Program-made: the position numbers and the translations under genes | Assembly (NCBI GenBank): GCA_041661965.1 | Contig: JBAZTH010000001.1 | Coordinates: 226,710-290,709 of the forward strand | From: Candidatus Margulisiibacteriota bacterium | GTDB taxonomy: Bacteria; Margulisbacteria; WOR-1; O2-12-FULL-45-9; XYB2-FULL-48-7 | Direction of reading: 5' to 3' | DNA length: 64,000 nucleotides | In this document: one piece after another, positions 1 through 64,000 of the stretch | Layout: the number at the start of each line of letters is the position of its first letter | Position numbering within the stretch: the stretch's first letter is position 1 | Notes under the pieces: generated by a model | The model's database searches: none | What the model was told of the DNA's origin: nothing | What the model saw: only the letters and a program-made list of their open reading frames with translations

Positions 1-114
1 CAATAAATTATATACCCCTAGGGGGGAAAGTCAACTTAACCGTCCGCCTAGGCGGATTAAGTCGCGCAAATAATTGCTGTACTAAGAAGCATCTTTGATT
101 TAAAATAATCTAAT

Positions 115-1284
115 ATGAAAGCCAAAATTCCGGCGAACGTGGTCTGGCTCGGATTTGTCAGTCTTTTTAATGATATCGCTTCGGAAATGATCTATCCGAT
201 CGTTCCGATCTTCCTGACCGCCGTCTTGGGGGCGCCGATGGCGGTCATTGGTTTGATCGAAGGAGTGGCGGAATCGACCGCCAGCCTGCTCAAGGTCTTT
301 TCCGGTTGGTTTTCCGATCTGATCGGCAAGCGCAAACCGTTGACTGTTTTCGGCTATTCTTTTTCTACTATCTCCAAGCTTTTTCTGGCTCTGGCTTATG
401 CCTGGCCGATGGTCCTTCTGGCCCGCTTTATCGACCGCTTCGGCAAGGGGATTCGGGTCGCGGCCCGCGACGCCCTGATCGCCGATTCGACCGAGCCGGG
501 AAGTCGGGGGGCGGTCTTTGGCTTTCACCGGGCGATGGATACCTTGGGCGCGGTTGGCGGACCGTTATTGGCGATGGGGTTAATGGCGCTCTTTCATGAC
601 CGCTTCCGGCTGATCTTTGTGATCTCTTTTATTCCCGCTTTGATCGGGGTCATAATTCTCCAACTTTTCGTTAAAGAGGTCAGAAAGCCGACCCCGCCAA
701 AAGAACGGCTCAAGGTCGGCTGGCGGGATTTTGGGGCGAGATATAATTGGTTCTTACTGATCAGCCTGATTTTTTCCTTGGGGAACAGCTCCGATGTTTT
801 TCTGATCCTGCGGTCCAAAGACCTGGGGTTATCGACTTTTTTGGTGGTTTTTGCTTATGTCATATACAATGTAACTTACGCCGGGCTGTCATACCCGGCC
901 GGTTTAATGGCCGATAAGATCGGTTACCGGAAAGTCATTTTTGCCGGATTTTTTATCTTCGCGCTGGTTTATGCCGGTTTTGCCCTGACCACTTCGGCGG
1001 TTTCCGTTTGGGTCCTTTTCGCGGTTTATGGTTTTTATATTGCTTTTACTGAAGGGGTCAGCAAAGCCTATATTGCCGATTTGGCGCCCAAGGACCAAGT
1101 CGGGACGGCAATTGGTCTTTATTATACCGTGACCGGCGTGGCGGTCCTCTTTGCCAGTTTGGCGGCTGGTTGGTTATGGGGAACGTACGGTCCGGCCGGT
1201 CCTTTTTATTACGGCGCGGTAATGGCGCTCCTTGCTTGCGCCTTGTTTGTTGTTTCGTTGCCGATCTTAAAAGGAGTCAAATGA
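115..1284 (+). CDS. MFS-type transporter, about 12 TM segments
   Basis: 389-aa hydrophobic ORF with MFS-like N-terminal motifs (GxxxDRxGxR-like DRFGKG). Its stop overlaps the next start as ATGA. Confidence 0.6.
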   Translation: MKAKIPANVVWLGFVSLFNDIASEMIYPIVPIFLTAVLGAPMAVIGLIEGVAESTASLLKVFSGWFSDLIGKRKPLTVFGYSFSTISKLFLALAYAWPMVLLARFIDRFGKGIRVAARDALIADSTEPGSRGAVFGFHRAMDTLGAVGGPLLAMGLMALFHDRFRLIFVISFIPALIGVIILQLFVKEVRKPTPPKERLKVGWRDFGARYNWFLLISLIFSLGNSSDVFLILRSKDLGLSTFLVVFAYVIYNVTYAGLSYPAGLMADKIGYRKVIFAGFFIFALVYAGFALTTSAVSVWVLFAVYGFYIAFTEGVSKAYIADLAPKDQVGTAIGLYYTVTGVAVLFASLAAGWLWGTYGPAGPFYYGAVMALLACALFVVSLPILKGVK

Positions 1285-2177
1285 CCAATCGGTTGATGAT
1301 CGCGCTGGCAATTACGGTTATGATAATGTTGGCCGAATTTATTGGCGGCTACCTGGCCAATAGTCTCGCCTTGATCTCCGATGCCGGCCATATGCTGACC
1401 GATTCGATGGTCCTGGTCTTTTCCCTGCTGGCGGCGCTGATCGCCGGGCGCGCGGCCGATAAAGAGCGGACCTTCGGCTATTACCGGGTCGAGATCCTCT
1501 CGGCTTTACTTAACGGGACCTTATTGATCGTCCTCGCCGGTTTTATTTTCTACCAGGCGATCGGCCGGTTTACGGCGCCGGAGCCGGTCAACAGCACTTT
1601 AATGATGGTCGTGGCGGCGATCGGGCTGGTTGCAAACCTGGCCTCGGCTTTGATCCTGTCGGGGTCGGGACACAATCTGAATGTCAGAGGCGCTTTGCTG
1701 CACGTTATTTCGGACGCTCTTTCTTCGGTCGCGGTGGTTGGGGGCGGCCTGCTGATCGCTTTTACCGGGTGGCTGTTTGTCGATCCGCTCCTTGGGATCT
1801 TGATCGCTTGCGTCGTCCTTTATGGGGCGATCCGGCTGGTGATCGATTCGGTCAATATTTTACTGGAGTCGGCCCCCAAAGGGGTCGACCCCCACCTGGT
1901 GGCGAAAGCGATTAGCCGGGTCAAGGGGATCAAAGGGTTGCACGATCTTCATATTTGGACCATTTCTTCGGGGTTGAATGCGATCTCGGCCCATCTGGAG
2001 ATCGAACCGAAAGCGGTCAAAAAGGCTCCCCAGATCATCCATGAAGTGGAGCATATGCTTAAAGATAAATATGAGATCAGCCACTCGACCTTTCAGACCG
2101 AATGCCAATCGTGCGGTGATGAGTTGTTTTGCATAATGGAGAGAGCAGGCGAAGGGGCGGGGCGCCACCATCATTAG
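1281..2177 (+). CDS. czcD: Cation diffusion facilitator (CzcD-like Zn/Co/Cd exporter)
   Basis: Six TM segments, an HxxxD-like motif (GHMLTDS) and a His-rich C-terminus. I place the start at ATG 1281 (MTNRLMIALAI) rather than the longer track ORF. Confidence 0.75.
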   Translation: MTNRLMIALAITVMIMLAEFIGGYLANSLALISDAGHMLTDSMVLVFSLLAALIAGRAADKERTFGYYRVEILSALLNGTLLIVLAGFIFYQAIGRFTAPEPVNSTLMMVVAAIGLVANLASALILSGSGHNLNVRGALLHVISDALSSVAVVGGGLLIAFTGWLFVDPLLGILIACVVLYGAIRLVIDSVNILLESAPKGVDPHLVAKAISRVKGIKGLHDLHIWTISSGLNAISAHLEIEPKAVKKAPQIIHEVEHMLKDKYEISHSTFQTECQSCGDELFCIMERAGEGAGRHHH

Positions 2178-2392
2178 ACGACGGCGTCGACTGTCCGGCC
2201 GATATTGGTCATTTCTTTTTCGGCCTTCTTGATGATGGCCAGGATCTGGGCGGAAAGATTGAAGCTGGTGTTCAGCGTCCGTTCGGTATCGAGTAATGCC
2301 GAGGCGTTCTGCTCCCGGGTCGATTTACCGAGGGCTTGAGCGACCCGGTTTTGCAATCCATTTAATTTATTGGCAGCATTGTTAATGTTCAT
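2174..2392 (-). CDS. Small 72-aa helical protein with a flagellin C-terminal-like motif
   Basis: GAGGAA lies 6 nt upstream of the ATG. The sequence NGLQNRVAQA...LSAQILA resembles the GALQNR...QILQQA segment of flagellin D0/D1. It sits downstream of the GGDEF gene on the same strand. Confidence 0.3.
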   Translation of the reverse strand: MNINNAANKLNGLQNRVAQALGKSTREQNASALLDTERTLNTSFNLSAQILAIIKKAEKEMTNIGRTVDAVV

Positions 2393-2447
2393 AACTATTC
2401 CTCTTCCATATATATATCGTTAACTTTCAGCCGAAATTTCACTTTTT

Positions 2448-3083
2448 TTATTGCCGGCCGCGAATTCGGTCGCGACCGGAATTTTTCGCTTCATAGAGAG
2501 CGCTATCCGCTTTTTCGTAAAGCAGCTTTTGCAGGCCTGATTTTGCTTCCGGCGACAAAAAATTAGGTTTGACGTCAGGAGTGTAAGCGGCATAGCCGCC
2601 GCTGATCGTAACGCTGAAAACTCTGCCGCCGATCGAAAATTTTTCCGCCGCGATTTTTTGCCTTATCCTTTCGAGCGGAATAGGGGCGTCTTGATAAGGA
2701 GTTTCATCCAGAAAGACGAAGAATTCTTCTCCGCCGGAGCGGGCGACGATATCGGTGTTCCTTAAATTGCTTTTTATTATTTGCGCGACCCGTTTTAGCA
2801 CCACGTCGCCGGCTAAATGTCCGTAGGTGTCATTGACCGTCTTGAAATGGTCGATGTCGAATTCGGCGATGGTTAAATGTCGTCCGTAGCGCAACGCCCC
2901 GGAAAGCATGCGGTCAAATTCATCTTCCAAACCAAATCGGTTCAAAATCCCCGTTAACTGGTCGGTCTTGACAAGTTTGGACAAAGTCTTGACCTTCTCT
3001 GTTAAAAACCGGACCGTTTTTCGTAAATAGACGTTTTCAACGGCCAGACCGAGAAATGATCTTGGGGTCAGACTAGTTTTCAC
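2448..3083 (-). CDS. Diguanylate cyclase (GGDEF domain)
   Basis: GGEEF active-site motif, RxGGEEF context, N-terminal coiled coil. Confidence 0.8.
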   Translation of the reverse strand: MKTSLTPRSFLGLAVENVYLRKTVRFLTEKVKTLSKLVKTDQLTGILNRFGLEDEFDRMLSGALRYGRHLTIAEFDIDHFKTVNDTYGHLAGDVVLKRVAQIIKSNLRNTDIVARSGGEEFFVFLDETPYQDAPIPLERIRQKIAAEKFSIGGRVFSVTISGGYAAYTPDVKPNFLSPEAKSGLQKLLYEKADSALYEAKNSGRDRIRGRQ

Positions 3084-3128
3084 TTTTGCTCTCCATGCTC
3101 TGCCTTGTTTTCCGCGATTAATTCGCTG

Positions 3129-3168
3129 AATTTCACCTTATTATTTACAATTTCAGCGTGCTATAATC
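3129..3168 (+). promoter_or_regulatory. Promoter region with extended -10 (TGcTATAAT) preceded by motif AATTTCACnnnATTATTTACAATTT
   Basis: TATAAT at 3163-3168 with TG two nt upstream. The same 25-nt upstream motif recurs before feoA at 37673-37697. Confidence 0.4.
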
Positions 3169-3174
3169 AGGGAA

Positions 3175-5154
3175 ATGAGAAAGGTGATGGTCGCCGGGTT
3201 TTGCCTGGCCCTCCTATGCGGATGCGCTATGAATAATAAAGCTCTCGATCTTAATAACCTCGACACCTCCGTTAAACCGGGGGCCGATTTTTATCGCTAT
3301 GCCATCGGCAACTGGCAGAAAAACAACCCGATCCCGGCCGAGTACAGCAGTTGGGGGAGCTTTGTCATCCTGGGAGAAGAGAACCTTATAACCCTGCGGG
3401 AGATTATGGAGACGGGCAAAGGACAAGTCGGCGATTTCTACGCCAGCGGGATGGACGAGAAAAAGATCGAAAAGGCGGGGATCAAGCCGCTGGCCGATGA
3501 ACTCGCCCGGATCGAAGCGATCAATGATCTGAAGGGATTAACTCTGGCGGTGGCGCATCTCCACCAGTACAGCGCCGATCCGCTCTTCCATATCTTTGTT
3601 GGTCCCGATTATGCCAATAGCGATCTCAATATTGCCGAATTATACCAAGGAGGACTCAATCTCCCTGACCGGGACTACTACCTCAAAGATGATAAATACT
3701 CGAAAGAAATTCGGGCCAAATACCAGCAGTACGTGACTAAGATGTTTATGTTAATGGGAGCGGTAAAGGCGGAGGCAGAGGCGAAAGCCAAGGTGGTCTT
3801 GAAGATCGAAACCGGTTTGGCGAAGATCTCCCGTGATAAAGTCGCCCTCCGCGATCCCCGGAAAAACTACAACCCGCTCTCGTTAAAGACCCTGGCGAAG
3901 CTCGCTAATAAGTTCGATTGGCCCCTCTATTTTCAGACGATCGGCCTGAAAAAACCGGGGAAGATCAATGTCGGCCAGCCGGAATTTTTTGCCGGGCTCA
4001 ATCAGCTTATGGCGACGGTCACGATTGCCGACTGGCGGACCTATTTAACCTTCACCCTGGTCAACGATAACGCCGAGTTCTTGAGCTCGGCATTTGTTAA
4101 TGAAGAGTTTAACTTTTACGGCCGGACCCTGAACGGCAACAAGGTCCTGATGCCCCGCTGGAAACGGGTGGTGGGGACGGTCAACGCCTATCTCGATCAG
4201 GCGGTTGGCCGCTTGTTTGTGAAAGAGCGGTTTTCTCCCCAGGCTAAGAGCCGGGCGGGAGAGATGGTGCGCAACATCCGGGCCGCTTTTAAGAAACGGC
4301 TGGCGGCTCTCGATTGGATGACCGATAAAACTAAAAAAGAGGCCTTTAAGAAGTTGGCGGCGATGACCTTTAAGATCGGCTATCCGGGGAAATGGCGGGA
4401 ATACAAGTTTAAAGTTGAGCGGGGAGAATACCTGGCCAATGTTTTCCGGGGAAATTATTTCGATTTTCATTACGAGCTGAATAAGGTGGGGAAGAAGGTT
4501 GACCGCAACGAGTGGGGGATGCCGGTCCAGATCGTTAATGCCGGTTACATGCCAACTCGTAACGAGATGCTTTTCCCGGCCGGGATCCTCCAACCCCCGT
4601 TCTTTAACGCCGCGGCCGACGATCCGGTCAATTACGGTGCGATCGGGATGGTGATCGCCCACGAAATGACCCACGGCTTTGACGACCAGGGGAGGAAGTT
4701 TGATAAGCGGGGGAACCTGAAGGATTGGTGGACCAAGCAGGACGAGGTTAATTTTAAGGCCAAGGCGAAGGCGGTTGTCGAGCAGGCCGAAGCTTTTGAA
4801 CAATTCCCCGGAATGCCGCTCAACGGGGAGCTGACTTTAGGTGAGAATATAGCTGACCTTGGCGGGGTGAGCATTTCCCATGATGCCCTCCAGTTTGCTT
4901 TAGGGAAGAAAAAACAACCGCTCCTCGACGGTCTGACCCCGGAACGGCGCTTTTTCTTGTCATATGCCGAGGTCTGGAAGACCAATATGCGCGACGAGCG
5001 GGCCAAGCTTTTAGTGAAGGTCGATCCCCATGCCCCGGCGAAATACCGGGTCAACGGCCCCTTAAGCAATCTCCCAGAATTCTACGCCGCCTTCAATATC
5101 GCCTCGAATGAAGCGATGTTCCGTCCGGAAGCGAAACGGGCCAAGGTTTGGTAG
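3175..5154 (+). CDS. pepO: M13-family zinc metallopeptidase (PepO/neprilysin-like), probably a lipoprotein
   Basis: HEMTHGFD (HExxH), GENIADLGG and ExxxD motifs. The N-terminus has an LLCGC lipobox-like signal. Confidence 0.85.
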   Translation: MRKVMVAGFCLALLCGCAMNNKALDLNNLDTSVKPGADFYRYAIGNWQKNNPIPAEYSSWGSFVILGEENLITLREIMETGKGQVGDFYASGMDEKKIEKAGIKPLADELARIEAINDLKGLTLAVAHLHQYSADPLFHIFVGPDYANSDLNIAELYQGGLNLPDRDYYLKDDKYSKEIRAKYQQYVTKMFMLMGAVKAEAEAKAKVVLKIETGLAKISRDKVALRDPRKNYNPLSLKTLAKLANKFDWPLYFQTIGLKKPGKINVGQPEFFAGLNQLMATVTIADWRTYLTFTLVNDNAEFLSSAFVNEEFNFYGRTLNGNKVLMPRWKRVVGTVNAYLDQAVGRLFVKERFSPQAKSRAGEMVRNIRAAFKKRLAALDWMTDKTKKEAFKKLAAMTFKIGYPGKWREYKFKVERGEYLANVFRGNYFDFHYELNKVGKKVDRNEWGMPVQIVNAGYMPTRNEMLFPAGILQPPFFNAAADDPVNYGAIGMVIAHEMTHGFDDQGRKFDKRGNLKDWWTKQDEVNFKAKAKAVVEQAEAFEQFPGMPLNGELTLGENIADLGGVSISHDALQFALGKKKQPLLDGLTPERRFFLSYAEVWKTNMRDERAKLLVKVDPHAPAKYRVNGPLSNLPEFYAAFNIASNEAMFRPEAKRAKVW

Positions 5155-5155
5155 A

Positions 5156-6859
5156 TCAGCGCCAGGTCATATAGCTGTTGATAATCGTTGAGCTCAAAGA
5201 GTAAATTTGCTCTCGTCTGGTAAGCGCTGCCAAGGTTTTTTGGGTTTCTTCCGGGAATTCTCCTTTGGCCTTGAAAATGTTTTCCATAATAGTGCCGAGC
5301 AGCTCAAAATTGCCGCCAAAGTTGTTTTGGTTGAGACCGGCGGCTTCCGTTACTTTAAAAAAATCTTCCAGCCAGCAAGCAATGATTGCGCCAGCGTCAC
5401 CAAGTTTATCGGCCGGGATCAATTCGGTCGAGTCGAAAATCGCTCCTTCGGGCGACAAATTGTTGCTGGTGTTCGGCCGCTTGAAATGGCCGTCGACTAA
5501 CGGGAATTTGCAGGTCAGACGGCAATCAAGGACCGCCCTGATATTCTTGCCGAGGTTGGCGGCCAGATTTGCCAGATGTTTCTCCCGTCCGGCGTCGAAA
5601 CTCTCTTCGGGGAACGAGTCTCTAATGAAGAGCTGATAACTAGCGGCGTTTTCCAGGAAGGCCAATCTTCTGGTGTCGTTCCCCACCGCCCGGGCAAGAA
5701 CAAATAGGTCGCCGCTGTCGTAATCAGGCAAGAACTTCCGGATGGCCGTTTGGTCGAGCAGTCTGATCCTGGAAAGAGAGATTCCTCCCACCTCGGCTCC
5801 GCTGGCGAGCAGCTGCCGGTCGCGGTCGATCGCTTCGGTATCGGCTTCGATCATCCCGCCGACCGGGTCGGCCGTGGCGGGCGGAGGCTGGTGGAACTGG
5901 TCAAGGAAAAGGCCGAACTTTTCGAATAAATTGGGATAACCGACCATCACCATTTCCTTGCCCCGCCATTCATCCGCCTGATAGAATGGCATCACTGCTT
6001 CGCCGGGCAAGAGCGGGAGTCGGCCGTCTTGCCCCGGCTTGACGGCATGACCGACGTAATTGGCGCCGGCACCTTTAAACTGCAGGCAGCAGCCGGTGTA
6101 AAGCGCGGCGTGGCCGAGCGGAGCAAAATGACGGAGCATCATCCTGGCGAAGGCAGGCCAGCGGAACCGCTCTGAAAAAATCGGCCAAGCAATTTTTTCT
6201 TCGTCAGTTGGAATATTCTGCCAAATGTTTTCTAATTGTTGTTCCAGGCTGGCGAGCGTTGTTGTTGTGTTCTGTCCGGTCTCATTTAAAAATGAGCTTA
6301 TATACAGCTCCAGATCTTTCATCGATTTCGGGATAAAAGGTTCGTCTTCAATCCTGGCAAGAGAAAATTGTTTGCCTAAATCCTTGATGGCGCCGTAGAC
6401 CGGGAAGAAATTGTGATGGGGATCGGACAGGACCCTAGTTCCCCAAACGCAGAAATAAGGGAAAGTTATCTTTTCTCCTTTATTATTTCTGACCGGGGTG
6501 AGGCCCAACGTCTCTAATTCCTGGTCGGATAAACGGCGATTTTTTATGTAGAGGCCGCCGGTCAAAGGGACGATATTCCCTTCCTTATGATCGAGGCGGA
6601 GAGAGAAGTTGGGGAGGGCGGTTAAGGGGTCAGGCTCCCATTTCGCACCGCGGACAAAATAAAAGGCGGTCTCCGCCAGCAGTAGTTTTTGCGGGGCGTA
6701 AGCCAGTCTCGGCCCATCTTTGGTCGAGCAAAAGCCGCCGACGCCGGCTAGCGGGGTGTTTCGCCTCTCTCTAGCGCGCTCTTCGACCTGGTTAGCGGTG
6801 TGTCCCCTGAAGACAGGATGTTCAGCCGCGATGATGCCGGCTGAACTTTTGTTAAACAT
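5156..6859 (-). CDS. Large hypothetical protein of 567 aa with no recognised domain; last gene of the rSAM operon
   Basis: Long intact ORF. The likely start, ATG at 6859 (MFNKSSAGII), overlaps the stop of the upstream 65-aa ORF as ATGTTTAA. The track ORF extends to a TTG at 7045. Confidence 0.5.
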   Translation of the reverse strand: MFNKSSAGIIAAEHPVFRGHTANQVEERARERRNTPLAGVGGFCSTKDGPRLAYAPQKLLLAETAFYFVRGAKWEPDPLTALPNFSLRLDHKEGNIVPLTGGLYIKNRRLSDQELETLGLTPVRNNKGEKITFPYFCVWGTRVLSDPHHNFFPVYGAIKDLGKQFSLARIEDEPFIPKSMKDLELYISSFLNETGQNTTTTLASLEQQLENIWQNIPTDEEKIAWPIFSERFRWPAFARMMLRHFAPLGHAALYTGCCLQFKGAGANYVGHAVKPGQDGRLPLLPGEAVMPFYQADEWRGKEMVMVGYPNLFEKFGLFLDQFHQPPPATADPVGGMIEADTEAIDRDRQLLASGAEVGGISLSRIRLLDQTAIRKFLPDYDSGDLFVLARAVGNDTRRLAFLENAASYQLFIRDSFPEESFDAGREKHLANLAANLGKNIRAVLDCRLTCKFPLVDGHFKRPNTSNNLSPEGAIFDSTELIPADKLGDAGAIIACWLEDFFKVTEAAGLNQNNFGGNFELLGTIMENIFKAKGEFPEETQKTLAALTRREQIYSLSSTIINSYMTWR

Positions 6860-7049
6860 TGGGCAGCCTATGAGCGTATTTTTCCATAGCCTCAGCTCTC
6901 TCGGGGTCCATGTGCATGGGTATGCCGATATATACTTCTTCAATGGATGCGACCGGATTTTCCTGATCGGTCGGCTTCCTGCCGTCTTTTTCAGGATAGA
7001 CCCATAAAGGGGCTTTCCATTTATCCAGAGGTTTAAACCTGACAAGCAT
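6852..7049 (-). CDS. Small 65-aa hypothetical protein
   Basis: Strong SD (AAAGGGGAAG) lies 5-7 nt before the ATG at 7049. It is translationally coupled to the downstream large ORF. Confidence 0.4.
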   Translation of the reverse strand: MLVRFKPLDKWKAPLWVYPEKDGRKPTDQENPVASIEEVYIGIPMHMDPERAEAMEKYAHRLPNV

Positions 7050-7079
7050 TTTCTTCCCCTTTAGTTAAAAGATTCTCTT

Positions 7080-7898
7080 CTATGGGAACAACCGATTCAA
7101 AATAGACAACGCGTCCCGGATCAAATTAGGATAGTAATCAGGGTTGCGCGAACCATTTAGTCCGTCTTGATATTCCCGATATTCGAAGGCCAGTCTGGCG
7201 CCGCCCCCAGAATTAAGGTACTCCAGCCATGGTCTGATATCCTCACCGGCCAACCAAGCTTCTATCCGTATTTTCCTTTCAGGGTTATGTCCGATCTCAA
7301 ATATTTTTGCGCAGGTTCCCCTTAAATATTCCAGCCGATCGCAGCTAAGCGGGCGCACTGGCTTGGGCGGGATCTCGATCTCTTCGACCGGCAGGCCAAG
7401 CACCCGCTGGAAATTGATGATAGTTTCGGCCACTTTACAAAACGCATCCCGCCTCACAAGTAAATCTTTCCAGCTGCTCCCATCCGGCCCGCTTTGAGCG
7501 TTATATCTTTCTATTTCGGCTTTTGCGAACGCGATCCAGGTTTCGGCCTCCTTTTGTACGGCGAACCAATTATCAAGGGCAAGCCCTTTTCTCCATAAAT
7601 TCTTGCCCTCGACCAGCAGCGTCATAGGAGCAAAGGCCATCGACGAGGGAGTGATTGGTTCGGGCGAACTTTCTCGCAAGCCGCAGAAGGTGAAAGTTCC
7701 TCTGGTCCTGCCGGGAGTCACGTCCACAAGCTGATTGAGCTCTAAGGCAGGACGTTGTCCCGAGAGCGGTCCGGTCCGGGCTACGCCGCTTTGTCTTTCC
7801 ACCAGGGAGACGCTGACTATTCTGCGATTCTGGTCGATATACGAAACCCGGGCCAAAAAATGCGGGGCTCCCGGTCCTGTTCTGGATATGCCGCTCAT
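7080..7898 (-). CDS. Hypothetical 272-aa protein
   Basis: SD GGAGA lies 7 nt upstream of the ATG at 7898. No recognised motifs. Confidence 0.45.
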   Translation of the reverse strand: MSGISRTGPGAPHFLARVSYIDQNRRIVSVSLVERQSGVARTGPLSGQRPALELNQLVDVTPGRTRGTFTFCGLRESSPEPITPSSMAFAPMTLLVEGKNLWRKGLALDNWFAVQKEAETWIAFAKAEIERYNAQSGPDGSSWKDLLVRRDAFCKVAETIINFQRVLGLPVEEIEIPPKPVRPLSCDRLEYLRGTCAKIFEIGHNPERKIRIEAWLAGEDIRPWLEYLNSGGGARLAFEYREYQDGLNGSRNPDYYPNLIRDALSILNRLFP

Positions 7899-7962
7899 AA
7901 ATTATCTCCTTTTATGCCGAATTCTTGTGACAAATAGTTATCCTTTGATAGAAGCCGGAATT

Positions 7963-9606
7963 TCAACGATTTTGGTCCCTGGCCGCCTTCAGCCCATCCA
8001 AAAAAAGGCCGAGCGCGGTCATGTAAATAATCGACGGATAAAACCGGCTAATTGCCTCGTAAATCGAAAGTTTTTCCGGCAGGCGGCGCCGCGCTTTGAG
8101 CAGTTTTGCTATGCCGAGGTTATGGCCTTTCCCGCAAACCCGCATGAATCTTTTGAGATCGCGGACAGAGAAGTAGCTGCTGCCCAGGATTTCATTTAAC
8201 AATTTATTTAACCGAGCGTCGACGATTGGCAGATTTACCGGCAATTGTTTCACCGCGCCGGCGGGACTGACGACCTTATGACAGTTGCGCGGATCGATCA
8301 AGGCGGCAAGGCGGCTGTTCTCAAAGGCGGAGAGATTGACGTTTACGGAAAGCGACATCGTTTTGAATTGCCGCATAGTTCGCTTAATGTTTTCCAACTG
8401 GTCGATCAGAATATCGAGCGTGATATCCGGAAAGGTCAGGATGGAGTAATGGACCTGTTTTATGCCGCGGCGGTCGAGAGCCTGCATCAGTTTTTCCGCC
8501 ATCTCAAAGGTGTAGCCTCCCTTGCCTAAATATTTTAAGACGGCGGGATGGAAGCCGTCGGTCCCGATCTTGACGCTCAATGGCTTAACGGCGGCCAGCA
8601 GATCGAGCAGTTGTTTATCCAGTTTGCCGCGCCGGAAAAAAGAGCCGACGCCTCCCTGGAAATCGAAGCGGAAAGAGTGCGACAGGGCCGGGTCGGCGGC
8701 GACCGCCCGCAGGAAAGAGACCGCCCGGGCGCGGTCCTGGAAGAAATCGTCGTCGTCGAAGGTCACCTCTCTGGCGGCGGGCGGGAGGATCCCTTTTTTA
8801 ACCATCAGGTCGATCCGTTTGAGTTCCTGGACGATCCGCTCCGCCGTCCAGGCGATCGGCTGGAGGTGATACTTGTGCGAGCAGAATACGCAGCGGTAGC
8901 GGCAGCCGCGCCTGGTGTTGAGCCGCAGGGCGCCGACCATTTTTATTTCAGCGACCAGTTCCGGATAGCCGACTAGCGCTGGCTGGGCATTGAGCTCCTC
9001 GACGCTCAATATGTTTGGCCGTTCGTCCCAATGCTCGAAATTCCCGGCTTTGACGTAGGTGCCGCGCAGTTCCATGATCGCCGCTTGGTCGACAGTTTGG
9101 CCGATCAGGGCGGAGACCAAAATGGGGAGCGCTTTTTCGCCGTCCCCTTTGACCAGGGCAGTCCCTGCCGGAAAAAATGTCGCCAGGTCTTTTAAGTTGG
9201 CGCAGGTGTTGACCGCCGGGCCCCCGACAATGATCTTGGCCTCGGGGAGCAATTTCCTGATCCAATGGGCTTACTTGAGAGTCTCTCCAAACAGGTCGTC
9301 ATATAATGATAAGGCGAAGACGAGTGGGCGCCCTTCGCCGGCCAGCCGGCCGGACAACGCTTTCTTTTCGCCTTCACCCATTTTAATAAAGGGGAGCCGC
9401 TGAAACTCGACTCTTCCCGCGCCGGCTTCCCTTACGGCCAGGGCCAAGGCGAGGGCGGCATTGGTGATCGAGGAGTATTCTTTGTCCGGGATGGAGCTTT
9501 TGTCGATAAAACGCATATCGAAGACAACAATTGGCTTTCCGCTCCGACGGACGGCCCGGACAGCTGACGGAAAGACCGGCAGGAATTTTCTGATAGCTAG
9601 TTCCAT
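7963..9606 (-). pseudogene. B12-binding (class B) radical SAM enzyme, interrupted by an in-frame TAA at 9271-9273
   Basis: The N-terminal 111-aa ORF (9606-9274) is a cobalamin-binding Rossmann-like domain. After the TAA the same frame continues AHWIRKLLPEAKIIVGGP (B12-domain signature) into the CRYRCVFCSHKY CxxxCxxC radical-SAM core. The track lists the second part from a TTG at 9252. Confidence 0.7.
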
Positions 9607-9657
9607 ATAATTGCTTATCTGGTCCTGGCGGTGGTAATTTCAACCGAAAATTACCCC

Positions 9658-9687
9658 TTGACAAAATATAGTGAAATACCATATAAT
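9658..9687 (+). promoter_or_regulatory. Sigma70-type promoter (TTGACA-18-TATAAT) for the Rrf2-cysK-met operon
   Basis: TTGACA at 9658-9663 and TATAAT at 9682-9687. Downstream ATATAGT-type repeats are possible Rrf2 operator half-sites. Confidence 0.5.
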
Positions 9688-9722
9688 CCCTATCGATATA
9701 GTAGAGTATAGGGAGGTGGGCG

Positions 9723-10175
9723 ATGAAGATAACGTTTAAAGGTGATTACGCGCTAAAGGCGGTCCTGGACTTGAGCGCCCATTTTGGTACGGCCCAGCGG
9801 ATCGAGGAGATCGCCAAGCGGCAGGATATCCCGGTGAAATTTCTGGAGCAGATCCTCCTTTCATTAAAGAAGGGGGGCTTTGTCCGTAGCCTCCGGGGGC
9901 GGAGCGGCGGGTATGAACTAGCCCGTTCGCCGGAGAAGATCACCCTCGGGCAGGTTATTCGTTACGTGGAGGGACCGATCGAGCCGATCAGCTGTGTTTT
10001 GAAAAAGGGTAGGACCCGCTGTGACTTTGCCGACCGCTGCGCCCTGTACGATGTCTTTGACGAGATCGGCGTCTATCTGGCCAAGAAGGTCGATTCGCTG
10101 ACCTTCGCCGAACTGCGCGACCGGCAAAAGAAGAAAGAGATCCAGGGGAAGAAGTACCTGGATTATTCAATATAA
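9723..10175 (+). CDS. Rrf2-family transcriptional regulator (CymR/IscR-like)
   Basis: N-terminal wHTH typical of Rrf2 ([13 protein letters not shown]...SGGYELAR). Its position upstream of cysK and met genes suggests a CymR role. Confidence 0.8.
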
Positions 10176-10192
10176 TTAAGGAGGAAAAGAAA

Positions 10193-12417
<2,225 letters not shown>

Positions 12418-12428
12418 GAGGGGTCCTT

Positions 12429-13532
12429 ATTTTACTGGTAGAGACCAAATATTTTGAGTTCCCGGAGCTGTCACTGGAGAGCGGCGAGAAGCTCGGGCCG
12501 GTTACGGTCGCTTACGAGGCCTATGGTTCTCTAAACGACGATAAAAGTAACGCGATCCTGATCTTTCACGCCCTCTCCGGTGACGCCCACGTTGCCGGCC
12601 GCCATTCGCCCGAAGATAAAAAGCCGGGCTGGTGGGATAACATGGTCGGTTCCGGTAAAGCTTTTGACACGGATAAATATTTCGTGCTTTGCGCCAATGT
12701 CCTGGGGGGATGCACCGGTTCGACCGGCCCTTCGTCGGTTAATTCAAAGACTAGCAAGCCCTACGGTCTTGCTTTTCCTTTAATCACCGTCAAAGACATG
12801 GTCAATTGCCAGCTTAAACTGCTCGATTACCTGGGGATCAGAACGCTCCTGGCGGCGACCGGCGGCTCAATGGGGGGGATGCTCGCGCTGCAATTGGCGG
12901 TCAGTGCTCCGGACCGGGTCAAGAACATTATCGGCGTGGCGACCTCGGCTCACGTCTCGGCGCAGAACATCGCTTTCAATGAAGTTGGCCGGCGGGCAAT
13001 TATTAGCGATCCTCACTGGTACGGCGGTTCATATTATGATAAAACGCCGCCAAACGATGGCTTGACCATCGCCCGGATGATCGGGCACATTACCTATCTA
13101 AGCGATAAGACGATGCGCGAGAAGTTCGGCCGTAAAGTCCAGCCGGGGAAGGGTTTCGCCGCCAAGTTTGGCGATCCCCAGTTCGAGGTTGAAAGCTATC
13201 TCAAGTACAAGGGGACGACCTTTACCGAACGGTTCGACGCCAACAGCTATCTTTACATCACCAAAGCGATCGACCTTTTTAACCTGGAAGACGAAGGCGG
13301 GGGCTCGCTGGTTGAAGCTTTCAAGAAGGCGACCAGCCGGTTCCTGCTTATTCATTTTACTTCCGACTGGCTCTTTCCGGAATACCAGGCGCTGGAAGTT
13401 GTCGACGCGCTGAAAGAGACGGCTAACGTTTCTTACCGGGTGATCGATTCCAGCTACGGGCACGACGCCTTCCTGCTGGAAGAAGAAGCCTTGACCAAGA
13501 CGATCGTCAGTTTTCTTGAAGGAGCGAAATAA
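12429..13532 (+). CDS. metX: Homoserine O-acetyltransferase
   Basis: Alpha/beta-hydrolase MetX motifs (GGSMGG, HDAFL). The track ORF starts at 12642, but the same frame encodes the conserved N-terminus (VETKYFEFPEL...AILIFHALSGDAHVAG) back to 12378 with no ATG/GTG/TTG. I propose an AUU at 12429 as the start; it lies 7 nt after AGGAGGG. Confidence 0.75.
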   Translation: MLLVETKYFEFPELSLESGEKLGPVTVAYEAYGSLNDDKSNAILIFHALSGDAHVAGRHSPEDKKPGWWDNMVGSGKAFDTDKYFVLCANVLGGCTGSTGPSSVNSKTSKPYGLAFPLITVKDMVNCQLKLLDYLGIRTLLAATGGSMGGMLALQLAVSAPDRVKNIIGVATSAHVSAQNIAFNEVGRRAIISDPHWYGGSYYDKTPPNDGLTIARMIGHITYLSDKTMREKFGRKVQPGKGFAAKFGDPQFEVESYLKYKGTTFTERFDANSYLYITKAIDLFNLEDEGGGSLVEAFKKATSRFLLIHFTSDWLFPEYQALEVVDALKETANVSYRVIDSSYGHDAFLLEEEALTKTIVSFLEGAK

Positions 13533-14134
13533 TGGGTTACCGGACCAAGATCAAACCCGATTACAATATCATCGAAAGCCTGATCCCGGCCGGGGCCAAG
13601 GTCCTCGATTTGGGGTGCGGCGACGGGACCCTTCTTTCCCTGCTGACCGAACGCAAAAAAGTGCAGGGGATGGGGGTCGATATTTACGCCGATGGTTTGA
13701 ATGCCTGTCTTAAAAAGGGACTGCCGGTCCTCCAGCTCGACTTGAACAAGGGGCTCTCTATCTTTAAGGCCGGATCGTTCGATTATGTCGTCTTGAACAT
13801 GACCTTGCAGGCAACTTATAATCCGTTGCAGTTGATCCAGGAGATGGTCCGGGTCGGCCGCAAAGCGATCGTCGGCTTTCCGAATTTCGGGCATTGGAAG
13901 CTGGTCCTGAATCTTTTGCTTAGCGAGCGGATGCCGAAAAACAAAACGCTCCCTTACGAGTGGTACAACACGCCCAACATTCGCCTGATGACGATCAAGG
14001 ATTTCCGGGTCCTTTGCCGGGATAACGGGATCAAGATCATCGGCGAAACCTATCTGGGCGAAGATGGTGAAAAGATCGGCGGCCGCCTGACCAGTTGGCG
14101 CGCCTCCGAAGGGATTTTCCTCCTTTCCCAATAG
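13532..14134 (+). CDS. metW: Methionine biosynthesis protein MetW
   Basis: LDLGCGDG methyltransferase-fold motif and typical MetW length. Its start overlaps the metX stop as TAATG. Confidence 0.8.
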   Translation: MGYRTKIKPDYNIIESLIPAGAKVLDLGCGDGTLLSLLTERKKVQGMGVDIYADGLNACLKKGLPVLQLDLNKGLSIFKAGSFDYVVLNMTLQATYNPLQLIQEMVRVGRKAIVGFPNFGHWKLVLNLLLSERMPKNKTLPYEWYNTPNIRLMTIKDFRVLCRDNGIKIIGETYLGEDGEKIGGRLTSWRASEGIFLLSQ

Positions 14135-14161
14135 CCGGATTTTAGTTATAATAACTCCATC

Positions 14162-15658
14162 ATGCCAAAAAGAGAGAGCGGAGTTCTGCTCCATATCACG
14201 TCGCTCCCGTCCGCCTACGGAATAGGGGACTTAGGCCCCAGCGCCCGCGAATTCGTCGATTTTCTGGCCGAGAGCAAACAGCGTTACTGGCAGGTCCTGC
14301 CGCTTAACCCGACCAATTCCGCTTGCGGCAATTCGCCGTACAGCAGTTTTTCCTCGTACGCGGCGAATCCGTATCTAATTAGCCCCGGGCTCCTCTTGCG
14401 CGACGGTTTGATCACCCGCGAAGATATTGTCCCGTTTCCCCGGCACGCCGAGGATAAGGTCGATTTTGAAGCGGTCCGGCTCTATAAGAACCGGATCTTC
14501 AAGCTGGCTTTTGAACGTTTTAAGGTTGGCCGCGATAAATGGACCTATGACCTTTTCTGTTCCAACAACAAGCATTGGCTTGATGATTTTGCTCTGTTCG
14601 TCGTCTTGAAAGATCATTTCCAGGGTAAAATGTGGAACACCTGGCCGAAAGAACTGCGCGACCGGGACCATCAGGCTTTAGCCGAAGCGCGGCGCAACTT
14701 CCAGGAAGAGATCGAGCGGGAAAAATTCCAACAATATCTCTTCTTTACCCAATGGGAAGAGTTGAAAAAGTACTGCGCGGAAAAAGGGGTCAAGATCTTC
14801 GGCGATATCCCGATCTACGTCAGCTTTGACAGCGCCGATGTCTGGACCAACCCCCAACTCTTCAAGCTTGATGACGATAAAAATCCGACCTTTGTAGCGG
14901 GCGTGCCGCCGGATTATTTCAGCCAGACCGGCCAACGCTGGGGAAACCCGGTCTATGATTGGGATAAGCTTCGGCAGACCGGTTATGAGTGGTGGATCAA
15001 GCGCTTAACGCATAATCTAGCCTTGTTTGACCTGATCCGGATCGATCACTTTCGCGGGCTGGTCGGTTTCTGGCAGATCCCGGCGGCCGAAGAGACCGCC
15101 GTCAACGGTTCCTGGGTGAGCGTTCCGGCCGAGGACTTTTTCTTCCGCCTGACCAAACATTTCAAACACCTGCCGGTCGTGGCCGAAGACCTGGGGATCA
15201 TTACCGATGATGTTCGGGAGACGATGCGCCGCTTCGGTTTCTGGGGGATGAAGGTCCTCCTCTTTGCTTTTGGCGAAGAGAACTCCCATCATCCGTATCT
15301 CCCTCATAACTTTACGCCGGAGTGCGTTGTTTATACTGGGACTCATGATAACAACACTACGCGCGGCTGGTTCGACCACGAGGCGCGGCATGACGAAAAG
15401 GAGCGTCTGGCCCGTTATTTGGGCCGGGCGGTACACGGTCACGAGGTTAACTGGGATATGATCCGGCTGGCGCTGGAATCGGTCGCCGCGCTGGCAATCT
15501 TGCCGATGCAGGATCTTCTGGGATTAGGGGAGAAAGCGCGGATGAACAAGCCGGGGACCCCGAAGGGGAATTGGGATTGGCGGATGATCCCGCACCAAAT
15601 CACCCCGCAATTAACCTTGAAGCTCTGGAAAATGACCGACGAATACGGCCGGGGCTAA
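14162..15658 (+). CDS. malQ: 4-alpha-glucanotransferase (amylomaltase, GH77)
   Basis: N-terminal GVLLHITSLPS...GIGDLG motif and GH77 catalytic-region signatures. Confidence 0.85.
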   Translation: MPKRESGVLLHITSLPSAYGIGDLGPSAREFVDFLAESKQRYWQVLPLNPTNSACGNSPYSSFSSYAANPYLISPGLLLRDGLITREDIVPFPRHAEDKVDFEAVRLYKNRIFKLAFERFKVGRDKWTYDLFCSNNKHWLDDFALFVVLKDHFQGKMWNTWPKELRDRDHQALAEARRNFQEEIEREKFQQYLFFTQWEELKKYCAEKGVKIFGDIPIYVSFDSADVWTNPQLFKLDDDKNPTFVAGVPPDYFSQTGQRWGNPVYDWDKLRQTGYEWWIKRLTHNLALFDLIRIDHFRGLVGFWQIPAAEETAVNGSWVSVPAEDFFFRLTKHFKHLPVVAEDLGIITDDVRETMRRFGFWGMKVLLFAFGEENSHHPYLPHNFTPECVVYTGTHDNNTTRGWFDHEARHDEKERLARYLGRAVHGHEVNWDMIRLALESVAALAILPMQDLLGLGEKARMNKPGTPKGNWDWRMIPHQITPQLTLKLWKMTDEYGRG

Positions 15659-16153
15659 TTAGCGGTAGTTGTTGAATTGAAGGGCGATCGGTAAATTAGC
15701 GGCGTTGACCTTCTGCATGACAGCTTGCAAATCATCGATTTTCTTGGCAATCACCCTAACGCTGTCCCCCTGAATTTGCGCTTGAACTTTTAACCCTGAA
15801 GCTTTGATTAATTTAGTGATCTCTTTGGCCTGCTCCTGCTCGATCCCGTTTTTGATCTTGATCGTTTGTTTGACTGTCCCGCCGAGAGCCGTCTCAATTT
15901 TACCAAACTCAAAAAACTTGAGGGAGAGCTGACGGCGGGCCAGTTTTTCCTGCAAAATATTGACGACGTTCTTCAATTTGAACTCGTCTTCCGAGATTAA
16001 AACGATCTTGTCGTCCCCTTGTTTCTCGATGGAGCTGACGCTCCCTTTGAAATCGAAACGGTTGGCCAATTCCTTGACCGCCATTTGCACGGCGTTATCG
16101 AGCTCCTGCAGGTTCGGTTTGGAGACGATGTCAAAGGTATGGTCTTGTGCCAT
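15659..16153 (-). CDS. yajQ: YajQ-family (UPF0234) nucleotide/c-di-GMP-binding protein
   Basis: N-terminus (SFDIVSK...ELDNAVQMAxKE) and ~160 aa length match the YajQ family. Confidence 0.8.
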   Translation of the reverse strand: MAQDHTFDIVSKPNLQELDNAVQMAVKELANRFDFKGSVSSIEKQGDDKIVLISEDEFKLKNVVNILQEKLARRQLSLKFFEFGKIETALGGTVKQTIKIKNGIEQEQAKEITKLIKASGLKVQAQIQGDSVRVIAKKIDDLQAVMQKVNAANLPIALQFNNYR

Positions 16154-16155
16154 GA

Positions 16156-16827
16156 TTACTCCTGAAGGGCCGTGATGACCGCTTGGGCGAACTCTTCGGC
16201 CGCTTCAGCTCCGCTGCCGGTTACAACCTTGCCATCAGTTTCGACCGCCCGGCCGGTAACGTTAACGCCGACACCTTTAAGCGCCCGCTTGCCGTAAAGC
16301 GAAACCGCCGCTTTCTTCCCTTTACCGAGCGCGCCGCCGTTCACCAAGGCGATGGGGGCGAGGGAGAGGCCGCCGATGACCTTATCTTCTTTGACCGCTT
16401 TAGCGATCAGGCCGGTCGCTGTTTCGCTATGGTTATAAACGGTTACCCCTGGTCCGCCGATGAAAATAAGGGCGTCATAATCGGCCGCTTTGGCGTTCTT
16501 CAGGAGCCCGCAATTGACTTTAGCGCCAAACACGCCGTAAGCGGTTTTCGTGGTTGAGGCAACGGAGACCAGCAGGCCGGCCTCTTCAAAGGTCTTTTTA
16601 ACCGCGGCAAATTCTTTATCGTCAAATTTACTGGGAGCGACAACGAGCAGGACCTTTTTCCCTTCAACGGACGAACCCGCTTCCGCGGTCGCTTCTCCGG
16701 AGACGAGCTCAACTTTTAAGATCTCGAGCTTATAGTCATCCTTGGGAGCGGGACCGCCCATCGCGGAGACCGGACCGGCAATCAACAAAGCACAGAAACA
16801 AAGAGACAGCGCAGCAATTCTTTTCAT
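16156..16827 (-). CDS. DJ-1/PfpI-family protein with signal peptide
   Basis: Signal peptide, then a class I glutamine amidotransferase-like fold (VLLVVAP, DALIFIGGPG). Confidence 0.5.
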   Translation of the reverse strand: MKRIAALSLCFCALLIAGPVSAMGGPAPKDDYKLEILKVELVSGEATAEAGSSVEGKKVLLVVAPSKFDDKEFAAVKKTFEEAGLLVSVASTTKTAYGVFGAKVNCGLLKNAKAADYDALIFIGGPGVTVYNHSETATGLIAKAVKEDKVIGGLSLAPIALVNGGALGKGKKAAVSLYGKRALKGVGVNVTGRAVETDGKVVTGSGAEAAEEFAQAVITALQE

Positions 16828-17165
16828 TTTACTTCATTCCTCCCGTTTACTTTTACTATCTTGGCCTTCAAGGCCTTTGCTTCCTTTAGCGTTGCCAGGG
16901 CGTAGGCGATAATGACGACTTTTTCCCCCTTATGTCCGAGCTTGGCGGCCGGACCGCGGAGCGAGATCTCGCCCGGCCGGCCTTCGATCACGTAAGTCTC
17001 GAAGCGGTGGCTGTTGTCGAAATTAAGGACGTGGACCTTTTCCCCCGGGACCAGGCCGGCCGCTTTGATCAGCTTTTTGTCGATGGCGATGCTCCCCTCG
17101 TAATAGGGGTGAGTGTCGGTCACGGTCGCCATATGAATCTTTGATTTTAAAACGGAAATCAGCAT
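16824..17165 (-). CDS. panD: Aspartate 1-decarboxylase
   Basis: MLISVLKSKIHMATVT...YEGSIAID matches the PanD N-terminus and pyruvoyl-processing Gly-Ser site. I place the start at ATG 17165 (the track ORF extends to 17279). Confidence 0.8.
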   Translation of the reverse strand: MLISVLKSKIHMATVTDTHPYYEGSIAIDKKLIKAAGLVPGEKVHVLNFDNSHRFETYVIEGRPGEISLRGPAAKLGHKGEKVVIIAYALATLKEAKALKAKIVKVNGRNEVK

Positions 17166-17245
17166 CTCTTTGAGTATAGCGAAAAAGCCTTGATATTTCA
17201 AGGAATAAGCTGAAAGCTTAAAGCAATAAGCGGAAACCGTCCTCT

Positions 17246-17279
17246 TGGAAGCCAGCGACAGTATCGTCGCGGCTTCCAA
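17246..17279. repeat. Hairpin A-family element (GGAAGCC-a-GCGAC-agtatc-GTCGC-g-GCTTCC) in the panD / 17302 divergent intergenic region
   Basis: Same nested two-stem architecture as hairpins at 22358, 24006 and 32944, with compensatory base changes. A TATAAT -10 follows at about 17291. Confidence 0.45.
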
Positions 17280-17301
17280 AAAATATCGTGATATAATTTA
17301 G

Positions 17302-17634
17302 ATGGACATGAGATTAATAACGATTGGCCTGATATGTTTGCTTGCGATTTCTCCAGTCTTGGCGACTACGGCTGAAGTGGCCGCTGCCGTGCCGGCTCCT
17401 GTCGTGGCCAGCACTGAAGCCAAGCCGGCCAATTTTTTGACCGAATTTGATATTGTTTTTTGGCAAACTGCTCCTTTTGCCGCTCTCTGGACCTATGTGT
17501 TCGATCGGCTCATTTTTTCTTCTCAACCGGTTCATTGGGACGCGATCGGTATTTTAGGGACGGTGATCTCGGTCGGCAACGCTTCTATCCGGGCGAATAA
17601 GGCAACGCATGATCGAAATTGGCGAAGTTATTAA
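17302..17634 (+). CDS. Hypothetical secreted or membrane protein
   Basis: N-terminal signal-like hydrophobic segment. TATAAT lies immediately upstream, so the transcript may be leaderless. Confidence 0.3.
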   Translation: MDMRLITIGLICLLAISPVLATTAEVAAAVPAPVVASTEAKPANFLTEFDIVFWQTAPFAALWTYVFDRLIFSSQPVHWDAIGILGTVISVGNASIRANKATHDRNWRSY

Positions 17635-17986
17635 GCTTGATGGCGGGCAAGCTGAAGTCCTTTTTCAGCGGAATCCGGCTTGCGGGAACTGCACCGCCTG
17701 CCGGGCCCAGGCGGACGGCACGCTAAAAACAATGGCCGACAACGCGATCGGCGCCAAACTTGGCGAGCGGGTCGAAGTGGAGTTTTCCAGCCGCTCCTTT
17801 GCCCGGGCGGCCCTAATCGTTTTTGGCCTGCCGGTGGTTTTGTTGTTCCTCGGATATTATCTGGGGGGGGTTCTTGGCGCGCTGCTTTTTCTCCTGGCCA
17901 GTTTTGGCCTGATCCTGATCCTGGACCGCTTTTTTTCGAAAAATAACGCACCGAGGATAATTGCCTTATGCACGAAGCGACCGTAG
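17609..17986 (+). CDS. RseC/MucC-family (SoxR-reducing system) protein
   Basis: CGNCTAC cysteine motif followed by two TM helices. Confidence 0.55.
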   Translation: MIEIGEVIKLDGGQAEVLFQRNPACGNCTACRAQADGTLKTMADNAIGAKLGERVEVEFSSRSFARAALIVFGLPVVLLFLGYYLGGVLGALLFLLASFGLILILDRFFSKNNAPRIIALCTKRP

Positions 17987-18321
17987 CTGAAGCGATTTTG
18001 AGTCTGGTCCTCCGCTCGATCCCGGAAGAGGTTGTTCGGGTCAAGCGGGTCAATCTGGTCGTTGGCGCTTTCGGCGGGGTGGAGAAAGAATCGCTCGACC
18101 TTTACTTTAACGCTTTAAGCCAGGGAACGAAAGCCGAAGGGGCGACGTTGGTTATGACGGTCAAGCCGGCCAAACTGACCTGCCGGAGCTGCGGGGAGCT
18201 CTCCTTCTACGATGGCCGGGAAAAACTCCGGGAGACCTGCCTTAAATGCGGCGGACCGAACCGGGTGGAAAAAGAAAAGCTGTTCTATATCGATAATATT
18301 GAGGTAGAAAATGAAAATTGA
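17968..18321 (+). CDS. hypA: Hydrogenase/nickel metallochaperone HypA
   Basis: MHE N-terminus and CxxC...CxxC zinc motif. Confidence 0.8.
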   Translation: MHEATVAEAILSLVLRSIPEEVVRVKRVNLVVGAFGGVEKESLDLYFNALSQGTKAEGATLVMTVKPAKLTCRSCGELSFYDGREKLRETCLKCGGPNRVEKEKLFYIDNIEVENEN

Positions 18322-18964
18322 AATTAAAAGATCTATCTTCGCGACCAACGATCAAGAAGCCGAAGCGGTCAGAAAGAAGCTGGCCGGGTTAGAATTGGCG
18401 GCGGTTAACCTCCTTGCTTCGCCGGGAGCGGGGAAGACCAGCCTCCTCCTTCGTCTGCTTGCTCTTCTCGCGCCGAAGATGGCGGTAGGGGTGATCGAAG
18501 GGGATGTTGCTTCGTCGATCGACGCTGAAAAGATCAAGGCGGCCGGTTACCCGGTCGTTCAGCTTAATACCGACGGCGGCTGTCACTTGAGCGCCGCCAT
18601 GATCGGTCCCGCCCTCGACCAATTGGGGCTCAAAGGACCGGGGATCGTCTTTATCGAGAATATCGGTAACCTGATCTGTCCGGCCGAGTTCGACCTGGGG
18701 GAGAGCCTCCGGCTGGTCGAAGCGAGCGTCCCGGAAGGGGACGATAAGCCGGTGAAGTACCCGGGGATTTTCCAGACCGCCGACGCGATCGTCGTTAACA
18801 AGATCGACCTCTTGGGGCAGGTCGAGTTCGATCCGGAGCTTTTTAACTCCCGGGTGAAGGTCTTAAACGACCGGGCACCGGTTTTTTCCGTCTCCTGCCG
18901 GGCCAATACCGGGCTCGAACCGCTGGCCGACTGGCTGATAAAGCAATTGACAAGAGGGCTCTAA
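18311..18964 (+). CDS. hypB: Nickel-incorporation GTPase HypB
   Basis: P-loop GSPGAGKT, CH motif and NKIDL G4 motif. Confidence 0.85.
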   Translation: MKIEIKRSIFATNDQEAEAVRKKLAGLELAAVNLLASPGAGKTSLLLRLLALLAPKMAVGVIEGDVASSIDAEKIKAAGYPVVQLNTDGGCHLSAAMIGPALDQLGLKGPGIVFIENIGNLICPAEFDLGESLRLVEASVPEGDDKPVKYPGIFQTADAIVVNKIDLLGQVEFDPELFNSRVKVLNDRAPVFSVSCRANTGLEPLADWLIKQLTRGL

Positions 18965-18980
18965 ATGTTAATATGGCCTC

Positions 18981-20324
18981 GTGAGAAGCTTTAATGGCGG
19001 CCTCCATCTTTCATATTATAAAGAGCTGACCAAAGAACGGCCGATCAAAGAAGCGGTCGCTCCGCGCCGGGTCATTCTCCCTTTGCAACAGAATTTAGGC
19101 TGTCCCTGCGATCCGCTGGTCGCGGTCGGCGACCTCGTTACCGAAGGTCAAAAGATCGCCGATTCCAAGCTCCTGATCTCCGCGCCGATCCACGCGCCGA
19201 TCTCCGGCCGGATCGCGGCCATTCAATACTATCCTAACGCCTGCGATTACGACGTGCCGTCGATTGTGATCGAAGCGACCGACTCGATCGACAAGGTAAC
19301 CCGTCCCGGGAGCCGCTGGACCTTTGACGAACTTTCCCCCGAACAGATCAAGAAGATCGTCCGCGAAGCCGGGATCGTCGGGCTTGGCGGCGCCGCTTTT
19401 CCGACCCACGTGAAGCTGACCCCCCCGGTCGGCAAGGCGATCGACGTGGTAATTATAAACGGCTGCGAATGCGAGCCCTATATTACCGCCGATTACCGGC
19501 TGATGGTCGAAAAAGCTTCGACCTTGATCCTGGGGGCTAAGGCGATCGCCAAAGCGGTCGGCGCCCGCCGGATCGTTTTCGGGATTGAGAACAATAAACC
19601 GGAGGCTCTCAAAGCGATCGACTTCGAGCGGTTGAAAACGCGGCAGATCTTCGCGATCACCGTTGCCGCTCTCCAGACGAAATATCCCCAGGGGGGCGAG
19701 AAAATGCTGATCAAAGCCCTTCTTAATCGAGAAGTTCCGACTGGCGGCTTGCCGTCCGATGTCGGCGCGGTCGTCAGCAATGTCGCCACCGCGATCGCCG
19801 TGGCCGAAGCGGTGACCCAAGGGGTCCCGCTGACCCGCCGGGTGGTGACCGTGACCGGTTCCGGCATTAAAGATCCGCAAAATCTGCTGGTCCGTTTGGG
19901 GACGACCTTTGCCGAAGTGATCGAGCAATGCCGCGGCTTGAACGATAACGTTGAAAAAGTCCTCATGGGAGGGCCGATGATGGGGCTGACCGTCCCGACC
20001 TTGGAGGTTCCCGTCGTTAAAGCGACGACCTGCATCCTGGCTTTAACCGATCAAGACATTTGCCGTTATCCGGAAGGGAACTGTATTCGCTGCGGCCGCT
20101 GCATCAAGGCCTGTCCGGTTGGGCTGACCCCGAACTTCCTGGCGGAGTTTGCCAAGACCGGAAATTGGTCGGAAGCCAACAACTACAATATCAGCGACTG
20201 TATCGAATGCGGTTGCTGTTCTTACATTTGTCCCAGCCGGATCCCGCTGGTCCAATATTTTAAGTTAGCCAAGAACGCCGTCCGATTGTTAAAATTAGCG
20301 GAGAAAAAAGCGGTATGCCGATAA
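18981..20324 (+). CDS. rnfC: Rnf complex subunit C
   Basis: Two 4Fe-4S ferredoxin motifs (CIRCGRCIKACP, CIECGCCSYICP), RnfC N-domain, GTG start. Confidence 0.85.
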   Translation: MRSFNGGLHLSYYKELTKERPIKEAVAPRRVILPLQQNLGCPCDPLVAVGDLVTEGQKIADSKLLISAPIHAPISGRIAAIQYYPNACDYDVPSIVIEATDSIDKVTRPGSRWTFDELSPEQIKKIVREAGIVGLGGAAFPTHVKLTPPVGKAIDVVIINGCECEPYITADYRLMVEKASTLILGAKAIAKAVGARRIVFGIENNKPEALKAIDFERLKTRQIFAITVAALQTKYPQGGEKMLIKALLNREVPTGGLPSDVGAVVSNVATAIAVAEAVTQGVPLTRRVVTVTGSGIKDPQNLLVRLGTTFAEVIEQCRGLNDNVEKVLMGGPMMGLTVPTLEVPVVKATTCILALTDQDICRYPEGNCIRCGRCIKACPVGLTPNFLAEFAKTGNWSEANNYNISDCIECGCCSYICPSRIPLVQYFKLAKNAVRLLKLAEKKAVCR

Positions 20325-21268
20325 ACAAATTGATCGTCCAGGTTGGTCCTCATATCAGGAGTAAAGAGGGGACCGATTACTTGATGCGGGCCTTTGCCTT
20401 TTCTTTGCTTTTCCCAACTATTGCCGGGACCTATTTCTTTGGCCTCAACGCCTTGGCCTTAGTCCTCTTTACCGGTTTCATGGCGGTCGCGGCGGAAGCC
20501 GTTTTCCAGCGGCTGGCCAAGCAACCGATCACGGTCCGGGACGGGAGCGCTTTTATTACCGGCGTTCTTTTAGGCCTGGTCCTGCCGCCTGGTTTTCCTT
20601 TCTGGATGGCCGGGATCGGCGCCATCTTTTCGATTGTCGTTGTCAAATGCTTGTTCGGCGGTTTGGGCTTTAATATTTTTAATCCCGCTTTGGCCGGCCG
20701 GGCCTTTCTGATGGCCTCCTGGCCGGTCGCCATGACCAGCTGGCTCCGGCCATTTGATGCTGTGACGACCGCGTCGCCGTTGTACCTGGCGAAGATCGGC
20801 GAGGCGGTCCCCGACTATTGGGCTCTTTTCCTGGGAAATCGGGCCGGTTCGATCGGGGAGACCTCGATTTTAATGATCCTGATCGCCGCCGCGTTTCTTT
20901 TCTGGAAAAAGATCATCGACTGGCCGGCTCCTGTCGCTTTTGTTGGAACCGTTTTTGTTTTATCCTATTTCCTCGGTCAGGACCCGCTCTTTCAGATCCT
21001 GACCGGCGGGCTTTTCTTCGGCGCGGTCTTTATGGCGACCGATTACGTGACCGGTCCGGTCACGCCGAAAGGTCGTTTTATTTTTGGTCTGGGTTGCGGT
21101 GTTTTTACGGTTTTGATCCGGTTTTACGGCGGGTTTCCTGAAGGGGTTAACTACGCGATCCTGCTGATGAATATTCTAACCCCGGTGATCGACAAATATA
21201 GCCTGCCTAAAATATATGGCAGCTTGCCTGCCGGGAGGCAGGCGAAAAAAAATGAAAAAAAACATTAA
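20315..21268 (+). CDS. rnfD: Rnf complex subunit D
   Basis: NqrB/RnfD-type polytopic membrane protein. Gene order CDGEAB is conserved. Confidence 0.85.
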   Translation: MPINKLIVQVGPHIRSKEGTDYLMRAFAFSLLFPTIAGTYFFGLNALALVLFTGFMAVAAEAVFQRLAKQPITVRDGSAFITGVLLGLVLPPGFPFWMAGIGAIFSIVVVKCLFGGLGFNIFNPALAGRAFLMASWPVAMTSWLRPFDAVTTASPLYLAKIGEAVPDYWALFLGNRAGSIGETSILMILIAAAFLFWKKIIDWPAPVAFVGTVFVLSYFLGQDPLFQILTGGLFFGAVFMATDYVTGPVTPKGRFIFGLGCGVFTVLIRFYGGFPEGVNYAILLMNILTPVIDKYSLPKIYGSLPAGRQAKKNEKKH

Positions 21269-21758
21269 AATGGCGGCGGTCCTGGCCCTCTTCTGCGTTA
21301 TTTCCGCCGGGTTGCTGGCCTACGTTTATAACGTGACCCAGCCATTGATCGTCCAAAATGCCAAGCGATCGTTTGATCTTTCATTAAAGAGGTTGATCCC
21401 GGCCGAGTCGTTCAAGCAAGAAAAAAATGCTTTTGTCGCGACCAAAGGGAAAGAGGTCGTCGGCTACGCTTTTGCCGTTAAACCGCAAGGTTACGGCGGC
21501 CCGGTCGAAATGCTGGTCGGTTTGGATAAAGAAGGGCGGGTCCTGGCCGTTAAGGTCTTAAGCCATAAAGAGACTGCCGGACTCGGCTCCAACATTGAAA
21601 ATCAGAAGTTTCTCCAACAATTCGTCGGTAAAACGGCACAAGATAAGATCGAGCCCAAACAAGATATTGATGCTTTGACCGGAGCGACGATCTCCACCCG
21701 GGCGGTCTGCTACGGCGTTCGGGAAGCGATCGACCAATGCTGGGAAATAATTAAATGA
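21252..21758 (+). CDS. rnfG: Rnf complex subunit G (FMN-binding)
   Basis: FMN-binding motif with a Thr acceptor (LTGATIST). Start placed at MKKNIKM. Confidence 0.8.
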   Translation: MKKNIKMAAVLALFCVISAGLLAYVYNVTQPLIVQNAKRSFDLSLKRLIPAESFKQEKNAFVATKGKEVVGYAFAVKPQGYGGPVEMLVGLDKEGRVLAVKVLSHKETAGLGSNIENQKFLQQFVGKTAQDKIEPKQDIDALTGATISTRAVCYGVREAIDQCWEIIK

Positions 21759-22345
21759 GCTTTTGGCAGGATTTTAATCGCGGGATAGTTTCGGAAAACC
21801 CGGTCCTCCGGCTGATGATCGGGCTTTGCCCGACTCTTGCCGTTTCGACCAGCGCCGTTAACGCCCTTGGGATGGCGGCGGCGACCTCCTTTGTCCTGAT
21901 CTTTTCTAATTTAGTCGTCGCCCTGATCCGCAAGATCGTTCCCGACCAGATCCGGATCCCAATCTTTATTATCGTCATCTCGACCTTTGTAACGATCATC
22001 GATTACGTCATGCAAGCTTATACCCCCGACCTGCACCATGCTCTCGGGGTCTTCATTCCGCTGATTGTCGTCAATTGCATTATCCTCGGCCGAGCGGAGG
22101 CCTTTGCCTACAAAAACCCGGTCCTCGCTTCGACCCTTGACGGGATCGGCATGAGCCTTGGTTTTACCCTGGCCCTTTTGGCAATCGGTTTGATCCGGGA
22201 ATTATTGGGAGCGGGAGCTGTTTTTGGCGTCTCGCTGTATAATCCGGCGGTCGCGGCGACGATCATGATTTTGCCGCCCGGCGCCTTCATAACCATCGGT
22301 TTCCTGATGGCCTTACTTAATAAACTGGAGAACAAAGTCCAATGA
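21755..22345 (+). CDS. rnfE: Rnf complex subunit E
   Basis: RnfE/NqrD-family membrane protein. Confidence 0.85.
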   Translation: MSFWQDFNRGIVSENPVLRLMIGLCPTLAVSTSAVNALGMAAATSFVLIFSNLVVALIRKIVPDQIRIPIFIIVISTFVTIIDYVMQAYTPDLHHALGVFIPLIVVNCIILGRAEAFAYKNPVLASTLDGIGMSLGFTLALLAIGLIRELLGAGAVFGVSLYNPAVAATIMILPPGAFITIGFLMALLNKLENKVQ

Positions 22346-22448
22346 GAAAATTTTACTGGAAACCTGCGGCAATATCGCCGCGGTTTCCAAGTTTTAAAGA
22401 GAAGGAGAGGATAACCGCGACGTTTAGTCGCAGGTTATCCGTCAGCCA
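22346..22448 (+). promoter_or_regulatory. Structured intergenic RNA element inside the rnf operon: hairpin A (22358-22388), AAGGAGAG, hairpin B (22409-22440), then the rnfA ATG
   Basis: Hairpin A is GGAAACC-t-GCGGC-aatatc-GCCGC-GGTTTCC. Hairpin B is GGATAACC-GCGAC-gttta-GTCGC-a-GGTTATCC. The same arrangement with compensatory substitutions precedes trpB2 at 32944-33038. Confidence 0.5.
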
Positions 22449-23030
22449 ATGAGTCAACTCTTAGGCATATTTTTTGCCGCTTTCCTGATCAACAACATTC
22501 TGCTGATCAGGTTCATTGCCTTATGTTCGTTCTTTGGGGTTTCGACCAAGCTGGAAACTTCACTGGGAATGAGCTCGGCGGTGATCTTTGTCATGACGAT
22601 CTCCTCTGCCGTTTCCTGGGTTGCGTACCATTCGGTCCTGGTTCCGTTCCACCTGGAATTTCTCCGGACGGCGGTCTTTATCCTGACGATCGCTTCGCTC
22701 GTCCAGCTGGAAGAGCTTTACCTGAAAAAGATGATCCCGTCGCTTTATCGGGCGATGGGGATCTATCTCCCGCTCATTACTACTAATTGCGCCATTTTGG
22801 CGGTCGCTTTTCTGGCGATCGATTACCGTTACACTTTTATCCAGTCGCTGGTTTATTCGCTCGGGGTTTCCGGTGGTTATTCACTGGCGATAATTTTATT
22901 CGCTTATCTCCGGGAGCGGACCGCCCTGGCGCCGGTCCCGAAATGGTTCCAGGGGTATCCGATCGCTTTTCTGACGGCGGCGCTGATGTCGCTCGCCTTC
23001 CTGGGCTTTACGAGGATGTTCGGGCTATGA
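22449..23030 (+). CDS. rnfA: Rnf complex subunit A
   Basis: RnfA/NqrE-family membrane protein. Confidence 0.85.
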   Translation: MSQLLGIFFAAFLINNILLIRFIALCSFFGVSTKLETSLGMSSAVIFVMTISSAVSWVAYHSVLVPFHLEFLRTAVFILTIASLVQLEELYLKKMIPSLYRAMGIYLPLITTNCAILAVAFLAIDYRYTFIQSLVYSLGVSGGYSLAIILFAYLRERTALAPVPKWFQGYPIAFLTAALMSLAFLGFTRMFGL

Positions 23031-23812
23031 CGATATTTTTAACTTCAATCATAATTTTAGGCGTTTTGGGATTTATCTTTGCCGCACTGCTGGCCCTGGC
23101 GGCCGATTATTTCCAGGTCAAGACCGATCCGAAGATCGAAGCGATCTTGGCGATCCTGCCGGGGGCCAATTGCGGCGCCTGCGGCGCGGCCGGCTGTCAT
23201 AATTTCGCGGAAAAAGTCGTGAACGGCGAGATCGCCGTCAGCGGTTGCGTGGTAGGGGGAAAAGATGTCGCCGAAAAGGTCGGCGCGATCATGGGAATTG
23301 CGCTCCCGACCGACTATCGGAAAACGATCGCCGCCGTCCATTGCGGCGCCACGGAAAAAATCCGCCGGCGGGTCAACCGCTATGAAGGGGTCGCCAAGTG
23401 CGCCGCCGCTAATTTGGTGAACGGGGGAGGCTTAGCTTGCTCTTACGGCTGCCTCGGCTTCGGCGATTGCGACTGCATTTGTCCCTTTGACGCGATCAAG
23501 ATGATTGACGGGTTGCCGCAGATCGATCCTGACAAATGCACCTCTTGCGGTAAGTGCGTGGCTGTTTGCCCGCGCCGGATCATCTCCATTATTCCTCATG
23601 ATTTTGGCGCGGTGATCGCCTGTTCCTCAAAGGATCCTGGAGCGGTCGTCCGTAAGATCTGTCCGGTCGGTTGTATCGCTTGTAAGATCTGCGAAAAGGC
23701 GGTTCCCGAGGTTTATAAGGTCGTCGACAATTTGGCGGTCATCGATTATACGGTCAAGGGGGTTGATCCGGCTCCGGCGATCGAAAAATGTCCGACGAAG
23801 TGTATTAAATAG
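23027..23812 (+). CDS. rnfB: Rnf complex subunit B (ferredoxin-like)
   Basis: N-terminal TM helix plus multiple Cys clusters (CGACGAAGC, CxxCxxC). Start at MTIFLTS overlaps the rnfA stop as ATGA. Confidence 0.85.
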   Translation: MTIFLTSIIILGVLGFIFAALLALAADYFQVKTDPKIEAILAILPGANCGACGAAGCHNFAEKVVNGEIAVSGCVVGGKDVAEKVGAIMGIALPTDYRKTIAAVHCGATEKIRRRVNRYEGVAKCAAANLVNGGGLACSYGCLGFGDCDCICPFDAIKMIDGLPQIDPDKCTSCGKCVAVCPRRIISIIPHDFGAVIACSSKDPGAVVRKICPVGCIACKICEKAVPEVYKVVDNLAVIDYTVKGVDPAPAIEKCPTKCIK

Positions 23813-23824
23813 GAGGGGTTAATT

Positions 23825-23989
23825 ATGAAGTGTGACAATGGCGCGGTTTATGGATTGGGTGTCATCGGGGCTTTGGTCTATTATATTCAGCATTCGACCA
23901 GTTTTTGGGGTGGGGTCATCGGAATATTAAAGGCGATCGTCTGGCCGGCGATGCTGATCTATCGTCTCCTTGAATCGTTGAAGATGTAG
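23825..23989 (+). CDS. Small 54-aa hydrophobic protein downstream of rnfB
   Basis: AGGAGG SD 7 nt upstream of the ATG. Two predicted TM helices. Absent from the track because it is under 60 aa. Confidence 0.35.
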   Translation: MKCDNGAVYGLGVIGALVYYIQHSTSFWGGVIGILKAIVWPAMLIYRLLESLKM

Positions 23990-24005
23990 TGGCGATTTGC
24001 TTAGA

Positions 24006-24078
24006 CTAGGAAACCTGCGGCAATATCGCCGCGGTTTCCTAGTTTTATTTTAACCGCCCCGATCGGATCGGGGCGGTT
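24006..24078 (+). terminator. Rho-independent terminator of the rnf operon (hairpin A-family copy plus U-tract), followed by a second perfect 13-bp palindrome
   Basis: CTAGGAAACCTGCGGCAATATCGCCGCGGTTTCCTAG then GTTTTATTTT; then AACCGCCCCGATC-g-GATCGGGGCGGTT. Confidence 0.55.
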
Positions 24079-24125
24079 AAATTGGAAGCCAAAACGATCT
24101 TTCCCTCAAAGTAGTAGAATATTAT

Positions 24126-24761
24126 ATGAAAACAACTTGCCCCTTATGCTCTTCAACTGCCGAAACATTCCAAGAACACCGCGGGACCATATTCTATAAA
24201 TGTAGCGGCTGTCGGTCCGTCTTCCGTGATCCGGGAAATGACCTCTCACCAGCCGAAGAGAAAAAACGTTATGAAGCCCACCACAACGACCCAGCCGACC
24301 CTGGTTATCAGGCGTATGTCTCGCCGATTGTGAAGGCGGTGACCCAACGCTTTAAGCCGGGCGATCAGGGACTTGATTTTGGGGCCGGTCCCGGTGCGAT
24401 CATTACTACTTTATTGCGTGAACAAGGGTATCAGGTGGAGTCGTATGATCCGTTTTTTCACGACAATCGAGAGAGTTTAAAGCAAGCCTACGATTATATC
24501 GTTTGTTCCGAGGTGGTTGAGCATTTTCGCTCCCCGGCCAAAGAGTTTGCCCTGCTTCGTTCGCGGCTTAAACCGGGCAGCGCCCTTTTTTGTCTGACGA
24601 GATTGTACGAAGAGGGGCTGGATTTTTCGACCTGGTTTTACAAGAATGACCCGACCCATCGGTTTTTTTATAGCCGCCAGGCGTTGGAGTGGATCAAAAC
24701 AAAATTTGATTTTTCTTCATTGGAGATCGAAGGGCGGCTGATCAGTCTTGCCGTTCTTTAA
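24126..24761 (+). CDS. Class I SAM-dependent methyltransferase with N-terminal zinc-ribbon-like CxxC...CxxC
   Basis: Motif I LDFGAGPG and a post-I acidic residue. N-terminus has CPLCSS...CSGC. Confidence 0.55.
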   Translation: MKTTCPLCSSTAETFQEHRGTIFYKCSGCRSVFRDPGNDLSPAEEKKRYEAHHNDPADPGYQAYVSPIVKAVTQRFKPGDQGLDFGAGPGAIITTLLREQGYQVESYDPFFHDNRESLKQAYDYIVCSEVVEHFRSPAKEFALLRSRLKPGSALFCLTRLYEEGLDFSTWFYKNDPTHRFFYSRQALEWIKTKFDFSSLEIEGRLISLAVL

Positions 24762-24764
24762 TTC

Positions 24765-25295
24765 TCATTCCCCAGCCCCCAGTCCATCCATGACCTTATA
24801 ATCTTTGCCCAAATATTTTTCCATGATGAAACCGATGACGATAAAAACCGGTATCGAAATGATGGTGCGGAGGAGGGAAAATTTTAAACCGAGAAAACCG
24901 ATCTCAAAAGTGAGCAGGGGGATCTTCAGTCCGCTGAAGGCTCCAAGATAGATAAAAACATTGCGCGGGCTGGCCCCTTTTTTGCTCAAGATATACGCGA
25001 CCGGAAAAGCGCCGTAGAGCGGGCCGGCCTGAAGGGTCGCCAGGAGAATTATCCAAAAAGTGCCGATCAAGCCGCTTTCCGTCCCGATATGCCGTTCGAT
25101 CTTTTCTTTGGGGACCCAGACGTCAAACAGGCCGATCAGCAGGAACATCAGCGGCAGGAAAGAGGCCATTTCCCAAAAAAATTGTTGGAAATTACCGTAG
25201 ATCTGTTCTCCGGGCTTATAACCGATAAACAGCGAGCCGCCGATGAAAATGGCGAAGAGAATTGTCCAAAAGTAAGCTTTGAGGTTTTTTTTCAT
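24765..25295 (-). CDS. Membrane protein, probable permease component
   Basis: Polytopic hydrophobic ORF. It overlaps the upstream gene and lies in the ars-associated gene string. Confidence 0.4.
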   Translation of the reverse strand: MKKNLKAYFWTILFAIFIGGSLFIGYKPGEQIYGNFQQFFWEMASFLPLMFLLIGLFDVWVPKEKIERHIGTESGLIGTFWIILLATLQAGPLYGAFPVAYILSKKGASPRNVFIYLGAFSGLKIPLLTFEIGFLGLKFSLLRTIISIPVFIVIGFIMEKYLGKDYKVMDGLGAGE

Positions 25296-25762
25296 AGGAA
25301 TAATCCCATCAGCAGGCCGATCGCGAAAGCGCCGATGAAGCTTAGCCCGTTTCTCATGAAAGCCGCTTTCCGGCCGAAGAACTTGATTTCCAGCGGCAAG
25401 GTCAGGATCCCGACCATCATTAGTGTCGTGATGAAGACCGCGACCGTGATTACCGGGACGCCGAGGCTTAAAAATATTCTGGCCAGCGGGAAGGCGATAA
25501 ATCCCGGGATAAGGGCGATCGAGCCGAGAAGCGCGGCAATGATTACCCCCAGGAACCCGCTGCGCGCTCCAAGGATTGCCGATAAAGCCTCTCCCGGGGT
25601 CAGATAAAGAAAAATGCTGATCAGGGCGATGATCAGCAAAAGGGTCGGCAAGAGAGTTAAGAACATTTTTAGTCCTCGCTGGCAGCCGTCATAGGTCTTT
25701 TGGCGGTCGACCGCCAGAGATAAAAGCAAACATAAGAGCGTGGCAACAACAAGAATAATCAT
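25292..25762 (-). CDS. Membrane protein, probable permease component
   Basis: Four or five TM helices. Translationally coupled to neighbours. Confidence 0.4.
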   Translation of the reverse strand: MIILVVATLLCLLLSLAVDRQKTYDGCQRGLKMFLTLLPTLLLIIALISIFLYLTPGEALSAILGARSGFLGVIIAALLGSIALIPGFIAFPLARIFLSLGVPVITVAVFITTLMMVGILTLPLEIKFFGRKAAFMRNGLSFIGAFAIGLLMGLFL

Positions 25763-25770
25763 TTTTTTCC

Positions 25771-26727
25771 TTAAAACACAAAATTAAACAAGTAACCGAT
25801 AACAACTATCCCAATAGTCACGATGCCAAAATAAGTATACAGCAATCTCGGCTTTAAAACTGTGCGCAGGATCAAAAATTCCGGGAGCGATAAGCCCGAG
25901 ACTGCCATCAGGAAGGCGAGGGATGTCCCCAGGGGGAGGCCTTTATCCATCAAGGCTTGCGCGACCGGGATCGCGCCCGCCGCGTTCGCGTAAAGAGGGA
26001 CCCCGATCAAGACCGCGACGATCACCGCGATTGGATTCGTTTTCCCCGCGTATTGGATCAATAAGTCACCGGGGATATAGCCGTGGATCAGGGCGCCGAG
26101 CCCGACCCCGACCATGACGTATGGCCAGACATATTTGAAGACCTCAAACGAATATTTCCAGGAATAACCGAGCCTTTCTTTTAAGTTCGTGCTCTTGGCG
26201 ATCGCCTGACTGTTGAATTTCGAGGCGGCGATATATTCCGAGACATATTTTTCCATCTTCAACCGGCCGATCAAGTAACCGGAAAAGGTGGCGATAATTA
26301 GGCCGCTGGTTATATAAATTAATGATACCTGCCAGCCAAAAAGTCCCCAGAGCATGACGACCGCTATTTCGTTGATCATTGGGGAGGAGACCAAAAACGA
26401 CATCGTTACACCCAGCGGGATACCCGATTGGACCATTCCCATGAACATCGGGATGGCGGAGCAGGTGCAAAACGGCATGAAGATCCCGAATATCGAGGCC
26501 AAAATGTTGCCCATAAATTCGGACTTGCCCGAGACTATCGCCCTGATCTTTTCAGGCGGCAGATAGGTCCTGATGAAGGCCACGGCAAAAATAATAATGA
26601 TCAATAAGAAATATATTTTTGGAACATCATAAAGGAAAAAATTCAAGCTGTCGGAGAAATGGGTTCCCCTGGTCAGTTTCAACAAGTCGTAAGTAATAAG
26701 GTCGGCAAACCATTTAAACATTTTCAA
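25771..26727 (-). CDS. Permease of the DUF318/ArsP-like family
   Basis: Eight or more TM helices with a CTC motif ([10 protein letters not shown]), typical of ArsP-like permeases found in ars operons. Confidence 0.5.
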
Positions 26728-27148
26728 TCTCTTTAACCCAGGATTCGATCTTCCGCTTTATTTCATCCCTGACCACTCTGGTTTGCGCCAGGCGCTCGGC
26801 CTGGTCTCCTTTAAATGACGAAGGGTCGGCAAAGCTCCAGCCAAGCTGGGCTCTGGCCCCGGGAAAGATCGGGCACTTTTCACTGCCGGCCGCGTCGCAG
26901 ACGGTAATGACGTAATGGTATTTTTTCCCCTGTTTATAAAAATCAAAGGCGCTCTTAGTTTGATTGCGTGAAATATCGATTCCGATCTCTTTCATTACAT
27001 CAACGGCTAAAGGGTTTAGCGTTCCCGGTTCCAGTCCGGCGCTTTCCACCTCGAACCGGTCGCCGCCGATCTTTTTTAGGAACGCTTCGGCTATTTGGCT
27101 CCTGGCGGAATTGTGGACGCAGATAAAGAGAACTTTTATTTTTTCCAT
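26714..27148 (-). CDS. arsC: Arsenate reductase, LMW-PTP/thioredoxin-coupled type
   Basis: CVHNSARS P-loop (CX5R) and downstream Cys residues. Start placed at [10 protein letters not shown]. Confidence 0.8.
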
Positions 27149-27150
27149 TT

Positions 27151-27519
27151 CTATCCTTCCTGGGCGGCGACCAGCGCCGCTTTGATTATCAGCTCGGCCG
27201 GGATCGTTTCGTAAACCCGGTCGGCATATTCGATCGTCCGGCATTCCGCGTCGCCGCAGGCGTCACAGCAACAACTTTTTCCGGTTTTAGCCGTTAGCCA
27301 AGATTCGATCGTCCGACCGTTAATCAGCAAGCGGTTCGATTCCTGGGGGAGCTGATCGAACTCCGCTTTACTAAGTTCTTTCTTGATCAGCGCGACCGAT
27401 AACCCGTCTTCGGCCAGTTTTTTTATCGCTTGCTCGATCTCTTGCTCCGTGCTGCCGCACCGGGGACAAGTTTCATTATCAACGACTAGTCTTTGCCATT
27501 CTATTATTAGCTCTTTCAT
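27151..27519 (-). CDS. Cysteine-rich ars-operon-associated protein (CPRC ... [11 protein letters not shown])
   Basis: 122 aa with CxxC and CCCxxCxxxxC clusters, located between the arsenite pump and arsC. This resembles metallochaperone-like proteins but I do not recognise the family. Confidence 0.4.
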
Positions 27520-28538
27520 TTTTCTCTTCCTCCTTTTAAGCGTCGCATGACGTTGACCAGGCCGATCATGACCGGGACTTCGATCAAGGGACCAATGACC
27601 GCCGCAAAAGCCTGGCCGGAGCCAAGGCCGAAGACCGAGATGGCGACGGCGATCGCCAGTTCAAAGTTGTTACTGGCGGCGGTGAAGGAGAGGGTGGTCG
27701 ATTTTTTGAAAGAGGCGCCGACCACCCGGCTTAAATAGAAGCTGATGAAGAACATTAGCACAAAGTAAATGACCAGCGGGATAGCGATCCTAAATACGTC
27801 GGTTGGAATCTGGAGGATCAGTTCCCCCTTTAAGCTAAACATGGCCAGGATGGTGAACAGCAGGGCGATCAGAGTGAGCGGGCTGATCCGCGGGATAAAT
27901 ATCTGATTATACCAAGCTTCGCCTTTCAACCTGACCAGAGAGAACCGGGTCATGATCCCGGCCAGGAAGGGGATTCCGAGATAAATAAAGACGCTTTGCG
28001 CGACCGAGGCGATCGAAATATTAACGGCAAGCCCTTTTAAACCAAAAAGAGGCGGGAGGTAAGTAATGAAGACCCAGGCATAAAAGCCGTAGAAGAAGAG
28101 CTGGAAGAGACTGTTGAAAGCTACGAGTCCGGCGGCGTATTCGGTGTCCCCATCGGCCAGGTCGTTCCAGACGATCACCATGGCGATACAGCGGGCCAGG
28201 CCGATTAGGATCAGCCCGATCATGTATTCCGGAAAGTTTTGGAGAAAGATCAGAGCGAGGCCAAACATCAGAAGCGGACCGATCAGCCAGTTTTGGATCA
28301 GGGAAAGAAGCAGAACTTTGGTATCCTTGAAGACCCGCAATTCTTCATATTTAACTTTGGCCAGGGGCGGGTACATCATCAGGATCAGACCGATGGCAAT
28401 CGGGATGGAGGTCGATCCAACCTGCCAGCCGGCGACCAGTTTCGTGAAGCCGGGCTGCAAGTAGCCGATGATGACGCCGATCGCCATGGCCAGAAAGATC
28501 CAAAGGGTCAGGTAACGGTCGAGAAAAGGGAGCTTCAT
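27516..28538 (-). CDS. acr3: Arsenite efflux transporter, ACR3 family
   Basis: Ten TM helices and N-terminal [15 protein letters not shown] typical of Acr3/ArsB (bile acid:sodium symporter fold). Confidence 0.85.
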
Positions 28539-28840
28539 TTTTCTCCTTCAAACAATAGCGCTAATTGTTTTTTGAATTTGGTGAAAACCGGCTTATTTAA
28601 ACTATAATATGAATATTTTCCGGCAGATCTTTTTATTATCAGCCTTCTTTCAGTCAGAGCTTTTAAGTGATGGAGGAGGAGATTGTGCGGCAGGCCGAGC
28701 GCTTCGGTCAGTTCGCAAACGCACAGTTCGTTCTTTAACAGTAAGCAGATGATGCGGAGACGGGTGTCTTCGGCGATAGTCTTAAGCGTCACCGCGACCG
28801 TTTTTAACTTCTTTTTGACGCAGGGGCAGGCCTTCTTCAT
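28535..28840 (-). CDS. arsR: ArsR/SmtB-family metalloregulator
   Basis: ELCVCEL metal-binding motif within an HTH. Confidence 0.8.
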
Positions 28841-28866
28841 AGCGCGATTATAACCCGACCGGCTTT

Positions 28867-28889
28867 ACATGTCAACGACGATTGACATG
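28867..28889. promoter_or_regulatory. Putative ArsR operator palindrome ACATGTCAA-n6-TTGACATG
   Basis: Inverted repeat 27 nt upstream of the arsR start, overlapping the divergent promoter region. Confidence 0.4.
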
Positions 28890-28982
28890 GGGAGGGTGTT
28901 TTCCTGTTGACAGCAGGGAAAAATTAAAGGATTGCATTTTCCAGATACTATGTTAAACTGGCCGCCAAAGGAGGTGAAATGA

Positions 28983-29777
28983 ATGAAGAAAGTAATCGTA
29001 TTTATTATTACAGCGGTGTTTATCGTCTCTGCCGCAGGCCTAGTCTTGGCCCAGCGTTCTCTGGAAGAAGAAAGGGACGCGGTCAGGGCCTACCTGAAAG
29101 TTGTTGACGCGAAGATCATCAATTACCGGAAGGCCGGCAACAAAAGTAAGGTTAGCCTCCTGCAGACCGAAAAACAGGCGACTTTGGCGCGCTGGTACAA
29201 ATTGAAAAATTTGATGGAAAAACCGGCGGTCGTTACACCGACTCCGCCCCCACCTGTTGTTGTTAATCAGCCTGCTCCGGTCGTGAATATTCCGCCACCG
29301 CCACCCGGGCTGTTTGGCATCGGGGTTCCCACGGCGTTGACCGGATTGTACATCAACACCGGTAAAGGAAATTATAGCGGCACAGGCGGCGTCAAAGGTG
29401 AGGTCATCTTGGATGATTTTACCGGTCTGGACAATCTGCTTGGGCTCTCCCCCAAGGCGATCAAATATAAGATCGGGGTTGGGGTAGTTTACGGTGGCGG
29501 GGGGATGAAGGGTATTCCTGTTTACGGTGGGGGGACAATCACCCTGCCGATGATGGGAGGGGTTGAGCCCTACCTGGTCGGCGGACTGAACTATGTCGTT
29601 TACGGAAACGGCAAGACGAGCGGCAAGATCGGCGGCGATGCCGGCATTGGGTTCAAAGTCGATTTCGGCTTTGGCCTCGGCAAAACCGGCCTCGAACTGG
29701 GTTGGGGTGTGGTCAGGTCCGATACCGTTACATCTAAAGGCTTTATGTTCTCCGTTTCTCAACCGATCATGTTGTAA
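28983..29777 (+). CDS. Secreted hypothetical protein with Pro-rich linker and Gly-rich C-terminal region
   Basis: Signal peptide, PTPPPPVVVNQPAPVVNIPPPPPG linker, Gly/Val/Tyr-rich beta-like C-terminus. Confidence 0.4.
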   Translation: MKKVIVFIITAVFIVSAAGLVLAQRSLEEERDAVRAYLKVVDAKIINYRKAGNKSKVSLLQTEKQATLARWYKLKNLMEKPAVVTPTPPPPVVVNQPAPVVNIPPPPPGLFGIGVPTALTGLYINTGKGNYSGTGGVKGEVILDDFTGLDNLLGLSPKAIKYKIGVGVVYGGGGMKGIPVYGGGTITLPMMGGVEPYLVGGLNYVVYGNGKTSGKIGGDAGIGFKVDFGFGLGKTGLELGWGVVRSDTVTSKGFMFSVSQPIML

Positions 29778-29823
29778 AAAGCGGGGGCCGTATCAGACGC
29801 GCGATCGGCCCCGCTTTTCTTGG
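29777..29823 (+). terminator. Rho-independent terminator
   Basis: AAAAGCGGGGGCCG-loop-CGGCCCCCGCTTTTCTT. Confidence 0.6.
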
Positions 29824-29836
29824 GAGTGAATTAACA

Positions 29837-30253
29837 ATGAAAATTAATGCCATGTTGATCGTTTTTTGTCTGCTTTTTTCTTCCTCGGTCTTTGCCCTTT
29901 CGCCGGCTGTTATAGGCGGGGTGCGGGGCGGAGTGGCGTTGGGGATGATGGCCGATGAGGAGGTCGGGCAGAAGGTCGGCTTAAGGTTCGGCGCCGAGGC
30001 CAACACGGGGAAAAAACCTCTCATTCTCTTTTTTGGCGGTAAATTCTATCTGACAAATATTTCCGGCCGCTATCCACTCTCCTTTGGTCTAGGTCTGGTT
30101 GTCTATTCCGGCGGTGACGGCAACGCCGCTTTCGGCCCGTCGGTCTCGCTCATTTTTGACCGGCCTTTCGACATCAGCCGGTTATTCTTTGAAGCGGGGA
30201 TCGATGTCGCCGACTCCGGCAAGCTCCAGCTCCAGGCCGGTTATAGGCTTTAG
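29837..30253 (+). CDS. Small secreted beta-rich protein (putative small OMP); paralog of 49509..49943
   Basis: Signal peptide. Shares AVIGGVRGG, FFGGK and LQ(A)GYRL-terminal blocks with the ORF at 49509. Confidence 0.4.
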   Translation: MKINAMLIVFCLLFSSSVFALSPAVIGGVRGGVALGMMADEEVGQKVGLRFGAEANTGKKPLILFFGGKFYLTNISGRYPLSFGLGLVVYSGGDGNAAFGPSVSLIFDRPFDISRLFFEAGIDVADSGKLQLQAGYRL

Positions 30254-30261
30254 CCGCTGGG

Positions 30262-31029
30262 TTAAAAGCCGAACAATCTTCTGGCGTTTTTGGTTGTGGC
30301 GATGGCGACGTCGGCGAGGGGGAGTCCTTTGATCTCGGCGATCTTTTCGGCGACCTTAACGACATACGCCGGTTCGTTCCTTTTGCCGCGGCTGACCTGC
30401 GGCGCCAGGAAGGGACAATCGGTCTCGATCAGAAGCCTCTCCAATGGGACCCGGGCGGCCGATTCTCTAATGATCGTCGCTTTCGGGTAAGTGATATTAG
30501 CGGTATAGCCTATGAAGAGCCCGGCTTCAAGAGCGGTTTGTTCCAACTGCGGATCACCGGCGAAACAGTGAAGGACCCCTTTAAGCTTCCCTTGGTTTTC
30601 CTCGCGGATGATCGTGATCGTCTCCTGGACCGCGTCACGGGAGTGAATGATCGCCGGGAGATCAAGCTCCTGCGCGAGCTGGAGCTGGCGGCGGAAAACC
30701 GCTTGCTGTTTCTCGGGCGGGGAGAGCTTGTAATGGTAGTCCAGCCCCATTTCACCGAACCCGACCAGCTTGTGTTCCTTGGCGTAGGCTAACAGGTCGG
30801 CTTCCGTCTGGTCGGTCCATTCGGAGGCTTCGTGGGGATGGATCCCGACGGCGGTGAAAACATAGCCGGGATAGTCGGCGGCGATCAGCTTGGCTTTCCG
30901 CCTGGCATCCGCGTCGAGGGCGATGTTGACGATCGCTTCCAGCCCGGCTTCTTTCGCCCGGGCGATGACTTCGCTGATATCGATGTCGAATTCCGGGAAG
31001 GTCAGGTGGGCGTGGGTGTCGATAAACAT
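30262..31029 (-). CDS. tatD: TatD-family metal-dependent hydrolase
   Basis: MFIDTHAHL N-terminus and conserved His/Glu/Asp positions. Confidence 0.85.
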   Translation of the reverse strand: MFIDTHAHLTFPEFDIDISEVIARAKEAGLEAIVNIALDADARRKAKLIAADYPGYVFTAVGIHPHEASEWTDQTEADLLAYAKEHKLVGFGEMGLDYHYKLSPPEKQQAVFRRQLQLAQELDLPAIIHSRDAVQETITIIREENQGKLKGVLHCFAGDPQLEQTALEAGLFIGYTANITYPKATIIRESAARVPLERLLIETDCPFLAPQVSRGKRNEPAYVVKVAEKIAEIKGLPLADVAIATTKNARRLFGF

Positions 31030-31931
31030 TATTCTTTGAAGGCGCCGATCAGTTCGCGGTAGTCGCCGAGCTCATGCTTTTTCAGGTAGTCGTTGATCTC
31101 TCCCCAAATCCGCAGGGGAGCGGCGGTGTCGACGAAGTTGGCGGTCCCGACTTCAATGGCCGAGGCGCCCGCCAGGAAAAACTCGACTGCGTCAGAGCCG
31201 GTCATGATCCCGCCGATCCCGATGACCGGGATCTTAACGGCGTGGCTTGCTTCATAGACCATCCGGACCGCGATCGGTCTGATCGCCGGGCCAGAGAGTC
31301 CGCCGGTTTTGCGGCCGATCCGGGAGCGCCGGGTCTCGATATCGATCGCCATGGCGACGACGGTGTTGATCAGGGAGATTGCGTTCGCGCCGGCGCTTTC
31401 CGCCGCTTTCGCGGTCAGAGTGATATCGGTAACATTAGGTGAGAGTTTGGCAATGACTGGCAGTGTTGTTGCTTTCCGGACAGCGGCAATCACTTCTTTC
31501 GTCGCGGCTGGGTCGATCCCGAAAGCCATGCCGCCTTTTTTGACGTTGGGACAGGAGATGTTTACTTCTAGTCCCTTGACCGTTTTTTCTTTGCTAAGCT
31601 GTTTGGCCAGTTCGGCGTATTCGTCGATGGTCTCGCCGGCGATGTTGACGATGACCGGGATCTCGAGCTTGGCCAGGAAGGGGATGGCGTTTTTTAAGAA
31701 AGCTTCCAGCCCTTCGTTCTGCAGGCCGATCGAGTTTATCATCCCGGAAGGGGTTTCGACTATCCGGGGCGGGGGATTTCCTTCTTTGGCTTTCAGAGTG
31801 ACGCTTTTGGTGATGATCCCGCCTAGCTTATTTAGGTCGAGATAATCGGCGAATTCTTTCCCGTAGCCAAAGGTCCCGGAGGCGACCAGGATCGGGTTTT
31901 TCAGCTTTATGCCTGCGAGATCAGTGTTCAT
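31029..31931 (-). CDS. pyrD: Dihydroorotate dehydrogenase catalytic subunit (class 1B)
   Basis: NPILVASGTFGYG and the FMN-binding region. Start placed at MNTDLAGIKL. Confidence 0.85.
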   Translation of the reverse strand: MNTDLAGIKLKNPILVASGTFGYGKEFADYLDLNKLGGIITKSVTLKAKEGNPPPRIVETPSGMINSIGLQNEGLEAFLKNAIPFLAKLEIPVIVNIAGETIDEYAELAKQLSKEKTVKGLEVNISCPNVKKGGMAFGIDPAATKEVIAAVRKATTLPVIAKLSPNVTDITLTAKAAESAGANAISLINTVVAMAIDIETRRSRIGRKTGGLSGPAIRPIAVRMVYEASHAVKIPVIGIGGIMTGSDAVEFFLAGASAIEVGTANFVDTAAPLRIWGEINDYLKKHELGDYRELIGAFKE

Positions 31932-31977
31932 ATAACCCTCACCCCAGTTTGATTTTGATAACAGTTGGTGCTTACTA

Positions 31978-32047
31978 CCCTCTCCCAGGGGGAGAGGGAG
32001 TGGTTCTTTTCCGGTAAGCAATAAGTCCCTCTCCCTTTGGGAGAGGG
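31978..32047. repeat. Two tandem hairpins with identical 9-bp stems (CCCTCTCCC-n3-GGGAGAGGG) in the pyrK-pyrD spacer
   Basis: Copies at 31978-31998 (loop AGG) and 32027-32047 (loop TTT), separated by 28 nt. Confidence 0.5.
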
Positions 32048-32100
32048 CTGAAAAGTATAACTAAGCAAGTGGCTCGAGCTTGGGTGAGGGTTATTAATGC

Positions 32101-32895
32101 TTACCATGATATCTCCTTAGCGTCGAAGACCGGTCCGTCTTTGCAAACCATCTTGTAGCCGCTGCGGGTCGCGACGGCACAGCCGAGACAGGCGCCGATC
32201 CCGCAGGCCATCTTTTCTTCCATGGAGACCTGGCAGTCGATCTGCCGCTCCTGGGCGATCTCGGCGACCGCTTTAAGCATCCCCTTCGGGCCGCAGGCGT
32301 AGATCGCCGTTTCCGGATAGTGGCGCGTCTCCAGCGTGTTGTTTAGCAGGTTGAGGAGGAGGTCGGAGACGTAACCTTTGCGGCCATAACTTCCGTCGTC
32401 GGTGGCGATGACTTTTTCATTGGCCAGGTCGGCGAAGTCGGTTTCGCAGAGGAGAGAGCTTTTATCGCGGGCGCCGGCCAGGGCGTAGACCGCCCGTCCG
32501 CCGAGTGTTTTTAATTGTTGGGCGAGGGAGAGGAGTGGGGCGACCCCCATCCCGCCGCCGACCAGGACGGCGATCTTTTTCTCCGGGTCGAGCTTAAAGC
32601 CGCTGCCGAGCGGCCCCAGGATATCGAGCTTGGCGCCGACGGTGACTTTGGAGAGGAGTTCTGTCCCCTGGCCGAGGACTTCGTAAAGAAGTTCAAAGGT
32701 CTGGTGTTCCCGGTTGATCTTGTGGAGGCTGATCGGCCGTCGCAGCAGCGGTTCAGTCCCGCTATCAACCCGGACATTGACGAATTGGCCCGGTTCGGCG
32801 TTAGTGGTTATGTATAGGGATTTGATCGTCAGCTTGTAATATCGAGGGCCAACTTGCTTATGGTCGAGGACTTGGCACTGTTCTTGTGTCGCCAT
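32101..32895 (-). CDS. pyrK: Dihydroorotate dehydrogenase electron-transfer subunit (FAD/2Fe-2S)
   Basis: FNR-like fold with a C-terminal CGIGACLGC cluster motif. Confidence 0.85.
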   Translation of the reverse strand: MATQEQCQVLDHKQVGPRYYKLTIKSLYITTNAEPGQFVNVRVDSGTEPLLRRPISLHKINREHQTFELLYEVLGQGTELLSKVTVGAKLDILGPLGSGFKLDPEKKIAVLVGGGMGVAPLLSLAQQLKTLGGRAVYALAGARDKSSLLCETDFADLANEKVIATDDGSYGRKGYVSDLLLNLLNNTLETRHYPETAIYACGPKGMLKAVAEIAQERQIDCQVSMEEKMACGIGACLGCAVATRSGYKMVCKDGPVFDAKEISW

Positions 32896-32943
32896 TACTA
32901 TTATTATAGCAAAAAAGTAGCGACAGAGGTAGCTGTTTTGTGT

Positions 32944-33110
32944 GCCAGGAAACCGGCGAATAAACTTCGCGGTTTCCTGGCAAAAGGAGAGAATAAACGG
33001 TAACCGCGACGTTTAGTCGCAGGTTACCGTTAGCAATGAATGGCTTTCCTGGCATTATTTTGCTAAAATAACTTTTAACCGCTGAATTTATTCGCGGGAT
33101 ATGGAGGAAA
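32944..33110 (+). promoter_or_regulatory. Structured 5-prime leader of trpB2: hairpin A', AAAAGGAGAG, hairpin B, an 11-codon mini-ORF, then segments complementary to hairpin A'
   Basis: Hairpin A' at 32944-32981 (GCCAGGAAACC...GGTTTCCTGGC with inner GCGAA/TTCGC). Hairpin B at 32998-33029. Mini-ORF MNGFPGIILLK at 33036-33071. GGCTTTCCTGGCA at 33042-33054 and TTTATTCGCGG at 33085-33097 can pair back with hairpin A' 5-prime sequences. Confidence 0.45.
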
Positions 33111-33114
33111 TCCG

Positions 33115-34464
33115 ATGACAGATAGAAAGATCCTACTAAGTGAAAAAGATATCCCGACACGCTGGTACAACATTGCTCCTGATCTAAAAACCCCATTAGC
33201 GCCGCCTCTCCATCCCGGAACTCATCAGCCGCTGGGACCGCAGGATTTGGCGCCGCTTTTTCCGATGGAGATCATCAAGCAGGAAGTTTCCATGGATCCC
33301 TGGATCGATATTCCGCAAGAAGTTCTCGATATCCTCAAGATTTGGCGGCCGACGCCGCTGGTTCGGGCTTTGAGCCTGGAAAAAGCGTTGGGGACCAAAG
33401 CCAGAATCTATTACAAAAACGAAAGCGTCTCCCCGGCCGGTTCGCATAAGACCAATACTTCGGTCGCGCAGGCTTATTACAACAAAAAAGAGGGGGTCAA
33501 ACGGATCGCCACCGAGACTGGCGCCGGTCAGTGGGGCTCGGCCCTTTCCTTTGCTTGCGCTCTTTTTAATATTGAATGTCAGGTTTATATGGTCCGGGTC
33601 AGTTACGACCAGAAACCTTACCGCCGACTGTTAATGCAGACCTGGGGTGGGAAGGTTGTCGCTTCGCCCAGCAATTTAACGGAATACGGCCGGTCGGTCC
33701 TGGCCAAAGACCCGGATAATAAGGGGAGCTTAGGGCTGGCGATCTCCGAAGCGGTCGAGGATACGGTGAAGCATGATGATACCAAATACTCGCTCGGATC
33801 GGTCTTAAATCATGTGCTACTTCACCAGACGATCATCGGCCTGGAAGCGATCGAGCAGTTGAAGTCGATCGGTGAGAAAATGCCGGATGTGGTCATTGGC
33901 TGCGTTGGCGGCGGGAGCAACTTTGGCGGGATCGCTTTCCCATTCCTTAAGGACAAGCTGAAGGGGAAGACCAACCCGAAAGCGATCGCGGTTGAGCCGA
34001 TGTGTTGCCCGACCTTGACCAAAGGGGAGTTCCGCTACGACTATGGCGATACCGCCGGGATGGCGCCGATCGTTCAGATGTACACTTTAGGCCATGATTT
34101 TATGCCTCCCGGTATCCACGCGGGCGGTTTGCGTTACCACGGGATGTCGCCGTTGGTCAGCAATCTAGCGAAAGATAAAGTTATTGAAGCCCGGGCTTAC
34201 CATCAAACCGAATGTTTTGCTTCAGCCGTTCTTTTTGCCCGGACCGAAGGGATCTTGCCGGCGCCGGAAAGCTCCCACGCTATTCATTGCGCGGTCGACG
34301 AAGCGAAGAAGGCGAAAGAAGGGGATGTGATCATTTTCAATTTGAGCGGTCATGGTCATTTTGACTTAACGTCTTACGATTCTTATTTGTCCGGCAAACT
34401 GGAAGATTACGAATATCCGGTCGAGCTGGTCAAAGAAGCGCTGAAAAAAGTACCTAAGATTTAA
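33115..34464 (+). CDS. trpB2: Tryptophan synthase beta-like protein, TrpB2 clade
   Basis: PLP-lysine context (PAGSHKTN) and a long N-terminal extension typical of TrpB2. No trpA nearby. Confidence 0.8.
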
Positions 34465-34466
34465 AA

Positions 34467-34540
34467 TGGAGCCGAGGGGGATCGAACCCCTGACCTCTAG
34501 AATGCAAATCTAGCGTTCTCCCAGCTGAACTACGGCCCCA
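34467..34540 (-). tRNA. tRNA-Cys (GCA)
   Basis: Reverse complement folds as a cloverleaf: acceptor GGGGCCG/CGGCTCC, D-arm TAGTTCAGCTGGGAGAACG, anticodon stem CTAGA/TCTAG with loop TTTGCAT, T-arm GGGGTTCGATCCCC. CCA is not encoded. Confidence 0.85.
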
Positions 34541-34560
34541 TATTAAAATTAAAAAGATCG

Positions 34561-34682
34561 AACTTTTCGAATTGATCTAAACATTCTCCCAGTCCCGACG
34601 ATCCACCGCAGGTGGATGTCGGGATCCCGATGATTCCATAATTATTAAAAATAATGATCATCGGGACTGAACTACGGCCCCA
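34561..34682 (-). pseudogene. Degenerate second tRNA-Cys copy with two palindromic insertions in the D-loop
   Basis: Reverse complement reads GGGGCCGTAGTTCAG, then [TCCCGATGAT...ATCATCGGGA], then [TCCCGACATCCACC-tgc-GGTGGATcGTCGGGA], then CTGGGAGAA, followed by a degenerated anticodon/T region (..AGTTCGATC). Confidence 0.4.
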
Positions 34683-34748
34683 TTTGAGAATTGATTATAG
34701 CTTATTTTTAGAGTCAGAGGCAAGAATGGTGGCGAATCCAACCATTTA

Positions 34749-35771
34749 TTATCTTTCCACGATCGGGATTTCCTGGGCGGTAGAATAGAGCGTTGCCAGT
34801 CGGGAATAGAGCTCGGAGATCGGCGGCCGGGCTTCCGGTTTCTTATTAGTTGCCACCGCGATCGCTTTTCCCAACCCTTCATGTAATAAGTTGAGCTCGT
34901 CGCTATACCTCTCTCGGTTTTTTGGGGCCAAATGCCTGGCGATCGCTTCCTTTTTTAAAGGTGGAATTTCCCAAGCCAGTTGGCGGCGGCGGATTTCTCC
35001 TGGTTCACAGCAATTATCAGGCGTAAAAGGGTTTTTTCTGGCTAAAAGCTCGTGGAGGACGATCCCCCAGGAATAAATATCACTGCTTGGAAAGATCCTG
35101 CCGTTTTTAATCTGTTCCGGAGACATATACCCCGGCGTTCCGGCGATCATTCCCGCGTTTTCACTGAAGCCGATCGGGCAGACCAGGCCGAAATCAAACA
35201 TCCGTAGGCCGGTAAGATTGTTGATCAGGTTGGTTGGTTTAACGTCCCGATGGACGACCTCGGCCTGCTGATGGAGCTTTTCCAGCCCGTAAAGGACCTG
35301 CATGCCGATCTCGATTATCTCGTGTAATGAAAAGAGCTTCCCGCCATCAACTAGGGCGGCCAGGGTGTATCCGGCGATCATTTCCATGGCGATGTACCTG
35401 GTCCCGTGGAAAGTGCTGTATTCAACAAAATGCGGGAAGATCGGGTCGATCTGTCTTCTTAAAATGTCGGCCTCGCGGTCAAAGAACGGGAAGATCGATT
35501 CGGTGATCGTTGTCTTAAGGGCCAAGGGGGTGGGATCATGCCGGTCGGTCGCTTCAAAGATGGTCGTGTAAGTTGTTGCGGCCCGGACCGCGGTCAAATA
35601 GAAGCGGTCGCTGATGGTTAGTCCAGGAGCGAAGCAGGTCGGTATTTTTTGGTTGCTGATATGCTGCGGTTCCGTGCTGGGGAGTTCGTCGTCCCCGGCT
35701 AAACGCGGTTTTTTTATCGCCAGGAAATTAAGATTGCTTAATTTTCGGTGCGGGGGTTTGATCGGCTCCAC
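34749..35771 (-). CDS. Hanks-type Ser/Thr protein kinase
   Basis: HRDVKPTN catalytic loop, DFG and GTPGYMSPE activation segment. Confidence 0.8.
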   Translation of the reverse strand: MEPIKPPHRKLSNLNFLAIKKPRLAGDDELPSTEPQHISNQKIPTCFAPGLTISDRFYLTAVRAATTYTTIFEATDRHDPTPLALKTTITESIFPFFDREADILRRQIDPIFPHFVEYSTFHGTRYIAMEMIAGYTLAALVDGGKLFSLHEIIEIGMQVLYGLEKLHQQAEVVHRDVKPTNLINNLTGLRMFDFGLVCPIGFSENAGMIAGTPGYMSPEQIKNGRIFPSSDIYSWGIVLHELLARKNPFTPDNCCEPGEIRRRQLAWEIPPLKKEAIARHLAPKNRERYSDELNLLHEGLGKAIAVATNKKPEARPPISELYSRLATLYSTAQEIPIVER

Positions 35772-35773
35772 AT

Positions 35774-37576
35774 TTAATCTTTCTTATGCCGGTCCCGCTC
35801 GTTTTCGGTGAGATATTTTTTTCGCAAGCGGATGTGTTTCGGCGTAATTTCCACCAGTTCGTCGTCATCAATGAACTCGAGCGCTTGTTCCAGCGTCAGG
35901 ATGATCGGCGGGGTCAGCCGGATTGCTTCGTCGGCGCTGGCCGCCCGGATGTTGGTCTGTTTTTTCTCTTTGCACGGATTGACCGTCATGTCCATCGCGC
36001 GGGAATTTTCCCCGATGATCATTCCTTCGTACACTTCGATCCCGGGACTTAGGAAAAGTTTGGCGCGCGCTTGTAAGTTGTCGAGGGCGTAAGAAGCGGT
36101 CTTGCCGGTGTTGCCGGAGATCAGCACCCCATTCTGCCGCTTGGAAATTTCACCTTTGAAACGTTCGTATTTGGCGAAAGCGTGGTTCAGGATCCCTTCG
36201 CCTTTGGTGTCCATGATGAACTCGGCCCGGAAGCCGAGGAGCCCGCGGGTCGGGACCATGTAGGTCAGGGTGGTTGTCCCGTTCTTGTTCGACATGTCGA
36301 GCATTTCCCCCCGGCGTTTGCCGAGTTTTTCAATTACCGCGCCGGCATGCTGTTCCGGGACCGCAACGATCGCTTGTTCAATCGGTTCCATCTTTTCGTT
36401 GTTGATGGTTTTGAAGATTACTTTCGGCTGGGAGACCTGGATCTCGTAGCTTTCCCGCCGCATCTCTTCCAGCAGGATCGAAAGATGGAGCTCGCCGCGG
36501 CCGGAAACCTTGAACCCTTCGCCGTTCTCGAGCGGTTCGAGCCGCAGGCCGACATTAGTTTCCAGTTCCCGTTCCAGCCGTTCCTTGATCTGGCGGGTGG
36601 TGACGTATTTTCCTTCCCGGCCGGCAAAAGGAGAGTTATTGACGATGAATTCCATCGTCATGGTCGGTTCGTCGATGACCAGCAGCGGCAGGGGCTGGGG
36701 ATTATCGGCGGTCGAGATCGTTTCGCCAATCGTGATATCGGGCATTCCGGCGACGGAGACGATATCGCCGCAGTCGGCTTCGTCGACTTCGATTTGCTTA
36801 AGCCCTTCGAAAATATTTAGTTTAGCGATCTTACCCGGCTTGACCGTGCCATCCCGTTTACAGACGACGATATTAGCCCCTTTATTGAGCTTGCCGCTTA
36901 AAACCCGGCCGATGGCGATCCGGCCGACGTAATCGTCATAAGCCAGATTGGTAACCTGCATCTGAAGCGGTTCGGCGCTCTTGTCAGGGTAGGGCTTAAC
37001 GTGTTTAAGGATGGTTTCAAAAAGCGGAGTCAGGTCGGCGCTCTTATCTTCCAGGTTGTATTTAGCCAACCCTTCGCGGGAGATAGTATAGACGATCGGG
37101 AAGTCGAGCTGTTCGTCGGTCGCGTCGAGCTTGACGAAGAGATCAAAAATATCGTCAACGACCTTATGCGCCTGGTGCCCCTTTTTATCGATTTTGTTAA
37201 TGATGACGATCGGCCGCAGACCGAGCTTCAGCGATTTGGAAAGGACGAACTTGGTCTGGGGCATGGGGCCTTCGCGGGCGTCGACCAGGAGCAAGACGCT
37301 GTCGACCATCTTCAGGACCCGTTCGACTTCGGAACCGAAGTCGGCGTGGCCGGGAGTGTCGACGATGTTGATTTTAAAATCTTTGTAGTGGATCGAGCAA
37401 TTTTTGGAAAAAATGGTGATTCCGCGCTCTTTTTCGAGATCGTTGGAATCCATGACGAGCTCGGTCACCACGTCCCGTTCGCCGTACGCTCCTCCCTGGC
37501 GGAGCAAGTGGTCGGTCAACGTCGTTTTGCCGTGATCGACGTGAGCAATGATCGCGATATTAATTATTTTTCTCAT
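35774..37576 (-). CDS. typA: Translational GTPase TypA/BipA
   Basis: [10 protein letters not shown]1 motif, DTPGHADF and EF-G-like domain order. Confidence 0.9.
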
Positions 37577-37672
37577 TATTACTCTATTATAGCAGATTGA
37601 TTGCCGGGGTCGTGATGTGGAATCCGACGAAAGCGGATGAACATCTCTTATCTATCGGGCCGGCGCGAAGTT

Positions 37673-37707
37673 AATTTCACTCAATTATTTACAATTTGGA
37701 GTATAAT
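37673..37707 (+). promoter_or_regulatory. feoAB promoter region: shared motif AATTTCACnnnATTATTTACAATTT followed by TATAAT (37702-37707)
   Basis: Near-identical to 3129-3153 upstream of pepO. The feoA ATG is only 7 nt past the -10, so the transcript may be leaderless. Confidence 0.4.
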
Positions 37708-37713
37708 TAAAGC

Positions 37714-37944
37714 ATGTTGTTGCCTTTAACTAAAATGAAGAATGGGGAAGAGGGGTATGTTCAGGAGATAACCGGCGGGGATGAGTTGAAAAACCGTCTG
37801 GCCGCGCTTGGTTTACGGATCAGTCTGAAAGTCGCTAAAGTCAGCGGCCTGTTCCTCGGTCCGATCACCGTCCGGGTCGGCCAGACCCAGATCGCTATCG
37901 GCCACGGGATGGCGGGCAAGATAATCCTGGAGGTTCAGCGGTGA
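37714..37944 (+). CDS. feoA: Ferrous iron transport protein A
   Basis: 76-aa SH3-like FeoA protein (G..G.V..I.G...RL..LGL). Confidence 0.8.
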   Translation: MLLPLTKMKNGEEGYVQEITGGDELKNRLAALGLRISLKVAKVSGLFLGPITVRVGQTQIAIGHGMAGKIILEVQR

Positions 37945-39683
37945 GAAAGATCCTGTTGATCGGCAATCCCAATGTCGGGAAAAGCGCGGTTTTCTCCCGT
38001 TTGACCGGCCTGCAAGTCGTGACCTCCAATTACCCCGGGACCACGGTTGAGTTTCGCAAAGGGTACATGCTGCTGGGGACCGAGAAGGTCGAAGTGATCG
38101 ACGTTCCCGGGACCTACACCTTGGAGCCGACCTGCAAAGCGGAAGAAGTGACCTGCGATATCCTCAAAGCGGCGACCAAAGAAGCGCTCAAGACCGGAGA
38201 TGTGGTCATCAACGTGGTGGACGCGACCAACCTGGAGCGGAACCTCTACCTGACTCTGGAATTAATGGAACTGAAGATCCCGGTCATTGTCGCGCTGAAC
38301 ATGTGGGACGATACCAAACACCGGGGGATCCATCTCGATCTCAACCAACTTGCCGAGTGGCTTGGCGTGCCGGTGGTGCCGACGGTGGCGGTGACCGGGG
38401 AAGGTTTTGCCCGTTTGATCGGGCAGATCTATAAGGCCAAGCCGCCGAAAGTTCGAAAACATACTCGTGACGAGCGCTGGGAAGATATCGGCCGGATTAT
38501 CGGCCTGGCCCAACGGTTGGAACACCGCCATCATACTTTCCTGGAATGGCTGCAAGACCTGACTATTAAACCGGAGACCGGGCTCCCCTTCGCGGGGTTG
38601 ATCGCCCTGGTTGCCTTTTTCGTGATCCGTTTTATTGGTGAAAGCCTGATCGGTTATTTGGCCGATCCCTTTTTCGATTATTTATGGGCGCCGGTCCTGC
38701 ATTCGCTTAGTAATTTGATGGGGAACGGCGGCTTGCTTCACGACATCCTTATTGGCAATCTGATCGCCGGCCGGATCGACTATGTCCAATCTTTCGGGGT
38801 CTTAAGCACCGCTTTATACGTTGAGTTCGCCATGGTCCTCCCATATATCATCGCTTTTTACCTGGTCATCGGGCTTTTGGAGGATTCCGGCTATCTGCCG
38901 CGTTTGGCGGTCCTGATGGATAATTTGATGCACAACATCGGTTTGCATGGATTCGCCATCGTGCCGACTTTGCTTTCTTTTGGCTGCAACGTTCCCGGCA
39001 TCCTGGCGACCAGGGTCTTAGAGAGCAAGCGGGAGCGGTTTATTGCTTCGACCCTGATCTCGATCGGGATCCCTTGTGCCGCTCTGCAGGCGATGATCAT
39101 CGGTCTTTTGGGAAAGCATGGAATTTTTCCTTTGTTGATCGTTTACGGGACGTTGGCTTTGACCTGGCTGGCCCTCGGCATGATCCTGAACCGGCTGACC
39201 CCCGGTTTTAGCCCCGAGCTATTGCTGGAGATCCCGCCGTATCGCTTTCCGCCGGCGCCGATTCTCCTGCGAAAAACCTGGTGGCGGATCAGGGAATTCA
39301 TTACCGAAGCGCTGCCGTTGATAATTATCGGGGTGCTGGTCGTTAATTTGCTTTATCGCTTGAATATTTTTGACGCGATCGCCAATGTGACGGCGCCGGT
39401 CGTCAGCGGTCTGTTTGGTCTTCCCAAAGAAGCGATCGTGGCGATCGTGATCGGTTTTCTGCGTAAAGATGTCGCGGTCGGCATGCTTGTGCCGCTGGCG
39501 TTAAGCGTTAAACAGCTGATCGTCGCTTCGGTGGTCCTGGCGACTTTTTTCCCCTGTATCGCGACCTTTGTCATATTCATTAGGGAATTAGGGATAGTCG
39601 ATATGCTTAAGGCGACCGCGATCATGCTGGCGACTTCTTTGACCGTCGGCGGCTTGCTGAATTTTATTTTAAGCCGCTTTTGA
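37941..39683 (+). CDS. feoB: Ferrous iron transporter FeoB
   Basis: N-terminal G-protein (GNPNVGKS, DVPGTY, NMWD) plus a polytopic membrane domain. Overlaps feoA. Confidence 0.9.
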   Translation: MRKILLIGNPNVGKSAVFSRLTGLQVVTSNYPGTTVEFRKGYMLLGTEKVEVIDVPGTYTLEPTCKAEEVTCDILKAATKEALKTGDVVINVVDATNLERNLYLTLELMELKIPVIVALNMWDDTKHRGIHLDLNQLAEWLGVPVVPTVAVTGEGFARLIGQIYKAKPPKVRKHTRDERWEDIGRIIGLAQRLEHRHHTFLEWLQDLTIKPETGLPFAGLIALVAFFVIRFIGESLIGYLADPFFDYLWAPVLHSLSNLMGNGGLLHDILIGNLIAGRIDYVQSFGVLSTALYVEFAMVLPYIIAFYLVIGLLEDSGYLPRLAVLMDNLMHNIGLHGFAIVPTLLSFGCNVPGILATRVLESKRERFIASTLISIGIPCAALQAMIIGLLGKHGIFPLLIVYGTLALTWLALGMILNRLTPGFSPELLLEIPPYRFPPAPILLRKTWWRIREFITEALPLIIIGVLVVNLLYRLNIFDAIANVTAPVVSGLFGLPKEAIVAIVIGFLRKDVAVGMLVPLALSVKQLIVASVVLATFFPCIATFVIFIRELGIVDMLKATAIMLATSLTVGGLLNFILSRF

Positions 39684-39743
39684 TCGATTTTTTCTGAGAT
39701 TTGCTATACTATAATGGTAAGCAGAAATAGAAGGGAGTATGTT

Positions 39744-40208
39744 ATGGGAGAACTAATAACTAAAGAGAATTTTGAGAAGTTACAGCAGAAACTGGACGAG
39801 CTGAAAAAACGCCGGGTCAAGATCTCGAAAACGATCGGCGAAGCCCGCGAACACGGCGATCTCCGCGAAAATTCCGCTTATCATGCTGCCAAGGACGAGC
39901 AGGGGCTCAACGAAATGCGGATCCGAGAACTCGAAGCCCGGGTCGCCAACGTGACCGTCGTTGATAAGAACGACCTGCCGAAAGGGGATGGCGTCACCTT
40001 GGGTTCGACCGTCAAGGTCAAAGCGCTCGATAACGGAAGCGAATTCGAATTTACCCTAGTTTCCGATATGGAAGCCGATCCGCTGGAGAGCAAAATATCG
40101 ACCGATTCCCCGCTCGGCGGGGCGGTTTTTAACCACAAGATCGGCGACGAGGTCGAGGTTGAACTGCCGCGCGGCCAAGTCACCTACAAGATCATCGAGG
40201 TTCAATAA
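39744..40208 (+). CDS. greA: Transcription elongation factor GreA
   Basis: Coiled-coil N-domain with DLRENSAYHAAK and an FKBP-like C-domain. GGGAG SD 6 nt before ATG 39744. Confidence 0.85.
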   Translation: MGELITKENFEKLQQKLDELKKRRVKISKTIGEAREHGDLRENSAYHAAKDEQGLNEMRIRELEARVANVTVVDKNDLPKGDGVTLGSTVKVKALDNGSEFEFTLVSDMEADPLESKISTDSPLGGAVFNHKIGDEVEVELPRGQVTYKIIEVQ

Positions 40209-42438
40209 TTTGTTAAGATCCGAGCTTAATGTCGCTTTTGTTGGTAATTATTCCCCGCGTATTTGCGGGATTGCTACTTTTACGACCGATCTTTGCGAGG
40301 CGACCGCTAAACTTCTTTCTCCCCGCTCAAATGTCTTTGCGCTTGCCGTCAACGACACCGAGCGGGGGTATTCTTATCCGCGCCGGGTGGAATTTACCCT
40401 GCAAAGAAACCAGCAGAGCGATTATTACGAAGCGGCAAATTTTATCAATGCCAGTAATGCCGATGTGGCCTGCGTTCAGCATGAATACGGGATTTATGGG
40501 GGCTGGGATGGGATCTATATCCTTTCACTGATCTCCAGCTTGAGCGTGCCGGTGGTTGTGGTCCTGCACACGGTGCTTAAAAATCCCACACCCAACCAGA
40601 AAAAGATCGTCCAGGAGATGGCCCAGCGGGCCAATCAGCTGGTGGTGATGAGCGAGCTGGCCGTGACCTTGTTGCAGGAAGTTTATGCTGTCCCGGCCGA
40701 TAAGATCAGGCTGCTCTATCACGGGACTCCCGATTTTACCTCGCTGGATAATGGCCACTACAAAAAACGGTTTCAGGTGGAAGGGAAGCAGACGCTCTTG
40801 ACCTTTGGCTTGCTTAGCCCAAATAAGGGGATTGAAACGGTCATTAAATCGTTGCCCGCCATTGTCAAAGAATTTCCCAAGCTGATCTATGTGGTTTTGG
40901 GAAAAACCCATCCTAATGTCATCAAGGAATACGGCGAAAAATATCGGGCCGGCCTGGTCGCGCTGGTCGATGAGCTGGGATTGGCAGAGCAGGTGATTTT
41001 TGAGGACCGCTTTGTCAGTCTGGAAGAGCTCTACGCCTGGTTGATGGCGGCGGATATCTATATTACTCCCTATTTGAATGAGGCGCAGATCGTCAGCGGG
41101 ACCCTGTCTTACGCGATCGGGGCGGGGAATGCTATTATTTCCACTCCTTACTGGTATGCGAAAGAAATGCTGGCTGAAGGCCGGGGACGGCTGATTGATT
41201 TTGCCGACTCCGACGCTTTGGCCGGTACATTGCGCGAGCTTTTGTCGGACAAAGCCAAATTAAAGCAGCTGCGCGCCAAGACTTATGAATTTGGCCGACA
41301 GATGCGCTGGAGCAAAGTCGCGGAAAAGTACCTGGAAATGTTCCGGCAGACAAAAACGATCGCGACCAGGACTTTGGCGCTGAAAACTCCCGCGCTCCTG
41401 CGCGAGCCGATGTTTGACCTGGCGCACTTAAAGCGGTTGACCGACGACACCGGTCTGATCCAGCACGCCAAATATATTGTTCCCGATCGGCATACCGGTT
41501 ATTGCCTGGACGACAACTCCCGGGCGCTGATGTTATGCGCCTGGGCGTTTTTTCTGGTGCAGAGCGACGAGGCCAAGGCGCTGATCTCCACTTATTTCAG
41601 CTTTACCCATTTTATGCAGAACCCTGACGGGAGCTTCCGGAATTTTATCGATTACCAGCGTCACTTTCTGGATGAGACCGGCTCGGACGATGCTTGCGGC
41701 CGGGCGCTCTGGGCGCTTGGCTATCTTATCTGGCGGCCGCCGCGTAACGCCTATCGCTCCCTGGCCTGCGAATGTTTCCGCAAAGCTTTGCCCCAGGTGC
41801 GCAAGTTAAACCTGCGCGGGAAGGCCTTGGCGATGCTCGGTTTGGCTTCTTATTTGCGCTGCTATCAGGGGGATGAAAGCGCCGCCGCCTTGTTGCGCGA
41901 ATGCGCCGACCATCTTTTAGCTTTATATCAAGAGGTGGCGACCGATGATTGGCGCTGGTTTGAAAATATCCTTTGTTATGACAACGGGATCCTGCCGATG
42001 GCTCTCTTTCAGTCTTATTCCATTCTTCGCGATGAGAAATATTTGAAGGTTGCCAGGGAAACGCTGGGATTTTTAGAGAAAACCACCAGCCAAAACGGGC
42101 GGCTTTCTATTGTCGGAAGCCGTGGCTGGTATAAAAGAGGCGGGGAGAAAGCCCAGTATGACCAGCAGCCGATCGATGCCACGGCGATGGTTCTGGCATA
42201 TCAGTCCGCCTACCGGGTGACCCGGGAGAAAGAATATCTTAAGAAGATGCGCTGGGCGTTCGGTTGGTTTCTCGGCGAGAACGACATGGGGATGTCTTTG
42301 TACGATCACGAGACCAAAGGCTGTGCCGACGGCCTGTTGCCGGAAGGGGTCAGTTTGAACCAGGGCGGGGAGAGCACCGTTTCTTTCCTGATGGCGCTTT
42401 TGGCGATGATCGAAGAGTATGAGATCGAAGGGGCTTAG
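40159..42438 (+). CDS. Two-domain protein: N-terminal GT4 glycosyltransferase plus C-terminal ~350-aa domain of unknown type, possibly an alpha/alpha-toroid glycosidase-like fold
   Basis: GT4 features (NVAFVGNY..., E-x7-E region ENRFVSLEEL). The C-terminal half lacks GT motifs. The start could be 40159 or the TTG at 40210. Confidence 0.55.
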   Translation: MNCRAAKSPTRSSRFNNLLRSELNVAFVGNYSPRICGIATFTTDLCEATAKLLSPRSNVFALAVNDTERGYSYPRRVEFTLQRNQQSDYYEAANFINASNADVACVQHEYGIYGGWDGIYILSLISSLSVPVVVVLHTVLKNPTPNQKKIVQEMAQRANQLVVMSELAVTLLQEVYAVPADKIRLLYHGTPDFTSLDNGHYKKRFQVEGKQTLLTFGLLSPNKGIETVIKSLPAIVKEFPKLIYVVLGKTHPNVIKEYGEKYRAGLVALVDELGLAEQVIFEDRFVSLEELYAWLMAADIYITPYLNEAQIVSGTLSYAIGAGNAIISTPYWYAKEMLAEGRGRLIDFADSDALAGTLRELLSDKAKLKQLRAKTYEFGRQMRWSKVAEKYLEMFRQTKTIATRTLALKTPALLREPMFDLAHLKRLTDDTGLIQHAKYIVPDRHTGYCLDDNSRALMLCAWAFFLVQSDEAKALISTYFSFTHFMQNPDGSFRNFIDYQRHFLDETGSDDACGRALWALGYLIWRPPRNAYRSLACECFRKALPQVRKLNLRGKALAMLGLASYLRCYQGDESAAALLRECADHLLALYQEVATDDWRWFENILCYDNGILPMALFQSYSILRDEKYLKVARETLGFLEKTTSQNGRLSIVGSRGWYKRGGEKAQYDQQPIDATAMVLAYQSAYRVTREKEYLKKMRWAFGWFLGENDMGMSLYDHETKGCADGLLPEGVSLNQGGESTVSFLMALLAMIEEYEIEGA

Positions 42439-44000
42439 CCCTTTTTCAACAGTTTTTCGAGCAGTTCGTTGACCGGAATGCTGGCCACGTGCGATTCCGA
42501 GTCGGAAATAGCGTAAGGGATGATCAGTTCGCCGTTGAGGATTATCGCGCCGCAACTGTAGACGACGTTCGGCACGTAACCGGCGCGTTCTTCTTCCCGC
42601 GGCGCCAGCAGCGGCTCGGCCAGCCGCCCGATCACTTTTGCCGGGTCTTTCAGGTTGAGCAGCGAAACTCCGATGCAGTATTTGCGCATCGGCCCCACGC
42701 CGTGGGTCAGCAGGAGCCACCCTTTTTTGGTTTCGAGCGGCGAGCCGCAGTTGCCGATCTGGACCAGTTCCCAGCTATTGGCCGGCTCTTCTATTTTAAC
42801 CCCGTCGAACCAAAAATGAATATTATCGGAATAGCTTAGGTAGAGGCTTTCCCCGTCGATCCGGGTGATCATGGCGTAGCGGCCGTTGATCTTGCGGGGG
42901 AAAAGGGCCATCCCCTTATTGCGCGCCATCGGTCCGTTCAGGGTGGAGATCTTGAAATGGTGGAAATCTTTTGTCTCGATCAGTTGCGGCAGTATTTCCC
43001 GGCCGTTATAAGCGGTATAGGTTGCGTAGTAGGTGACACTGCCGTCGTCGTCGACAAAACGGACAAAGCGGGCGTCTTCCACCCCGTTGCTTTCGTTCTG
43101 CGAGATGGGGAAAATGACCCGTTCCGAGATCAGCTGGCCTTGCGGGAAAAAGATCTCATAGTTTGATTCGGCCAGCCACCGGATGTGGACAATTGTGTCG
43201 TCCAGGTCGGCCGGCGTAAAAAGATTGCCGTCGCGCACAACGCCGATCGCCTGGTCCAGGTCGGCGGGCGTAAAACTGGCCGGCAGGCGCTGGTCGATCG
43301 CCTTGGCCGCTTCGCTAAAGTAGCCCAGCTCCTCGAGTTTGGCCTTGAACAGTTCCCGGTCGTAGGTCGCGTTCAAAACGATCTCGGGGGTGCCCAAAAA
43401 AGGGCTGATCGGCTCCAAAAAGATCGAGTTGTCCTGGTCGATTATGGCGCTGCGAAAAACGATCGACGAAATGTGTCCCTCGCCGGTCGCGCGAAAGCTG
43501 AAAATAACGCGGGTCTGTCCCTTCTTCATCTGGTTTTGCTTGGGATAGATAACGACCGAGGGGTTGAAGAGGGCGGCCGATTCGATGGAATATTCCATGG
43601 TAAAACAGGCGCCGAGCAAAAGGCGTCTCTCTTCCGACAGCGCTGCCGGATCCGGGGCGTATTTGACGATCCGCTGGTAATTGTTTTTCAAGACGGGGAG
43701 AATATCCTTGTGGCGATGCGCGAAATCCTGAAGCGTTTGCTTTAAGACGATTTTGACTCTTGTCTCATCCAGCGCCAAAATCCGGTTGACGATATTGGCG
43801 ATATGGGACTCGCTGGCGGGGCGGAAAGGGCGGGTAATGATCCGGCGCTGGTCCGGGCGGATATTCTTCAAGGTTTTATTAGTGATCCGCTTGAACAAGC
43901 GTGAAATAACGACCGGGTCATGGAGGGCGGGTTTGCCCAGGTGCTTGTTGGCGATCAAAACCTCGGTGTTTCTCCCGAAAGGTGTTTTTTGTTTAGCCAC
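42435..44000 (-). CDS. GH130-family glycoside phosphorylase-like protein with ~200-aa N-terminal extension
   Basis: C-terminal beta-propeller GH130/DUF377 signatures (DARFVRF.DDGS..YATYTAYNG, GWLLLTHGVGP..YCIGVSLL, VPNVVYSCG). Convergent with the GT4 fusion; the stops overlap. Confidence 0.6.
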   Translation of the reverse strand: MAKQKTPFGRNTEVLIANKHLGKPALHDPVVISRLFKRITNKTLKNIRPDQRRIITRPFRPASESHIANIVNRILALDETRVKIVLKQTLQDFAHRHKDILPVLKNNYQRIVKYAPDPAALSEERRLLLGACFTMEYSIESAALFNPSVVIYPKQNQMKKGQTRVIFSFRATGEGHISSIVFRSAIIDQDNSIFLEPISPFLGTPEIVLNATYDRELFKAKLEELGYFSEAAKAIDQRLPASFTPADLDQAIGVVRDGNLFTPADLDDTIVHIRWLAESNYEIFFPQGQLISERVIFPISQNESNGVEDARFVRFVDDDGSVTYYATYTAYNGREILPQLIETKDFHHFKISTLNGPMARNKGMALFPRKINGRYAMITRIDGESLYLSYSDNIHFWFDGVKIEEPANSWELVQIGNCGSPLETKKGWLLLTHGVGPMRKYCIGVSLLNLKDPAKVIGRLAEPLLAPREEERAGYVPNVVYSCGAIILNGELIIPYAISDSESHVASIPVNELLEKLLKKG

Positions 44001-44201
44001 GATGCCTAATCCTAATCTTTATGCGACAAAAAAGCAATGAGATTGATCTCGCCGCTTCCAGGGTCATCGAAGTGCGATTGCCGGTTGATTTTTCCCGTCC
44101 GATATAGTAATCTCCACCTGTCCGCTCCGCCAGAAAAGCGGCCGCAAGGGCGGGGAACAACAATTACTTTTACGATTCCGAAATAAAGAGGAGGGTTTTT
44201 A

Positions 44202-45788
44202 ATGAAAAACAGGTTCTTGGTCGGATCGATTGTCGTTCTAGCATTGGCTTTTGAGGTTTTTAGTATTCCTAATTTGCTTTCATTTGAAGGCCGGTTGACC
44301 GATACTGCCGGCACCCCGGTAACCGCTTCAACCACCGTGCAAATATCGATTTATGATTCTTTGTCGGGCGGAAGTCTGATCTGGGGACCAGAGAGCCATA
44401 CTGTAACCCCGGACAACCAGGGAGTATTCAGTGTTTTACTTGGAGAAACTACGGCCTTAGCCGCAACTGTTTTTGACAGTTCCTCAAGATACGCGCAAAT
44501 CGTTGTCGGCAGTGAGATTTTAAGTCCCAGGGTCAGGATCGTTTCGGTTGGTTATGCTTATAAAGCCGCATCCGCGCAAGGGGTCGAGGCCGGCTCGATT
44601 TCCAGAAGCAGTGTCGCTACCGGCCAGTTCGTTAAGCAAATCGTTGCCGGCTCCGGGATCGGCGTTTCCGGCGATGAGGGGAGCGGGACCGGGGTCGTGA
44701 CTTTAACGGCAACCGGGACCGGCGGGGGAACCGTCACTTCGGTTAACAGCGGAACCGGTTTAACCGGCGGGCCGATAACAGAGACGGGGACAATCTCTCT
44801 GGCAATCCCGGTTGTTGAAATTAACGGCGGCACCAGCCAATCGACCTACACGACCGGCGATATTCTTTATTCTTCGGCCTCCAACACGCTTTCCAAATTG
44901 CCGATCGGCTCCGCCGGACAAATCCTGAAGGTGAGCGGCGGGATCCCTTCGTGGGGAGCGGCCGGCGGGACCGGCACGGTGACGGAGGTCAATACCGGAA
45001 CCGGTCTGACCGGCGGGCCGATAACCGGGATAGGGACAATTTCCGTTGACTCTTCCGTTGTGACTTTGACCGGGGTTCAGACGCTGACCAACAAGACCTT
45101 CACCGATACACTAACAACATTCCAAAACAATGCCGACAACACTAAAAAAGTAGCGCTTGACGCGTCGGGGGTTACGACCGCGCAAACCAGGAGCTGGACC
45201 GTCGGCTCCGGTATCCCGCAGAATATTCAGGTCTTTACGTCAGGCGGAACCTGGGTAAAACCGGCGGGAGTGTCGGTTGTTTATGTGGAGATTTGGGGGG
45301 GGGGCGGCGGCGCCAGGAACGCTTCAAATAACCAATCCGGCGGCGGCGGTGGTGGTGGTGGATATTGCGCGGGATTGGTTTCCGTTTCGGGCAACGTGAC
45401 GGTAACGGTCGGCTCCGGCGGCGCAAACGGCAATCCGGCTTCTGCCGGCGGCGCCAGCAGTTTCGCGGGCGATATCACGCTGACCGCTAATGGCGGCTCG
45501 GACGGCTCTACCCTTGGCGGCGCCGGAGGGACCGCTACCGGCGGAACCATTAATCTTACGGGCGCCACCGGGGTGAGCGGTAAAAATTCCGATGGAGCTG
45601 GCGGCGGCGGTGGTGGCGGCAGTCCGAGAGGAGGAAGCGGCGGTGCGGGTGGGGTAGGGGCAAATGCGGCTAATCCCAGCGTGAATGGAGGAGAAGGCAC
45701 CCAGCCCGGCGGTGGTGGCGGCGGTGGAAGCGAAAATGGTGGAACTGGCGGAAATGGCGGGGCCGGACTGGTTATTGTAAGTTATTAA
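44202..45788 (+). CDS. Secreted repeat protein with a Gly-rich C-terminal region
   Basis: Signal peptide. Internal repeats NxGTGLTGGPITxxGTIS. C-terminal poly-Gly/Ala/Asn tract (GGGGGGGY..., GGGGGGGSPRGGSGGAGG). Confidence 0.4.
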   Translation: MKNRFLVGSIVVLALAFEVFSIPNLLSFEGRLTDTAGTPVTASTTVQISIYDSLSGGSLIWGPESHTVTPDNQGVFSVLLGETTALAATVFDSSSRYAQIVVGSEILSPRVRIVSVGYAYKAASAQGVEAGSISRSSVATGQFVKQIVAGSGIGVSGDEGSGTGVVTLTATGTGGGTVTSVNSGTGLTGGPITETGTISLAIPVVEINGGTSQSTYTTGDILYSSASNTLSKLPIGSAGQILKVSGGIPSWGAAGGTGTVTEVNTGTGLTGGPITGIGTISVDSSVVTLTGVQTLTNKTFTDTLTTFQNNADNTKKVALDASGVTTAQTRSWTVGSGIPQNIQVFTSGGTWVKPAGVSVVYVEIWGGGGGARNASNNQSGGGGGGGGYCAGLVSVSGNVTVTVGSGGANGNPASAGGASSFAGDITLTANGGSDGSTLGGAGGTATGGTINLTGATGVSGKNSDGAGGGGGGGSPRGGSGGAGGVGANAANPSVNGGEGTQPGGGGGGGSENGGTGGNGGAGLVIVSY

Positions 45789-45794
45789 AGAAAT

Positions 45795-46931
45795 ATGGCA
45801 AAGTTAGCGATATTAATTATTCTTATACTGATTGGAGGGACCGCGCAGGGGGCAAGCTCCAGCGCGAATTATAGGTTGACCGCCGAAGTATTTGATTCCG
45901 GCGGATCCGTGGCAGGATCGTCATCATACGCTTTGCGGGGGAAAATTCGTGAAAGGGCGCTGCCCGTCAATATTGGGACTTCTTTTGCATTTAACGGAGG
46001 TTTTTTAAGGAGCGTTTATTTTTCCGCGCCGACCCCCCCCGCGCTGGCGCCGATCGTAATCTCAATTGCCCCGTCCAGTGGACTAAACAGCGGTCCGGTC
46101 AATATAACCGGCCTGGTCGGCGCCAATTTCCGATCGGGAGCGGCGGTTAAATTATCAAAGAGCGGGGAGTCCGACATAAATGCCGTTAATGTCGTAGTCG
46201 TGAATTCCGGGCAGATCACCTGCTCGTTTGATATTGCCGGCGCCGCCGCCGGCTTATGGAACGTATCCGTGATAAATCCTGACGGCGGATCAGGCTCGCT
46301 CCCTTCGGCGTTCACGATCGGTTTCCCCGCGCCGACCGTTGCTTCCATAACCCCTGCCCGCGGGACCAATGACGGGGTCGTTGAGATCATCGATCTGGCC
46401 GGCGGGAACTTCCGTTCAGGGGCGACGGTCAGCTTGTCGAAAGCGGGTCAAAGCGCGATCGCGGGTGAAAATGTCGTCGTTATTTCTTCCGCGAAGATAA
46501 ACTGCCGGTTCAATCTTGCGGGAAAGGAGATCGGTATTTGGGACCTCTCCGTTACCAACGACGACGGTCAATTTGCCTCATTGCCTCTCGGGTTTAAAGT
46601 GGAAGCCGCGTCGATCGGCGTGGTCGGCACGGTCGTCAGTACCTCCAATCCTTTCAATCCCGCCGCCGGCCCGACCACTTTGAAGTATACTTTAACTAAA
46701 GACGCGGATATTACTTTGTATATTTACAATATCAGGGGCGAGCGGGTTTGGCAGCGGTTTTTTTCAGCCGGCACGGCTGGCGGCCAGGTCGGCGTCAACG
46801 AGATCAACTGGGACGGACTGACCGACTTTAAGAGCCTGGTCAGTTTCGGTGTTTACATTCTGGACGTGACTACGAAGGAGGATGGCAAGATCAAGGGGTT
46901 GAGCCGGACGAAAATTGCCATAGTTAAATGA
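45795..46931 (+). CDS. Secreted IPT/TIG-repeat protein with C-terminal FlgD-Ig-like domain
   Basis: Signal peptide. Two IPT/TIG-like repeats (ISIAPSSG...GANF, ITPARGTNDG...GGNF). C-terminus (ITLYIYNIRGERV...WDGL...GVYILDV) matches the FlgD Ig-like fold seen in sorting domains. Confidence 0.5.
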   Translation: MAKLAILIILILIGGTAQGASSSANYRLTAEVFDSGGSVAGSSSYALRGKIRERALPVNIGTSFAFNGGFLRSVYFSAPTPPALAPIVISIAPSSGLNSGPVNITGLVGANFRSGAAVKLSKSGESDINAVNVVVVNSGQITCSFDIAGAAAGLWNVSVINPDGGSGSLPSAFTIGFPAPTVASITPARGTNDGVVEIIDLAGGNFRSGATVSLSKAGQSAIAGENVVVISSAKINCRFNLAGKEIGIWDLSVTNDDGQFASLPLGFKVEAASIGVVGTVVSTSNPFNPAAGPTTLKYTLTKDADITLYIYNIRGERVWQRFFSAGTAGGQVGVNEINWDGLTDFKSLVSFGVYILDVTTKEDGKIKGLSRTKIAIVK

Positions 46932-47905
46932 AAAAAACAATTGTTTTATTGGCCATCTTATTTGTCGGCGGTCAATTTTCCCAGGCCGCGGTGATCGGCA
47001 CCACGGACGATGCCTTGACCATCGGCGGCGGAGCCAGACCGATCGGGATGGGCCGCGCTTTTACCGCGATCGTTGACGATGCCGATGCTCCTTTCATCAA
47101 TCCGGCCGGTTTGGCCGGTATCAAAGGGCCGCAGGCGATGTCGATGTACACTAACTTATTGGGGGAGGTTTATTATCAAGAGTTCAGCGGCGCGGTCCCG
47201 ACGCCGAACGGCACTGTGGGGCTCGGTTATATTACGACCGGCGTGAACAATATTCCGACGACGCCGATCCCGACTGATTATTACGATTCGCTTTTTCTGG
47301 TTTCTTACTCGGTTCCCATCGCCAGGTTCTTTGATTACGGCAAAAATGTTTTTATCGGACTGAATTATAAAATATTCAACCGGGGATATACCGGCGGGAT
47401 CGGCCAGTTCGCGACCGGGACCAGCGCCGATGCCGGACTGCTTGTGATCGTCAATCCCAATCTTTCCTTGGGGCTGTGCCGGCAGAATATTTTGCCGGTT
47501 TCGATGGGCGGGGTGCTCCGTTTGGACGGCGGCGCCGAAGAGGCCCTGGCCGGAATAACCAAAGCGGGCGTCGCGATCAAACCAATCCCCCAGCCGAAGC
47601 TGACAGTGGCGGTGGATGTCGATCTGCCGGCCCAAAGCGCCAGGCCTTTAACCTCGCATCTTGGCCTGGAATGGAAAGAGAATAATTATCTGATGCTTCG
47701 GGCCGGGATCGATCAAAGCGTCGATCCGGGGACCGCGACCCAGACGAGCTGGAACCCATCCTTCGGCACTTCGTTGACCGTCGGAAATTTCCGTGTTGAC
47801 TATGCCTATCACCAATACTATAATGACCCCGGCTTGGCGACAACCTACGTATCGATGTCATATACCGGCGAACCATGGTTCGCCCTTAAGGGGAGGGCCG
47901 AATAA
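46928..47905 (+). CDS. Outer-membrane beta-barrel protein, PorV/FadL-like
   Basis: Signal peptide, then GARPIGMGRAFTAIVDDADAPFINPAGLAG, the hallmark N-terminal motif of PorV-like barrels. C-terminal aromatic-rich region. Confidence 0.4.
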   Translation: MKKTIVLLAILFVGGQFSQAAVIGTTDDALTIGGGARPIGMGRAFTAIVDDADAPFINPAGLAGIKGPQAMSMYTNLLGEVYYQEFSGAVPTPNGTVGLGYITTGVNNIPTTPIPTDYYDSLFLVSYSVPIARFFDYGKNVFIGLNYKIFNRGYTGGIGQFATGTSADAGLLVIVNPNLSLGLCRQNILPVSMGGVLRLDGGAEEALAGITKAGVAIKPIPQPKLTVAVDVDLPAQSARPLTSHLGLEWKENNYLMLRAGIDQSVDPGTATQTSWNPSFGTSLTVGNFRVDYAYHQYYNDPGLATTYVSMSYTGEPWFALKGRAE

Positions 47906-49441
47906 TTGAGGTGTAACCGGTCGATTTTTATTGCGCTTATTTTTTGCCTGCTTATTTTTGGGGTCAGCGCCCAAGTTTCAACGTCGGTCGACCAAAAAGT
48001 TTATCTCCCGGGCGATTTTGTCCATGTGATTGTCGACGCGCCGGTCGATACGACCCAGATTTCAGCCGTTATGCCCGATGGGACCATCGTCAATCTGATC
48101 CAGGGACGGCGGGCCAATCTTTGGCGCGGCATTTGGCAGGTCCCGGTCGATTTCGGGAAGGGGACTTACCGGGCAAAATTAAGCGCCGTCGATGTCAGGG
48201 GGAATATTTTTGACGGCGAAACCAATCCCTTCGCCATCGGAGAATTAGCGGTAATTGCCATCACCAGAAGAGTGACCCCGGAGATCGTTGAAAGACCGCC
48301 GCTGCGTGAAAAGATCGAGGTCAAAACCCAGCCGGCCGCCAAACAGCCCGGCGTGGAAGAGATCGTCAGTCGAATATTGAAGGTTATCCCGATTGTCTCC
48401 GCCGAGCCGGCCCCCTCGCTGGAAAAAGAACAAAAAAAACAATTGATCGCAAAGAACCTGGGAACAGGCCGAGAATTGTTCGATCAGGGAAAATATCTTG
48501 AAGCCTCGGCGTATTTTAAGATCGTTCTTTATCTTGATCCCAAAAACGGCGAAGCGAACTTATATTTATTGCAAACAAAAGAATTCATGAAAACGCAGCA
48601 AACCGGCGCCGCCAGATTTTATATTTTGCTGGCTGTTATCGTTTCGATCGGCGGCGCGCTGATCGCTGCTATTGTTTACTATTTCGGGCGCATGTTGTGG
48701 TGCCGTTTTCCCCGTTGGGCCGCCAAGCCGGCCGCGCCGGCCGCGGTTTCGGATCAAGAAACGATCCCTCTTTCGTTCGGCAAGCTCGGCTGGACAAAAA
48801 ATCCGTTTACGCCCGGCGCTTCCAGTCAAATGTTTAATGAAAACAATGCCCTGGCCAGGCCGGGGTTGATTGGGTTTATCAAGGCTCGAATTGAAGAAGC
48901 CGGAGGAAAAGGGCTTACTCCTTTTACCGATTCGGCGTTGGATAAGATATTTGAGCTCTCCAAAGGAAGGCCGAAAGAAGCGTTGAAGATTTGCGAATGG
49001 ACGGTTGACCTGGCGATCCGGCGGAATAGCGGGCAGGTCACGGCCGAATCGGTCAAAGAATATGAAAAGATCGGCTTGAAAAGGATCTTGATCGCCGATG
49101 ACGATGAGATAGTGCGGATCAGCCTTGACGCGATTTTGAGATCGGGCGGCGGTTATGAGACCGACTTTGCCGTTGACGGCGAAGAAGCCGTAAAAAAGAT
49201 AAAAAGCAGCCTTTACGGACTGGTTTTGCTGGATATCGACATGCCGAAAATGAACGGCTATGAAGTCTTGGAGCAGATCAGGCCAATATTGCCGACCTTG
49301 CCGGTCATTTTTGTTACGGGCAAAGGGACCCCGGCCCGAACGCTGGAAAGCCTTACAAAACAAAACCTGACCGGCTATATTGAAAAGCCTTTTACCCCGG
49401 AAAAAATACTCGATATTATTGCCAGGAATTTAAAAACCTAA
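47906..49441 (+). CDS. Single-pass membrane protein: periplasmic domain with TPR-like segment, cytoplasmic GspA/ExeA-like helical module, C-terminal receiver domain
   Basis: Signal peptide, TM helix at about residues 240-262, REC domain with DDDE...D...K signature. The REC domain is ~55% identical by eye to the stand-alone regulator at 52479-52847. Confidence 0.55.
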   Translation: MRCNRSIFIALIFCLLIFGVSAQVSTSVDQKVYLPGDFVHVIVDAPVDTTQISAVMPDGTIVNLIQGRRANLWRGIWQVPVDFGKGTYRAKLSAVDVRGNIFDGETNPFAIGELAVIAITRRVTPEIVERPPLREKIEVKTQPAAKQPGVEEIVSRILKVIPIVSAEPAPSLEKEQKKQLIAKNLGTGRELFDQGKYLEASAYFKIVLYLDPKNGEANLYLLQTKEFMKTQQTGAARFYILLAVIVSIGGALIAAIVYYFGRMLWCRFPRWAAKPAAPAAVSDQETIPLSFGKLGWTKNPFTPGASSQMFNENNALARPGLIGFIKARIEEAGGKGLTPFTDSALDKIFELSKGRPKEALKICEWTVDLAIRRNSGQVTAESVKEYEKIGLKRILIADDDEIVRISLDAILRSGGGYETDFAVDGEEAVKKIKSSLYGLVLLDIDMPKMNGYEVLEQIRPILPTLPVIFVTGKGTPARTLESLTKQNLTGYIEKPFTPEKILDIIARNLKT

Positions 49442-49508
49442 AAGTGTTTTTTCAGCCTTTGCCGGTTTCGTTGATTTGTCGCCGCGGACGAATCAAGGGG
49501 AGGACGAA

Positions 49509-49943
49509 ATGAGAAAAAAAATTATTATTTTATTGGTTTTGGCGATTACCGGCCAGGCTTCCTGGGCGATACATACCGCGGTCCTGGGCGGGGTGCGCGG
49601 CGGCGCGGCCTTTGGCCTGCAGCTGGAAGAAAATTTAACGAGGAACTTAAAATACCGCCTGGGGCTTGAGGCGACTACCGGCAATAATCCGCTGATCTTT
49701 TTTGGCGGCGGTAAAATCGGCCTGACCGAGATCGACCGTATGCCGCTTTCTCTAAGTTTGGGCTTGGTGGCCTATGCCGGGCAAAATTCCAGCCTGGGAG
49801 CGGCCGTTGCGCTTGTGCTGGATAGGGTTTTCTCGGTTGATCCTTTATTTATTGAAGTCGGGAGCGATGTTGGGGGGGAGGCCAGGTTGGTGGCTCAAAT
49901 CGGCTACCGGATCCTGACGCCGCGTACCGAGAGCCTTCATTAA
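49509..49943 (+). CDS. Small secreted beta-rich protein (putative small OMP); paralog of 29837..30253
   Basis: Start at [10 protein letters not shown]. Shares [16 protein letters not shown] and QIGYRIL blocks with its paralog. Lies directly upstream of copA. Confidence 0.4.
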
Positions 49944-49968
49944 CCACCAGACTATTTTAACAACAGGG

Positions 49969-52437
49969 GTGAAAGCAATGGAAAAGATCAGTTTCTCTAT
50001 CTCCGGGATGACGTGTGCGTCCTGCGTCAGCGCGATCGAGAACGGATTAAGAAGCTTTAAAGGGGTTGTTTCCGCGAATGTTAACTACGCTTCCGAAAAA
50101 GCCTGGGTGGAATATGATCCGGCGGTAACGGACATCGCGGCGATTGAAAAAGTTATTGCGGCGACCGGTTACTCGGTTATAAAACCAAGCGCGGCGGCGG
50201 CGCCGGCGTCCGCAGGGAAAATCCTCCTGAAAGTGGTTGGGATGGACAATCCGCACTGTGTGGGAACGATTGGCGGGGCGGTGGGCAGTTTGCCGGGTAT
50301 CTTATCAAAAGATTTGCGGGTAAATGAAAAAGCCGTTATTCAGTATGACCCGGCCAAGGTTTCTGTCCAACAGATAAAAGCGGTCATTACGGAGGCCGGC
50401 TATATCCCGATCGAAGAGGCGGACGTTACGGAAGATGTCGAGAAGCAAGCGCGGGAAAAAGAGATCAGAAATGTTTGGACCCGCTTTCTCGGCTCCCTGA
50501 TCTTAAGCCTCCCCTTGTTTTACTACATGCTGATGGTTGCGGGCTTCCCAATGCCGGAATTCTTTATGAAGAACGGTCCCGCGATCGAACTTTTACTGAC
50601 CACCCCGATCATGTTTTTTGGCAGCCTATTTTTCACGCGGGGCATTCTCTCCCTGGTAAAAACCAGGACCGCCAATATGGATACGCTGGTGGCAATCGGC
50701 GTCGGAGCGGCCTATCTCTACAGCTTATATGTCACAGTCGCGATCTGGCTGGGGAATAGCGCTTTCGGCGTCGCCGACCTTTATTACGAAGTGGCCGGCA
50801 TACTGATCACCTTTATTCTGTTGGGCAAATACCTTGAAGCAGTGGCCAAAGGGAGAACTTCCGAAGCGATCAAAAAGTTGATCGGTTTGCAGGCCAAGAC
50901 CGCCCTGGTAATCAGGGCCGGAAAAGAGGTCGAGATCAGGATCGAAGAGGTCCAGGTCGGCGACATAATTGTGGTCAAGCCAGGTGGGAAGATCCCTGTT
51001 GACGGAACGGTGACCGACGGCCATTCGAGTGTCGATGAGTCGATGGTGACGGGAGAAAGCCTCCCGGTCGAAAAAAAGGCCGGCGATAAAGTTGTCGGGG
51101 CGACGATCAACAAAACCGGCTCCTTCAAGTTCAAGGCCGAGAAGATCGGGAAAGACACTTTCCTGGCCCAGGTAATAAAATTTGTCGAAGAAGCACAGGG
51201 GAGCAAGGCTCCGATCGAAGAGCTGGCCGACCGAATTTCCGCTTATTTTGTCCCGACGGTTGTTTTGATCGGCGCGGCTTCTTTTATTGTTTGGCTTTTG
51301 GCGGGGTTGGGGTTTGCCTTTGCCTTGACTACCTTTATTACCGTTCTGATAATCGCCTGTCCCTGCGCTCTTGGCCTGGCCACCCCGACGGCTGTCATGG
51401 TCGCTACCGGTCTGGGTGCGGAGCACGGCATCCTGATAAAAAATGCGGCCGCTCTGCAGAAAGCGGGTGGGTTAAAATGCGTCGTTTTTGACAAAACGGG
51501 AACCTTAACTAAGGGTGAGCCGGAAGTGACGGACACGGTGCTTGCCGGCGGGGGGACCGAAAAGGAGATACTTTTTTACGCCGGTGTTGCTGAAAAGAAG
51601 TCGGAACATCCGTTGGCGGAAGCGATCCTGAAAAAAGCAAAAGAAAAGGGGGTCGAACTCCCCGATCCGCAAAAATTCAGTTCAATCTCCGGCAAAGGGG
51701 TTGAGATAACGCTTAATAACGAGATCATTTTACTCGGCAATCGCAAGCTTTTGACCGATAAGAATATCGCGGTCGCCGACCTTGAGCCTAAAATACAGGA
51801 ACTGGAATCCCAAGGGAAAACAGTAATGATCGTCGCTAAAAACAATTCGGTCGTCGGCCTGATCGCTGTCGCGGATACCCTGAAGGAGCATTCAAAGGCG
51901 GCGGTCAAAGAATTGCGTCGGAGCGGCATTGAGGTCGTGATGATGACCGGCGACAATAAAAGAACGGGTGAAGCGATCGCCAGGCAGGTGGGTATCGATA
52001 GGGTTTTGGCCGAGGTCCTGCCTCAAGATAAAGCGGAGAATATAAAAAAATTGCAGGCCGAAGGCAAGAAGGTGGCAATGGTCGGCGACGGCATTAATGA
52101 CGCTCCCGCGCTCGCGCAGGCCGATATTGGGATCGCTCTTGGATCGGGGACTGATGTCGCCATCGAAACGGGGGAGATCGTGCTGGTGAAAGAAGACCTG
52201 CGCGATGTGGTCATGGCGATTGACTTAAGCGCCTATTCAATGAAAAAGATCAGGCAGAACCTTTTCTGGGCGTTCATTTATAACGTGCTGGGCTTACCCA
52301 TCGCGGCCGGGATCTTGTATCCTTTTACCGGTTTTCTTTTGAATCCGATAATCGCCGGCGCGGCCATGGCCTTCAGCTCGGTTTCAGTGGTGACAAACTC
52401 GCTTTTGATGCGGCGGTTTAAACCGAGGATCAATTAA
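49969..52437 (+). CDS. copA: Copper-translocating P1B-type ATPase with two N-terminal HMA domains
   Basis: GMTCASC in HMA1, degenerate HMA2 (GMDNPHC), CPC transmembrane motif, DKTGT phosphorylation site, GDGINDAP hinge. Confidence 0.9.
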
Positions 52438-52478
52438 AAGAAGCTGCGCAAACCAAGTTGATCGGTCAGACTTAGCAA

Positions 52479-52847
52479 TTACCCCTTTTTTCTGGTTGCT
52501 TTAATGACCACATCCAGCACCTCGTTCGGAGTAAAAGGCTTTTCGATAAAACCGCTCAACCCGTTTTTGGCGATCGACGCGACGACCTTCTTAACGTCGG
52601 CTTTGCCGGTAATAAAGATTACCGGCAGGTCGGGATGGATCACTCTGGCTTGGGCCAGCACGTCGTAGCCGCTGATCTTGGGCATCTCGAGATCGAGCAG
52701 GACGGCGTCGTAAAAGGCGGTTTTAATTTTATTGACGGCTTCTTCCCCGTCATAAGCGAAATCGGCCTCGAAACCACCGGCTTTTTTCAGGATTTCCTCA
52801 AGCGATGTCCTCACGATCTCCTCGTCGTCGGCAATTAATATTTTCAT
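52479..52847 (-). CDS. Stand-alone response regulator receiver protein
   Basis: MKILIADDEE...D...K REC signature with no output domain. GAGGTGG SD. Start placed at 52847. Confidence 0.8.
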   Translation of the reverse strand: MKILIADDEEIVRTSLEEILKKAGGFEADFAYDGEEAVNKIKTAFYDAVLLDLEMPKISGYDVLAQARVIHPDLPVIFITGKADVKKVVASIAKNGLSGFIEKPFTPNEVLDVVIKATRKKG

Positions 52848-52884
52848 AAGCCACCTCTTTATCCAATATTTTATATGTTTATTG

Positions 52885-53553
52885 CTATTGAGGCAAGCCC
52901 TGCCTGCCGGCAGGCAGGGAGAAATAGAATCGGGCGCCTTCGACGCCGATCCGGCCGCCCTGTGCCCCCAGGGCAAGTTTGCAAAAATAGAGGCCCAGGC
53001 CGGCGCTGGTTTTTAATTTTAATTCCGGATGTTCGGCCCGAAAGTCCTTGTCAAATACTTTTGACGCGTAGGCCTGCGGGATGCCGTCGCCGGCGGTCGT
53101 TATTTCGAACAGCGCGCCGTCCTTTTCTTTTTTAATGTTAAACGATACCTGTCCTCCGCGATCGACTTGCTTGACGGCGTTTAGCAGCAGGTCCTCTATT
53201 GCCATCAAGGTGAGCTCTTTGTCGGCCCTCACGGTCAGATTGTTATCGATAGCGACGGCAATTGTCTTGTCCTCTTTTCCCGCCAGTTGCCGGATCCAGA
53301 CCAGTTCTTTCTCGAATTCCCGGGCCGGGAATGAAGTTTTGTTAATGATAAGCTCGCCCTGCTCCGCGTTGTTAATAGAGCTTAGTTCCATCAGGAGCAG
53401 GGCGAGCTTTCTTGCGCTGAAATCGATATTGATCAGATATTTTTGCTGTTCCTCGCTGATTGGCCCGAGCGTGCCGTCCAGGAACAGTCCGATCGAGCCG
53501 GTGATGCCGGAGAGAGGATTTTTAAGGTCGTGCAGGATCAGATCGTCAAGCAT
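52885..53553 (-). CDS. Cytoplasmic histidine kinase (HisKA plus HATPase_c only)
   Basis: H-box HDLKNPLSGI, then N, G1 and G2 boxes. No sensor domain. Paralog of 58080-58907. Confidence 0.8.
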   Translation of the reverse strand: MLDDLILHDLKNPLSGITGSIGLFLDGTLGPISEEQQKYLINIDFSARKLALLLMELSSINNAEQGELIINKTSFPAREFEKELVWIRQLAGKEDKTIAVAIDNNLTVRADKELTLMAIEDLLLNAVKQVDRGGQVSFNIKKEKDGALFEITTAGDGIPQAYASKVFDKDFRAEHPELKLKTSAGLGLYFCKLALGAQGGRIGVEGARFYFSLPAGRQGLPQ

Positions 53554-53923
53554 TTTTTTTCTCTAGGGCGGCCTTGATCTTGGCCATCATGACGGTAGGC
53601 TCGAACGGCTTCAGGATATAATCGGCGGCGCCGGCCGCTTTGATCTTGGCCAGGGTCTGGGGCAGGGTGCTGGCGGTGAGAATGATCACCGGAATGAGGG
53701 CGGTTCCCTCCGAACTTTTCAATTCCTTGATGACCTGGTAGCCGTCTTTTTTTGGCATCCAGATGTCAAGGATGATCAGGTCGGGATGTCCGGCGCGGGC
53801 TTTCTGCAGGCCCTCTTCGCCGTCGTAGGCCGACTCCACCTCGTAGCCGCCGGCTTTGGCCAGCCGGAAGGCGAGCATTTCGACAAATTCTGTTTCGTCG
53901 TCAACGAGCAGTATTTTAGCCAT
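53546..53923 (-). CDS. Stand-alone response regulator receiver protein
   Basis: MAKILLVDDE REC signature. Start placed at 53923. Confidence 0.8.
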   Translation of the reverse strand: MAKILLVDDETEFVEMLAFRLAKAGGYEVESAYDGEEGLQKARAGHPDLIILDIWMPKKDGYQVIKELKSSEGTALIPVIILTASTLPQTLAKIKAAGAADYILKPFEPTVMMAKIKAALEKKNA

Positions 53924-53936
53924 TTTGCCTCTCCTT

Positions 53937-56734
53937 TTAAGCGGGATTTTTCGGGAGCGTGAAAGTGAATTTTGACCCGACGTTCTCCTGCGATTCGACC
54001 TGGATCCGCCCGCCATGGAGCTCGATCAGCGACTTGACGATCGCCAGTCCCAGGCCGTCCCTTTCTCCCCGCCGCCCGCGACCCGGCCGAATTGCGTGAA
54101 TTTTTCAAATAATTTGGGCAGATTGGCAGCGGCAATGCCCCGGCCGGTATCGGCGACGCTACATCCGACCTCCTTGTCGTTTTCCTCGCAGGATATTTCG
54201 ATCCGGCCTTTGTCCGTGAATTTCAACGCGTTGCCGATCAGGTTGGTCAAGACTTCGGTGATCTCGTCGCGGTCGGCGTTCAAGATGACCGGAGCGGCGG
54301 GCAGCCGTTCGATCAGTTCCAGCCCTTTCTTCTCCGCCTGCGGACGGAAAGCCGCTAAGGTCTCCCTCATCAGTTGTGCAATATCAAGCGGCTCCTTTTT
54401 GGCTTCCATCCGGCCCGATTCCAGGCGGGAAATATCGAGCAGATCGTTGACGATACGGGCCAGGCGGTCAATGCTCCGAAGGGTCGTCGATAGAAATCTG
54501 GTTTGCCCTTCATTGATCGGCCCATGAATTCCCTCCAGCACTTGCGCCACTCCTTCGTGGATGATCGCCATCGGGGTGCGTAGTTCGTGTGAAACGGTAT
54601 TGACGAAATCGTCTCTGATGTTGACCAGCCGCTTGAAATCGGTGATGTCGACAACGGCGCCGATGCAGCGGACGGCCTTGCCCTGTTTATCAGACTGCAG
54701 TTCGGCTTTCTCCCGGACCCATTTGACCCGGCCATCGACAATGATCCGGTGTTCTATGTCATATTGCTTGCTGACCAGCGCGGCTTGCCAGGCACTGATT
54801 ACGGCGGCCCTGTCGTCAGGATGAACAAAACCGACGAATTTATCGTAACTTACCGGCGCGCCGGCCGGAACGTTAAAAATCTTATAAGTTTCATCGGTCC
54901 AGGTCAGAATGTCGTTTGTGATATCGAAGTCCCAGCTCCCGACCAGGGCCAGTTCCTGCGATTTTTGAAGGCGGTAGCTCTCGATTGCCAGTTTTTCTTC
55001 AGCCTGTTTGCGCTGGGTTATATCGTCGTAAACGGCGACGACCTCGCCGGTCGGCAATTTATAGATATAATTTTCCCGCCAGCCGCTGATCCGCTGATCT
55101 TGATAAAGACCGATCGGGAAATGTTCCGGCTGTCCCGTCCGCCAGACCCGCAGCAGGATATCGAACAAACCGAATGACTTGACTCCCGGGAAGACTTCCA
55201 GCACGCCCCGGCCGACCACCGCTTGCCTGTTAACTTTTTCGATCTGCTCTGCCGCCCGGTTAATGTCCGAAATGATAAAATCTTCGCTGCCGTTTTGTCG
55301 GTAGAGATAAATGACGACGCCGCTGCTCATATTGTCAAAAAGCGACTGGAATTTTACGGCGCTGTCTTTAACGATGCGCTCCAAGGCTTTTTTATAAGTG
55401 ATATCGTTGACCGTTATAATGACGCCCTGGGGTTTTTCAGTGGCGTTTTTGGTAAGGGCCGCGTTGATCGAACCGACAAATTGACTGCCGTCCCGGCGCA
55501 GCAGCGAGTATTCGAGTTCCTTGATCAGGCCGGTCTCCACCGTTTGCTGAAAACTCTTGCGCGCGGCGTTCCGTTGCTCCGGCGTGACCAACTCGAAAAT
55601 GTTTCGGCCGATCATCTCTTCAAGATTTTTTATTCCGTTCATTTTAAGCGCTTCAGCGGATGCGTAGGTGATCTTGCCTTCGAGATCGGCCGCGACAACA
55701 GCGTCGGGGGAAGCGCTGACCAGCCGTTCGAAATTTTCCTTACTTTCTATCAATTCTATCTCGCCCTGGCGCCTGATGATCAAATAAAACCCGAAGCCGA
55801 GCAGTCCCAAGCTTAACAGCCCGATCGCGGCGGCGCGCAGCCCGATCCAAAGCATGGGCGAATAAATTTCCCGGGCGTCGACTTTTGAAATAATGAACCA
55901 GCTTGTGCCGGGAATAGGACGGCCGACCGCCAGGACCGGCACGCCCCGGTAATCGATACCGGTCAGCAGGCGGCTGACGCCTCTGACGGCCATGGCAGCG
56001 GGCAGATATTTCGTGCCGACCGGGAAATGAAGATTGAGAGCGGCGTCCTTTTTGTGGCGAAGTTCGTTCAAAAACACGACCTCGCCGCTTTGTTGCCTGA
56101 CGAGCAGGGTTTCGGCGGAATCGCTCGGCACCGGCCAGATCTGGATCAGGGGAAAGAGGAAAAGCTCGGGATCGATGCGCAGGATCAACACCCCGGCTGC
56201 GTCCCCGTCGTTCATGATCGGCACGCCAATATCCAGCTTGATCCTGCCGTTAGCGCCCCGATGAAAGTCGCAGAGCGTCGATTGTTTTGACCGCAATGTA
56301 TCCAAAATCAATTTTTGTTCATCAACGATATTGATCGGACTATTTTTGTTCTCCGACAGCAGGACAAGGCCGGCCCGGTTGACCAGGCACAGGTTCTCGT
56401 ATTTATGGTGTTTCTTCAATATCCTCATCCAGGTCAAGACTTCCTGCTTTAATTCAGCTGAGCGGCCGCCCTCGAGCCACAACAAAAACGGTTTCGTGAC
56501 TAAGGGAATTTCATTAATGAACGCGGCGTCTTCCATTTGTTTCTGATGCCAATTCTCGATCTGATCGACTTTCAGGTTGGTTATGGCGGTCAGGTTATTG
56601 CGGGCCAATATCTTTAATTGGTCGCGCTGGTTATTAAAATAAGTAAGTCCGATCAGGCAAACTGCCAGCAGGGTAAGCACGACAAAAATGAAAAACCAAA
56701 GGCCGCCGGCGATCCCGGACTTTGACCGCGTCAT
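53937..56734 (-). pseudogene. Multi-PAS sensor histidine kinase with a 1-nt frameshift in the G2 box
   Basis: N-terminal TM plus periplasmic sensor region, second TM, three PAS-like repeats, HisKA (VSHELRTPMA), then N/G1/F boxes. The track ORF ends at 54026 as ...[16 protein letters not shown]. Shifting one nt near 54051-54061 (ACGGCC where ACGGGCC is expected) restores [41 protein letters not shown] with a stop at 53937. Confidence 0.7.
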
Positions 56735-58083
56735 TGGTTTATTTTCCCTCCCCGGCGCTCCAGTTCGATTAGGAGCGAATCGATCTCTTTTTCCTGATCG
56801 ATCATTTTAAGTTCCCGGCCGATCGCCGCCTCTTTGAAGAGTTCCAGTTCTCCGAGCTTTTTCTTCAGATCGGCTTCCGTTTGCCGCTGGGCGGAAATAT
56901 CGGTAATGACGCCGAGGATGGCGCGGTCATTCTCGTAATCGATCAGTTTTGTCGAGATGATAGCGGCGAACTTTTCGCCGTTTTTCTTGACCAGCTCGCA
57001 TTCATAAGGTTCGACGTCTTCGCCCTGGAGATGCTTTTTGAGCGCCGCTTCGAACACGGACAGCGAAGTCGGGGCGGTTAGCGAACGGAAATCGAAATCC
57101 GGCGAAAGGAGCTCTCCCGGAGAATAGCCGGTGACCTCCGAACAGCATTGATTGGCGTAAACGATCTTGCCCCGATAGTTGATAAAGATCATGTTCGGCG
57201 ACTGTTCGGAGAGGGTCCGGAACCTGGCCTCGGACTTTTGTCGGTCCTGGTGGAACCTGGTTTCCGATTCAATGGCCAAAGCCTGGGTCCGGTCAAGCTC
57301 GGAACCGATCAGCCGGGAAATATAAGTTACGCCGGCGGCCAGCACGGCTATGATCAATAAGGCCAGAATAAATGAATTGAGCGCGAAATTGATCGTCCCG
57401 AAAGGGAGACGCGTATAAAGGTAACCTTGCAGAATGACGGTGAAAAAAAGGATCGGCGCGAACCAGCGCAGGACGAGAGGCCGCGCGCCGGTGCCGGCCA
57501 GATAGCTTAGGGGGAAATCGGCCGGACCGATCGCCAGGATCGCGGCTGATGCGAGACAGATCAAAGCCAGCGCGGTGTTAAGGGCCATCGGAATAGAGGC
57601 CCCTCCGTAAAAGAAGGGGAGGCCGTACAGGTAACCGGTCAGGACGGCGGCGTTGATCAGGAAGCCCGAAACAAACAGCACCCCTTCGGCCCGGCGATTT
57701 TTTCTTTTCAGGCCGAACAAGAAAAGCCCGAGGCCGAGCAGGATGAAATTTAGTTCGGTCAGCGGCGCCAGCCGGCCGACGGGAGCGGCGCCCAGCATTT
57801 CCGGACTGGACACCAGAAACCGTTCCAGGTCGAATAGCCGGTTCAGCGCCAAAAAAAGCAGGACCGCGGTCGAGGCTGATATTTTGACGGCCGCCCCGAT
57901 CTTGGTCCGCTCGAATAGCAAAGCCGCGGAAAAAATGATAAGTATGACCGCTGTGGACGGTGCCATCGGGATGTAGGCGGAATCAAAGCGCGCGAGTATC
58001 TGAAAGCCGGAGAGCCAGCCGAAGAGCGCCAGAACGGCCAGGGCCATTGCCGCCAGAGAAAGCGGCGCCACCAATCTGTTCAA
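56731..58083 (-). CDS. Membrane sensor protein: ~8 TM helices plus cytoplasmic PAS domain and coiled coil, no kinase domain
   Basis: Hydrophobic N-terminal half, PAS after residue ~270, C-terminal coiled coil. Overlaps flanking genes as in an operon. Confidence 0.55.
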   Translation of the reverse strand: MNRLVAPLSLAAMALAVLALFGWLSGFQILARFDSAYIPMAPSTAVILIIFSAALLFERTKIGAAVKISASTAVLLFLALNRLFDLERFLVSSPEMLGAAPVGRLAPLTELNFILLGLGLFLFGLKRKNRRAEGVLFVSGFLINAAVLTGYLYGLPFFYGGASIPMALNTALALICLASAAILAIGPADFPLSYLAGTGARPLVLRWFAPILFFTVILQGYLYTRLPFGTINFALNSFILALLIIAVLAAGVTYISRLIGSELDRTQALAIESETRFHQDRQKSEARFRTLSEQSPNMIFINYRGKIVYANQCCSEVTGYSPGELLSPDFDFRSLTAPTSLSVFEAALKKHLQGEDVEPYECELVKKNGEKFAAIISTKLIDYENDRAILGVITDISAQRQTEADLKKKLGELELFKEAAIGRELKMIDQEKEIDSLLIELERRGGKINQ

Positions 58084-58907
58084 GTGTTTTCTCCTTTGGT
58101 CGGCAGCGTGAAGTAAAATTTCGATCCCTTGCCGACCGCACTCTCGACTCCAATTTTTCCCCCGTGGGCCTCGACCGCCATTTTGCAGAAATAGAGCCCG
58201 AGTCCGGTATCGATTTTGGTCTTTAAATTTTGGGTTTCAACTTTGAAAAAGCGGTTAAAGAGCTTGTTCAGATATTCTTGGGGGATGCCTTCGCCGGTAT
58301 CGGAGGCTTCAAACAAAATTTCGTTGTGTAATGTGTCATGTGTTATGCGTAACGCGATCCGGCCGCCGGCGGGGGTGTGTTTTACGGCATTTGAAACAAG
58401 GTTTTCGATCACCCGGACCAGTAGCCTCCGGTCGGCGGAGATAGCCAATCCTTTATCAATCTGCAAAGTGAACGACTTTTTTCCCTGATCGGCCAGCAGT
58501 TCCAGCCAGGCGAGCTCTTGGGCAAGCTCATCAAGCTTGAATGAAGACCGATTCAAGGTCATTTTGTCCTCTTCCATCTTCCGGGTTTCCAGCAGATCCA
58601 TGATCAGGTTAAGCAGCTGTTTAGATCCGGTCCGTGATAGCTCCAGGGATTTCTTTTGGTCGCCGGTCAGCGGGCCGAGCAGCCCGGCCAGCATCAGCTC
58701 GGTCGAAGAAACAATGCCGGTCAGCGGATTCTTCAGGTCGTGGACGATCAGGTTGGTCAGATCGTCGCGCAGCTTTTCCAGGTTGACTATCCGCTCGCGG
58801 TTTTTTTCGATCTGGGCCATGGTTTGGGAGAGGAGCGATTCTTTGGTGCGGGCGAGGTGTTTAAGCTGAAAGTTCTCTAAATTACGTTCGATCAGCTCTT
58901 TATCCAT
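58080..58907 (-). CDS. Cytoplasmic histidine kinase with N-terminal coiled coil
   Basis: H-box HDLKNPLTGI plus N, G1 and G2 boxes. Paralog of 52885-53553. Confidence 0.8.
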   Translation of the reverse strand: MDKELIERNLENFQLKHLARTKESLLSQTMAQIEKNRERIVNLEKLRDDLTNLIVHDLKNPLTGIVSSTELMLAGLLGPLTGDQKKSLELSRTGSKQLLNLIMDLLETRKMEEDKMTLNRSSFKLDELAQELAWLELLADQGKKSFTLQIDKGLAISADRRLLVRVIENLVSNAVKHTPAGGRIALRITHDTLHNEILFEASDTGEGIPQEYLNKLFNRFFKVETQNLKTKIDTGLGLYFCKMAVEAHGGKIGVESAVGKGSKFYFTLPTKGENT

Positions 58908-58908
58908 T

Positions 58909-59637
58909 TTACAATAGCTTTAGGTATGTCCCGCATTCGAGTCCTTTCAGGAAATCGATCGCGGGCTTAACCTGCTCTTTTTTGATGATCGAGCCGTGCT
59001 GGGAGGCGATCATCTCGATATCGTATTGTTCTATTTTTTCCAGCACCAGCTTCATGATCTCGCGGGAAGGCATGTAGGGCTTATGGAACAGGCTCATCTG
59101 GTCATGATAGTTGGCTTTCGCGAACAGGTCCCAATCGTCGGAAAATGCGCCGAAGAGGTCGCCGGAAAAAAATATTTTTGACTTAGTGTCGTAGGTGGCG
59201 AAAGCTCCGGGCGTATGCAGGTAGGGGGTGGGCTGAAAGACCAGTTCCCGGCCGCTTTTCAATTTGAGCCGATTGTTGTTTTTTTCAAAGAAATAAAAAG
59301 GTGAGCGCACCCCGTAATGCAAAATGAGAAACGACACCCGCTCAAAGGTGGCGATCTTCAGCTCCGGATTATTGATCAGGTCTTCAAACACGGGCAGGGA
59401 ACCGGCAAGATCGGGGTCCTGGTGGCTGACGATGATGGTCGAGATCTTTTTCGGATCGATCAGTGAAATGACTTTGCGCGCGACGATCGGGAAATGGGGA
59501 GCGGAGCCGGGGTCGATCAGGACCGCCTCATCGCCGTCAACGATCAAATATGGATTGCAATGAAAATTGGCGACCTGGTCGTAAAAGCCGACCCAGTAGA
59601 TGCCTTCCGCGATTTCGATCGCTTCATCGTAATTCAC
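58909..59637 (-). CDS. Metallo-beta-lactamase-fold protein resembling the diiron domain of flavodiiron / oxygen-binding diiron (ODP) proteins
   Basis: IYWVG..D....FH N-terminus, SHQDPDLAGS (HxHxDH-like replaced by HxD...) and C-terminal His/Asp ligands. No flavodoxin domain. Confidence 0.5.
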   Translation of the reverse strand: MNYDEAIEIAEGIYWVGFYDQVANFHCNPYLIVDGDEAVLIDPGSAPHFPIVARKVISLIDPKKISTIIVSHQDPDLAGSLPVFEDLINNPELKIATFERVSFLILHYGVRSPFYFFEKNNNRLKLKSGRELVFQPTPYLHTPGAFATYDTKSKIFFSGDLFGAFSDDWDLFAKANYHDQMSLFHKPYMPSREIMKLVLEKIEQYDIEMIASQHGSIIKKEQVKPAIDFLKGLECGTYLKLL

Positions 59638-59696
59638 TATGCGGAAATTATAACGTATAAAATTCGCGGATTCAACAAAATATTTCTGGACAAGTA

Positions 59697-59722
59697 ATCA
59701 GCGCGAGCCTATAATTTTGCAT
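59697..59722 (+). promoter_or_regulatory. Sigma70-like promoter TGGACA-17-TATAAT for the PAS kinase gene
   Basis: TGGACAagtaatcagcgcgagccTATAAT, 10 nt upstream of the ATG at 59731. Confidence 0.4.
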
Positions 59723-59730
59723 AGAATATC

Positions 59731-61509
59731 ATGGGACCAGGCGTTTATATCGTTATAATATCTTTGGCGCTCGGCATTTTATCGATCCCCATCGACTTGC
59801 TCTTCCATGCCGTCTTTTTGCATGAAGCCCCGTCGCTAGCCGCCCTTACCGAGCCGGAAAATATTTTCCACTGGTCCATGCTGCTCTTCTCGTTCGTCGT
59901 TTTCGGGCTGGTGATGGCGTCGATCTCAAGGCGCCGTGAAGCGGCGGCACAAGAGCACCGGCGGCTGATCGACGAAATGACCAAGCTCAAGCTGGGGGTC
60001 GAGCGCTCATACGAGGCGATCTTTATTACGGATACCGACGGGAAAATAAATTATGTCAATCCCGGATTTGAAAAATTGTACGGCTTTTCCCGCGCTGAAG
60101 CGATCGGCCAAACGCCCAGGCTGATCAAGTCCGGGACGCTTTCGCCCGACGTTTACAATGATTTTTGGAAAACGCTGTTAAGTAAAAAGGTCATAAGCGG
60201 TGAAATTGTCAACAAAACAAAAGCGGGAAAGCTGCTCAATATTGACGGCACGGCGCTCTCAATCCTGAACGATCGGGGCGAGATCATCGGATTTATGGGC
60301 ATTCAGCATGATATTACCGAACATAAGCAGCTGGATGAAGCCCTGCGCCGGTCCAAGGAAGACTGCGAAAAAGAAGTTATCGCGCGGACTGCCGAACTGG
60401 AACAGCTGCGGCGGCGGTACGAACTGGTCTTGAATTCCGCGGCCGAAGGGATCTTTGGCCTGGATCTCAATGGCAATCACACTTTTGTCAATCCGGCGGG
60501 GGCAAAACTGCTCGGCTACGAAGTGACGGAGCTGATCGGCCGGCCCAGCCATTCAACCTGGCATTACAAGCGGCTCGACGGCCGCCCGTATCCCAAAGAA
60601 GAATGCCCGATCTACGCTGCTTTCATGGAGGGGAAGGTACACCATGGCTCCGATGAAGTCTTCTGGAAAAAAGACGGCGCCAGCTTCCCGGTCGAATATA
60701 TGAGCGTGCCGATCCTGGAGTCGGGCAAGATTGTCGGCGCGGTCGTGACTTTCAGCGATATTACCGAACGCAAGCAGGCGGAAGAGGAAAAGATAAAAGA
60801 CGTGGAGCTGCACGAACGCGACCGGATGAAGACGGAGTTCCTCTCGATGGTCTCTCACGAGATGCGGACACCGATCACGCCGATCAACGGCTACCTACAA
60901 CTGCTATTGTCCGGCAAAATTGGTCCGTTAACGCCCGAACAAAAACAGACGATGCTGCTGATGCAGAGACAGTCAAAACATTTGTTAATCCTGATCGACA
61001 GCATTATCGATGTTTCACGGATCGAAACCGGCCGGACGCTGGTGCTTTCGAAAACGCCGGTGTTCCTGGACGATTTGTTGAAGCGGGTGATCGAGGCCAT
61101 GGGCGACCAGTTCGAGGAAAAAGGGATCGAGCTTAAGGCAGAGCTATCCGCGCACCTGCCGATCCTGGCCGATGAGGCCAAACTGGAGCGGGTGATCACG
61201 AATATACTGGGCAACGCGCTCAAATTTGTCCCCCGCGGCGGCTCGGTCGCGGTCGGCGCCCGGGTCGAAGCTGGGGCCGCCCGGGTCTCGTTCGCCGACA
61301 ACGGCATCGGGATCGATCGGGAAAACCTCGAGAAAATATTTGAAAAGTTCTATCAGGTCGACAGCTCCAACACCCGGGCGGCCGGCGGGATCGGCATGGG
61401 GCTGACGATCGCCAGGGAGATCGTCGAAGCGCACGGCGGCAAGATTTGGGCCGAATCGGACGGTCTGGGCAAGGGTGCCGCCTTGATCTTCACGCTACCG
61501 GAGGAATAA
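59731..61509 (+). CDS. PAS/PAC sensor histidine kinase (2 TM, 2 PAS, HisKA, HATPase_c)
   Basis: Two PAS repeats, H-box VSHEMRTPIT, then N, G1 and G2 boxes. Confidence 0.85.
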   Translation: MGPGVYIVIISLALGILSIPIDLLFHAVFLHEAPSLAALTEPENIFHWSMLLFSFVVFGLVMASISRRREAAAQEHRRLIDEMTKLKLGVERSYEAIFITDTDGKINYVNPGFEKLYGFSRAEAIGQTPRLIKSGTLSPDVYNDFWKTLLSKKVISGEIVNKTKAGKLLNIDGTALSILNDRGEIIGFMGIQHDITEHKQLDEALRRSKEDCEKEVIARTAELEQLRRRYELVLNSAAEGIFGLDLNGNHTFVNPAGAKLLGYEVTELIGRPSHSTWHYKRLDGRPYPKEECPIYAAFMEGKVHHGSDEVFWKKDGASFPVEYMSVPILESGKIVGAVVTFSDITERKQAEEEKIKDVELHERDRMKTEFLSMVSHEMRTPITPINGYLQLLLSGKIGPLTPEQKQTMLLMQRQSKHLLILIDSIIDVSRIETGRTLVLSKTPVFLDDLLKRVIEAMGDQFEEKGIELKAELSAHLPILADEAKLERVITNILGNALKFVPRGGSVAVGARVEAGAARVSFADNGIGIDRENLEKIFEKFYQVDSSNTRAAGGIGMGLTIAREIVEAHGGKIWAESDGLGKGAALIFTLPEE

Positions 61510-62341
61510 GCCATAAAGCGCGCCTATTTCATCAAGACTTACGGCTGGCCACTTGGCCTGAAGTTTACCATAAGCTAAAAGCCGCCCTGGAATTAATTTT
61601 TAAGCTCTCATTAATTGACCAAGCTACCGGCTAAGATCGCAACATCCCTATATATTTTTACCTTGCGCGCTGCTGCTGCCTGCTATAAAGCGCTAATAAC
61701 TCATTATTGCTTTTATTTGCTGAACAGCATCCGTTCTCCTTCCTTAGCAAACAAAACCAGCGTACAGCTCATTTATTCAGCCTTTGAGAAGAAGTCTCAA
61801 GCTCTTTGCGCCATGATTAATGATCAGCGTTCCTGCCCCTTCAGTTTGATTTAACGCTCATATTAAGCAGGAGGTAAAAAATAGCGGTCGTTAATTGATT
61901 TTATTAAAAATCACGCTTCCCATAGTTGGCCTTTTACCGTCGGGAGAACTCCCGCCCGCCGCCTCTTCGAGGCATTGTCCGCCGGAGGCGGACAATCTCC
62001 GCCAAAGGCGGGATGGCGGGCTTAGCTGGCCATTTTCCCCACTAACCGCAAACCGCTCCGTCACCTTTCAAGCCACGAACCATTTGCTAGCCGCTCCCTC
62101 CATCTTTACCCCCTCCCTTTCCCTCCGCTTTGAAAAACCCCGCCCCCCGGGAACAAGACAAGAGGAGTGGGAGAGTGACGGAAAGTCGGCAATATCCCTG
62201 GGGGTATTTCGCCATATCGACCGAAAAGTTCGCATAATCCCCTAAAAATAGCTTGATATTATAAGAAATAGTTGGTTCCAATAGTTTCTGGCAAGGATTT
62301 TGCTTTCTACTTTAGCGGAGCCAAACAAGAGGGGATAAACA

Positions 62342-63799
62342 ATGCCAGGGAATGTTGAATACTTAACGTCTAACGAAATTAACGCGCTATTGTCCGCGAT
62401 CGATGATACTCGCGATCTGGCGATTGTCCTTCTCTTTTTGAATACCGGGATATTTCTCAACGAGCTGGTTAGTTTAAAAACCGATTCAATTAATTGGGAA
62501 AAGAAGATACTCGCGGTTGCCGGTAATAGGGGGCGAGAGATTCAATTAAACGATCAACTCTTTGAGGCTTTGGCCAAATGGTCCAAAGTTAGAGTGAATA
62601 CTCAAATCACCGCGTTGTTTACGACCACCAAAGGAGAGGTCAACGCTCTCTCTGCCCGAACGGTCGATCACCTTATCCGCAAATATGCCGCCCAGGCCGG
62701 GATCGGCAAAAAGGTTAATGCCAAGATGCTCCGGCATACTTTCGCGGCCAGGCTCTGCCGGGAAGAGGTCTCGATCGACCGGGCGGCCGCCATTCTTGGG
62801 ATTACCGACGCTGAATCGATCAGCCGCTATATTAAAGTGGCAAAAGAGCCGCCGAAAGTCAACCTCGTTCCAGAAGAGGTCGATACTCGCCCAATATTAG
62901 TTAAATTCCTAACCAAACTCTTTCCAACCAAGCCGAAGATTGCCAAGCCGCTTACCACTATCAAAGGAGCGATTCTCCCTAGCCCAACCGAAGTTGCTTT
63001 TGGGCGGGAGGGGGTAATTGAGGATATCAAGGGACATCTCAAGAAAGGGCAGTCGGTTCTTTTGACCGGCCAGGTGGGGATTGGGAAAACGCATCTCCTT
63101 AAAAATATTGCCGGATCATTTGGCGCCACCACTTTTTACTTTTCCTCTCCTTCGCCGATGCGTGATCTGCTCAAACAATTGCATGAAAAGCTAAATTGTC
63201 CGGGCGATAAGCTAAACGGCCGCTCTTCTTCAAAGGAGATCGTTGGTCAGATTACCTCTGCTCTCGAAGCCCCAAAAACCATTCTGATCATCGATAACCT
63301 GGATAGTTTGAAAGCGTCGGATATCGAGACTTTTCTTACGCTTCTCGAGAAGTTTACTATCCTGGGGGCGGTTGAAGAGCCGAAACCGAAGCTCAAGTCG
63401 GTTTGGTGGAAGTTCAAGCGGATCGACCTGAAACCATTGAGCGAAGAGGCGGCCAAAGAGTTGATCCGCTACTTGACCCAGAATCTTTCCATCACCGATT
63501 ACGAGATGCTCGAGACCAGGATTCTTTCTTTGTCCAACCATCTGCCGGTCGCTATTGTCGATATGATCCACCAGGTCAGCCACCGGCCGGTGGTCAATAA
63601 AGAGGTTATTCGCGATGTTTATCATGAGGCGGGAGTTTATTTTCGCGACTGGACCCCCGTCATCATCATTCTTTGGGGGATGGTGATAGCCTTCCGGTTT
63701 GTGGCTCTTGGCATGCACAGCTTTGAAGGGTACATCTTGGCCGGCTTTGGTACCGCTCTGCTCGCGACGGTGCGGGTTTTTATGTTCAAGATGAAATAG
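62342..63799 (+). CDS. Fusion protein: tyrosine-recombinase-like catalytic domain with degenerate active site, plus AAA+/P-loop ATPase, plus C-terminal TM helices
   Basis: Residues 1-170 align to the integrase catalytic fold (LRHTFA box II, ISRYIKV Tyr box), but box I Arg is replaced (TGIFLNEL) and two His positions are substituted. Walker [12 protein letters not shown] and Walker B ILIIDNLD follow. Two C-terminal hydrophobic helices. Confidence 0.55.
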
Positions 63800-63851
63800 C
63801 AACTGTCCGACGTCAAGGAAGTCCGATGTCCGAGGTCAAAGGATGGGAATT

Positions 63852-64000
63852 GTGAAAATAGAAAAATTTGAAGATATTAAAGCCTGGCATGAAGCTAGAG
63901 AATTAACAAAAAGCATTTATGCTCTGACCTCAAAGGGAAATTTTGACAAAGATTTCCGCTTAAAAGATCAGATTAGAAGCGCGGCCGCTTCCATAATGGC
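63852..64000 (+). CDS. Four-helix-bundle protein (TIGR02436-like), 5-prime partial at window end
   Basis: [26 protein letters not shown]...[12 protein letters not shown] matches the conserved N-terminus of this family. GTG start with AAGGA SD. Lower GC than the rest of the window. Confidence 0.6.

What the first reader, a model, noticed from the sequence alone, without database searches (positions are those of the whole stretch)
44202..49441. Cell-surface locus with sorting-domain-like cargo, PorV-like barrel and a receiver-coupled membrane protein
Four consecutive plus-strand genes encode the following. First, a Gly-rich repeat exoprotein. Second, an IPT/TIG protein ending in an FlgD-Ig-like (T9SS-CTD-like) domain. 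Third, a barrel with the PorV-type N-terminal GxGRAF..NPAG motif. Fourth, a single-pass membrane protein with a periplasmic TPR-like domain, a GspA/ExeA-like cytoplasmic helical module and a C-terminal receiver domain. Together this looks like a cargo/shuttle/regulator module of a T9SS-like or other surface-display pathway outside Bacteroidota, with an unusual built-in phospho-acceptor.
Basis: partly seen in the sequence, partly recalled or inferred. Interest (0 to 1): 0.5.

Follow-up and report, generated by a model that had tools for sequence, protein, structure and literature searches.

The report
Fibre-display operon with PorV-like anchor
An uncultured bacterium related to cyanobacteria carries a conserved four-gene operon that probably anchors an adhesive fibre on the cell surface using parts otherwise known only from the type IX secretion system of Bacteroidota, plus a membrane protein in which an ATPase has been replaced by a phosphorylation switch.

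Summary
The genome is Candidatus Margulisiibacteriota, outside the FCB superphylum, the only group in which T9SS is known.

- g1 is a secreted fibre. It has a Bdellovibrio-MAT-like N-terminal docking domain and a Gly-rich tip.
- g2 has a conserved N-terminal motif, two TIG domains and a C-terminal beta-sandwich that best matches the CTDs of PorU and PorZ.
- g4 is a fusion of two genes that are separate in paralogous operons: a periplasmic Ig-like protein and a TPR/transmembrane ExeA-like AAA_22 ATPase. The P-loop core is deleted and a receiver domain is appended.

Across about 100 related loci, a CTD-ending protein sits directly upstream of 50 of 84 PorV-like barrel genes, most often with a 4-nt overlap. 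The fibre–g2–g3–g4/ExeA order is conserved, and no other gene family recurs.

The best reading is a dedicated cargo/cognate-barrel anchor, like T9SS type-B CTD/SprF/PorE operons or the PorU–PorV and PorZ–PorQ pairs. It is tied to a phospho-regulated ExeA-derived envelope module. It is not a general shuttle.

Whether a T9SS translocon exists in the genome could not be tested. All interactions are inferred.

The parts
44202..45788 (+). g1: secreted fibre/adhesin (528 aa). It has a signal peptide (aa 1-21), a MAT-like N-terminal docking domain (aa 22-128, nt 44265-44585), an internal 55-aa repeat (aa 174-228 and 256-310) and a Gly-rich C-terminal tip domain (aa 350-528, nt 45249-45785).
   Evidence: ORF. 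Gly_rich_2 E 4.7e-9. Bdello_MAT_N E 4e-8, and all 11 N-domains tested match it, best E 4e-13, all below the cutoff of 60. Repeat and Gly content. The same N-domain heads fibres of 528 to over 2600 aa in orthologous operons.
45795..46931 (+). g2: stalk/adaptor protein (378 aa). It has a signal peptide, a conserved N-terminal motif region (aa 20-80, nt 45852-46034; low AF2 confidence), TIG1 (aa 86-176, nt 46050-46322), TIG2 (aa 181-270, nt 46335-46604) and a C-terminal PorU/PorZ-type CTD beta-sandwich (aa 280-378, nt 46632-46928).
   Evidence: The CTD HMM ends 1-5 residues from the C-terminus in 49 of 50 barrel-adjacent proteins.
46928..47905 (+). g3: outer-membrane 14-strand FadL/PorV-fold barrel (325 aa). 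It carries the N-terminal GGGARPIGMGRAF...INPAG motif and a conserved C-terminal tail (GxPWxALKG) after the last strand.
47906..49441 (+). g4: bitopic envelope protein (511 aa). Its parts are a signal sequence (aa 1-23), a periplasmic Ig-like domain (aa 30-115, nt 47993-48250), a TPR (aa 185-225, nt 48458-48580), a TM helix (aa 236-258, nt 48611-48679), cytoplasmic ExeA-type N-segment and lid without a P-loop (aa 286-385, nt 48761-49060), and a receiver domain (aa 394-505, nt 49085-49420; acidic cluster D398-D400, D443, T471, K494).
52479..52847 (-). Stand-alone single-domain response regulator (122 aa), 57% identical to the g4 receiver. It is the likely source of, or paralogous partner to, the fused domain. 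Inferred association.
   Evidence: The same pairing is seen next to g4 orthologues in L010 and L012.
52885..56734 (-). Histidine kinase (222 aa), a second single-domain receiver, and a dCache/PAS histidine kinase (902 aa). These are candidate phosphodonors for the g4 receiver. Inference only.

Best explanation
This is a self-contained, lineage-conserved surface-fibre display operon of Margulisiibacteriota. All four products are exported by Sec.

- g3 inserts in the outer membrane as a PorV/PorQ-type 14-strand barrel.
- g2 is held on the cell surface because its C-terminal beta-sandwich (CTD) stays bound to the loops of its own co-translated barrel. This is how PorU sits on PorV, PorZ on PorQ, and type-B CTD adhesins on their cognate SprF/PorP barrels.
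- g2's two TIG domains form a short stalk. Its conserved N-terminal segment is proposed to dock the N-terminal domain of the trimeric fibre g1, whose shaft and tip are exchangeable between genomes.
- g4 spans the inner membrane. Its periplasmic Ig-like and TPR parts reach toward the barrel. Its cytoplasmic part is the remnant of an ExeA/GspA-type AAA+ ATPase (N-segment and lid only) fused to a receiver domain.

Assembly, positioning or stability of the outer-membrane fibre complex would then be governed by phosphorylation from neighbouring histidine kinases instead of, or on top of, ATP hydrolysis.

Shown: the gene structures, the folds and families, the fusion-and-deletion history of g4, and the conserved gene coupling.
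Inferred: every protein-protein contact, the surface exposure, and the role of phosphorylation.
Unknown: how g1 and g2 cross the outer membrane.
For: Folds and families:
- The g2 CTD matches the PorU CTD in 22 of 24 orthologues, TIGR04183 in 15 of 24 and PorZ in 2 of 24. The confident AF2 model shows TIG-TIG-CTD, and the top Foldseek hit is PorU 6za2.

Genetic coupling:
- 50 of 84 PorV-like barrel genes have a CTD-ending ORF directly upstream. The modal overlap is 4 nt (23 cases). The four FCB-phylum loci lack this adjacency.

Operon conservation:
- The order fibre - g2 - g3 - g4N protein - ExeA-like ATPase (or fused g4) recurs in about 20 loci found through the barrel.
- It also recurs in all 6 informative loci found independently through the fibre N-domain.
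- No other family recurs in these neighbourhoods.
- Fibre lengths run from 528 to over 2900 aa, with Gly-rich or S74-chaperone ends behind one conserved N-domain.

Origin of g4:
- aa 7-216 match the separate 232-283-aa periplasmic protein.
- aa 150-264 match the TPR/TM part of the membrane ExeA-like ATPase, and aa 324-385 match its lid at 55% identity.
- Walker A and Walker B are absent from g4 and from 4 orthologues. They are present in the ATPase forms and in the soluble 270-285-aa TIGR03015-like ATPase next to g4 in six loci.
- There are 37 full-length homologue clusters, so this is not a pseudogene.

Receiver domain:
- All catalytic residues are present.
- It is 57% identical to a nearby stand-alone response regulator that lies beside histidine kinases.

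Known precedents:
- In T9SS type-B systems the cognate shuttle gene lies directly downstream of the substrate gene, together with a PorE-like cell-wall anchor (PMC12618676).
- The T9SS attachment complex consists of PorU, PorV, PorZ and PorQ (PMC8754138).
- The surface anchor of the MAT fibre N-domain is still unidentified (PMC10769870).
Against: - No interaction was tested. The g2-g3, g1-g2 and g3-g4 contacts are analogies plus gene linkage.
- The g3 and CTD HMM scores for this particular locus fall below curated cutoffs (57.6/90 and 22.7/23). The MAT_N match covers only the first half of that model, at 33 bits for full-length g1 and 42 bits for its N-domain alone, against a cutoff of 60.
- The g2 N-terminal segment is modelled with low confidence, so its docking role is speculative.
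- Nothing in the operon resembles an outer-membrane translocon able to pass a folded fibre, so an essential step is missing from the model.
- The soluble ExeA-like ATPase that accompanies g4 in several relatives is absent from the 64-kb window.
- Some barrels of the same subfamily lack g2 and a fibre (L005), and distant g1N-type proteins occur without any barrel (L108-L115).
Confidence: 0.5

Rival explanations
1. This is a genuine T9SS cargo plus cognate shuttle. Margulisiibacteriota would possess an unreported T9SS-like translocon and motor elsewhere in the genome. g2, and perhaps g1, would be substrates, and g3 their dedicated PorV/SprF-like shuttle collecting them from the translocon. g4 would play a PorE-like or PorX-like accessory role.
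Against: T9SS is described only in the FCB superphylum (PMC11205867). No paper links Margulisbacteria to T9SS. There are no T9SS core genes in the 64-kb window. No further family recurs in the 21 close-subfamily loci. Four large unannotated ORFs near barrels give no SprA hit. The accessory proteins that are conserved are ExeA-type, not Por/Gld-type.
Confidence: 0.25
2. The ExeA-derived module and the barrel form a novel export or assembly machine for the fibre, analogous to GspA/B piloting a secretin through peptidoglycan. In this reading g2 is a periplasmic or outer-membrane assembly factor rather than a surface stalk.
For: The TPR/TM/AAA_22 protein and its Ig-like partner are conserved next to the barrel even where g2 and the fibre are missing (L005, L013). 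The soluble partner ATPase aligns over its full length to TIGR03015 (220-234 bits).
Against: There is no secretin or other large pore in any locus. A 14-strand FadL-type barrel is too narrow for a folded trimer. The CTD-barrel coupling also occurs in many loci without any ExeA-like gene.
Confidence: 0.15
3. g3 is an ordinary FadL-type transporter for hydrophobic compounds and its neighbours are functionally unrelated.
Against: Start/stop overlaps and conserved order hold across many genomes. PorV scores above FadL by structure, and only PorV/PorQ models hit by sequence.
Confidence: 0.03
4. The locus is a prophage or tailocin remnant supplying a tail fibre.
For: g1 relatives end in a phage-type S74 intramolecular chaperone. 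Gly_rich_2 and MAT-like domains are phage-fibre-like.
Against: There are no phage structural, replication or lysis genes in the window. The operon is chromosomal and conserved across the phylum with envelope proteins.
Confidence: 0.02

Closest known systems
T9SS type-B CTD substrate / cognate PorP-SprF shuttle / PorE cell-wall anchor operons (Flavobacterium johnsoniae, Porphyromonas gingivalis)
   Same: An adhesin ending in a CTD is encoded immediately upstream of its own dedicated outer-membrane barrel. A third component ties the complex to deeper envelope layers (PMC12618676). SLH-fused paralogues of g3 even combine the barrel and the cell-wall anchor in one chain.
   Different: Here the CTD is type-A/FlgD_ig-like and the barrel hits PorV/PorQ models rather than PorP/SprF. 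The third component is an ExeA-derived inner-membrane protein, not PorE. The host is not in the FCB superphylum, and no translocon is known.
T9SS attachment-complex pairs PorU-PorV and PorZ-PorQ
   Same: The CTD of g2 and its relatives scores best against the PorU and PorZ CTDs. The barrel scores best against the PorV/PorQ family, and PorV is the top structural hit. In this model the CTD protein stays on its barrel. That PorU and PorZ keep their CTDs is my own knowledge, not checked here.
   Different: g2 has no peptidase (PorU) or beta-propeller (PorZ) domains. The gene pairs are multiplied per genome. No A-LPS sortase chemistry is implied.
GspA/ExeA-GspB/ExeB and the XrtA/PEP-CTERM-associated ATPase (TIGR03015), MshM/MshN
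   Same: The paralogous operons encode an AAA_22 ATPase whose best model is TIGR03015 (84-234 bits). It is joined to TPR repeats and a single TM helix, next to a bitopic partner protein. This is an inner-membrane module serving an outer-membrane assembly. The functions of ExeAB and MshMN come from my own knowledge.
   Different: Scores are below the TIGR03015 cutoff of 324.5. No peptidoglycan-binding domain, secretin or exosortase was detected. In the window the ATPase core is deleted and a receiver domain added.
Bdellovibrio mosaic adhesive trimer (MAT) fibres
   Same: The N-terminal domain is homologous to the first half of Bdello_MAT_N in 11 of 11 cases. One conserved N-domain carries variable shafts and tips, including S74 chaperone ends. 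The MAT anchor on the cell is unknown (PMC10769870).
   Different: Only model positions 2-80 of 162 match, and scores are under the cutoff. The phylum differs. Whether Bdellovibrio MAT genes have barrel or CTD partners was not examined.

Membership tests
PorV/PorQ family (NCBIfam NF033709) | Whole-protein HMM score at or above the curated cutoff (90 bits) | tested here: not met
   g3 scores 57.6 bits, E 1.5e-15, aligned over positions 6-324 of 326. All 18 family members match, best E 4e-30. A paralogue, L006 10018-11334, reaches 86.8 bits.
PorV/PorQ family (NCBIfam NF033709) | 14-strand FadL-superfamily barrel closest to PorV | tested here: met
PorV/PorQ family (NCBIfam NF033709) | Operates with a T9SS translocon and motor (SprA/Sov, PorK/L/M/N) in the same genome | not testable with these tools
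   Only 64 kb of the genome and ±10-kb flanks of related loci could be read. None contains such genes. The literature places T9SS only in FCB phyla.
T9SS type A sorting domain (TIGR04183 / Pfam Por_Secre_tail, FlgD_ig) | HMM score at or above the cutoff | tested here: inconclusive
   TIGR04183 22.7 against 23.0, Pfam Por_Secre_tail 15.3/27, FlgD_ig 21.5/27. 15 of 24 orthologues match at E<=0.01. One orthologue (P0171) carries the NCBI name.
T9SS type A sorting domain (TIGR04183 / Pfam Por_Secre_tail, FlgD_ig) | Beta-sandwich located at the extreme C-terminus | tested here: met
   AF2 shows strands across aa 294-376 at high confidence. The CTD HMM ends within 1-5 residues of the C-terminus in 49 of 50 barrel-adjacent proteins.
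T9SS type A sorting domain (TIGR04183 / Pfam Por_Secre_tail, FlgD_ig) | Recognised by PorV and removed by the PorU sortase | not testable with these tools
   This needs biochemistry. No PorU-like peptidase was seen in any locus.
ExeA/GspA-type AAA+ ATPase (Pfam AAA_22; TIGR03015) | P-loop NTPase core with Walker A and Walker B | tested here: not met
   No G..G.GK[ST] or hhhhDE motif occurs in g4 or in its orthologues in L008, L010, L012 and L014. Both motifs are present in L003 and L018 and in the soluble L008 ATPase. L005 has Walker B and a variant Walker A (APLGAGKT) that the pattern misses. tblastn shows that the stretch of the L003 ATPase between about residues 246 and 407 of its 472-aa ORF has no counterpart in g4.
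ExeA/GspA-type AAA+ ATPase (Pfam AAA_22; TIGR03015) | Homology of the flanking N-segment and C-terminal lid | tested here: met
   g4 aa 324-385 are 55% identical to the lid of the L003 ATPase and 37% to that of L005. g4 aa 150-264 match its TPR/TM part.
Response regulator receiver (PF00072) | HMM above the cutoff and conserved acidic pocket, phospho-Asp, Thr and Lys | tested here: met
   88.1 bits against 30.2. D398-D400, D443, T471 and K494 are present.
Bdellovibrio MAT fibre N-domain (NF053851) | HMM score at or above the cutoff (60 bits) over the 162-position model | tested here: not met
   33.2 bits for full-length g1 and 42.4 bits for its N-domain alone, covering model positions 2-80 only. 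11 of 11 related N-domains match, best E 4e-13.
IPT/TIG domain (PF01833) | HMM above the cutoff | tested here: met
   26.2 bits against 20.9, two stretches. Two confident Ig-like domains appear in the AF2 model.

The most novel reading that the evidence does not exclude
The CTD-protein/PorV-like-barrel pair is an autonomous, T9SS-independent surface-anchoring and display system of diderm Terrabacteria. It comes in at least two flavours: barrels fused to SLH cell-wall anchors, and barrels served by an ExeA-derived, phospho-regulated inner-membrane module. If so, the PorV-CTD recognition unit exists outside T9SS and may predate it, and the g2/g3 pair is the first candidate for the long-sought cell-surface receptor of MAT-type chimeric fibres.
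Probability: 0.3. Interest if true: 0.8.

Novelty: new variant of a known kind. Interest (0 to 1): 0.6.

Why it matters
T9SS parts (PorV/PorQ barrels and their CTD ligands) are regarded as a hallmark of the FCB superphylum. Here they appear as many one-to-one gene pairs in a phylum next to Cyanobacteria, wired to different accessory proteins.

- If these genomes lack a translocon, the barrel/CTD pair must work without T9SS. That bears on how T9SS evolved and on how diderm Terrabacteria decorate their outer membrane.
- The operon gives a concrete, testable candidate for what holds MAT-like adhesive fibres on a cell. That question was left open for Bdellovibrio.
- g4 is a clean natural example of an AAA+ ATPase core being swapped for a phospho-receiver while keeping its docking elements.

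All of this is prediction from metagenomic sequence in an uncultured group.

Tried and rejected
- **PamT link.** The g2 N-terminus gives a faint hit to the CPR pilus tip pilin PamT (E 0.0066). I read the Pam pilus preprint. Proteins in distant fibre-containing loci give no Pam hits, so the lead was dropped.
- **Distant g1N-like proteins.** The 540-aa proteins in L108-L115 looked like a baseplate/tail-fibre cluster from their synteny. Pfam and NCBIfam find nothing phage-like there. No barrels are nearby, so the fibre domain is wider than the barrel association.
- **g4 Ig-like domain as a CTD mimic.** hhalign between the two alignments gives probability 1.4%. Rejected.
- **PDB sequence searches.** The g3 profile finds only PorV, at E 0.016 through the N-terminal motif. 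The ExeA-like ATPase and the g4 periplasmic part find nothing useful beyond one TPR.
- **Promoter and terminator scan.** Counts around the operon equal those of shuffles, so it is uninformative.
- **Foldseek of the g2 model.** PorU ranks first, but generic tandem-Ig proteins have similar E-values. This is weak support only.
- **Search for T9SS core genes.** None occur in the window. No further conserved family occurs in the 21 close-subfamily loci. Four large unannotated ORFs have no SprA hit. None of this is a genome-wide test.
- **Literature.** Searches linking Margulisbacteria or Saganbacteria to PorV or T9SS returned nothing.
- **Failed scan.** The first metagenome scan, using the 11-sequence fibre alignment, failed for lack of a conserved stretch. 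It was repeated with 6 sequences.

Full report
**What is there**

The window carries four tightly packed plus-strand ORFs at exactly the reported coordinates. They are g1 (44202-45788), g2 (45795-46931), g3 (46928-47905) and g4 (47906-49441). The junctions are a 6-nt gap, a 4-nt overlap and a 0-nt gap. Identical proteins occur on independent ENA and Logan assemblies. NCBI names the organism Candidatus Margulisiibacteriota, a phylum in the Cyanobacteriota/Melainabacteria group. T9SS, by contrast, is described only for the FCB superphylum (PMC11205867).

Apart from one tyrosine recombinase near its end, the rest of the 64-kb window is housekeeping and metabolism: Rnf, arsenic resistance, FeoAB, GreA, a GT4 and a GH130. 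Downstream lie a copper ATPase and a cluster of histidine kinases and single-domain receivers. There is no Por/Gld/Spr gene.

**The four proteins**

*g1.* This protein has a signal peptide and an N-terminal domain matching the first half of the Bdellovibrio 'mosaic adhesive trimer' N-domain model. The match is E 4e-8, and all 11 related N-domains tested hit the model, all below its cutoff. It also has an internal 55-aa repeat and a C-terminal Gly_rich_2 domain that is 37% Gly.

*g2.* It has a signal peptide and a conserved 60-residue N-terminal segment that AF2 cannot place. Two confident TIG domains follow, then a confident C-terminal beta-sandwich. That C-terminal domain misses the T9SS type-A CTD cutoff by a hair (22.7 against 23 bits). 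Its best-scoring models are the CTDs of PorU and, in relatives, PorZ. Among orthologues, 22 of 24 hit the PorU CTD and 15 of 24 hit TIGR04183.

*g4.* It has a signal sequence, a periplasmic Ig-like domain, a Lys/Pro-rich linker, one consensus-like TPR and one TM helix. After a cytoplasmic segment it ends in a canonical receiver with all catalytic residues.

**Where g4 came from**

Paralogous operons in the same phylum have two genes in its place. One is a 232-283-aa secreted protein with the same Ig-like domain. The other is a 430-480-aa membrane protein built as signal/TM, TPR, TM, zinc ribbon, AAA_22 ATPase and lid. Its best named relative is the XrtA/PEP-CTERM-associated, ExeA-like ATPase TIGR03015.

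g4 matches three parts of this pair:
- aa 7-216 match the first protein.
- aa 150-264 match the TPR/TM part of the second.
- aa 324-385 match its lid at 55% identity.

The Walker A and B core in between has no counterpart in g4, and a receiver follows the lid. This fused form is conserved in 37 homologue clusters at 42-100% identity, annotated only as 'response regulator'. In six related loci it sits next to a separate soluble 270-285-aa ATPase that aligns over its full length to TIGR03015. No such gene lies in this window.

The g4 receiver is 57% identical to a stand-alone regulator 3 kb downstream, beside two kinases. The same pairing recurs in relatives.

**Gene context across genomes**

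A scan of species-representative genomes with the barrel alignment returned 80 loci, mostly Margulisiibacteriota and Saganbacteria, with several paralogues per genome. I searched all their ORFs with iterated HMMs of each window domain.

*Finding 1: CTD proteins sit directly upstream of barrels.* Of the 84 barrel genes that have upstream sequence, 50 are preceded by an ORF ending in the g2-type CTD.
- The gaps range from -124 to +61 nt.
- The 4-nt overlap is by far the commonest arrangement, with 23 cases.
- The CTD match ends 1-5 residues from the C-terminus in 49 of 50 cases.
- The four FCB-phylum loci, which carry true PorV contexts, lack this adjacency.

*Finding 2: the whole operon is conserved among close relatives.* In the subfamily more than 50% identical to g3, the order is fibre, g2, g3, Ig-like protein and ExeA-like ATPase, or the fused g4.
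- Fibres range from 528 to over 2900 aa behind one conserved N-domain.
- One fibre ends in an S74 intramolecular chaperone.

*Independent check.* A metagenome scan seeded with the fibre N-domain found the same operon in all six loci that had enough downstream sequence. Clustering every ORF in 21 loci found no further conserved family.

*Paralogues with cell-wall anchors.* Longer paralogous barrels (525-742 aa) carry two or three C-terminal SLH domains.

**Interpretation**

The gene logic is not that of a general PorV shuttle. It is that of a dedicated cargo/barrel pair. The closest precedent is the T9SS type-B arrangement. There each adhesin's cognate SprF/PorP barrel is encoded immediately downstream, and a PorE-like protein ties the complex to the cell wall (PMC12618676). 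The PorU, PorV, PorZ and PorQ attachment complex is a second precedent (PMC8754138).

I therefore read the operon as a surface-display cassette:
- g3 is the outer-membrane socket.
- g2 is a stalk held by its CTD.
- g1 is an exchangeable trimeric fibre docked through its MAT-like N-domain, possibly on the g2 N-terminal motif.
- g4 is an ExeA-derived envelope-spanning factor whose ATPase has been traded for phospho-control.

The conserved C-terminal tail of g3 (GxPWxALKG) is a plausible ligand for the periplasmic TPR. This is conjecture.

**What is not settled**

No contact has been tested. The route by which g1 and g2 cross the outer membrane is unknown, because nothing in the operon looks like a translocon. 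Whether these genomes hold a T9SS core could not be checked with the available tools. If they do, the locus is a T9SS type-B-like cargo/shuttle unit in a new phylum (rival 1). If they do not, the CTD/PorV-like pair works without T9SS, which would be the more novel outcome.

No paper in the searchable library connects Margulisbacteria with PorV or T9SS. The MAT-fibre paper states that the surface element bound by the fibre N-domain is unidentified.

**Verdict**

I rate the locus a new variant of a known kind, namely CTD/cognate-barrel anchoring, with an unusual ExeA-to-receiver replacement. Interest is moderately high. Confidence in the mechanistic model is about 0.5.

Noticed in passing
L024 9959-11899, L030 9992-11851, L033 7890-9794, L037 9953-11896, L041 9935-11512, L045 9971-12199, L053 9866-11629: Margulis/Saganbacteria paralogues of g3 are PorV-like barrels fused to two or three C-terminal SLH domains, often with a Glucodextran_B Ig domain. 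Most are preceded by a large CTD-ending protein. The domain order is the reverse of OmpM. This suggests an outer-membrane-to-cell-wall tether that also holds a surface protein.
   Followed up: partly
L066, L075, L077, L079, L082, L086 (ORFs ending near locus position 9500-9940): Giant proteins of at least 3100-3300 aa (the ORFs run off the locus 5' end), made of many FlgD_ig/CTD-like repeats, lie directly upstream of small (~305-340-aa) PorV-like barrels.
   Followed up: no
window 49476-49943 (likely start 49509) and window 29837-30253: Two paralogous small secreted Gly/Ala-rich proteins (144 and 138 aa) have no family hit. One sits just after g4 but is not a conserved operon member in relatives.
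   Followed up: partly
window 52479-58083 (- strand) and 59731-61509 (+): A dense two-component cluster: two single-domain receivers, a 222-aa kinase, a dCache/PAS kinase, a PAS protein and further kinases. Single-domain receivers also lie immediately upstream of the fibre gene in several related loci (L088, L091, L094, L096, L100, L104).
   Followed up: partly
window 62342-63799: A 485-aa ORF whose first 170 residues match tyrosine recombinase/integrase catalytic domains (XerA-like, E 2e-31). The remaining ~300 residues are unassigned.
   Followed up: no
L108-L115 (for example L112 7708-13161): Distant (28-36% identical) 503-605-aa proteins with the g1-type N-domain lie in a conserved synteny in metagenome contigs, two of them labelled Hainich groundwater. 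The order is roughly 490-590 aa, 207 aa, 540 aa, 240 aa, then a beta-lactamase-like 325-aa protein. There is no barrel, and most of these proteins have no family hit.
   Followed up: partly
window 45852-46034 (g2 aa 20-80): A conserved twice-repeated S-A-S-Y-K-I-type motif that AF2 leaves unstructured. It gives a faint hit to the CPR pilus tip pilin PamT (E 0.0066), and 5 of 24 orthologues hit the Leptospira LIC11435 family. Similar motifs head small CTD proteins in L006, L028, L058 and L071.
   Followed up: partly
L014 10001-11005 and L091 12883-13887 (apparently the same WOR-1 genome: identical ORF layout): In this relative, g3 is split into two ORFs (119 and 203 aa), and the soluble ATPase gene precedes g4. 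This is a possible frameshift or pseudogene.
   Followed up: no
window 40159-44000: Immediately upstream and divergent from the operon lie a 759-aa GT4 glycosyltransferase with a C-terminal epimerase/GH-like region and a 521-aa protein with a GH130 mannoside-phosphorylase domain. They are possibly glycan-related neighbours of the surface operon.
   Followed up: no

Follow-up and report, generated by a model that had tools for sequence, protein, structure and literature searches.

A signalling island in Candidatus Margulisiibacteriota with a predicted ODP-kinase module and a putative His-Asp-His-Asp phosphorelay

The signalling island at positions 52479-61509 of a 64-kb stretch of Candidatus Margulisiibacteriota DNA (hereafter the window, the whole stretch that was analysed) may combine an ODP-kinase module with a His-Asp-His-Asp relay, both feeding type-A receivers with a non-transcriptional output, a reading to which we give a probability of about one half. 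Module 1 would be a multi-protein sensor kinase made up of ODP, HK275 and memPAS450, and module 2 would be a relay laid out in gene order (HK902, REC125, HK222 and REC122), with the two modules converging on the type-A receivers. We infer each binding and phosphotransfer step, ligand and output in this scheme from sequence, and, on comparison with relatives, a branched pathway of several phosphotransfer steps appears to fit better than plain pairs of kinase and transcriptional regulator.

Content and layout of the island

All eight signalling genes that the preliminary description had placed within 9 kb were confirmed using the ORF list, Pfam and the translations:

52479-52847, minus strand: REC122, single-domain receiver of type A (Response_reg)
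52885-53553, minus strand: HK222, short kinase core with a degenerate G1 box (HisKA and HATPase_c)
53546-53923, minus strand: REC125, single-domain receiver of type B (Response_reg, E 2.5e-26)
54026-56734 as it stands, minus strand: HK902, with TM, Cache-like, TM, three PAS, HisKA and truncated HATPase_c (Pfam)
56731-58083, minus strand: memPAS450, polytopic membrane domain, PAS (PAS_9) and C-terminal coiled coil, no transmitter
58080-58907, minus strand: HK275, sensor-less HisKA kinase (HisKA and HATPase_c only)
58909-59637, minus strand: ODP, stand-alone, 242 aa, GTG start (Pfam PF19583)
59638-59730, no strand: divergent ODP/HK592 promoter region (consensus matches only)
59731-61509, plus strand: HK592, TM-PAS-PAS-HisKA-HATPase kinase (Pfam) with two N-terminal hydrophobic segments

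Seven genes, from ODP to REC122, are on the minus strand, and HK592 is divergent from ODP on the plus strand. In a scan of 13 kb, the strongest sigma-70-like matches fell between these two genes, at 59687-59715 on the plus strand (11/12) and 59675-59647 on the minus strand (10/12), both being consensus matches only. Scanning all ORFs of the window with HMMs detected only three receiver domains and four kinase cores, all in this region, and no fusion of a receiver to a DNA-binding domain, which agrees with the earlier statement that no DNA-binding output is encoded. No Hpt domain was found in the island; the second histidine carrier of any relay would be HK222 itself.

The island had also been described as duplicated HK/REC modules, but there is no single duplicated unit; judged by gene order, it is a composite of two conserved modules which also occur apart. 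Both are conserved in Margulisiibacteriota and Saganbacteria, with the ODP-HK-REC module separate from the relay at loci L084, L085 and L003, and the relay present without ODP at L088 and L089. The oxidative-stress genes that flank the ODP module in relatives are missing from the 64-kb window.

An ODP-family protein and its neighbouring kinase

The first gene of the minus-strand operon encodes an MBL-fold protein matching PF19583 (E 9e-64) without a flavodoxin domain in Pfam. Searches against PDB sequences matched the ODPs of Thermotoga maritima (6qrq, E 5e-34) and Treponema denticola (6qnm, E 8e-30), with flavodiiron proteins at about 1e-12, and the best Foldseek PDB matches of its AF2 model (pLDDT 93) were ODP chains (TM 0.81–0.87). 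Seven residues are invariant in this protein and 29 homologs (H72, D74, D76, H141, D160, H185 and H214), six of which align with FprA ligand positions. The protein, previously noted as ODP-like, is a true member of the ODP family, and closer alignment, on which that proposal had been made to depend, found the metal ligands intact. ODPs were described as accessory sensors for sensor-less receptors (PMC7666581, PMC6978683), and genomics has noted their recruitment into operons with other signalling genes as well as ODP fusions (PMC7319448). Membership of this family suggests a role in O2 or redox sensing.

The gene for HK275 follows the ODP stop codon after a gap of 1 nt, and orthologs of 269–273 aa are located directly 3′ of ODP in all six closest relatives (L002, L003, L083, L084, L085 and L086). 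Among the 80 closest ODPs, from 80 species-level genomes, 68 have a downstream gene on the same strand no more than 250 nt away. HATPase_c was found in 29/68 and HisKA in 26/68 of these neighbours, and no arrangement is more common in this clade than a kinase gene after that of ODP. There are at least five ODP-kinase fusions, with five ODP-HisKA-HATPase proteins from Campylobacterota, joined by a coiled-coil linker, being verified. Adjacency and fusions thus point to HK275 as the probable partner of ODP. The kinase has the H-box HDLKNPLTGI, an intact DxGxG in the G1 box (9/9 family members) and a conserved N-terminal helix of about 50 aa. We propose that the di-iron site of ODP would bind O2 and/or Fe(II) and that ODP would relay its state to HK275, probably via this helix, in a way resembling ODP control of a sensor-less chemoreceptor in Treponema, and that HK275 would phosphorylate type-A receivers.

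When compared with the Treponema and Thermotoga ODPs (TDE2498/TDE2496, Muok et al. 2019; structures 6qnm, 6r9n, 6qrq and 6qwo), the island protein belongs to the same family, with the same fold and, by alignment, the same ligand positions, shares about 30% of its residues with the ODPs of solved structure, and is likewise a stand-alone protein, a predicted di-iron sensor, adjoining a signalling protein without its own sensor. It differs in having a histidine kinase of the HisKA type as its putative partner, and not an MCP feeding CheA. A chemotaxis-like pathway, similar to the Treponema ODP-MCP-CheA-CheY system, had been suggested for the island, and the characterised ODPs do serve chemotaxis, the island receivers are CheY-sized, and a flagellar FlhA fragment (identified by eye from the sequence) precedes ODP in L002. 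However, CheA, CheW and MCPs are absent among the window genes scanned, the MCP signalling domain was found in 0/68 ODP downstream neighbours among the families reported, and the partner kinases are HisKA-type rather than CheA-type, making this part of the earlier suggestion highly improbable, while its other part, a multi-step branched phosphotransfer pathway, is retained. In the searchable literature, no experimental work on a pair of ODP and kinase was found.

Small soluble metalloprotein sensors are also encoded beside kinases lacking their own sensor domain in the H-NOX/HnoK and NosP/NahK systems, where they regulate autophosphorylation of the partner kinase. Those are haem sensors for NO, in contrast to the predicted non-haem di-iron MBL-fold sensor of the island.

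Additional inputs may come from two other proteins. As noted before, memPAS450 is a membrane-PAS protein without a transmitter: it has about 8–9 hydrophobic segments and one PAS domain (PAS_9, E 2e-10), with no HisKA or HATPase detected by Pfam. Its gene overlaps each neighbouring gene by 4 nt, and an ortholog lies 3′ of ODP-HK in L002. Over about 90% of its length memPAS450 is collinear with the membrane kinases P0129 and P0132, which extend further into HisKA and HATPase_c, making it a candidate split sensor or co-sensor; translationally coupled to HK275, it would supply a second, membrane-derived input. The second PAS kinase of the island was found as described, with two PAS domains, HisKA and HATPase in Pfam, and the transmitter of this HK592 is 52% identical to that of a PilJ-domain kinase adjoining the ODP module in L085; HK592 is a possible additional input.

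A putative relay with a short kinase as phosphotransferase

The order of sensor kinase, type-B receiver, short kinase and type-A receiver, with a convergent operon containing a membrane-anchored receiver, is shared with L083, L088 and L089. Between the REC125 stop and the start of HK222 there is an overlap of 8 nt, as in L083 and L089, and in L088 the overlap is 11 nt. L091 has the REC125 ortholog (74% identical) as a C-terminal fusion to an HK902-type kinase. In the proposed relay HK902 would be H1, sensing by its periplasmic Cache-like domain and PAS domains, and would pass phosphate to REC125 as the D1 intermediate, which would pass it to HK222 as H2 phosphotransferase, from where it would reach REC122 and the receiver domain of memREC511.

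The two receiver genes were annotated as longer ORFs of 156 and 165 aa, which represent upstream read-through; from their true starts (MAKILLVDDE for REC125 and MKILIADDEE for REC122) they encode 125 and 122 aa. The earlier view that both are receiver-only proteins lacking output domains stands with these corrected lengths. The active-site residues (DD, D, T and K) are conserved in REC125, and no recognisable intermediate-receiver signature was seen in type-B receivers. REC122 is 57–79% identical to receivers located 3′ of ODP-HK in L003, L084 and L085 and 3′ of the short kinase in L083, L088, L089 and L091, and we propose that it is the terminal receiver, of the cognate type for both HK275 and HK222.

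The two sensor-less kinases had been called clear paralogs, and they are indeed 41% identical over 221 aa, but HK222 lacks both the 48-residue N-terminal helix of HK275 and the G1-box Asp. It begins 7 residues ahead of the phospho-accepting His (H-box HDLKNPLSGI), and its family of 17 ortholog clusters (217–227 aa) likewise starts at the H-box. The G1 DxGxG is present in 2/17 members versus 223/238 (94%) cores from longer related kinases, and mean G1 identity is 0.44 versus 0.81 in the HK275 family, with DHp identities of 0.65 and 0.61, respectively. The HK222 model (AF2, pLDDT 88.9) has a canonical DHp and CA fold, and since it also keeps the N-box Asn (15/17 members), the G2 GxG and a normal-length ATP-lid, nucleotide binding may be possible. 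With the His and H-box retained and the adenine-binding G1 Asp lost, HK222 would shuttle phosphate rather than autophosphorylate.

The same genes could alternatively form parallel conventional pairs, HK902 with REC125, HK222 with REC122, and HK275 with REC122 or a receiver encoded elsewhere, where HK222, despite its unusual G1 box, would be catalytically active and under allosteric control by REC125. Every kinase-receiver adjacency is of a classical kind, two family members keep DxGxG, HK222 retains its His, N-box Asn, G2 box and canonical fold, and single-domain receivers allosterically controlling kinases are known, although such control was weighed and then rejected for PhyK (PMC5964349). 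We consider this unlikely, as 15/17 orthologs have lost the adenine-binding Asp whereas 94% of the related kinases retain DxGxG, HK222 is without any sensor or N-terminal helix, and the L091 H1-D1 fusion directly 5′ of the short kinase is a typical relay layout.

The HDLKN residues next to the His are invariant in the HK222 family, and in HisKA kinases the residues adjoining the His form the phosphatase motif. Together with the decayed ATP site, this could indicate that HK222 serves solely as a phosphatase or as a sink for phosphate, draining REC122 and memREC511 after their phosphorylation by HK275 or other kinases. In L090 the short kinase has only the membrane-anchored receiver alongside, without an upstream kinase or type-B receiver, a context equally consistent with a phosphatase or with a short kinase that is fed from a distance. 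A sink alone is unlikely, leaving unexplained both the conserved type-B receiver gene overlapping that of the short kinase and the hybrid kinase-receiver fusion upstream of it, and phosphatase activity is compatible with forward transfer, since LovK performs both.

HK902 has three PAS domains and 902 aa, as expected of the 900-aa multi-PAS kinase described earlier, but a 1-nt deletion near 54055-54057 cuts it short; its Cache-like domain scores below the Pfam threshold. The resulting frameshift removes the G2 box, which resumes together with the C-terminus (...KNPA*) in another frame, giving a restored frame of 53937-56734 on the minus strand. The same 902-aa product is encoded in an assembly of a Logan run that matches the window at 100% identity, and with three assemblies carrying it the frameshift is real at that level. 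The L083 ortholog is intact at 931 aa. This frameshift, the degenerate HK222 and the transmitter-less memPAS450 could be seen as steps in the decay of a partly non-functional island, which in the window is also separated from its partner operon by copA (a copper ATPase gene) and orf155. Such decay is improbable, as HK222 and memPAS450 are full-length in other genomes, HK222 equals the HK275 family in conservation of the DHp, and damage is apparent in HK902 alone.

Relays in which single-domain receivers feed kinase-like proteins are known from Caulobacter, where PhyK and LovK take phosphate from the single-domain MrrA with a dispensable ATP site (Lori et al. 2018, PMC5964349). The predicted steps in the island follow the same order, from kinases via a single-domain receiver to a kinase-like histidine phosphotransferase and terminal receivers, and several inputs likewise converge. 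PhyK and LovK keep their ATP-site motifs and sensor domains, whereas HK222 consists of the core alone and its G1 box has decayed; in place of PhyR, the island would use a free and a membrane-anchored terminal receiver, and the phylum is unrelated. ChpT of Caulobacter, with a kinase fold but no ATP binding (PMC3433190), and Spo0B of Bacillus share with HK222 a size of about 220 aa, a dimeric DHp-like hairpin with a kinase-like alpha/beta domain, a position between two receivers and the absence of autophosphorylation (proposed for HK222), and Spo0F, Spo0B and Spo0A are separate polypeptides, as in the island. Unlike these proteins, HK222 has an ATP-lid region of normal length and is recognised as HisKA and HATPase_c, but by none of the Pfam or NCBIfam families that would mark ChpT or Spo0B, and Foldseek placed HK853, RetS and DivL first, with ChpT outside the top 50. 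HK222 is an independent case of kinase decay, less advanced than that of ChpT and Spo0B.

A membrane-anchored receiver in a cell-surface operon

The third receiver domain is encoded at the end of a plus-strand operon:

44202-45788, plus strand: secreted Gly-rich fibre-like protein (Pfam match among Gly_rich_2, TIG and FlgD_ig)
45795-46931, plus strand: secreted TIG/Ig protein, upstream of memREC511 in the same operon
46928-47905, plus strand: PorV/PorQ-like outer-membrane protein, upstream of memREC511 in the same operon
47906-49441, plus strand: memREC511, two hydrophobic segments, external domain, linker and type-A receiver (Response_reg)

The genes upstream of memREC511 (44202-47905) have Pfam matches to Gly_rich_2, TIG and FlgD_ig, and NCBIfam matches below the curated cut-offs to PorV2 (E 1.7e-19), PorV_fam (E 1.5e-15), Bdello_MAT_N (E 4e-8) and Por_Secre_tail (22.7 bits against a cut-off of 23 bits). 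In memREC511, hydrophobic segments at residues 6–24 and 239–257 flank an external domain of roughly 215 aa, and are followed by a cytoplasmic linker and the receiver (residues 394–505 in Pfam). A polytopic topology was rejected on the basis of these two segments. REC122 had been taken for a near-copy of this receiver, but the two are only 57% identical, and no long DNA-level repeat was found between them, the best match being 47 nt at 74%.

Orthologs of memREC511 are convergent to the short kinase in 6/6 contexts (the window, L083, L088, L089, L090 and L091), and the operon and its receiver gene are conserved together in L083, L088, L089 and L091. In simpler relatives, a MshE/PilB-type ATPase is encoded 3′ of the receivers. 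We propose that memREC511 is a membrane-anchored terminal receiver and output.

As HK902 is frameshifted, the relay as drawn would be without a working first kinase in this genome, and ODP-HK275 and perhaps HK592 may be the remaining inputs. The output would be non-transcriptional, carried by one single-domain receiver that is free and by another receiver protein anchored in the membrane, whose operon also encodes secreted Ig/fibre proteins and a PorV-like protein of the outer membrane, and the target of the relay is probably this cell-surface operon rather than a DNA-binding regulator.

Organisation of the signalling island

Eight signalling genes were identified at 52479-61509 by ORF listing and searches of Pfam and NCBIfam, so that the signalling island of the preliminary description stands in substance. 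Seven of the eight are on the minus strand, with overlaps of 4–8 nt or short gaps between them, and a sigma-70-like match (59675-59647, scored on the consensus only), which ranks best in the region, is located upstream of these seven genes.

Signalling genes of the island, minus-strand genes in transcription order
58909-59637, minus strand: ODP, the MBL-fold protein (Pfam/ORF), first
58080-58907, minus strand: HK275, sensor-less kinase, second
56731-58083, minus strand: memPAS450, membrane-PAS protein without transmitter, third
54026-56734, minus strand: HK902, Cache-like/PAS kinase of 902 aa, fourth
53546-53923, minus strand: REC125, single-domain receiver (type B), fifth
52885-53553, minus strand: HK222, short kinase, sixth
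52479-52847, minus strand: REC122, single-domain receiver (type A), seventh
59731-61509, plus strand: HK592, PAS-PAS kinase, divergently transcribed

HMMs run against every ORF of the window detected no more than three receiver domains and four kinase cores, each of them in the island region, and no receiver joined to a DNA-binding domain, which upholds for the window the earlier statement that DNA-binding output is absent. The two sensor-less kinases HK275 and HK222 are paralogs, as proposed, at 41% identity and are not near-copies. The receiver described as a near-copy is also a paralog, as REC122 and the receiver domain of the membrane-anchored protein memREC511 (47906-49441, plus strand) share 57% identity. 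Recent DNA duplication of the kinase/receiver units was rejected, with short DNA matches of 63–74%, proteins 36–57% identical and no repeat at the DNA level. The window DNA was 100% identical to an ENA metagenome contig over 12.9 kb and to a Logan run assembly over 8.7 kb, and its ODP protein was identical to an NCBI entry assigned to a Candidatus Margulisiibacteriota MAG.

Located 13–18 kb upstream of the island are genes for a Ser/Thr protein kinase (34749-35771, minus strand) and the ferrous iron transporter FeoB (37941-39683, plus strand), with no link of either to the island evident. On the other side, 62342-63799 (plus strand) encodes a 485-aa fusion of a XerA-like tyrosine recombinase domain (E 2e-31) and a P-loop AAA_22/STAND-like ATPase. 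The matching ENA contig, from the same population, stops at window position 61847, a little ahead of this gene, which hints at the boundary of a variable or mobile region.

The MBL-fold protein as a member of the ODP family

The 242-aa product of the first minus-strand gene matched only ODP (PF19583, E 9e-64) and Lactamase_B in Pfam, and the scan did not find a flavodoxin domain, as is characteristic of a stand-alone MBL-fold protein (~250 aa, no flavodoxin domain). The solved ODPs of T. maritima and T. denticola matched at E 5e-34 and 8e-30, respectively, and the best flavodiiron protein match was weaker than both (E 1.5e-12). The AF2 model (pLDDT 93) had ODP chains as closest structures over the full length, with TM scores of 0.81–0.87. 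Loss of the metal ligands on closer alignment had been named as a point that would speak against an ODP; the ligand set is present, with H72, D74, D76, H141, D160, H185 and H214 invariant across 29 homologs. Ligand roles were assigned by alignment to FprA, in which the ligands are H81/E83/D85/H148/D167/H228. Six of the residues (H72, D74, D76, H141, D160 and H214) align with these di-iron positions (H, E, D, H, D, H), H185 is the further family-invariant residue, and the position of the seventh FprA ligand (H86) is occupied by Leu, likewise in both solved ODPs. The protein is thus placed in the ODP family, as first suggested, and is predicted to bind Fe(II)/O2 and to stabilise a peroxo species.

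To our knowledge, ODP is the only non-haem di-iron oxygen/iron sensor in bacterial signalling, and has been studied with chemoreceptors only. In characterised systems it serves a sensor-less chemoreceptor (PMC7666581, PMC6978683), and Muok et al., in the summary given by PMC7319448, noted that it has also been recruited to other signalling operons and into fusions.

ODP and kinase form a recurrent unit

We surveyed the 80 closest ODP loci of species-representative genomes, which were from Nitrospinota, Nitrospirota, Desulfobacterota, anammox Planctomycetota, Campylobacterota, sulfur-oxidising symbionts, Zetaproteobacteria, Patescibacteria and Margulisbacteria. A same-strand gene started within 250 nt downstream of ODP in 68/80 loci; 29 of these 68 neighbours contained HATPase_c (26 of them also HisKA), 17 a receiver, 13 GGDEF and 6 EAL. 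Five Campylobacterota proteins are ODP-HisKA-HATPase fusions with a coiled-coil linker, their ODP part being 48–50% identical to that of the window, and ODP-REC and ODP-GGDEF-REC fusions occur too. In 6/6 closest relatives ODP is followed by a kinase of 269–273 aa, of which the N-terminal 50 residues are conserved alike. The simplest locus (L084) is an operon of ODP, kinase and type-A receiver, and two others (L003, L085) have the order ODP, kinase, REC-A, REC-B and MshE/PilB-type ATPase. ODP and kinase are therefore a recurrent unit, for which no experimental work was found in the searched literature.

In L083, L085 and L086 the unit is located near rubrerythrin, rubredoxin and flavodiiron genes (in L085 also desulfoferrodoxin) and adjoins a gene for a pyridine-nucleotide disulfide oxidoreductase (Pyr_redox_2), and these oxidative-stress neighbours fit a role of the unit in the oxygen response. 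The 64-kb window contains no rubrerythrin, flavodiiron protein, rubredoxin or Pyr_redox_2 oxidoreductase. The chemotaxis-like pathway suggested earlier is set aside, as MCP, CheA and CheW were not found among the window genes scanned, and no MCP signalling domain was among the families reported for the 68 downstream neighbours.

Fourteen of the 80 loci (L004, L005, L007, L014, L017, L018, L021, L025, L027, L029, L038, L040, L054 and L077; for example L004:5164-5454) encode a conserved small protein directly downstream of ODP, mostly ~90–105 aa (124 aa as called in L040), in hosts that include Nitrospinota, Nitrospirota and Bacillota. All 14 match one another by BLAST and share a motif of approximately Y-K/R-D-L-I/V-E...RE-x-G-I-x-G...G-C-K-I...L-x-L-P-x-I-L; no Pfam family reported accounts for them, and L004 searched alone had no match at E 1e-3. 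This apparently undescribed ODP partner family was not found in the window. In Saganbacteria locus L002, a flagellar FlhA C-terminal fragment (L002:22-486) was recognised by eye ahead of ODP, and together with the MshE/PilB-type ATPase of L003 and L085 gives a hint that the ODP module is tied to motility or pili.

The membrane-PAS protein

The third gene product, memPAS450, contains ~8–9 hydrophobic segments, one PAS domain and a C-terminal coiled coil, and has no transmitter, in agreement with its first description. Its gene overlaps both neighbours by 4 nt, and the only close homolog follows the ODP-kinase pair in L002. The protein is collinear over ~90% of its own length with P0129 and P0132, two homologous proteins which continue into HisKA and HATPase_c. 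It corresponds to the sensor portion of a family of membrane kinases, here separately encoded. We infer that memPAS450 acts as a co-sensor of HK275, which is the weakest part of the first module (ODP, HK275 and memPAS450). The membrane domain, without a Pfam match, carries a repeated motif (YIPMAPSTA at ~38–46, IPMALNTA at ~163–171) that is also present in distant kinase-fused homologs, which suggests an internally duplicated, unnamed sensor domain.

The second module and its receivers

The second module consists of HK902, REC125, HK222 and REC122. Its counterparts in L083, L088 and L089 have the order sensor kinase, REC-B, short kinase and REC-A, convergent with an operon ending in a memREC511 ortholog; in L091 an HK902-type kinase is fused to REC-B (1232 aa) and followed by short kinase, REC-A and memREC, and L090 has short kinase and memREC only. 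The short kinase thus adjoins the memREC operon in 6/6 contexts and is preceded by REC-B in 5/6, with REC-B and short-kinase genes overlapping by 8–11 nt wherever REC-B is a separate gene. Since no ODP is nearby in L088 and L089, the window and L083 are composites of two modules.

The receivers fall into two types. Type A includes REC122, the receivers after the ODP-kinase pair in simple loci and the receiver domain of memREC, and this membership makes type A the probable partner type of the ODP-linked kinase and of its short paralog alike. Type B comprises REC125 and its orthologs; REC125 has every receiver active-site residue, and the fusion of its ortholog to the HK902-type kinase in L091 is as expected of the first Asp carrier (D1) of a relay. 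The FATGUY motif (PMC9981736) was tried for separating intermediate from terminal receivers: type A shows F-[ILV]-T-G and lacks the Tyr, type B shows L-T-A, and the aromatic switch residue is present in both. In a comparison of the His-bearing dimerisation domains (DHp) for partner assignment, 23 positions were shared and conserved and 7 were family-specific.

In HK902, one nucleotide is missing from a short run of G on the minus strand at ~54055-57 (within 54040-54070), where the window reads GGGACGGCCTGG and the ortholog frame needs GGG-ACN-GGC-CTG. This 1-nt deletion removes the G2 box of the ATP site, which carries on in another frame together with the C-terminus (...KNPA); the L083 ortholog is intact (931 aa). 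Since the truncated 902-aa product recurs in three or more assemblies from one population (window, ENA and Logan, the latter two with 100% identical DNA and possibly built on shared reads), a fault of a single assembler was rejected as the origin of the frameshift. Either HK275 or HK592 could substitute for HK902 as first kinase (H1). The Cache-like domain of HK902 scored 37 bits, below the Pfam threshold of 45 bits.

A short kinase with a decayed ATP site

The HK222 family comprises 17 ortholog clusters of 217–227 aa, each with its start 7 residues ahead of the His, and with length and start shared in this way an N-terminally truncated pseudogene was rejected. The His is invariant and the remainder of the H-box (HDLKNPL) is conserved. 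The G1 box of the ATP site is D-x-G-E-G in 9/9 ODP-linked kinases, whereas its Asp is kept in only 2/17 HK222 family members and replaced in the rest by Y, H, F, S, T, V or A; variation of the second Gly is frequent. For G1 the mean pairwise identity was 0.44 in the HK222 family versus 0.81 in the ODP-linked family, but for DHp 0.65 versus 0.61. In a profile search of 1.8 billion representatives, DxGxG was intact in 223/238 cores of longer related kinases, 6/21 other short stand-alone cores and 2/17 HK222 orthologs.

This pattern argues for a loss of autokinase function, and with the N-box Asn present in 15/17 members and the GxG of G2 mostly kept, ATP binding is compatible with the sequence. 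The latter would suit a rival explanation in which HK222 is an active kinase regulated by REC125, with the G1 decay pointing the other way.

The AF2 model of HK222 (pLDDT 88.9) has a canonical DHp and catalytic core, and its best PDB matches were HK853, RetS and DivL, not ChpT; the generic kinase core makes this ranking non-discriminating. No island protein matched a histidine-phosphotransfer family in Pfam, and HK222 had no match to ChpT or Spo0B in Pfam or NCBIfam; with other kinases ranked best in the fold search, membership of these two families was not supported. With its HisKA-type core, HK222 is the only island protein that could fill the role of second His carrier (H2).

The profile search also found many proteins of ~1000–1260 aa with two HisKA/HATPase cores (P0248, P0272 and P0294, also P0196 and P0218). 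In the first three, the first core has Ser for His and an intact DxGxG, and the second core keeps the His with degenerate G1 and N boxes, so that decay looks complementary within one polypeptide.

The memREC511 operon and a proposed envelope output

memREC511 is the last gene of its operon and encodes a signal-anchor segment, a ~215-aa external domain, a second hydrophobic segment, a cytoplasmic linker and a type-A receiver. The operon, which is conserved in L083, L088, L089 and L091, also includes:

Further genes of the memREC511 operon
plus strand: secreted Gly-rich protein, N-terminus resembling Bdellovibrio adhesive fibre proteins (sub-threshold)
plus strand: secreted TIG/Ig protein, sorting-domain-like C-terminus (sub-threshold)
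plus strand: PorV/PorQ-like outer-membrane protein (sub-threshold match)

All scores were below their cut-offs (PorV2 69.9 bits, cut-off 325; PorV_fam 57.6, cut-off 90; Por_Secre_tail 22.7, cut-off 23), and the operon may be said to bear a sub-threshold resemblance to a type IX secretion-related surface system (PorV/PorQ, sorting domain). We infer that the output acts at the cell envelope and not through transcription, REC122 being a receiver free to diffuse; a hint of motility or attachment comes from the pilus-type ATPase that follows the receivers in L003 and L085.

Between this operon and the island, 49476-52437 (plus strand) contains copA, whose product is the copper P-type ATPase CopA (two HMA domains), together with an ORF for a 155-aa protein that has a signal peptide. 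Both are absent from that position in L083, L088, L089 and L091, which looks like a local insertion or rearrangement. The N-terminal domains of memREC511 and of the 155-aa protein had no significant family match.

A putative phosphorelay through a decayed kinase

Gene order and the kinase-receiver (H1-D1) fusion in L091 match a His-Asp-His-Asp relay with predicted phosphotransfer, in which phosphate would pass from sensor kinase to receiver, on to the decayed kinase HK222 as second His carrier, and from there to a receiver. The earlier phosphorelay proposal survives in modified form: no Hpt is involved, a decayed kinase would take the place of the carrier, and two modules take part. Less probably, HK222 would be a phosphatase or phosphate sink, a reading that leaves the conserved REC-B gene ahead of the short kinase unexplained.

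Counterparts are known for each element, namely ODP as accessory sensor and kinase-like phosphotransferases. In Caulobacter, PhyK and LovK receive phosphate from the single-domain regulator MrrA and work as phosphotransferases for which their ATP-binding residues are dispensable (PMC5964349), and ChpT has a kinase fold without ATP binding (PMC3433190). As HK222 is outside the ChpT, Spo0B and Hpt families, it would act like these proteins without belonging to them.

At a probability of about 0.3, we tentatively propose an undescribed architecture of Margulisbacteria/Saganbacteria, in which ~220-aa kinases without ATP binding would serve as phosphotransferase between two single-domain receivers, integrating the ODP oxygen/iron sensor kinase and the Cache/PAS kinase, and phosphorylation of the membrane-anchored receiver would control assembly or display of PorV-linked surface fibres. 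If true, this would allow an oxygen-avoidance or attachment response without transcription. The host lineage is an uncultured sister lineage of Cyanobacteria, living at oxic-anoxic boundaries. Although widespread, the pairing of ODP with a kinase is unstudied; since a histidine kinase is the commonest ODP partner in the clade examined, the locus offers a compact, testable ODP-kinase-receiver system.

The phosphotransferase role of PhyK and LovK was shown biochemically (PMC5964349), and their sequences give no hint of it; in the HK222 family, as proposed here, the change from kinase to phosphotransferase would be recognisable from the sequence. Bare cores that start at the H-box and have a decayed G1 (in the profile search, 15/21 of the other short cores) could represent a widespread, unrecognised phosphotransferase class. 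If confirmed, the HK222 family would help to annotate relays in genomes without a detectable Hpt domain, and would connect the sensing of oxygen with an output at the cell surface rather than with transcription.

Follow-up and report, generated by a model that had tools for sequence, protein, structure and literature searches.

A recombinase-fold AAA+ fusion protein opens a conserved, predicted envelope operon at the apparent left end of a variable island in Margulisiibacteriota

At the end of the window (the whole 64,000-nt stretch of DNA analysed here), a gene encoding a tyrosine-recombinase fold joined to a membrane-anchored AAA+ NTPase opens a conserved and previously undescribed three-gene operon, which its predicted products place at the cell envelope. 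We demonstrate its architecture, residue losses, synteny and breakpoints, and the insertion of cassettes into it. Margulisiibacteriota are an uncultured phylum that is sister to Cyanobacteria. We read 61510-64000 as the left-hand end of a genomic island of variable content within a Margulisiibacteriota (WOR-1-type) chromosome; for this island and the envelope complex proposed below, taken as one explanation, we regard the balance as about even. The region contains the following features.

61525..61560, + strand: synteny breakpoint, where homology to the related loci L010 and L011 begins, and relic 5' end of a miaB gene
61554..61634, + strand: orphan C-terminal tail of a large-serine-recombinase-type ORF (..WPEVYHKLKAALELIFKLSLIDQATG*), in a different frame from the miaB relic
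61638..61654, + strand: conserved 17-mer CGCAACATCCCTATATA, with a small covarying hairpin just before it
61900..62020, no strand assigned: hypervariable GC-rich hairpin segment (hairpins 61977-61993 and 61999-62011)
62180..62249, + strand: promoter/operator-like element of three phased repeats, GTCGGCAATATC / TTCGCCATATCG / TTCGCATAATCC
62342..63799, + strand: 485-aa fusion gene (degenerate Xer-like domain, AAA+ ATPase, C-terminal membrane hairpin)
62360..62845, + strand: tyrosine-recombinase catalytic-fold domain, aa 7-168, no core-binding domain
62990..63616, + strand: AAA+/STAND-like NTPase core and helical lid, aa 217-425 (Pfam AAA_22, AAA, AAA_16)
63647..63793, + strand: two-helix membrane hairpin, aa 436-484 (hydropathy, model)
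63800..64000, + strand: start of an inserted cassette (472 nt whole, 63800-64271 in extended coordinates)
63804-63839, + strand: left inverted-repeat arm with GTCCGA units, the cassette's left end
from 63843, + strand, truncated at the window end: four-helix-bundle ORF (23S_rRNA_IVP/TIGR02436; Pfam/NCBIfam)

The N-terminal part of the fusion protein has the catalytic-domain fold of tyrosine recombinases by three measures: a Pfam match to Phage_integrase (PF00589, residues 7-168, E 3e-26), Foldseek matches to XerA (5hxy, E 1e-9) and IntI (2a3v), and phmmer matches in the PDB to the XerC-like 4a8e (E 7e-14), 5hxy and 1a0p. There was no Phage_int_SAM match in the protein, and its AF2 model (pLDDT 87.7) shows no additional N-terminal domain. 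The preliminary description held that Arg-II and Tyr remain and that Arg-I and both His are gone, and alignments bear this out: Arg-I is replaced by Phe38, His-I by Lys128 and His-II by Ile154, while Arg131 and Tyr163 are kept, Arg63 occupies the beta-hairpin Lys position and H132 follows R131. The window protein therefore reads F38, R63, K128, R131, H132, I154, Y163 in place of the tyrosine-recombinase constellation, and the family consensus likewise lacks Arg-I, His-I and His-II with Arg-II and Tyr invariant. Judged by these residues, the domain is catalytically degenerate. An ordinary XerC/D was rejected on the catalytic residues, the absent core-binding domain and the NCBIfam scores, all of which fall far under their family cut-offs (XerA reaches E 2e-31, yet 109.6 bits against a cut-off of 220).

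The Walker A/B ATPase and the two C-terminal transmembrane helices of that description were recovered by Pfam (AAA_22/AAA, residues 236-340), hydropathy and the model. Walker A reads G243-x2-G246-x-G248-K249-T-H251, with G243, K249 and T250 invariant or almost so, and Walker B reads LIID318-N, with D318 invariant. Together with the core and lid, and with Foldseek matches to clamp-loader (RFC) and RuvB structures, these motifs identify an AAA+/STAND P-loop NTPase; because Walker B has N in the next position and lacks the catalytic Glu, it may not be a motor but a switch. The hairpin consists of two hydrophobic helices, at 436-461 and 464-482 (in the model, 438-458 and 461-484), and its motif R452-F-x-A-L-G-x-H-S-F-E462-G-Y464-I-L-A-G-F-G is nearly invariant, R452, E462 and Y464 completely so.

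This architecture is genuine and unusual, as had been suggested, but it is not a lone oddity. Of the 147 fusion homologues found, about 110 are full length, with identities of 40-64%, and Margulisiibacteriota have more than 100 full-length ones. The same architecture occurs in more than 100 clusters (NCBI, JGI, ENA and Logan assemblies) and in 22 loci of GTDB genomes, which a genome scan could retrieve with the hairpin motif, specific enough for the purpose where alignment A4 was too divergent. An assembly chimera is rejected by the recurrence of the fusion in more than 100 homologues from independent assemblies. The two outcomes that would have overturned the initial reading, a chimera or homologues resembling XerC/D with a full catalytic set, thus both failed to appear among these fusions and in their degenerate consensus. 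Some genomes carry two to four paralogous copies. A literature search found nothing relevant on the fusion architecture or on YdjM with integrases.

Among 152 fused proteins the commonest catalytic pattern was F-R-Q-R-N-I-Y, and 17 distant members had the full R-x-H-R-H-H-Y. In L152, L154 and L156, fusions with an intact catalytic set are each directly followed by a YdjM-like gene, among neighbours that include Rep_trans, HTH_17, ParA, a methylase and a Gp49/HTH pair; in L156 the next gene is a weak Beta-barrel_RND_2 match. Rosetta-stone evidence ties the parts together: L155 has them unfused, in the order Poly_export, MerR, a 304-aa ATPase/TM protein, YdjM, a separate full-length tyrosine integrase and HTH_17. 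The distant relatives always have the YdjM-like partner and mostly plasmid-like or element-like neighbourhoods. By sequence comparison, the window protein belongs to a degenerate branch within a wider family, other members of which retain an intact catalytic set or have the integrase encoded separately by an adjacent gene.

The gene order fusion, YdjM-like, Poly_export holds in about 20 of 24 Margulisbacterial loci. The YdjM-like partner, which diverges in step with the fusion (55-68% identity), has five predicted membrane helices, an invariant His/Asp set resembling a metal site, and a beta-rich and coiled-coil C-terminal domain that is predicted to face the periplasm and whose structural likeness to adaptors is weak or generic. 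The third protein has a signal peptide, a Poly_export domain (E 2e-19) and a hydrophobic helix at its C-terminal end. Weak Wzc- and MFP-like structural matches were seen among the operon proteins; the match to Wzc has E 0.095, and neither a Wzz nor a BY-kinase domain turned up. The rate at which the operon diverges is roughly that expected of vertically inherited genes.

Breakpoints relative to 90-93% identical relatives fall at 61525 and immediately after Poly_export, and the flanks left of 61525 differ in all three genomes compared (the window, L010 and L011). The relic at 61525..61560 matches the 5' end of a miaB-type methylthiotransferase gene (..AYFIKTYGWP..) that has lost its start codon here; identical codons begin an intact 449-aa MiaB gene in L042 (MIKEGKNRRYFIKTYGCQMN..), and third-position variation across loci points to a coding origin. 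The serine-recombinase tail belongs to a conserved left-end element, 61525-61654, that is 72% identical to L007 over 131 nt, whereas the fusion proteins are just 59% identical. Its peptide (I/V/L)YH(K/L)LKxVLE(L/F)(I/V)(F/Y)K is kept in eight distinct loci and, in L042, runs on in frame from the duplicated last 40 aa of a 573-aa serine recombinase. A serine recombinase adjoins the element in L042 and L150, and in L004 one lies at the segment's far end, overlapping tRNA-Glu.

The 17-mer CGCAACATCCCTATATA is exact in the window, L004/L012, L007, L010 and L011 and has two substitutions in L013 and L023, on the + strand every time and 0.6-4.3 kb upstream of the fusion gene. The hairpin preceding it shows compensatory changes at 4 of 9 pairs, and identity to L010/L011 across 61610-61709, at 0.97/0.96, exceeds the neutral level of 0.88/0.80 taken from codon position 3. 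The left-end element is missing from several Margulisbacterial loci (L006, L008 and L009), the flanks examined contain no inverted second copy of the 17-mer such as a transposon end would have, and no tRNA or tmRNA target lies at the boundary in the window's terminal region or L158. In make-up, 61525-61654 is an attL-like junction of a miaB 5' fragment and a recombinase tail, with flanks that differ between close relatives. We propose that 61525 is a relic attachment junction at which a miaB-type 5' fragment was joined to about 110 nt of element DNA, encoding the orphan large-serine-recombinase tail and finishing with the conserved 17-mer, and that the remainder of the 61510-62341 tract would be the element's leader. 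Because a search of the 21 kb downstream of the window found no attR, no miaB, intact or otherwise, and no serine recombinase, the island may be a fixed remnant rather than a mobile element.

The other conserved part of the tract is the triple repeat, phased at 21-22 nt, which is placed about 160 nt before the fusion gene in the window and overlaps a sigma70-like consensus match at 62209-62238. An nhmmer profile located it 85-162 nt upstream of the module's first gene in the window, L010, L011, L014, L006, L007, L008, L020, L017 and L028, and in L004/L012 and L013 it lies 2.6-3.5 kb upstream, ahead of extra genes. The repeat is kept in at least 10 genomes; a search by exact criteria had returned 3 loci only, and the profile was needed to show its generality. 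Across 62110-62309 identity to L010/L011 is 0.94-1.00. The phased TCGCAATAT-like repeats are candidate binding sites for the recombinase-fold domain.

In other respects the tract is as the preliminary description had it. The terminal region is lower in GC (0.480 versus 0.531 for the whole window) and is the GC minimum among all 2491-nt windows (mean 0.532, sd 0.018; 0.16% as low), a fall that is real but of about 5 points only. About 830 nt are indeed non-coding: the ORFs in 61510-62341 are all short (57-116 aa), none is a credible gene or has a Pfam match, and they are not preserved as ORFs in two close relatives, where indels of 8, 10 and 18 nt occur. The polypyrimidine run at 62095-62150 exists (79% pyrimidine, close to the window maximum), as do the hairpins GTCCGCC-gga-GGCGGAC at 61977 and CCGCC-aaa-GGCGG at 61999. 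Any functional weight for these hairpins fell away, as they occupy the tract's least conserved part: identity to L010/L011 in 61900..62020 is 0.78/0.58, under the neutral level, and the segment is replaced in L011. Being hypervariable, they are not functional candidates; as far as sequence comparison goes, the conserved parts of the tract are the relic att junction at its 5' end and the promoter/operator-like repeat. That the tract is a structured RNA, for example an HDV-like ribozyme, or a decayed pseudogene is barely credible. The hairpins exist, the miaB-like and recombinase-tail remnants are genuine coding relics and an Rfam check, as proposed at the outset, gave a weak match to drz-agam-1 (HDV-like) at 61939-62020; this match, however, is far under the gathering score (18.1 bits versus 37, E 2.5) and lies within the least conserved segment, where an 8-nt deletion breaks a hairpin in the closest relative, L010, and we rejected it. 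A decayed copy of the extra genes of L004 was rejected too, as tblastx shows no similarity to those genes, which stand at the equivalent position, and the absence of Pfam matches in the tract's ORFs also speaks against a pseudogene.

Immediately after the fusion gene lies a cassette whose four-helix-bundle ORF, taken in full, matches PF05635 (E 1.5e-31). It is missing even from a close relative with a 98.6% identical fusion protein; in L010 and L011, which lack it, the fusion stop is followed by the ydjM-like start codon within 12-15 nt. The gene thus behaves as an inserted cassette, in keeping with its earlier description as a mobile-type element. The GTCCGA/GTCAAGG repeats noted at the same time are present (GTCCGA three times within 24 nt, at 63805, 63821 and 63828, versus 19 + strand copies in the 64 kb), but rather than standing alone as direct repeats they make up an inverted repeat's left arm. 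The cassette ends TGTCCGACGTC...GACGTCGGACA are inverted, and its RNA folds with a terminal stem of about 28 bp (z = -4.1). An S23p/four-helix-bundle ORF within stem-forming terminal inverted repeats is what marks an intervening sequence (IVS), an element that RNase III excises from 23S rRNA; this one sits between the fusion and ydjM-like genes, not inside a 23S rRNA helix. A second four-helix-bundle cassette of the operon has GT-rich flanking repeats that are direct, not inverted.

More generally, the gaps between and after the operon genes are cargo hotspots. In this genome they hold the two four-helix-bundle cassettes and a sigma-70-region-4 protein within the operon, and a Type IIG restriction enzyme, a helicase and a GIY-YIG/T5orf172 protein after it; homologues about 70% identical to the GIY-YIG protein are annotated in Nitrospirae and Prolixibacteraceae. 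The variable stretch stops at a conserved DprA-like gene, with a trio of tyrosine recombinases further on, 14 kb downstream. The same gaps in other genomes contain HD, Bro-N, AbiEi/AbiEii, HNH, DUF559, DUF4062 and DUF2971 proteins. Four genomes have differing restriction or defence genes between Poly_export and the conserved DprA-like gene, and L009 has no defence genes after the operon. The suggestion that the window closes on the edge of a mobile-like region is supported, as the variable segment runs on past the window.

Of the functions that the operon might have, DNA handling at the envelope seems the most likely. In the Margulisbacterial clade the recombinase domain would have lost recombination and become a DNA-binding head, carried by an AAA+ switch or motor that is anchored in the membrane, and docking of the ATPase onto the YdjM-like partner would fall to the invariant hairpin. 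Fusion, YdjM-like and Poly_export proteins could then assemble into a single complex across the envelope, which would act on element DNA at the membrane to transfer it, take it up or retain it. Genes for a relaxase, T4SS, pilus or competence were not found nearby, nor relaxosome or T4SS genes within 21 kb. A wider proposal, which we find possible though doubtful when taken whole, is that a recombinase domain (fused or adjacent), the AAA+ hairpin NTPase, YdjM-like and Poly_export make up an undescribed envelope-spanning DNA-handling machine. Mobile elements of several bacterial lineages would carry this machine, which might serve, for instance, to transfer, secrete or take up DNA with a minimal set of parts. 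Its recombinase-fold protein would be at once DNA-processing enzyme and membrane motor, and the version fixed in Margulisbacteria would be one whose nuclease centre is inactivated. Four-helix-bundle 'IVS' elements would, separately, be mobile cassettes bounded by hairpins, able to invade the spacers of operons in addition to rRNA.

A role in defence had also been suggested, and we consider it unlikely. The three genes would form an anti-phage or anti-plasmid system (abortive infection or exclusion) in which the dead recombinase detects foreign DNA or intermediates of recombination, the STAND-like NTPase responds by oligomerising and the YdjM-like protein, as a membrane hydrolase, acts as effector. 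Most of the genomes examined do have restriction-modification or other defence genes next to the operon, defence genes (AbiE, for example) have also inserted within it, and the NTPase weakly matches nSTAND, NACHT, Avs and mad8 models and has a D-N/D-D Walker B like switch-type NTPases. However, in comparisons with PADLOC-DB v2 models the fusion's matches were weak and confined to the P-loop region (best mad8, E 4e-5), and two fusion relatives, YdjM-like and Poly_export had none at E <= 1e-4; as no match for the fusion, its two distant relatives or both partners was significant, a defence role is not supported. A secreted Poly_export component is atypical of known defence systems, the operon is far more widely and stably present in the phylum than the neighbouring cargo, and relatives in other lineages keep an active-looking integrase set beside replication, partition and excisionase genes.

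The recurrence of the module with Rep_trans, ParA, HTH_17 and separate integrases in those lineages also weighs against an ordinary chromosomal envelope or polymer-export function, which strikes us as distinctly unlikely. Here a PCP/OPX-like pair would work with a regulatory ATPase, the N-terminal domain would be just a DNA-binding autoregulator and the surrounding variability an unrelated hotspot. The OPX domain, signal peptide and C-terminal hydrophobic helix of the third protein would fit, as would the weak Wzc/MFP-like structural matches, the vertical-looking divergence with one or few copies per genome, and phased repeats within the operon's own promoter region; the operon might belong to the chromosome itself, with hotspots arising next to it by chance. 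Yet none of the examined loci links it to glycosyltransferase, Wzx/Wzy or ABC exporter genes, the left end is a recombinase-derived junction, and some genomes have 2-4 paralogues. It is very improbable that the fusion protein is an active recombinase that integrates the island or inserts cassettes as an integron does. The run of variable genes on the same strand does have a recombinase-fold gene at its head, Arg-II and Tyr never vary and distant relatives have the full set, but the Margulisbacterial clade has Phe, Gln/Lys and Ile for Arg-I, His-I and His-II and no core-binding domain, and other recombinases are at hand (serine in related loci, the tyrosine trio 14 kb downstream). Integrons combine an active IntI bearing a characteristic extra domain, a single attI and cassettes that each end in an attC hairpin. 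On the integron-integrase model of NCBIfam, where the cut-off is 265 bits, the fusion protein scores 40.7, and its catalytic residues are lost. Cassettes stand at several differing junctions rather than one attI, and the bounds share no common or attC-like repeat (inverted GTCCGA in one, direct GT-rich in the other).

To our knowledge, tyrosine recombinases are soluble enzymes, with the exception of a few recombinase-like relaxases. A family whose catalytic domain, intact in some members and degenerate in others, is joined to an AAA+ NTPase with a membrane anchor and invariably accompanied by a YdjM-like membrane protein points to an undescribed coupling of DNA processing to the cell envelope and offers a testable function for the uncharacterised YdjM/DUF457 family. 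The series from separate integrase through active to inactive fusion should be useful for studies of domestication, and the locus gives a fixed point by which hotspots of defence genes and other cargo can be located in an uncultured phylum. The cassette is an IVS-type element found soon after its insertion into the spacer of an mRNA, and it bears on the old question of what such elements are.

Several known systems share features with this locus. With Xer-type recombinases (archaeal XerA, XerC/XerD), the N-terminal 170 residues of the fusion share the catalytic-domain fold, Arg-II and Tyr, but the fusion lacks the core-binding domain, has lost Arg-I, His-I and His-II, has Arg for Lys and carries the AAA+ NTPase and membrane hairpin. 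Wza-Wzc, tripartite pumps with HlyD/AcrA adaptors and the ComEA-ComEC-ComFA-DprA set are envelope-spanning exporters or DNA-uptake machines. The predicted parts here recall them in a cytoplasmic NTPase at the membrane, a polytopic protein with a beta-rich and coiled-coil outer domain, a secreted Poly_export-domain protein and a DprA-like gene conserved downstream; unlike them, the locus has no Wzz, BY-kinase, RND/ABC pump, Competence/ComEC or ComFA helicase domain. SXT/R391 ICE hotspots and P2/P4 defence hotspots hold cargo at fixed spots in conserved backbones. The locus likewise has backbone genes in fixed order and variable same-strand, often defence-related insertions at fixed intergenic positions, but its backbone genes are unrelated, and in the Margulisbacterial version no transfer, capsid or replication genes were identified.

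Similar in domain make-up, on which this likeness rests, are the MobK, TcpM and MpsA relaxases, which are encoded on mobile elements and consist of the catalytic domain alone, without arm- or core-binding domains, plus extra unrelated segments (PMC8152469, PMC6414798). The fusion shares this plan of a catalytic domain only with unrelated additions, as defined for them (PMC8152469), and its distant relatives also resemble them in a full catalytic set and plasmid- or element-type neighbours (Rep_trans, HTH_17, ParA, Gp49/HTH). In contrast, the window protein has a degenerate pentad, no oriT or conjugation genes lie nearby, and a membrane-anchored AAA+ NTPase as C-terminal extension is found in the fusion and in none of the three. 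The cassette, for its part, resembles the 23S rRNA IVS of Coxiella and Leptospira (PMC4990558) in ORF family (PF05635/TIGR02436), size (472 nt versus 428 nt), terminal inverted repeats that pair over about 28 bp to enclose the ORF, and short direct repeats immediately ahead of its start codon. Where the IVS occupies helix 9, 25 or 45, however, the cassette lies in a protein-gene spacer of an operon and, unlike the IVS, replaces the next gene's ribosome-binding site.

A gene near the right end of the window encodes a protein in which a Xer-like recombinase domain is fused to an AAA+ NTPase that ends in a membrane hairpin. The layout first described from the sequence (integrase fold, ATPase and two C-terminal transmembrane helices) agrees with the Pfam domains and with two hydrophobic helices predicted at the C terminus. 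The fusion is genuine rather than an assembly chimera, as 147 relatives were found among 5.8 billion proteins, ~110 of them full length (~480-500 aa, 40-64% identity) and of the same layout. Positions past 64000 in the features below are extended window coordinates, taken from an independent contig (L001/L158).

59731-61509: PAS/HisKA/HATPase_c kinase gene (Pfam)
62180-62249: 60-70-nt element with three TCGCAATAT-like repeats at 21-22-nt spacing, overlapping a sigma70-like consensus match
62342-63799, forward strand: fusion-protein ORF, 485 aa; Phage_integrase at residues 7-168 (E 3e-26), AAA_22/AAA/AAA_16 at ~220-340
65588-66385: second insert, 798 nt, with a sigma-70-region-4 gene and another four-helix-bundle gene

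Relatives with organism names are mostly Margulisiibacteriota, WOR-1 or Saganbacteria, with a few labelled Patescibacteria or Parcubacteria. Scanning GTDB genomes for the hairpin motif F[VIL][AS]LGxHSFE gave 22 loci; all lineage-named records were Margulisiibacteriota, WOR-1, Saganbacteria or Marinamargulisbacteria, and the remainder were labelled merely 'uncultured bacterium' or 'bacterium'. The scan included the complete genome WOR-1 RIFOXYB2_FULL_45_9, whose fusion copy is 98.6% identical to that of the window, and some genomes carried 2-4 paralogous fusion genes. Divergent paralogues, 35-61% identical to the window protein, occur in KT_bin-0310 (L024, L026, L027 and L030) and RIFOXYB2_FULL_46_45 (L012 and L021), and each paralogue with enough flanking sequence has its own ydjM-like gene.

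Family alignments showed Arg-I replaced by Phe (TGxFLxE), the beta-hairpin Lys by Arg63, His-I by Gln or Lys and His-II by Ile or Val, with Arg131 invariant and Tyr163 nearly so. The alignments thus bear out the pattern proposed in the preliminary description, namely loss of Arg-I and both His positions with Tyr and Arg-II retained; the window protein is unlikely to be an active recombinase. Walker A is conserved, and Walker B reads hhhhD318 followed by Asn and so lacks a catalytic Glu. The best-conserved part of the protein is the membrane hairpin, in which R452, E462 and Y464 are invariant. A confident AlphaFold model (pLDDT 87.7) has an N-terminal domain resembling XerA and IntI, and a C-terminal part resembling the AAA+ modules of clamp loaders and RuvB. 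Residues 171-485, used as the query of an exhaustive phmmer search, gave 417 matches (163 below 1e-10), including ~300-aa proteins consisting of the NTPase and hairpin alone and ~480-560-aa proteins (22-30% identity) that again carry an N-terminal Phage_integrase domain. The complete catalytic set (GLRVSE, HxLRH, GH...Y) is present in 17 such distant fusions. The Margulisbacterial proteins therefore form a branch with degenerate catalytic residues within a family combining recombinase domain, AAA+ NTPase and membrane hairpin.

The fusion gene has regular partners. In ~20 of 24 Margulisbacterial loci two genes come after it in the same orientation, one for a YdjM-like membrane protein (430-460 aa) and one for a Poly_export protein (175-197 aa), the latter with a predicted signal peptide at its start and hydrophobic helix at its end. 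A YdjM-like gene also lies directly after the intact-catalytic fusions of three loci outside the phylum (L152, L154 and L156/L157), among neighbours that include Rep_trans, HTH_17, ParA, a DNA methylase, a Gp49/HTH pair and DnaA_N/Exo_endo_phos; the next gene in L156 gave a weak Beta-barrel_RND_2 match. At another locus, L155, the parts are unfused, with genes for Poly_export, MerR, a 304-aa NTPase/hairpin protein, YdjM, a full-length tyrosine integrase and HTH_17. The recurrence of the partnership outside the phylum, with the parts unfused in L155, is Rosetta-stone evidence that the recombinase, anchored NTPase and YdjM-like protein act together.

The operon lies in a variable island whose edge, as had been suggested, falls within the window. 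The independent contig is identical to the window across a 2294-nt overlap and reaches ~19 kb past its end. Across the extended locus, 90-93% identity to the close relatives L010 and L011 is restricted to 61525-63799, 64272-65587 and 66386-66912, and each of the three genomes has its own sequence to the left of 61525 and past the Poly_export stop codon. Homology to L010 resumes leftward at 40225-44039, so that 17.5 kb of window DNA is absent from that part of L010. The ~17.5 kb at 44040-61524, extra relative to RIFOXYB2_FULL_45_9, separates the island edge from a conserved 521-aa gene and encodes sensor kinases, response regulators and metal (P-type) ATPases.

To the right of the operon, the window genome encodes a Type IIG restriction enzyme (PADLOC E 9e-302), a helicase and a GIY-YIG/T5orf172 protein, whereas the equivalent flank of L010 encodes RNase_H_2 and SNF2 proteins and that of L007 an EcoRI-type methylase, GmrSD and an OLD-family protein. 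The T5orf172/GIY-YIG gene (L001:9854-11047) adjoins the Type IIG gene and has thousands of homologues at ~65-70% identity, some annotated in Nitrospirae and Prolixibacteraceae, which indicates that this cargo has spread horizontally, and recently. The variable stretch closes in four genomes at a conserved DprA-like gene (175 aa). Farther along, the window genome has three tyrosine-recombinase genes in tandem, and L007 has at least two up to the point where that locus stops.

L158:12529-13056, L007:18780-19316, L011:9563-10087 and L015:12222-12641: stand-alone DprA-like (DNA_processg_A) gene, 78-94% identity
L158:17544-20745 (~79.2-82.5 kb extended): three consecutive tyrosine recombinases of 306, 287 and 464 aa, ~12 kb downstream of the operon

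We take this trio to resemble 'recombinase in trio' (RIT) elements. Its first two members have homologues in the same relative position at L007:19780-21521 (47-50% identity), where the locus ends within the second. In other genomes, genes found between operon members encode HD, DUF2254, Bro-N, AbiEi/AbiEii, HNH, DUF559, DUF4062/HATPase_c_4, DUF2971 and SEC-C proteins; the pattern is what a conserved backbone that takes up cargo at hotspots would show. In another Margulisbacterium, a complete toxin-antitoxin (abortive infection) pair, AbiEi/AbiEii, stands between the ydjM-like gene and the Poly_export gene (L016:12030-13662). Proteins of 75-105 aa consisting of sigma-70 region 4 only are encoded in or beside the operon in two lineages (L001:3883-4110 and L004:12649-12966), and that of the window genome matches the C terminus of the PADLOC MzaA model (E 3e-17).

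At 61510-64000, GC content is 0.480, compared with 0.531 for the whole window. The lower-GC region reported earlier is therefore real, being the minimum among all 2491-nt windows (mean 0.532, s.d. 0.018), but the drop is modest in size. Other elements of the preliminary description also stood: the GC hairpins (61977 and 61999), the pyrimidine-rich run (62095-62150), the four-helix-bundle gene (a truncated ORF from 63843 matching 23S_rRNA_IVP/TIGR02436) and the ~830-nt non-coding tract. Between the kinase and fusion genes (61510-62341) we found no credible gene; the ORFs of 57-116 aa in this tract have no Pfam match and are not preserved in two close relatives, which carry indels of 8, 10 and 18 nt there. 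Three contigs from other assemblies with an identical fusion gene (L001, L002 and L003) start at window positions 61707, 62108 and 62334, all inside the tract, which suggests strain-level heterogeneity or assembly-breaking repeats.

The left end of the tract is conserved far past the close relatives. An element at 61525-61654 shows 72% identity to L007 across 131 nt, includes the 17-mer CGCAACATCCCTATATA, exact in five lineages, and was found at six further loci in a metagenome scan. Its first ~30 nt correspond to the start of a MiaB-type coding sequence (Y[FY]IKTYG[CW]); the gene is intact in L042, where it opens with MIKEGKNRRYFIKTYGCQMN. The following ~80 nt encode, in another frame, the conserved peptide (I/V/L)YH(K/L)LKxVLE(L/F)(I/V)(F/Y)K. 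In L042 this peptide runs on from a duplicate of the 3' end of a gene for a large serine recombinase (573 aa). Perfect inverted repeats of 141 nt enclose that recombinase gene, as does an 88-nt direct repeat of the 5' end of miaB. We read the left-end element as a probable relic attL, composed of a host miaB half-site and an element arm with a recombinase tail. L150 has a related serine recombinase next to the element. Within L042:9562-14060, where miaB is intact, the 88-nt repeat surrounds a 1-kb two-gene insert, an arrangement that looks invertible or tandemly integrated at a miaB 5' attachment site. In L004:17588-19149, at the right edge (far end) of a segment with the fusion gene, a 508-aa large serine recombinase ORF overlaps an opposite-strand tRNA-Glu(CTC) at its 3' end.

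Further right, the hairpin patch at 61900-62020 is less conserved (identity 0.78 and 0.58 to L010 and L011) than synonymous sites (0.88 and 0.80), and the hairpin is partly deleted in L010; for these reasons we rejected an Rfam HDV-like match there (18 bits, E 2.5). Conservation rises above that of synonymous sites at 62110-62341. A profile search with the 62180-62249 element placed it 85-162 nt upstream of the module's first gene in ten genomes; in another three it precedes extra genes. The element is a candidate promoter/operator, to which the degenerate recombinase domain may bind.

Two insertions interrupt the operon. In L010 and L011 the ydjM-like start codon lies 12-15 nt past the fusion stop codon, whereas the window genome carries at this spot a 472-nt segment (63800-64271) that replaces the ribosome-binding site. 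Its ends are inverted (TGTCCGACGTC...GACGTCGGACA) and made of GTCCGA/TCGGAC units, with GTCCGA occurring three times within 24 nt (63805-63833), and its predicted RNA fold has a terminal stem of ~28 bp (MFE -145.6 kcal/mol, z -4.1). In Coxiella, the 23S rRNA intervening sequence (IVS) is 428 nt long; RNase III cuts its terminal stem of 28 bp, and heptamer repeats precede the start codon of S23p (PMC4990558). The window cassette is similar in size, terminal stem and repeats before the start codon, but sits in an mRNA spacer. The GTCCGA direct repeats noted earlier before the bundle gene are thus present, but form one arm of the inverted ends of an IVS-type cassette. The second insert has different junctions: ~55-nt GT-rich direct repeats flank its bundle gene (L001:4124-4179 and 4604-4659; 65830-65885 and 66310-66365 extended), and a CAATAGG duplication bounds the whole.

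What the operon does can be approached from its parts and setting. One main rival explanation, a defence or exclusion system, has restriction genes for company in the flanks; PADLOC gave only weak matches for the fusion protein, restricted to the P-loop region, and no match for two fusion relatives, the YdjM-like protein or the Poly_export protein. The other, a plain envelope or polymer-export function, would suit the Poly_export protein. PHROGs matches were generic, to integrase and clamp loader for the fusion protein and weakly to hydrolases for the YdjM-like protein. We infer that the operon most likely handles DNA at the envelope, in transfer, uptake or retention, because of its DNA-enzyme ancestry, mobile-element contexts and conserved DprA-like neighbour. 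In such DNA handling, the N-terminal recombinase domain would have become a DNA-binding head, the NTPase without the Walker B Glu could serve as a nucleotide-dependent switch or slow motor, the invariant hairpin would hold it at the membrane and contact the YdjM-like protein, and the Poly_export protein may complete an envelope-crossing complex. We rate the locus as the backbone of a genomic island that includes a domesticated recombinase; there is a real, though smaller, chance that the operon represents a new type of DNA machine in the envelope.

Full-text literature searches found nothing on a recombinase-NTPase-membrane architecture, and no described system combines the parts assembled here. 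The closest known relatives of these parts are Xer recombinases, AAA+/STAND NTPases, YdjM/DUF457, OPX proteins and IVS elements, together with the recombinase-like relaxases MobK, TcpM and MpsA.
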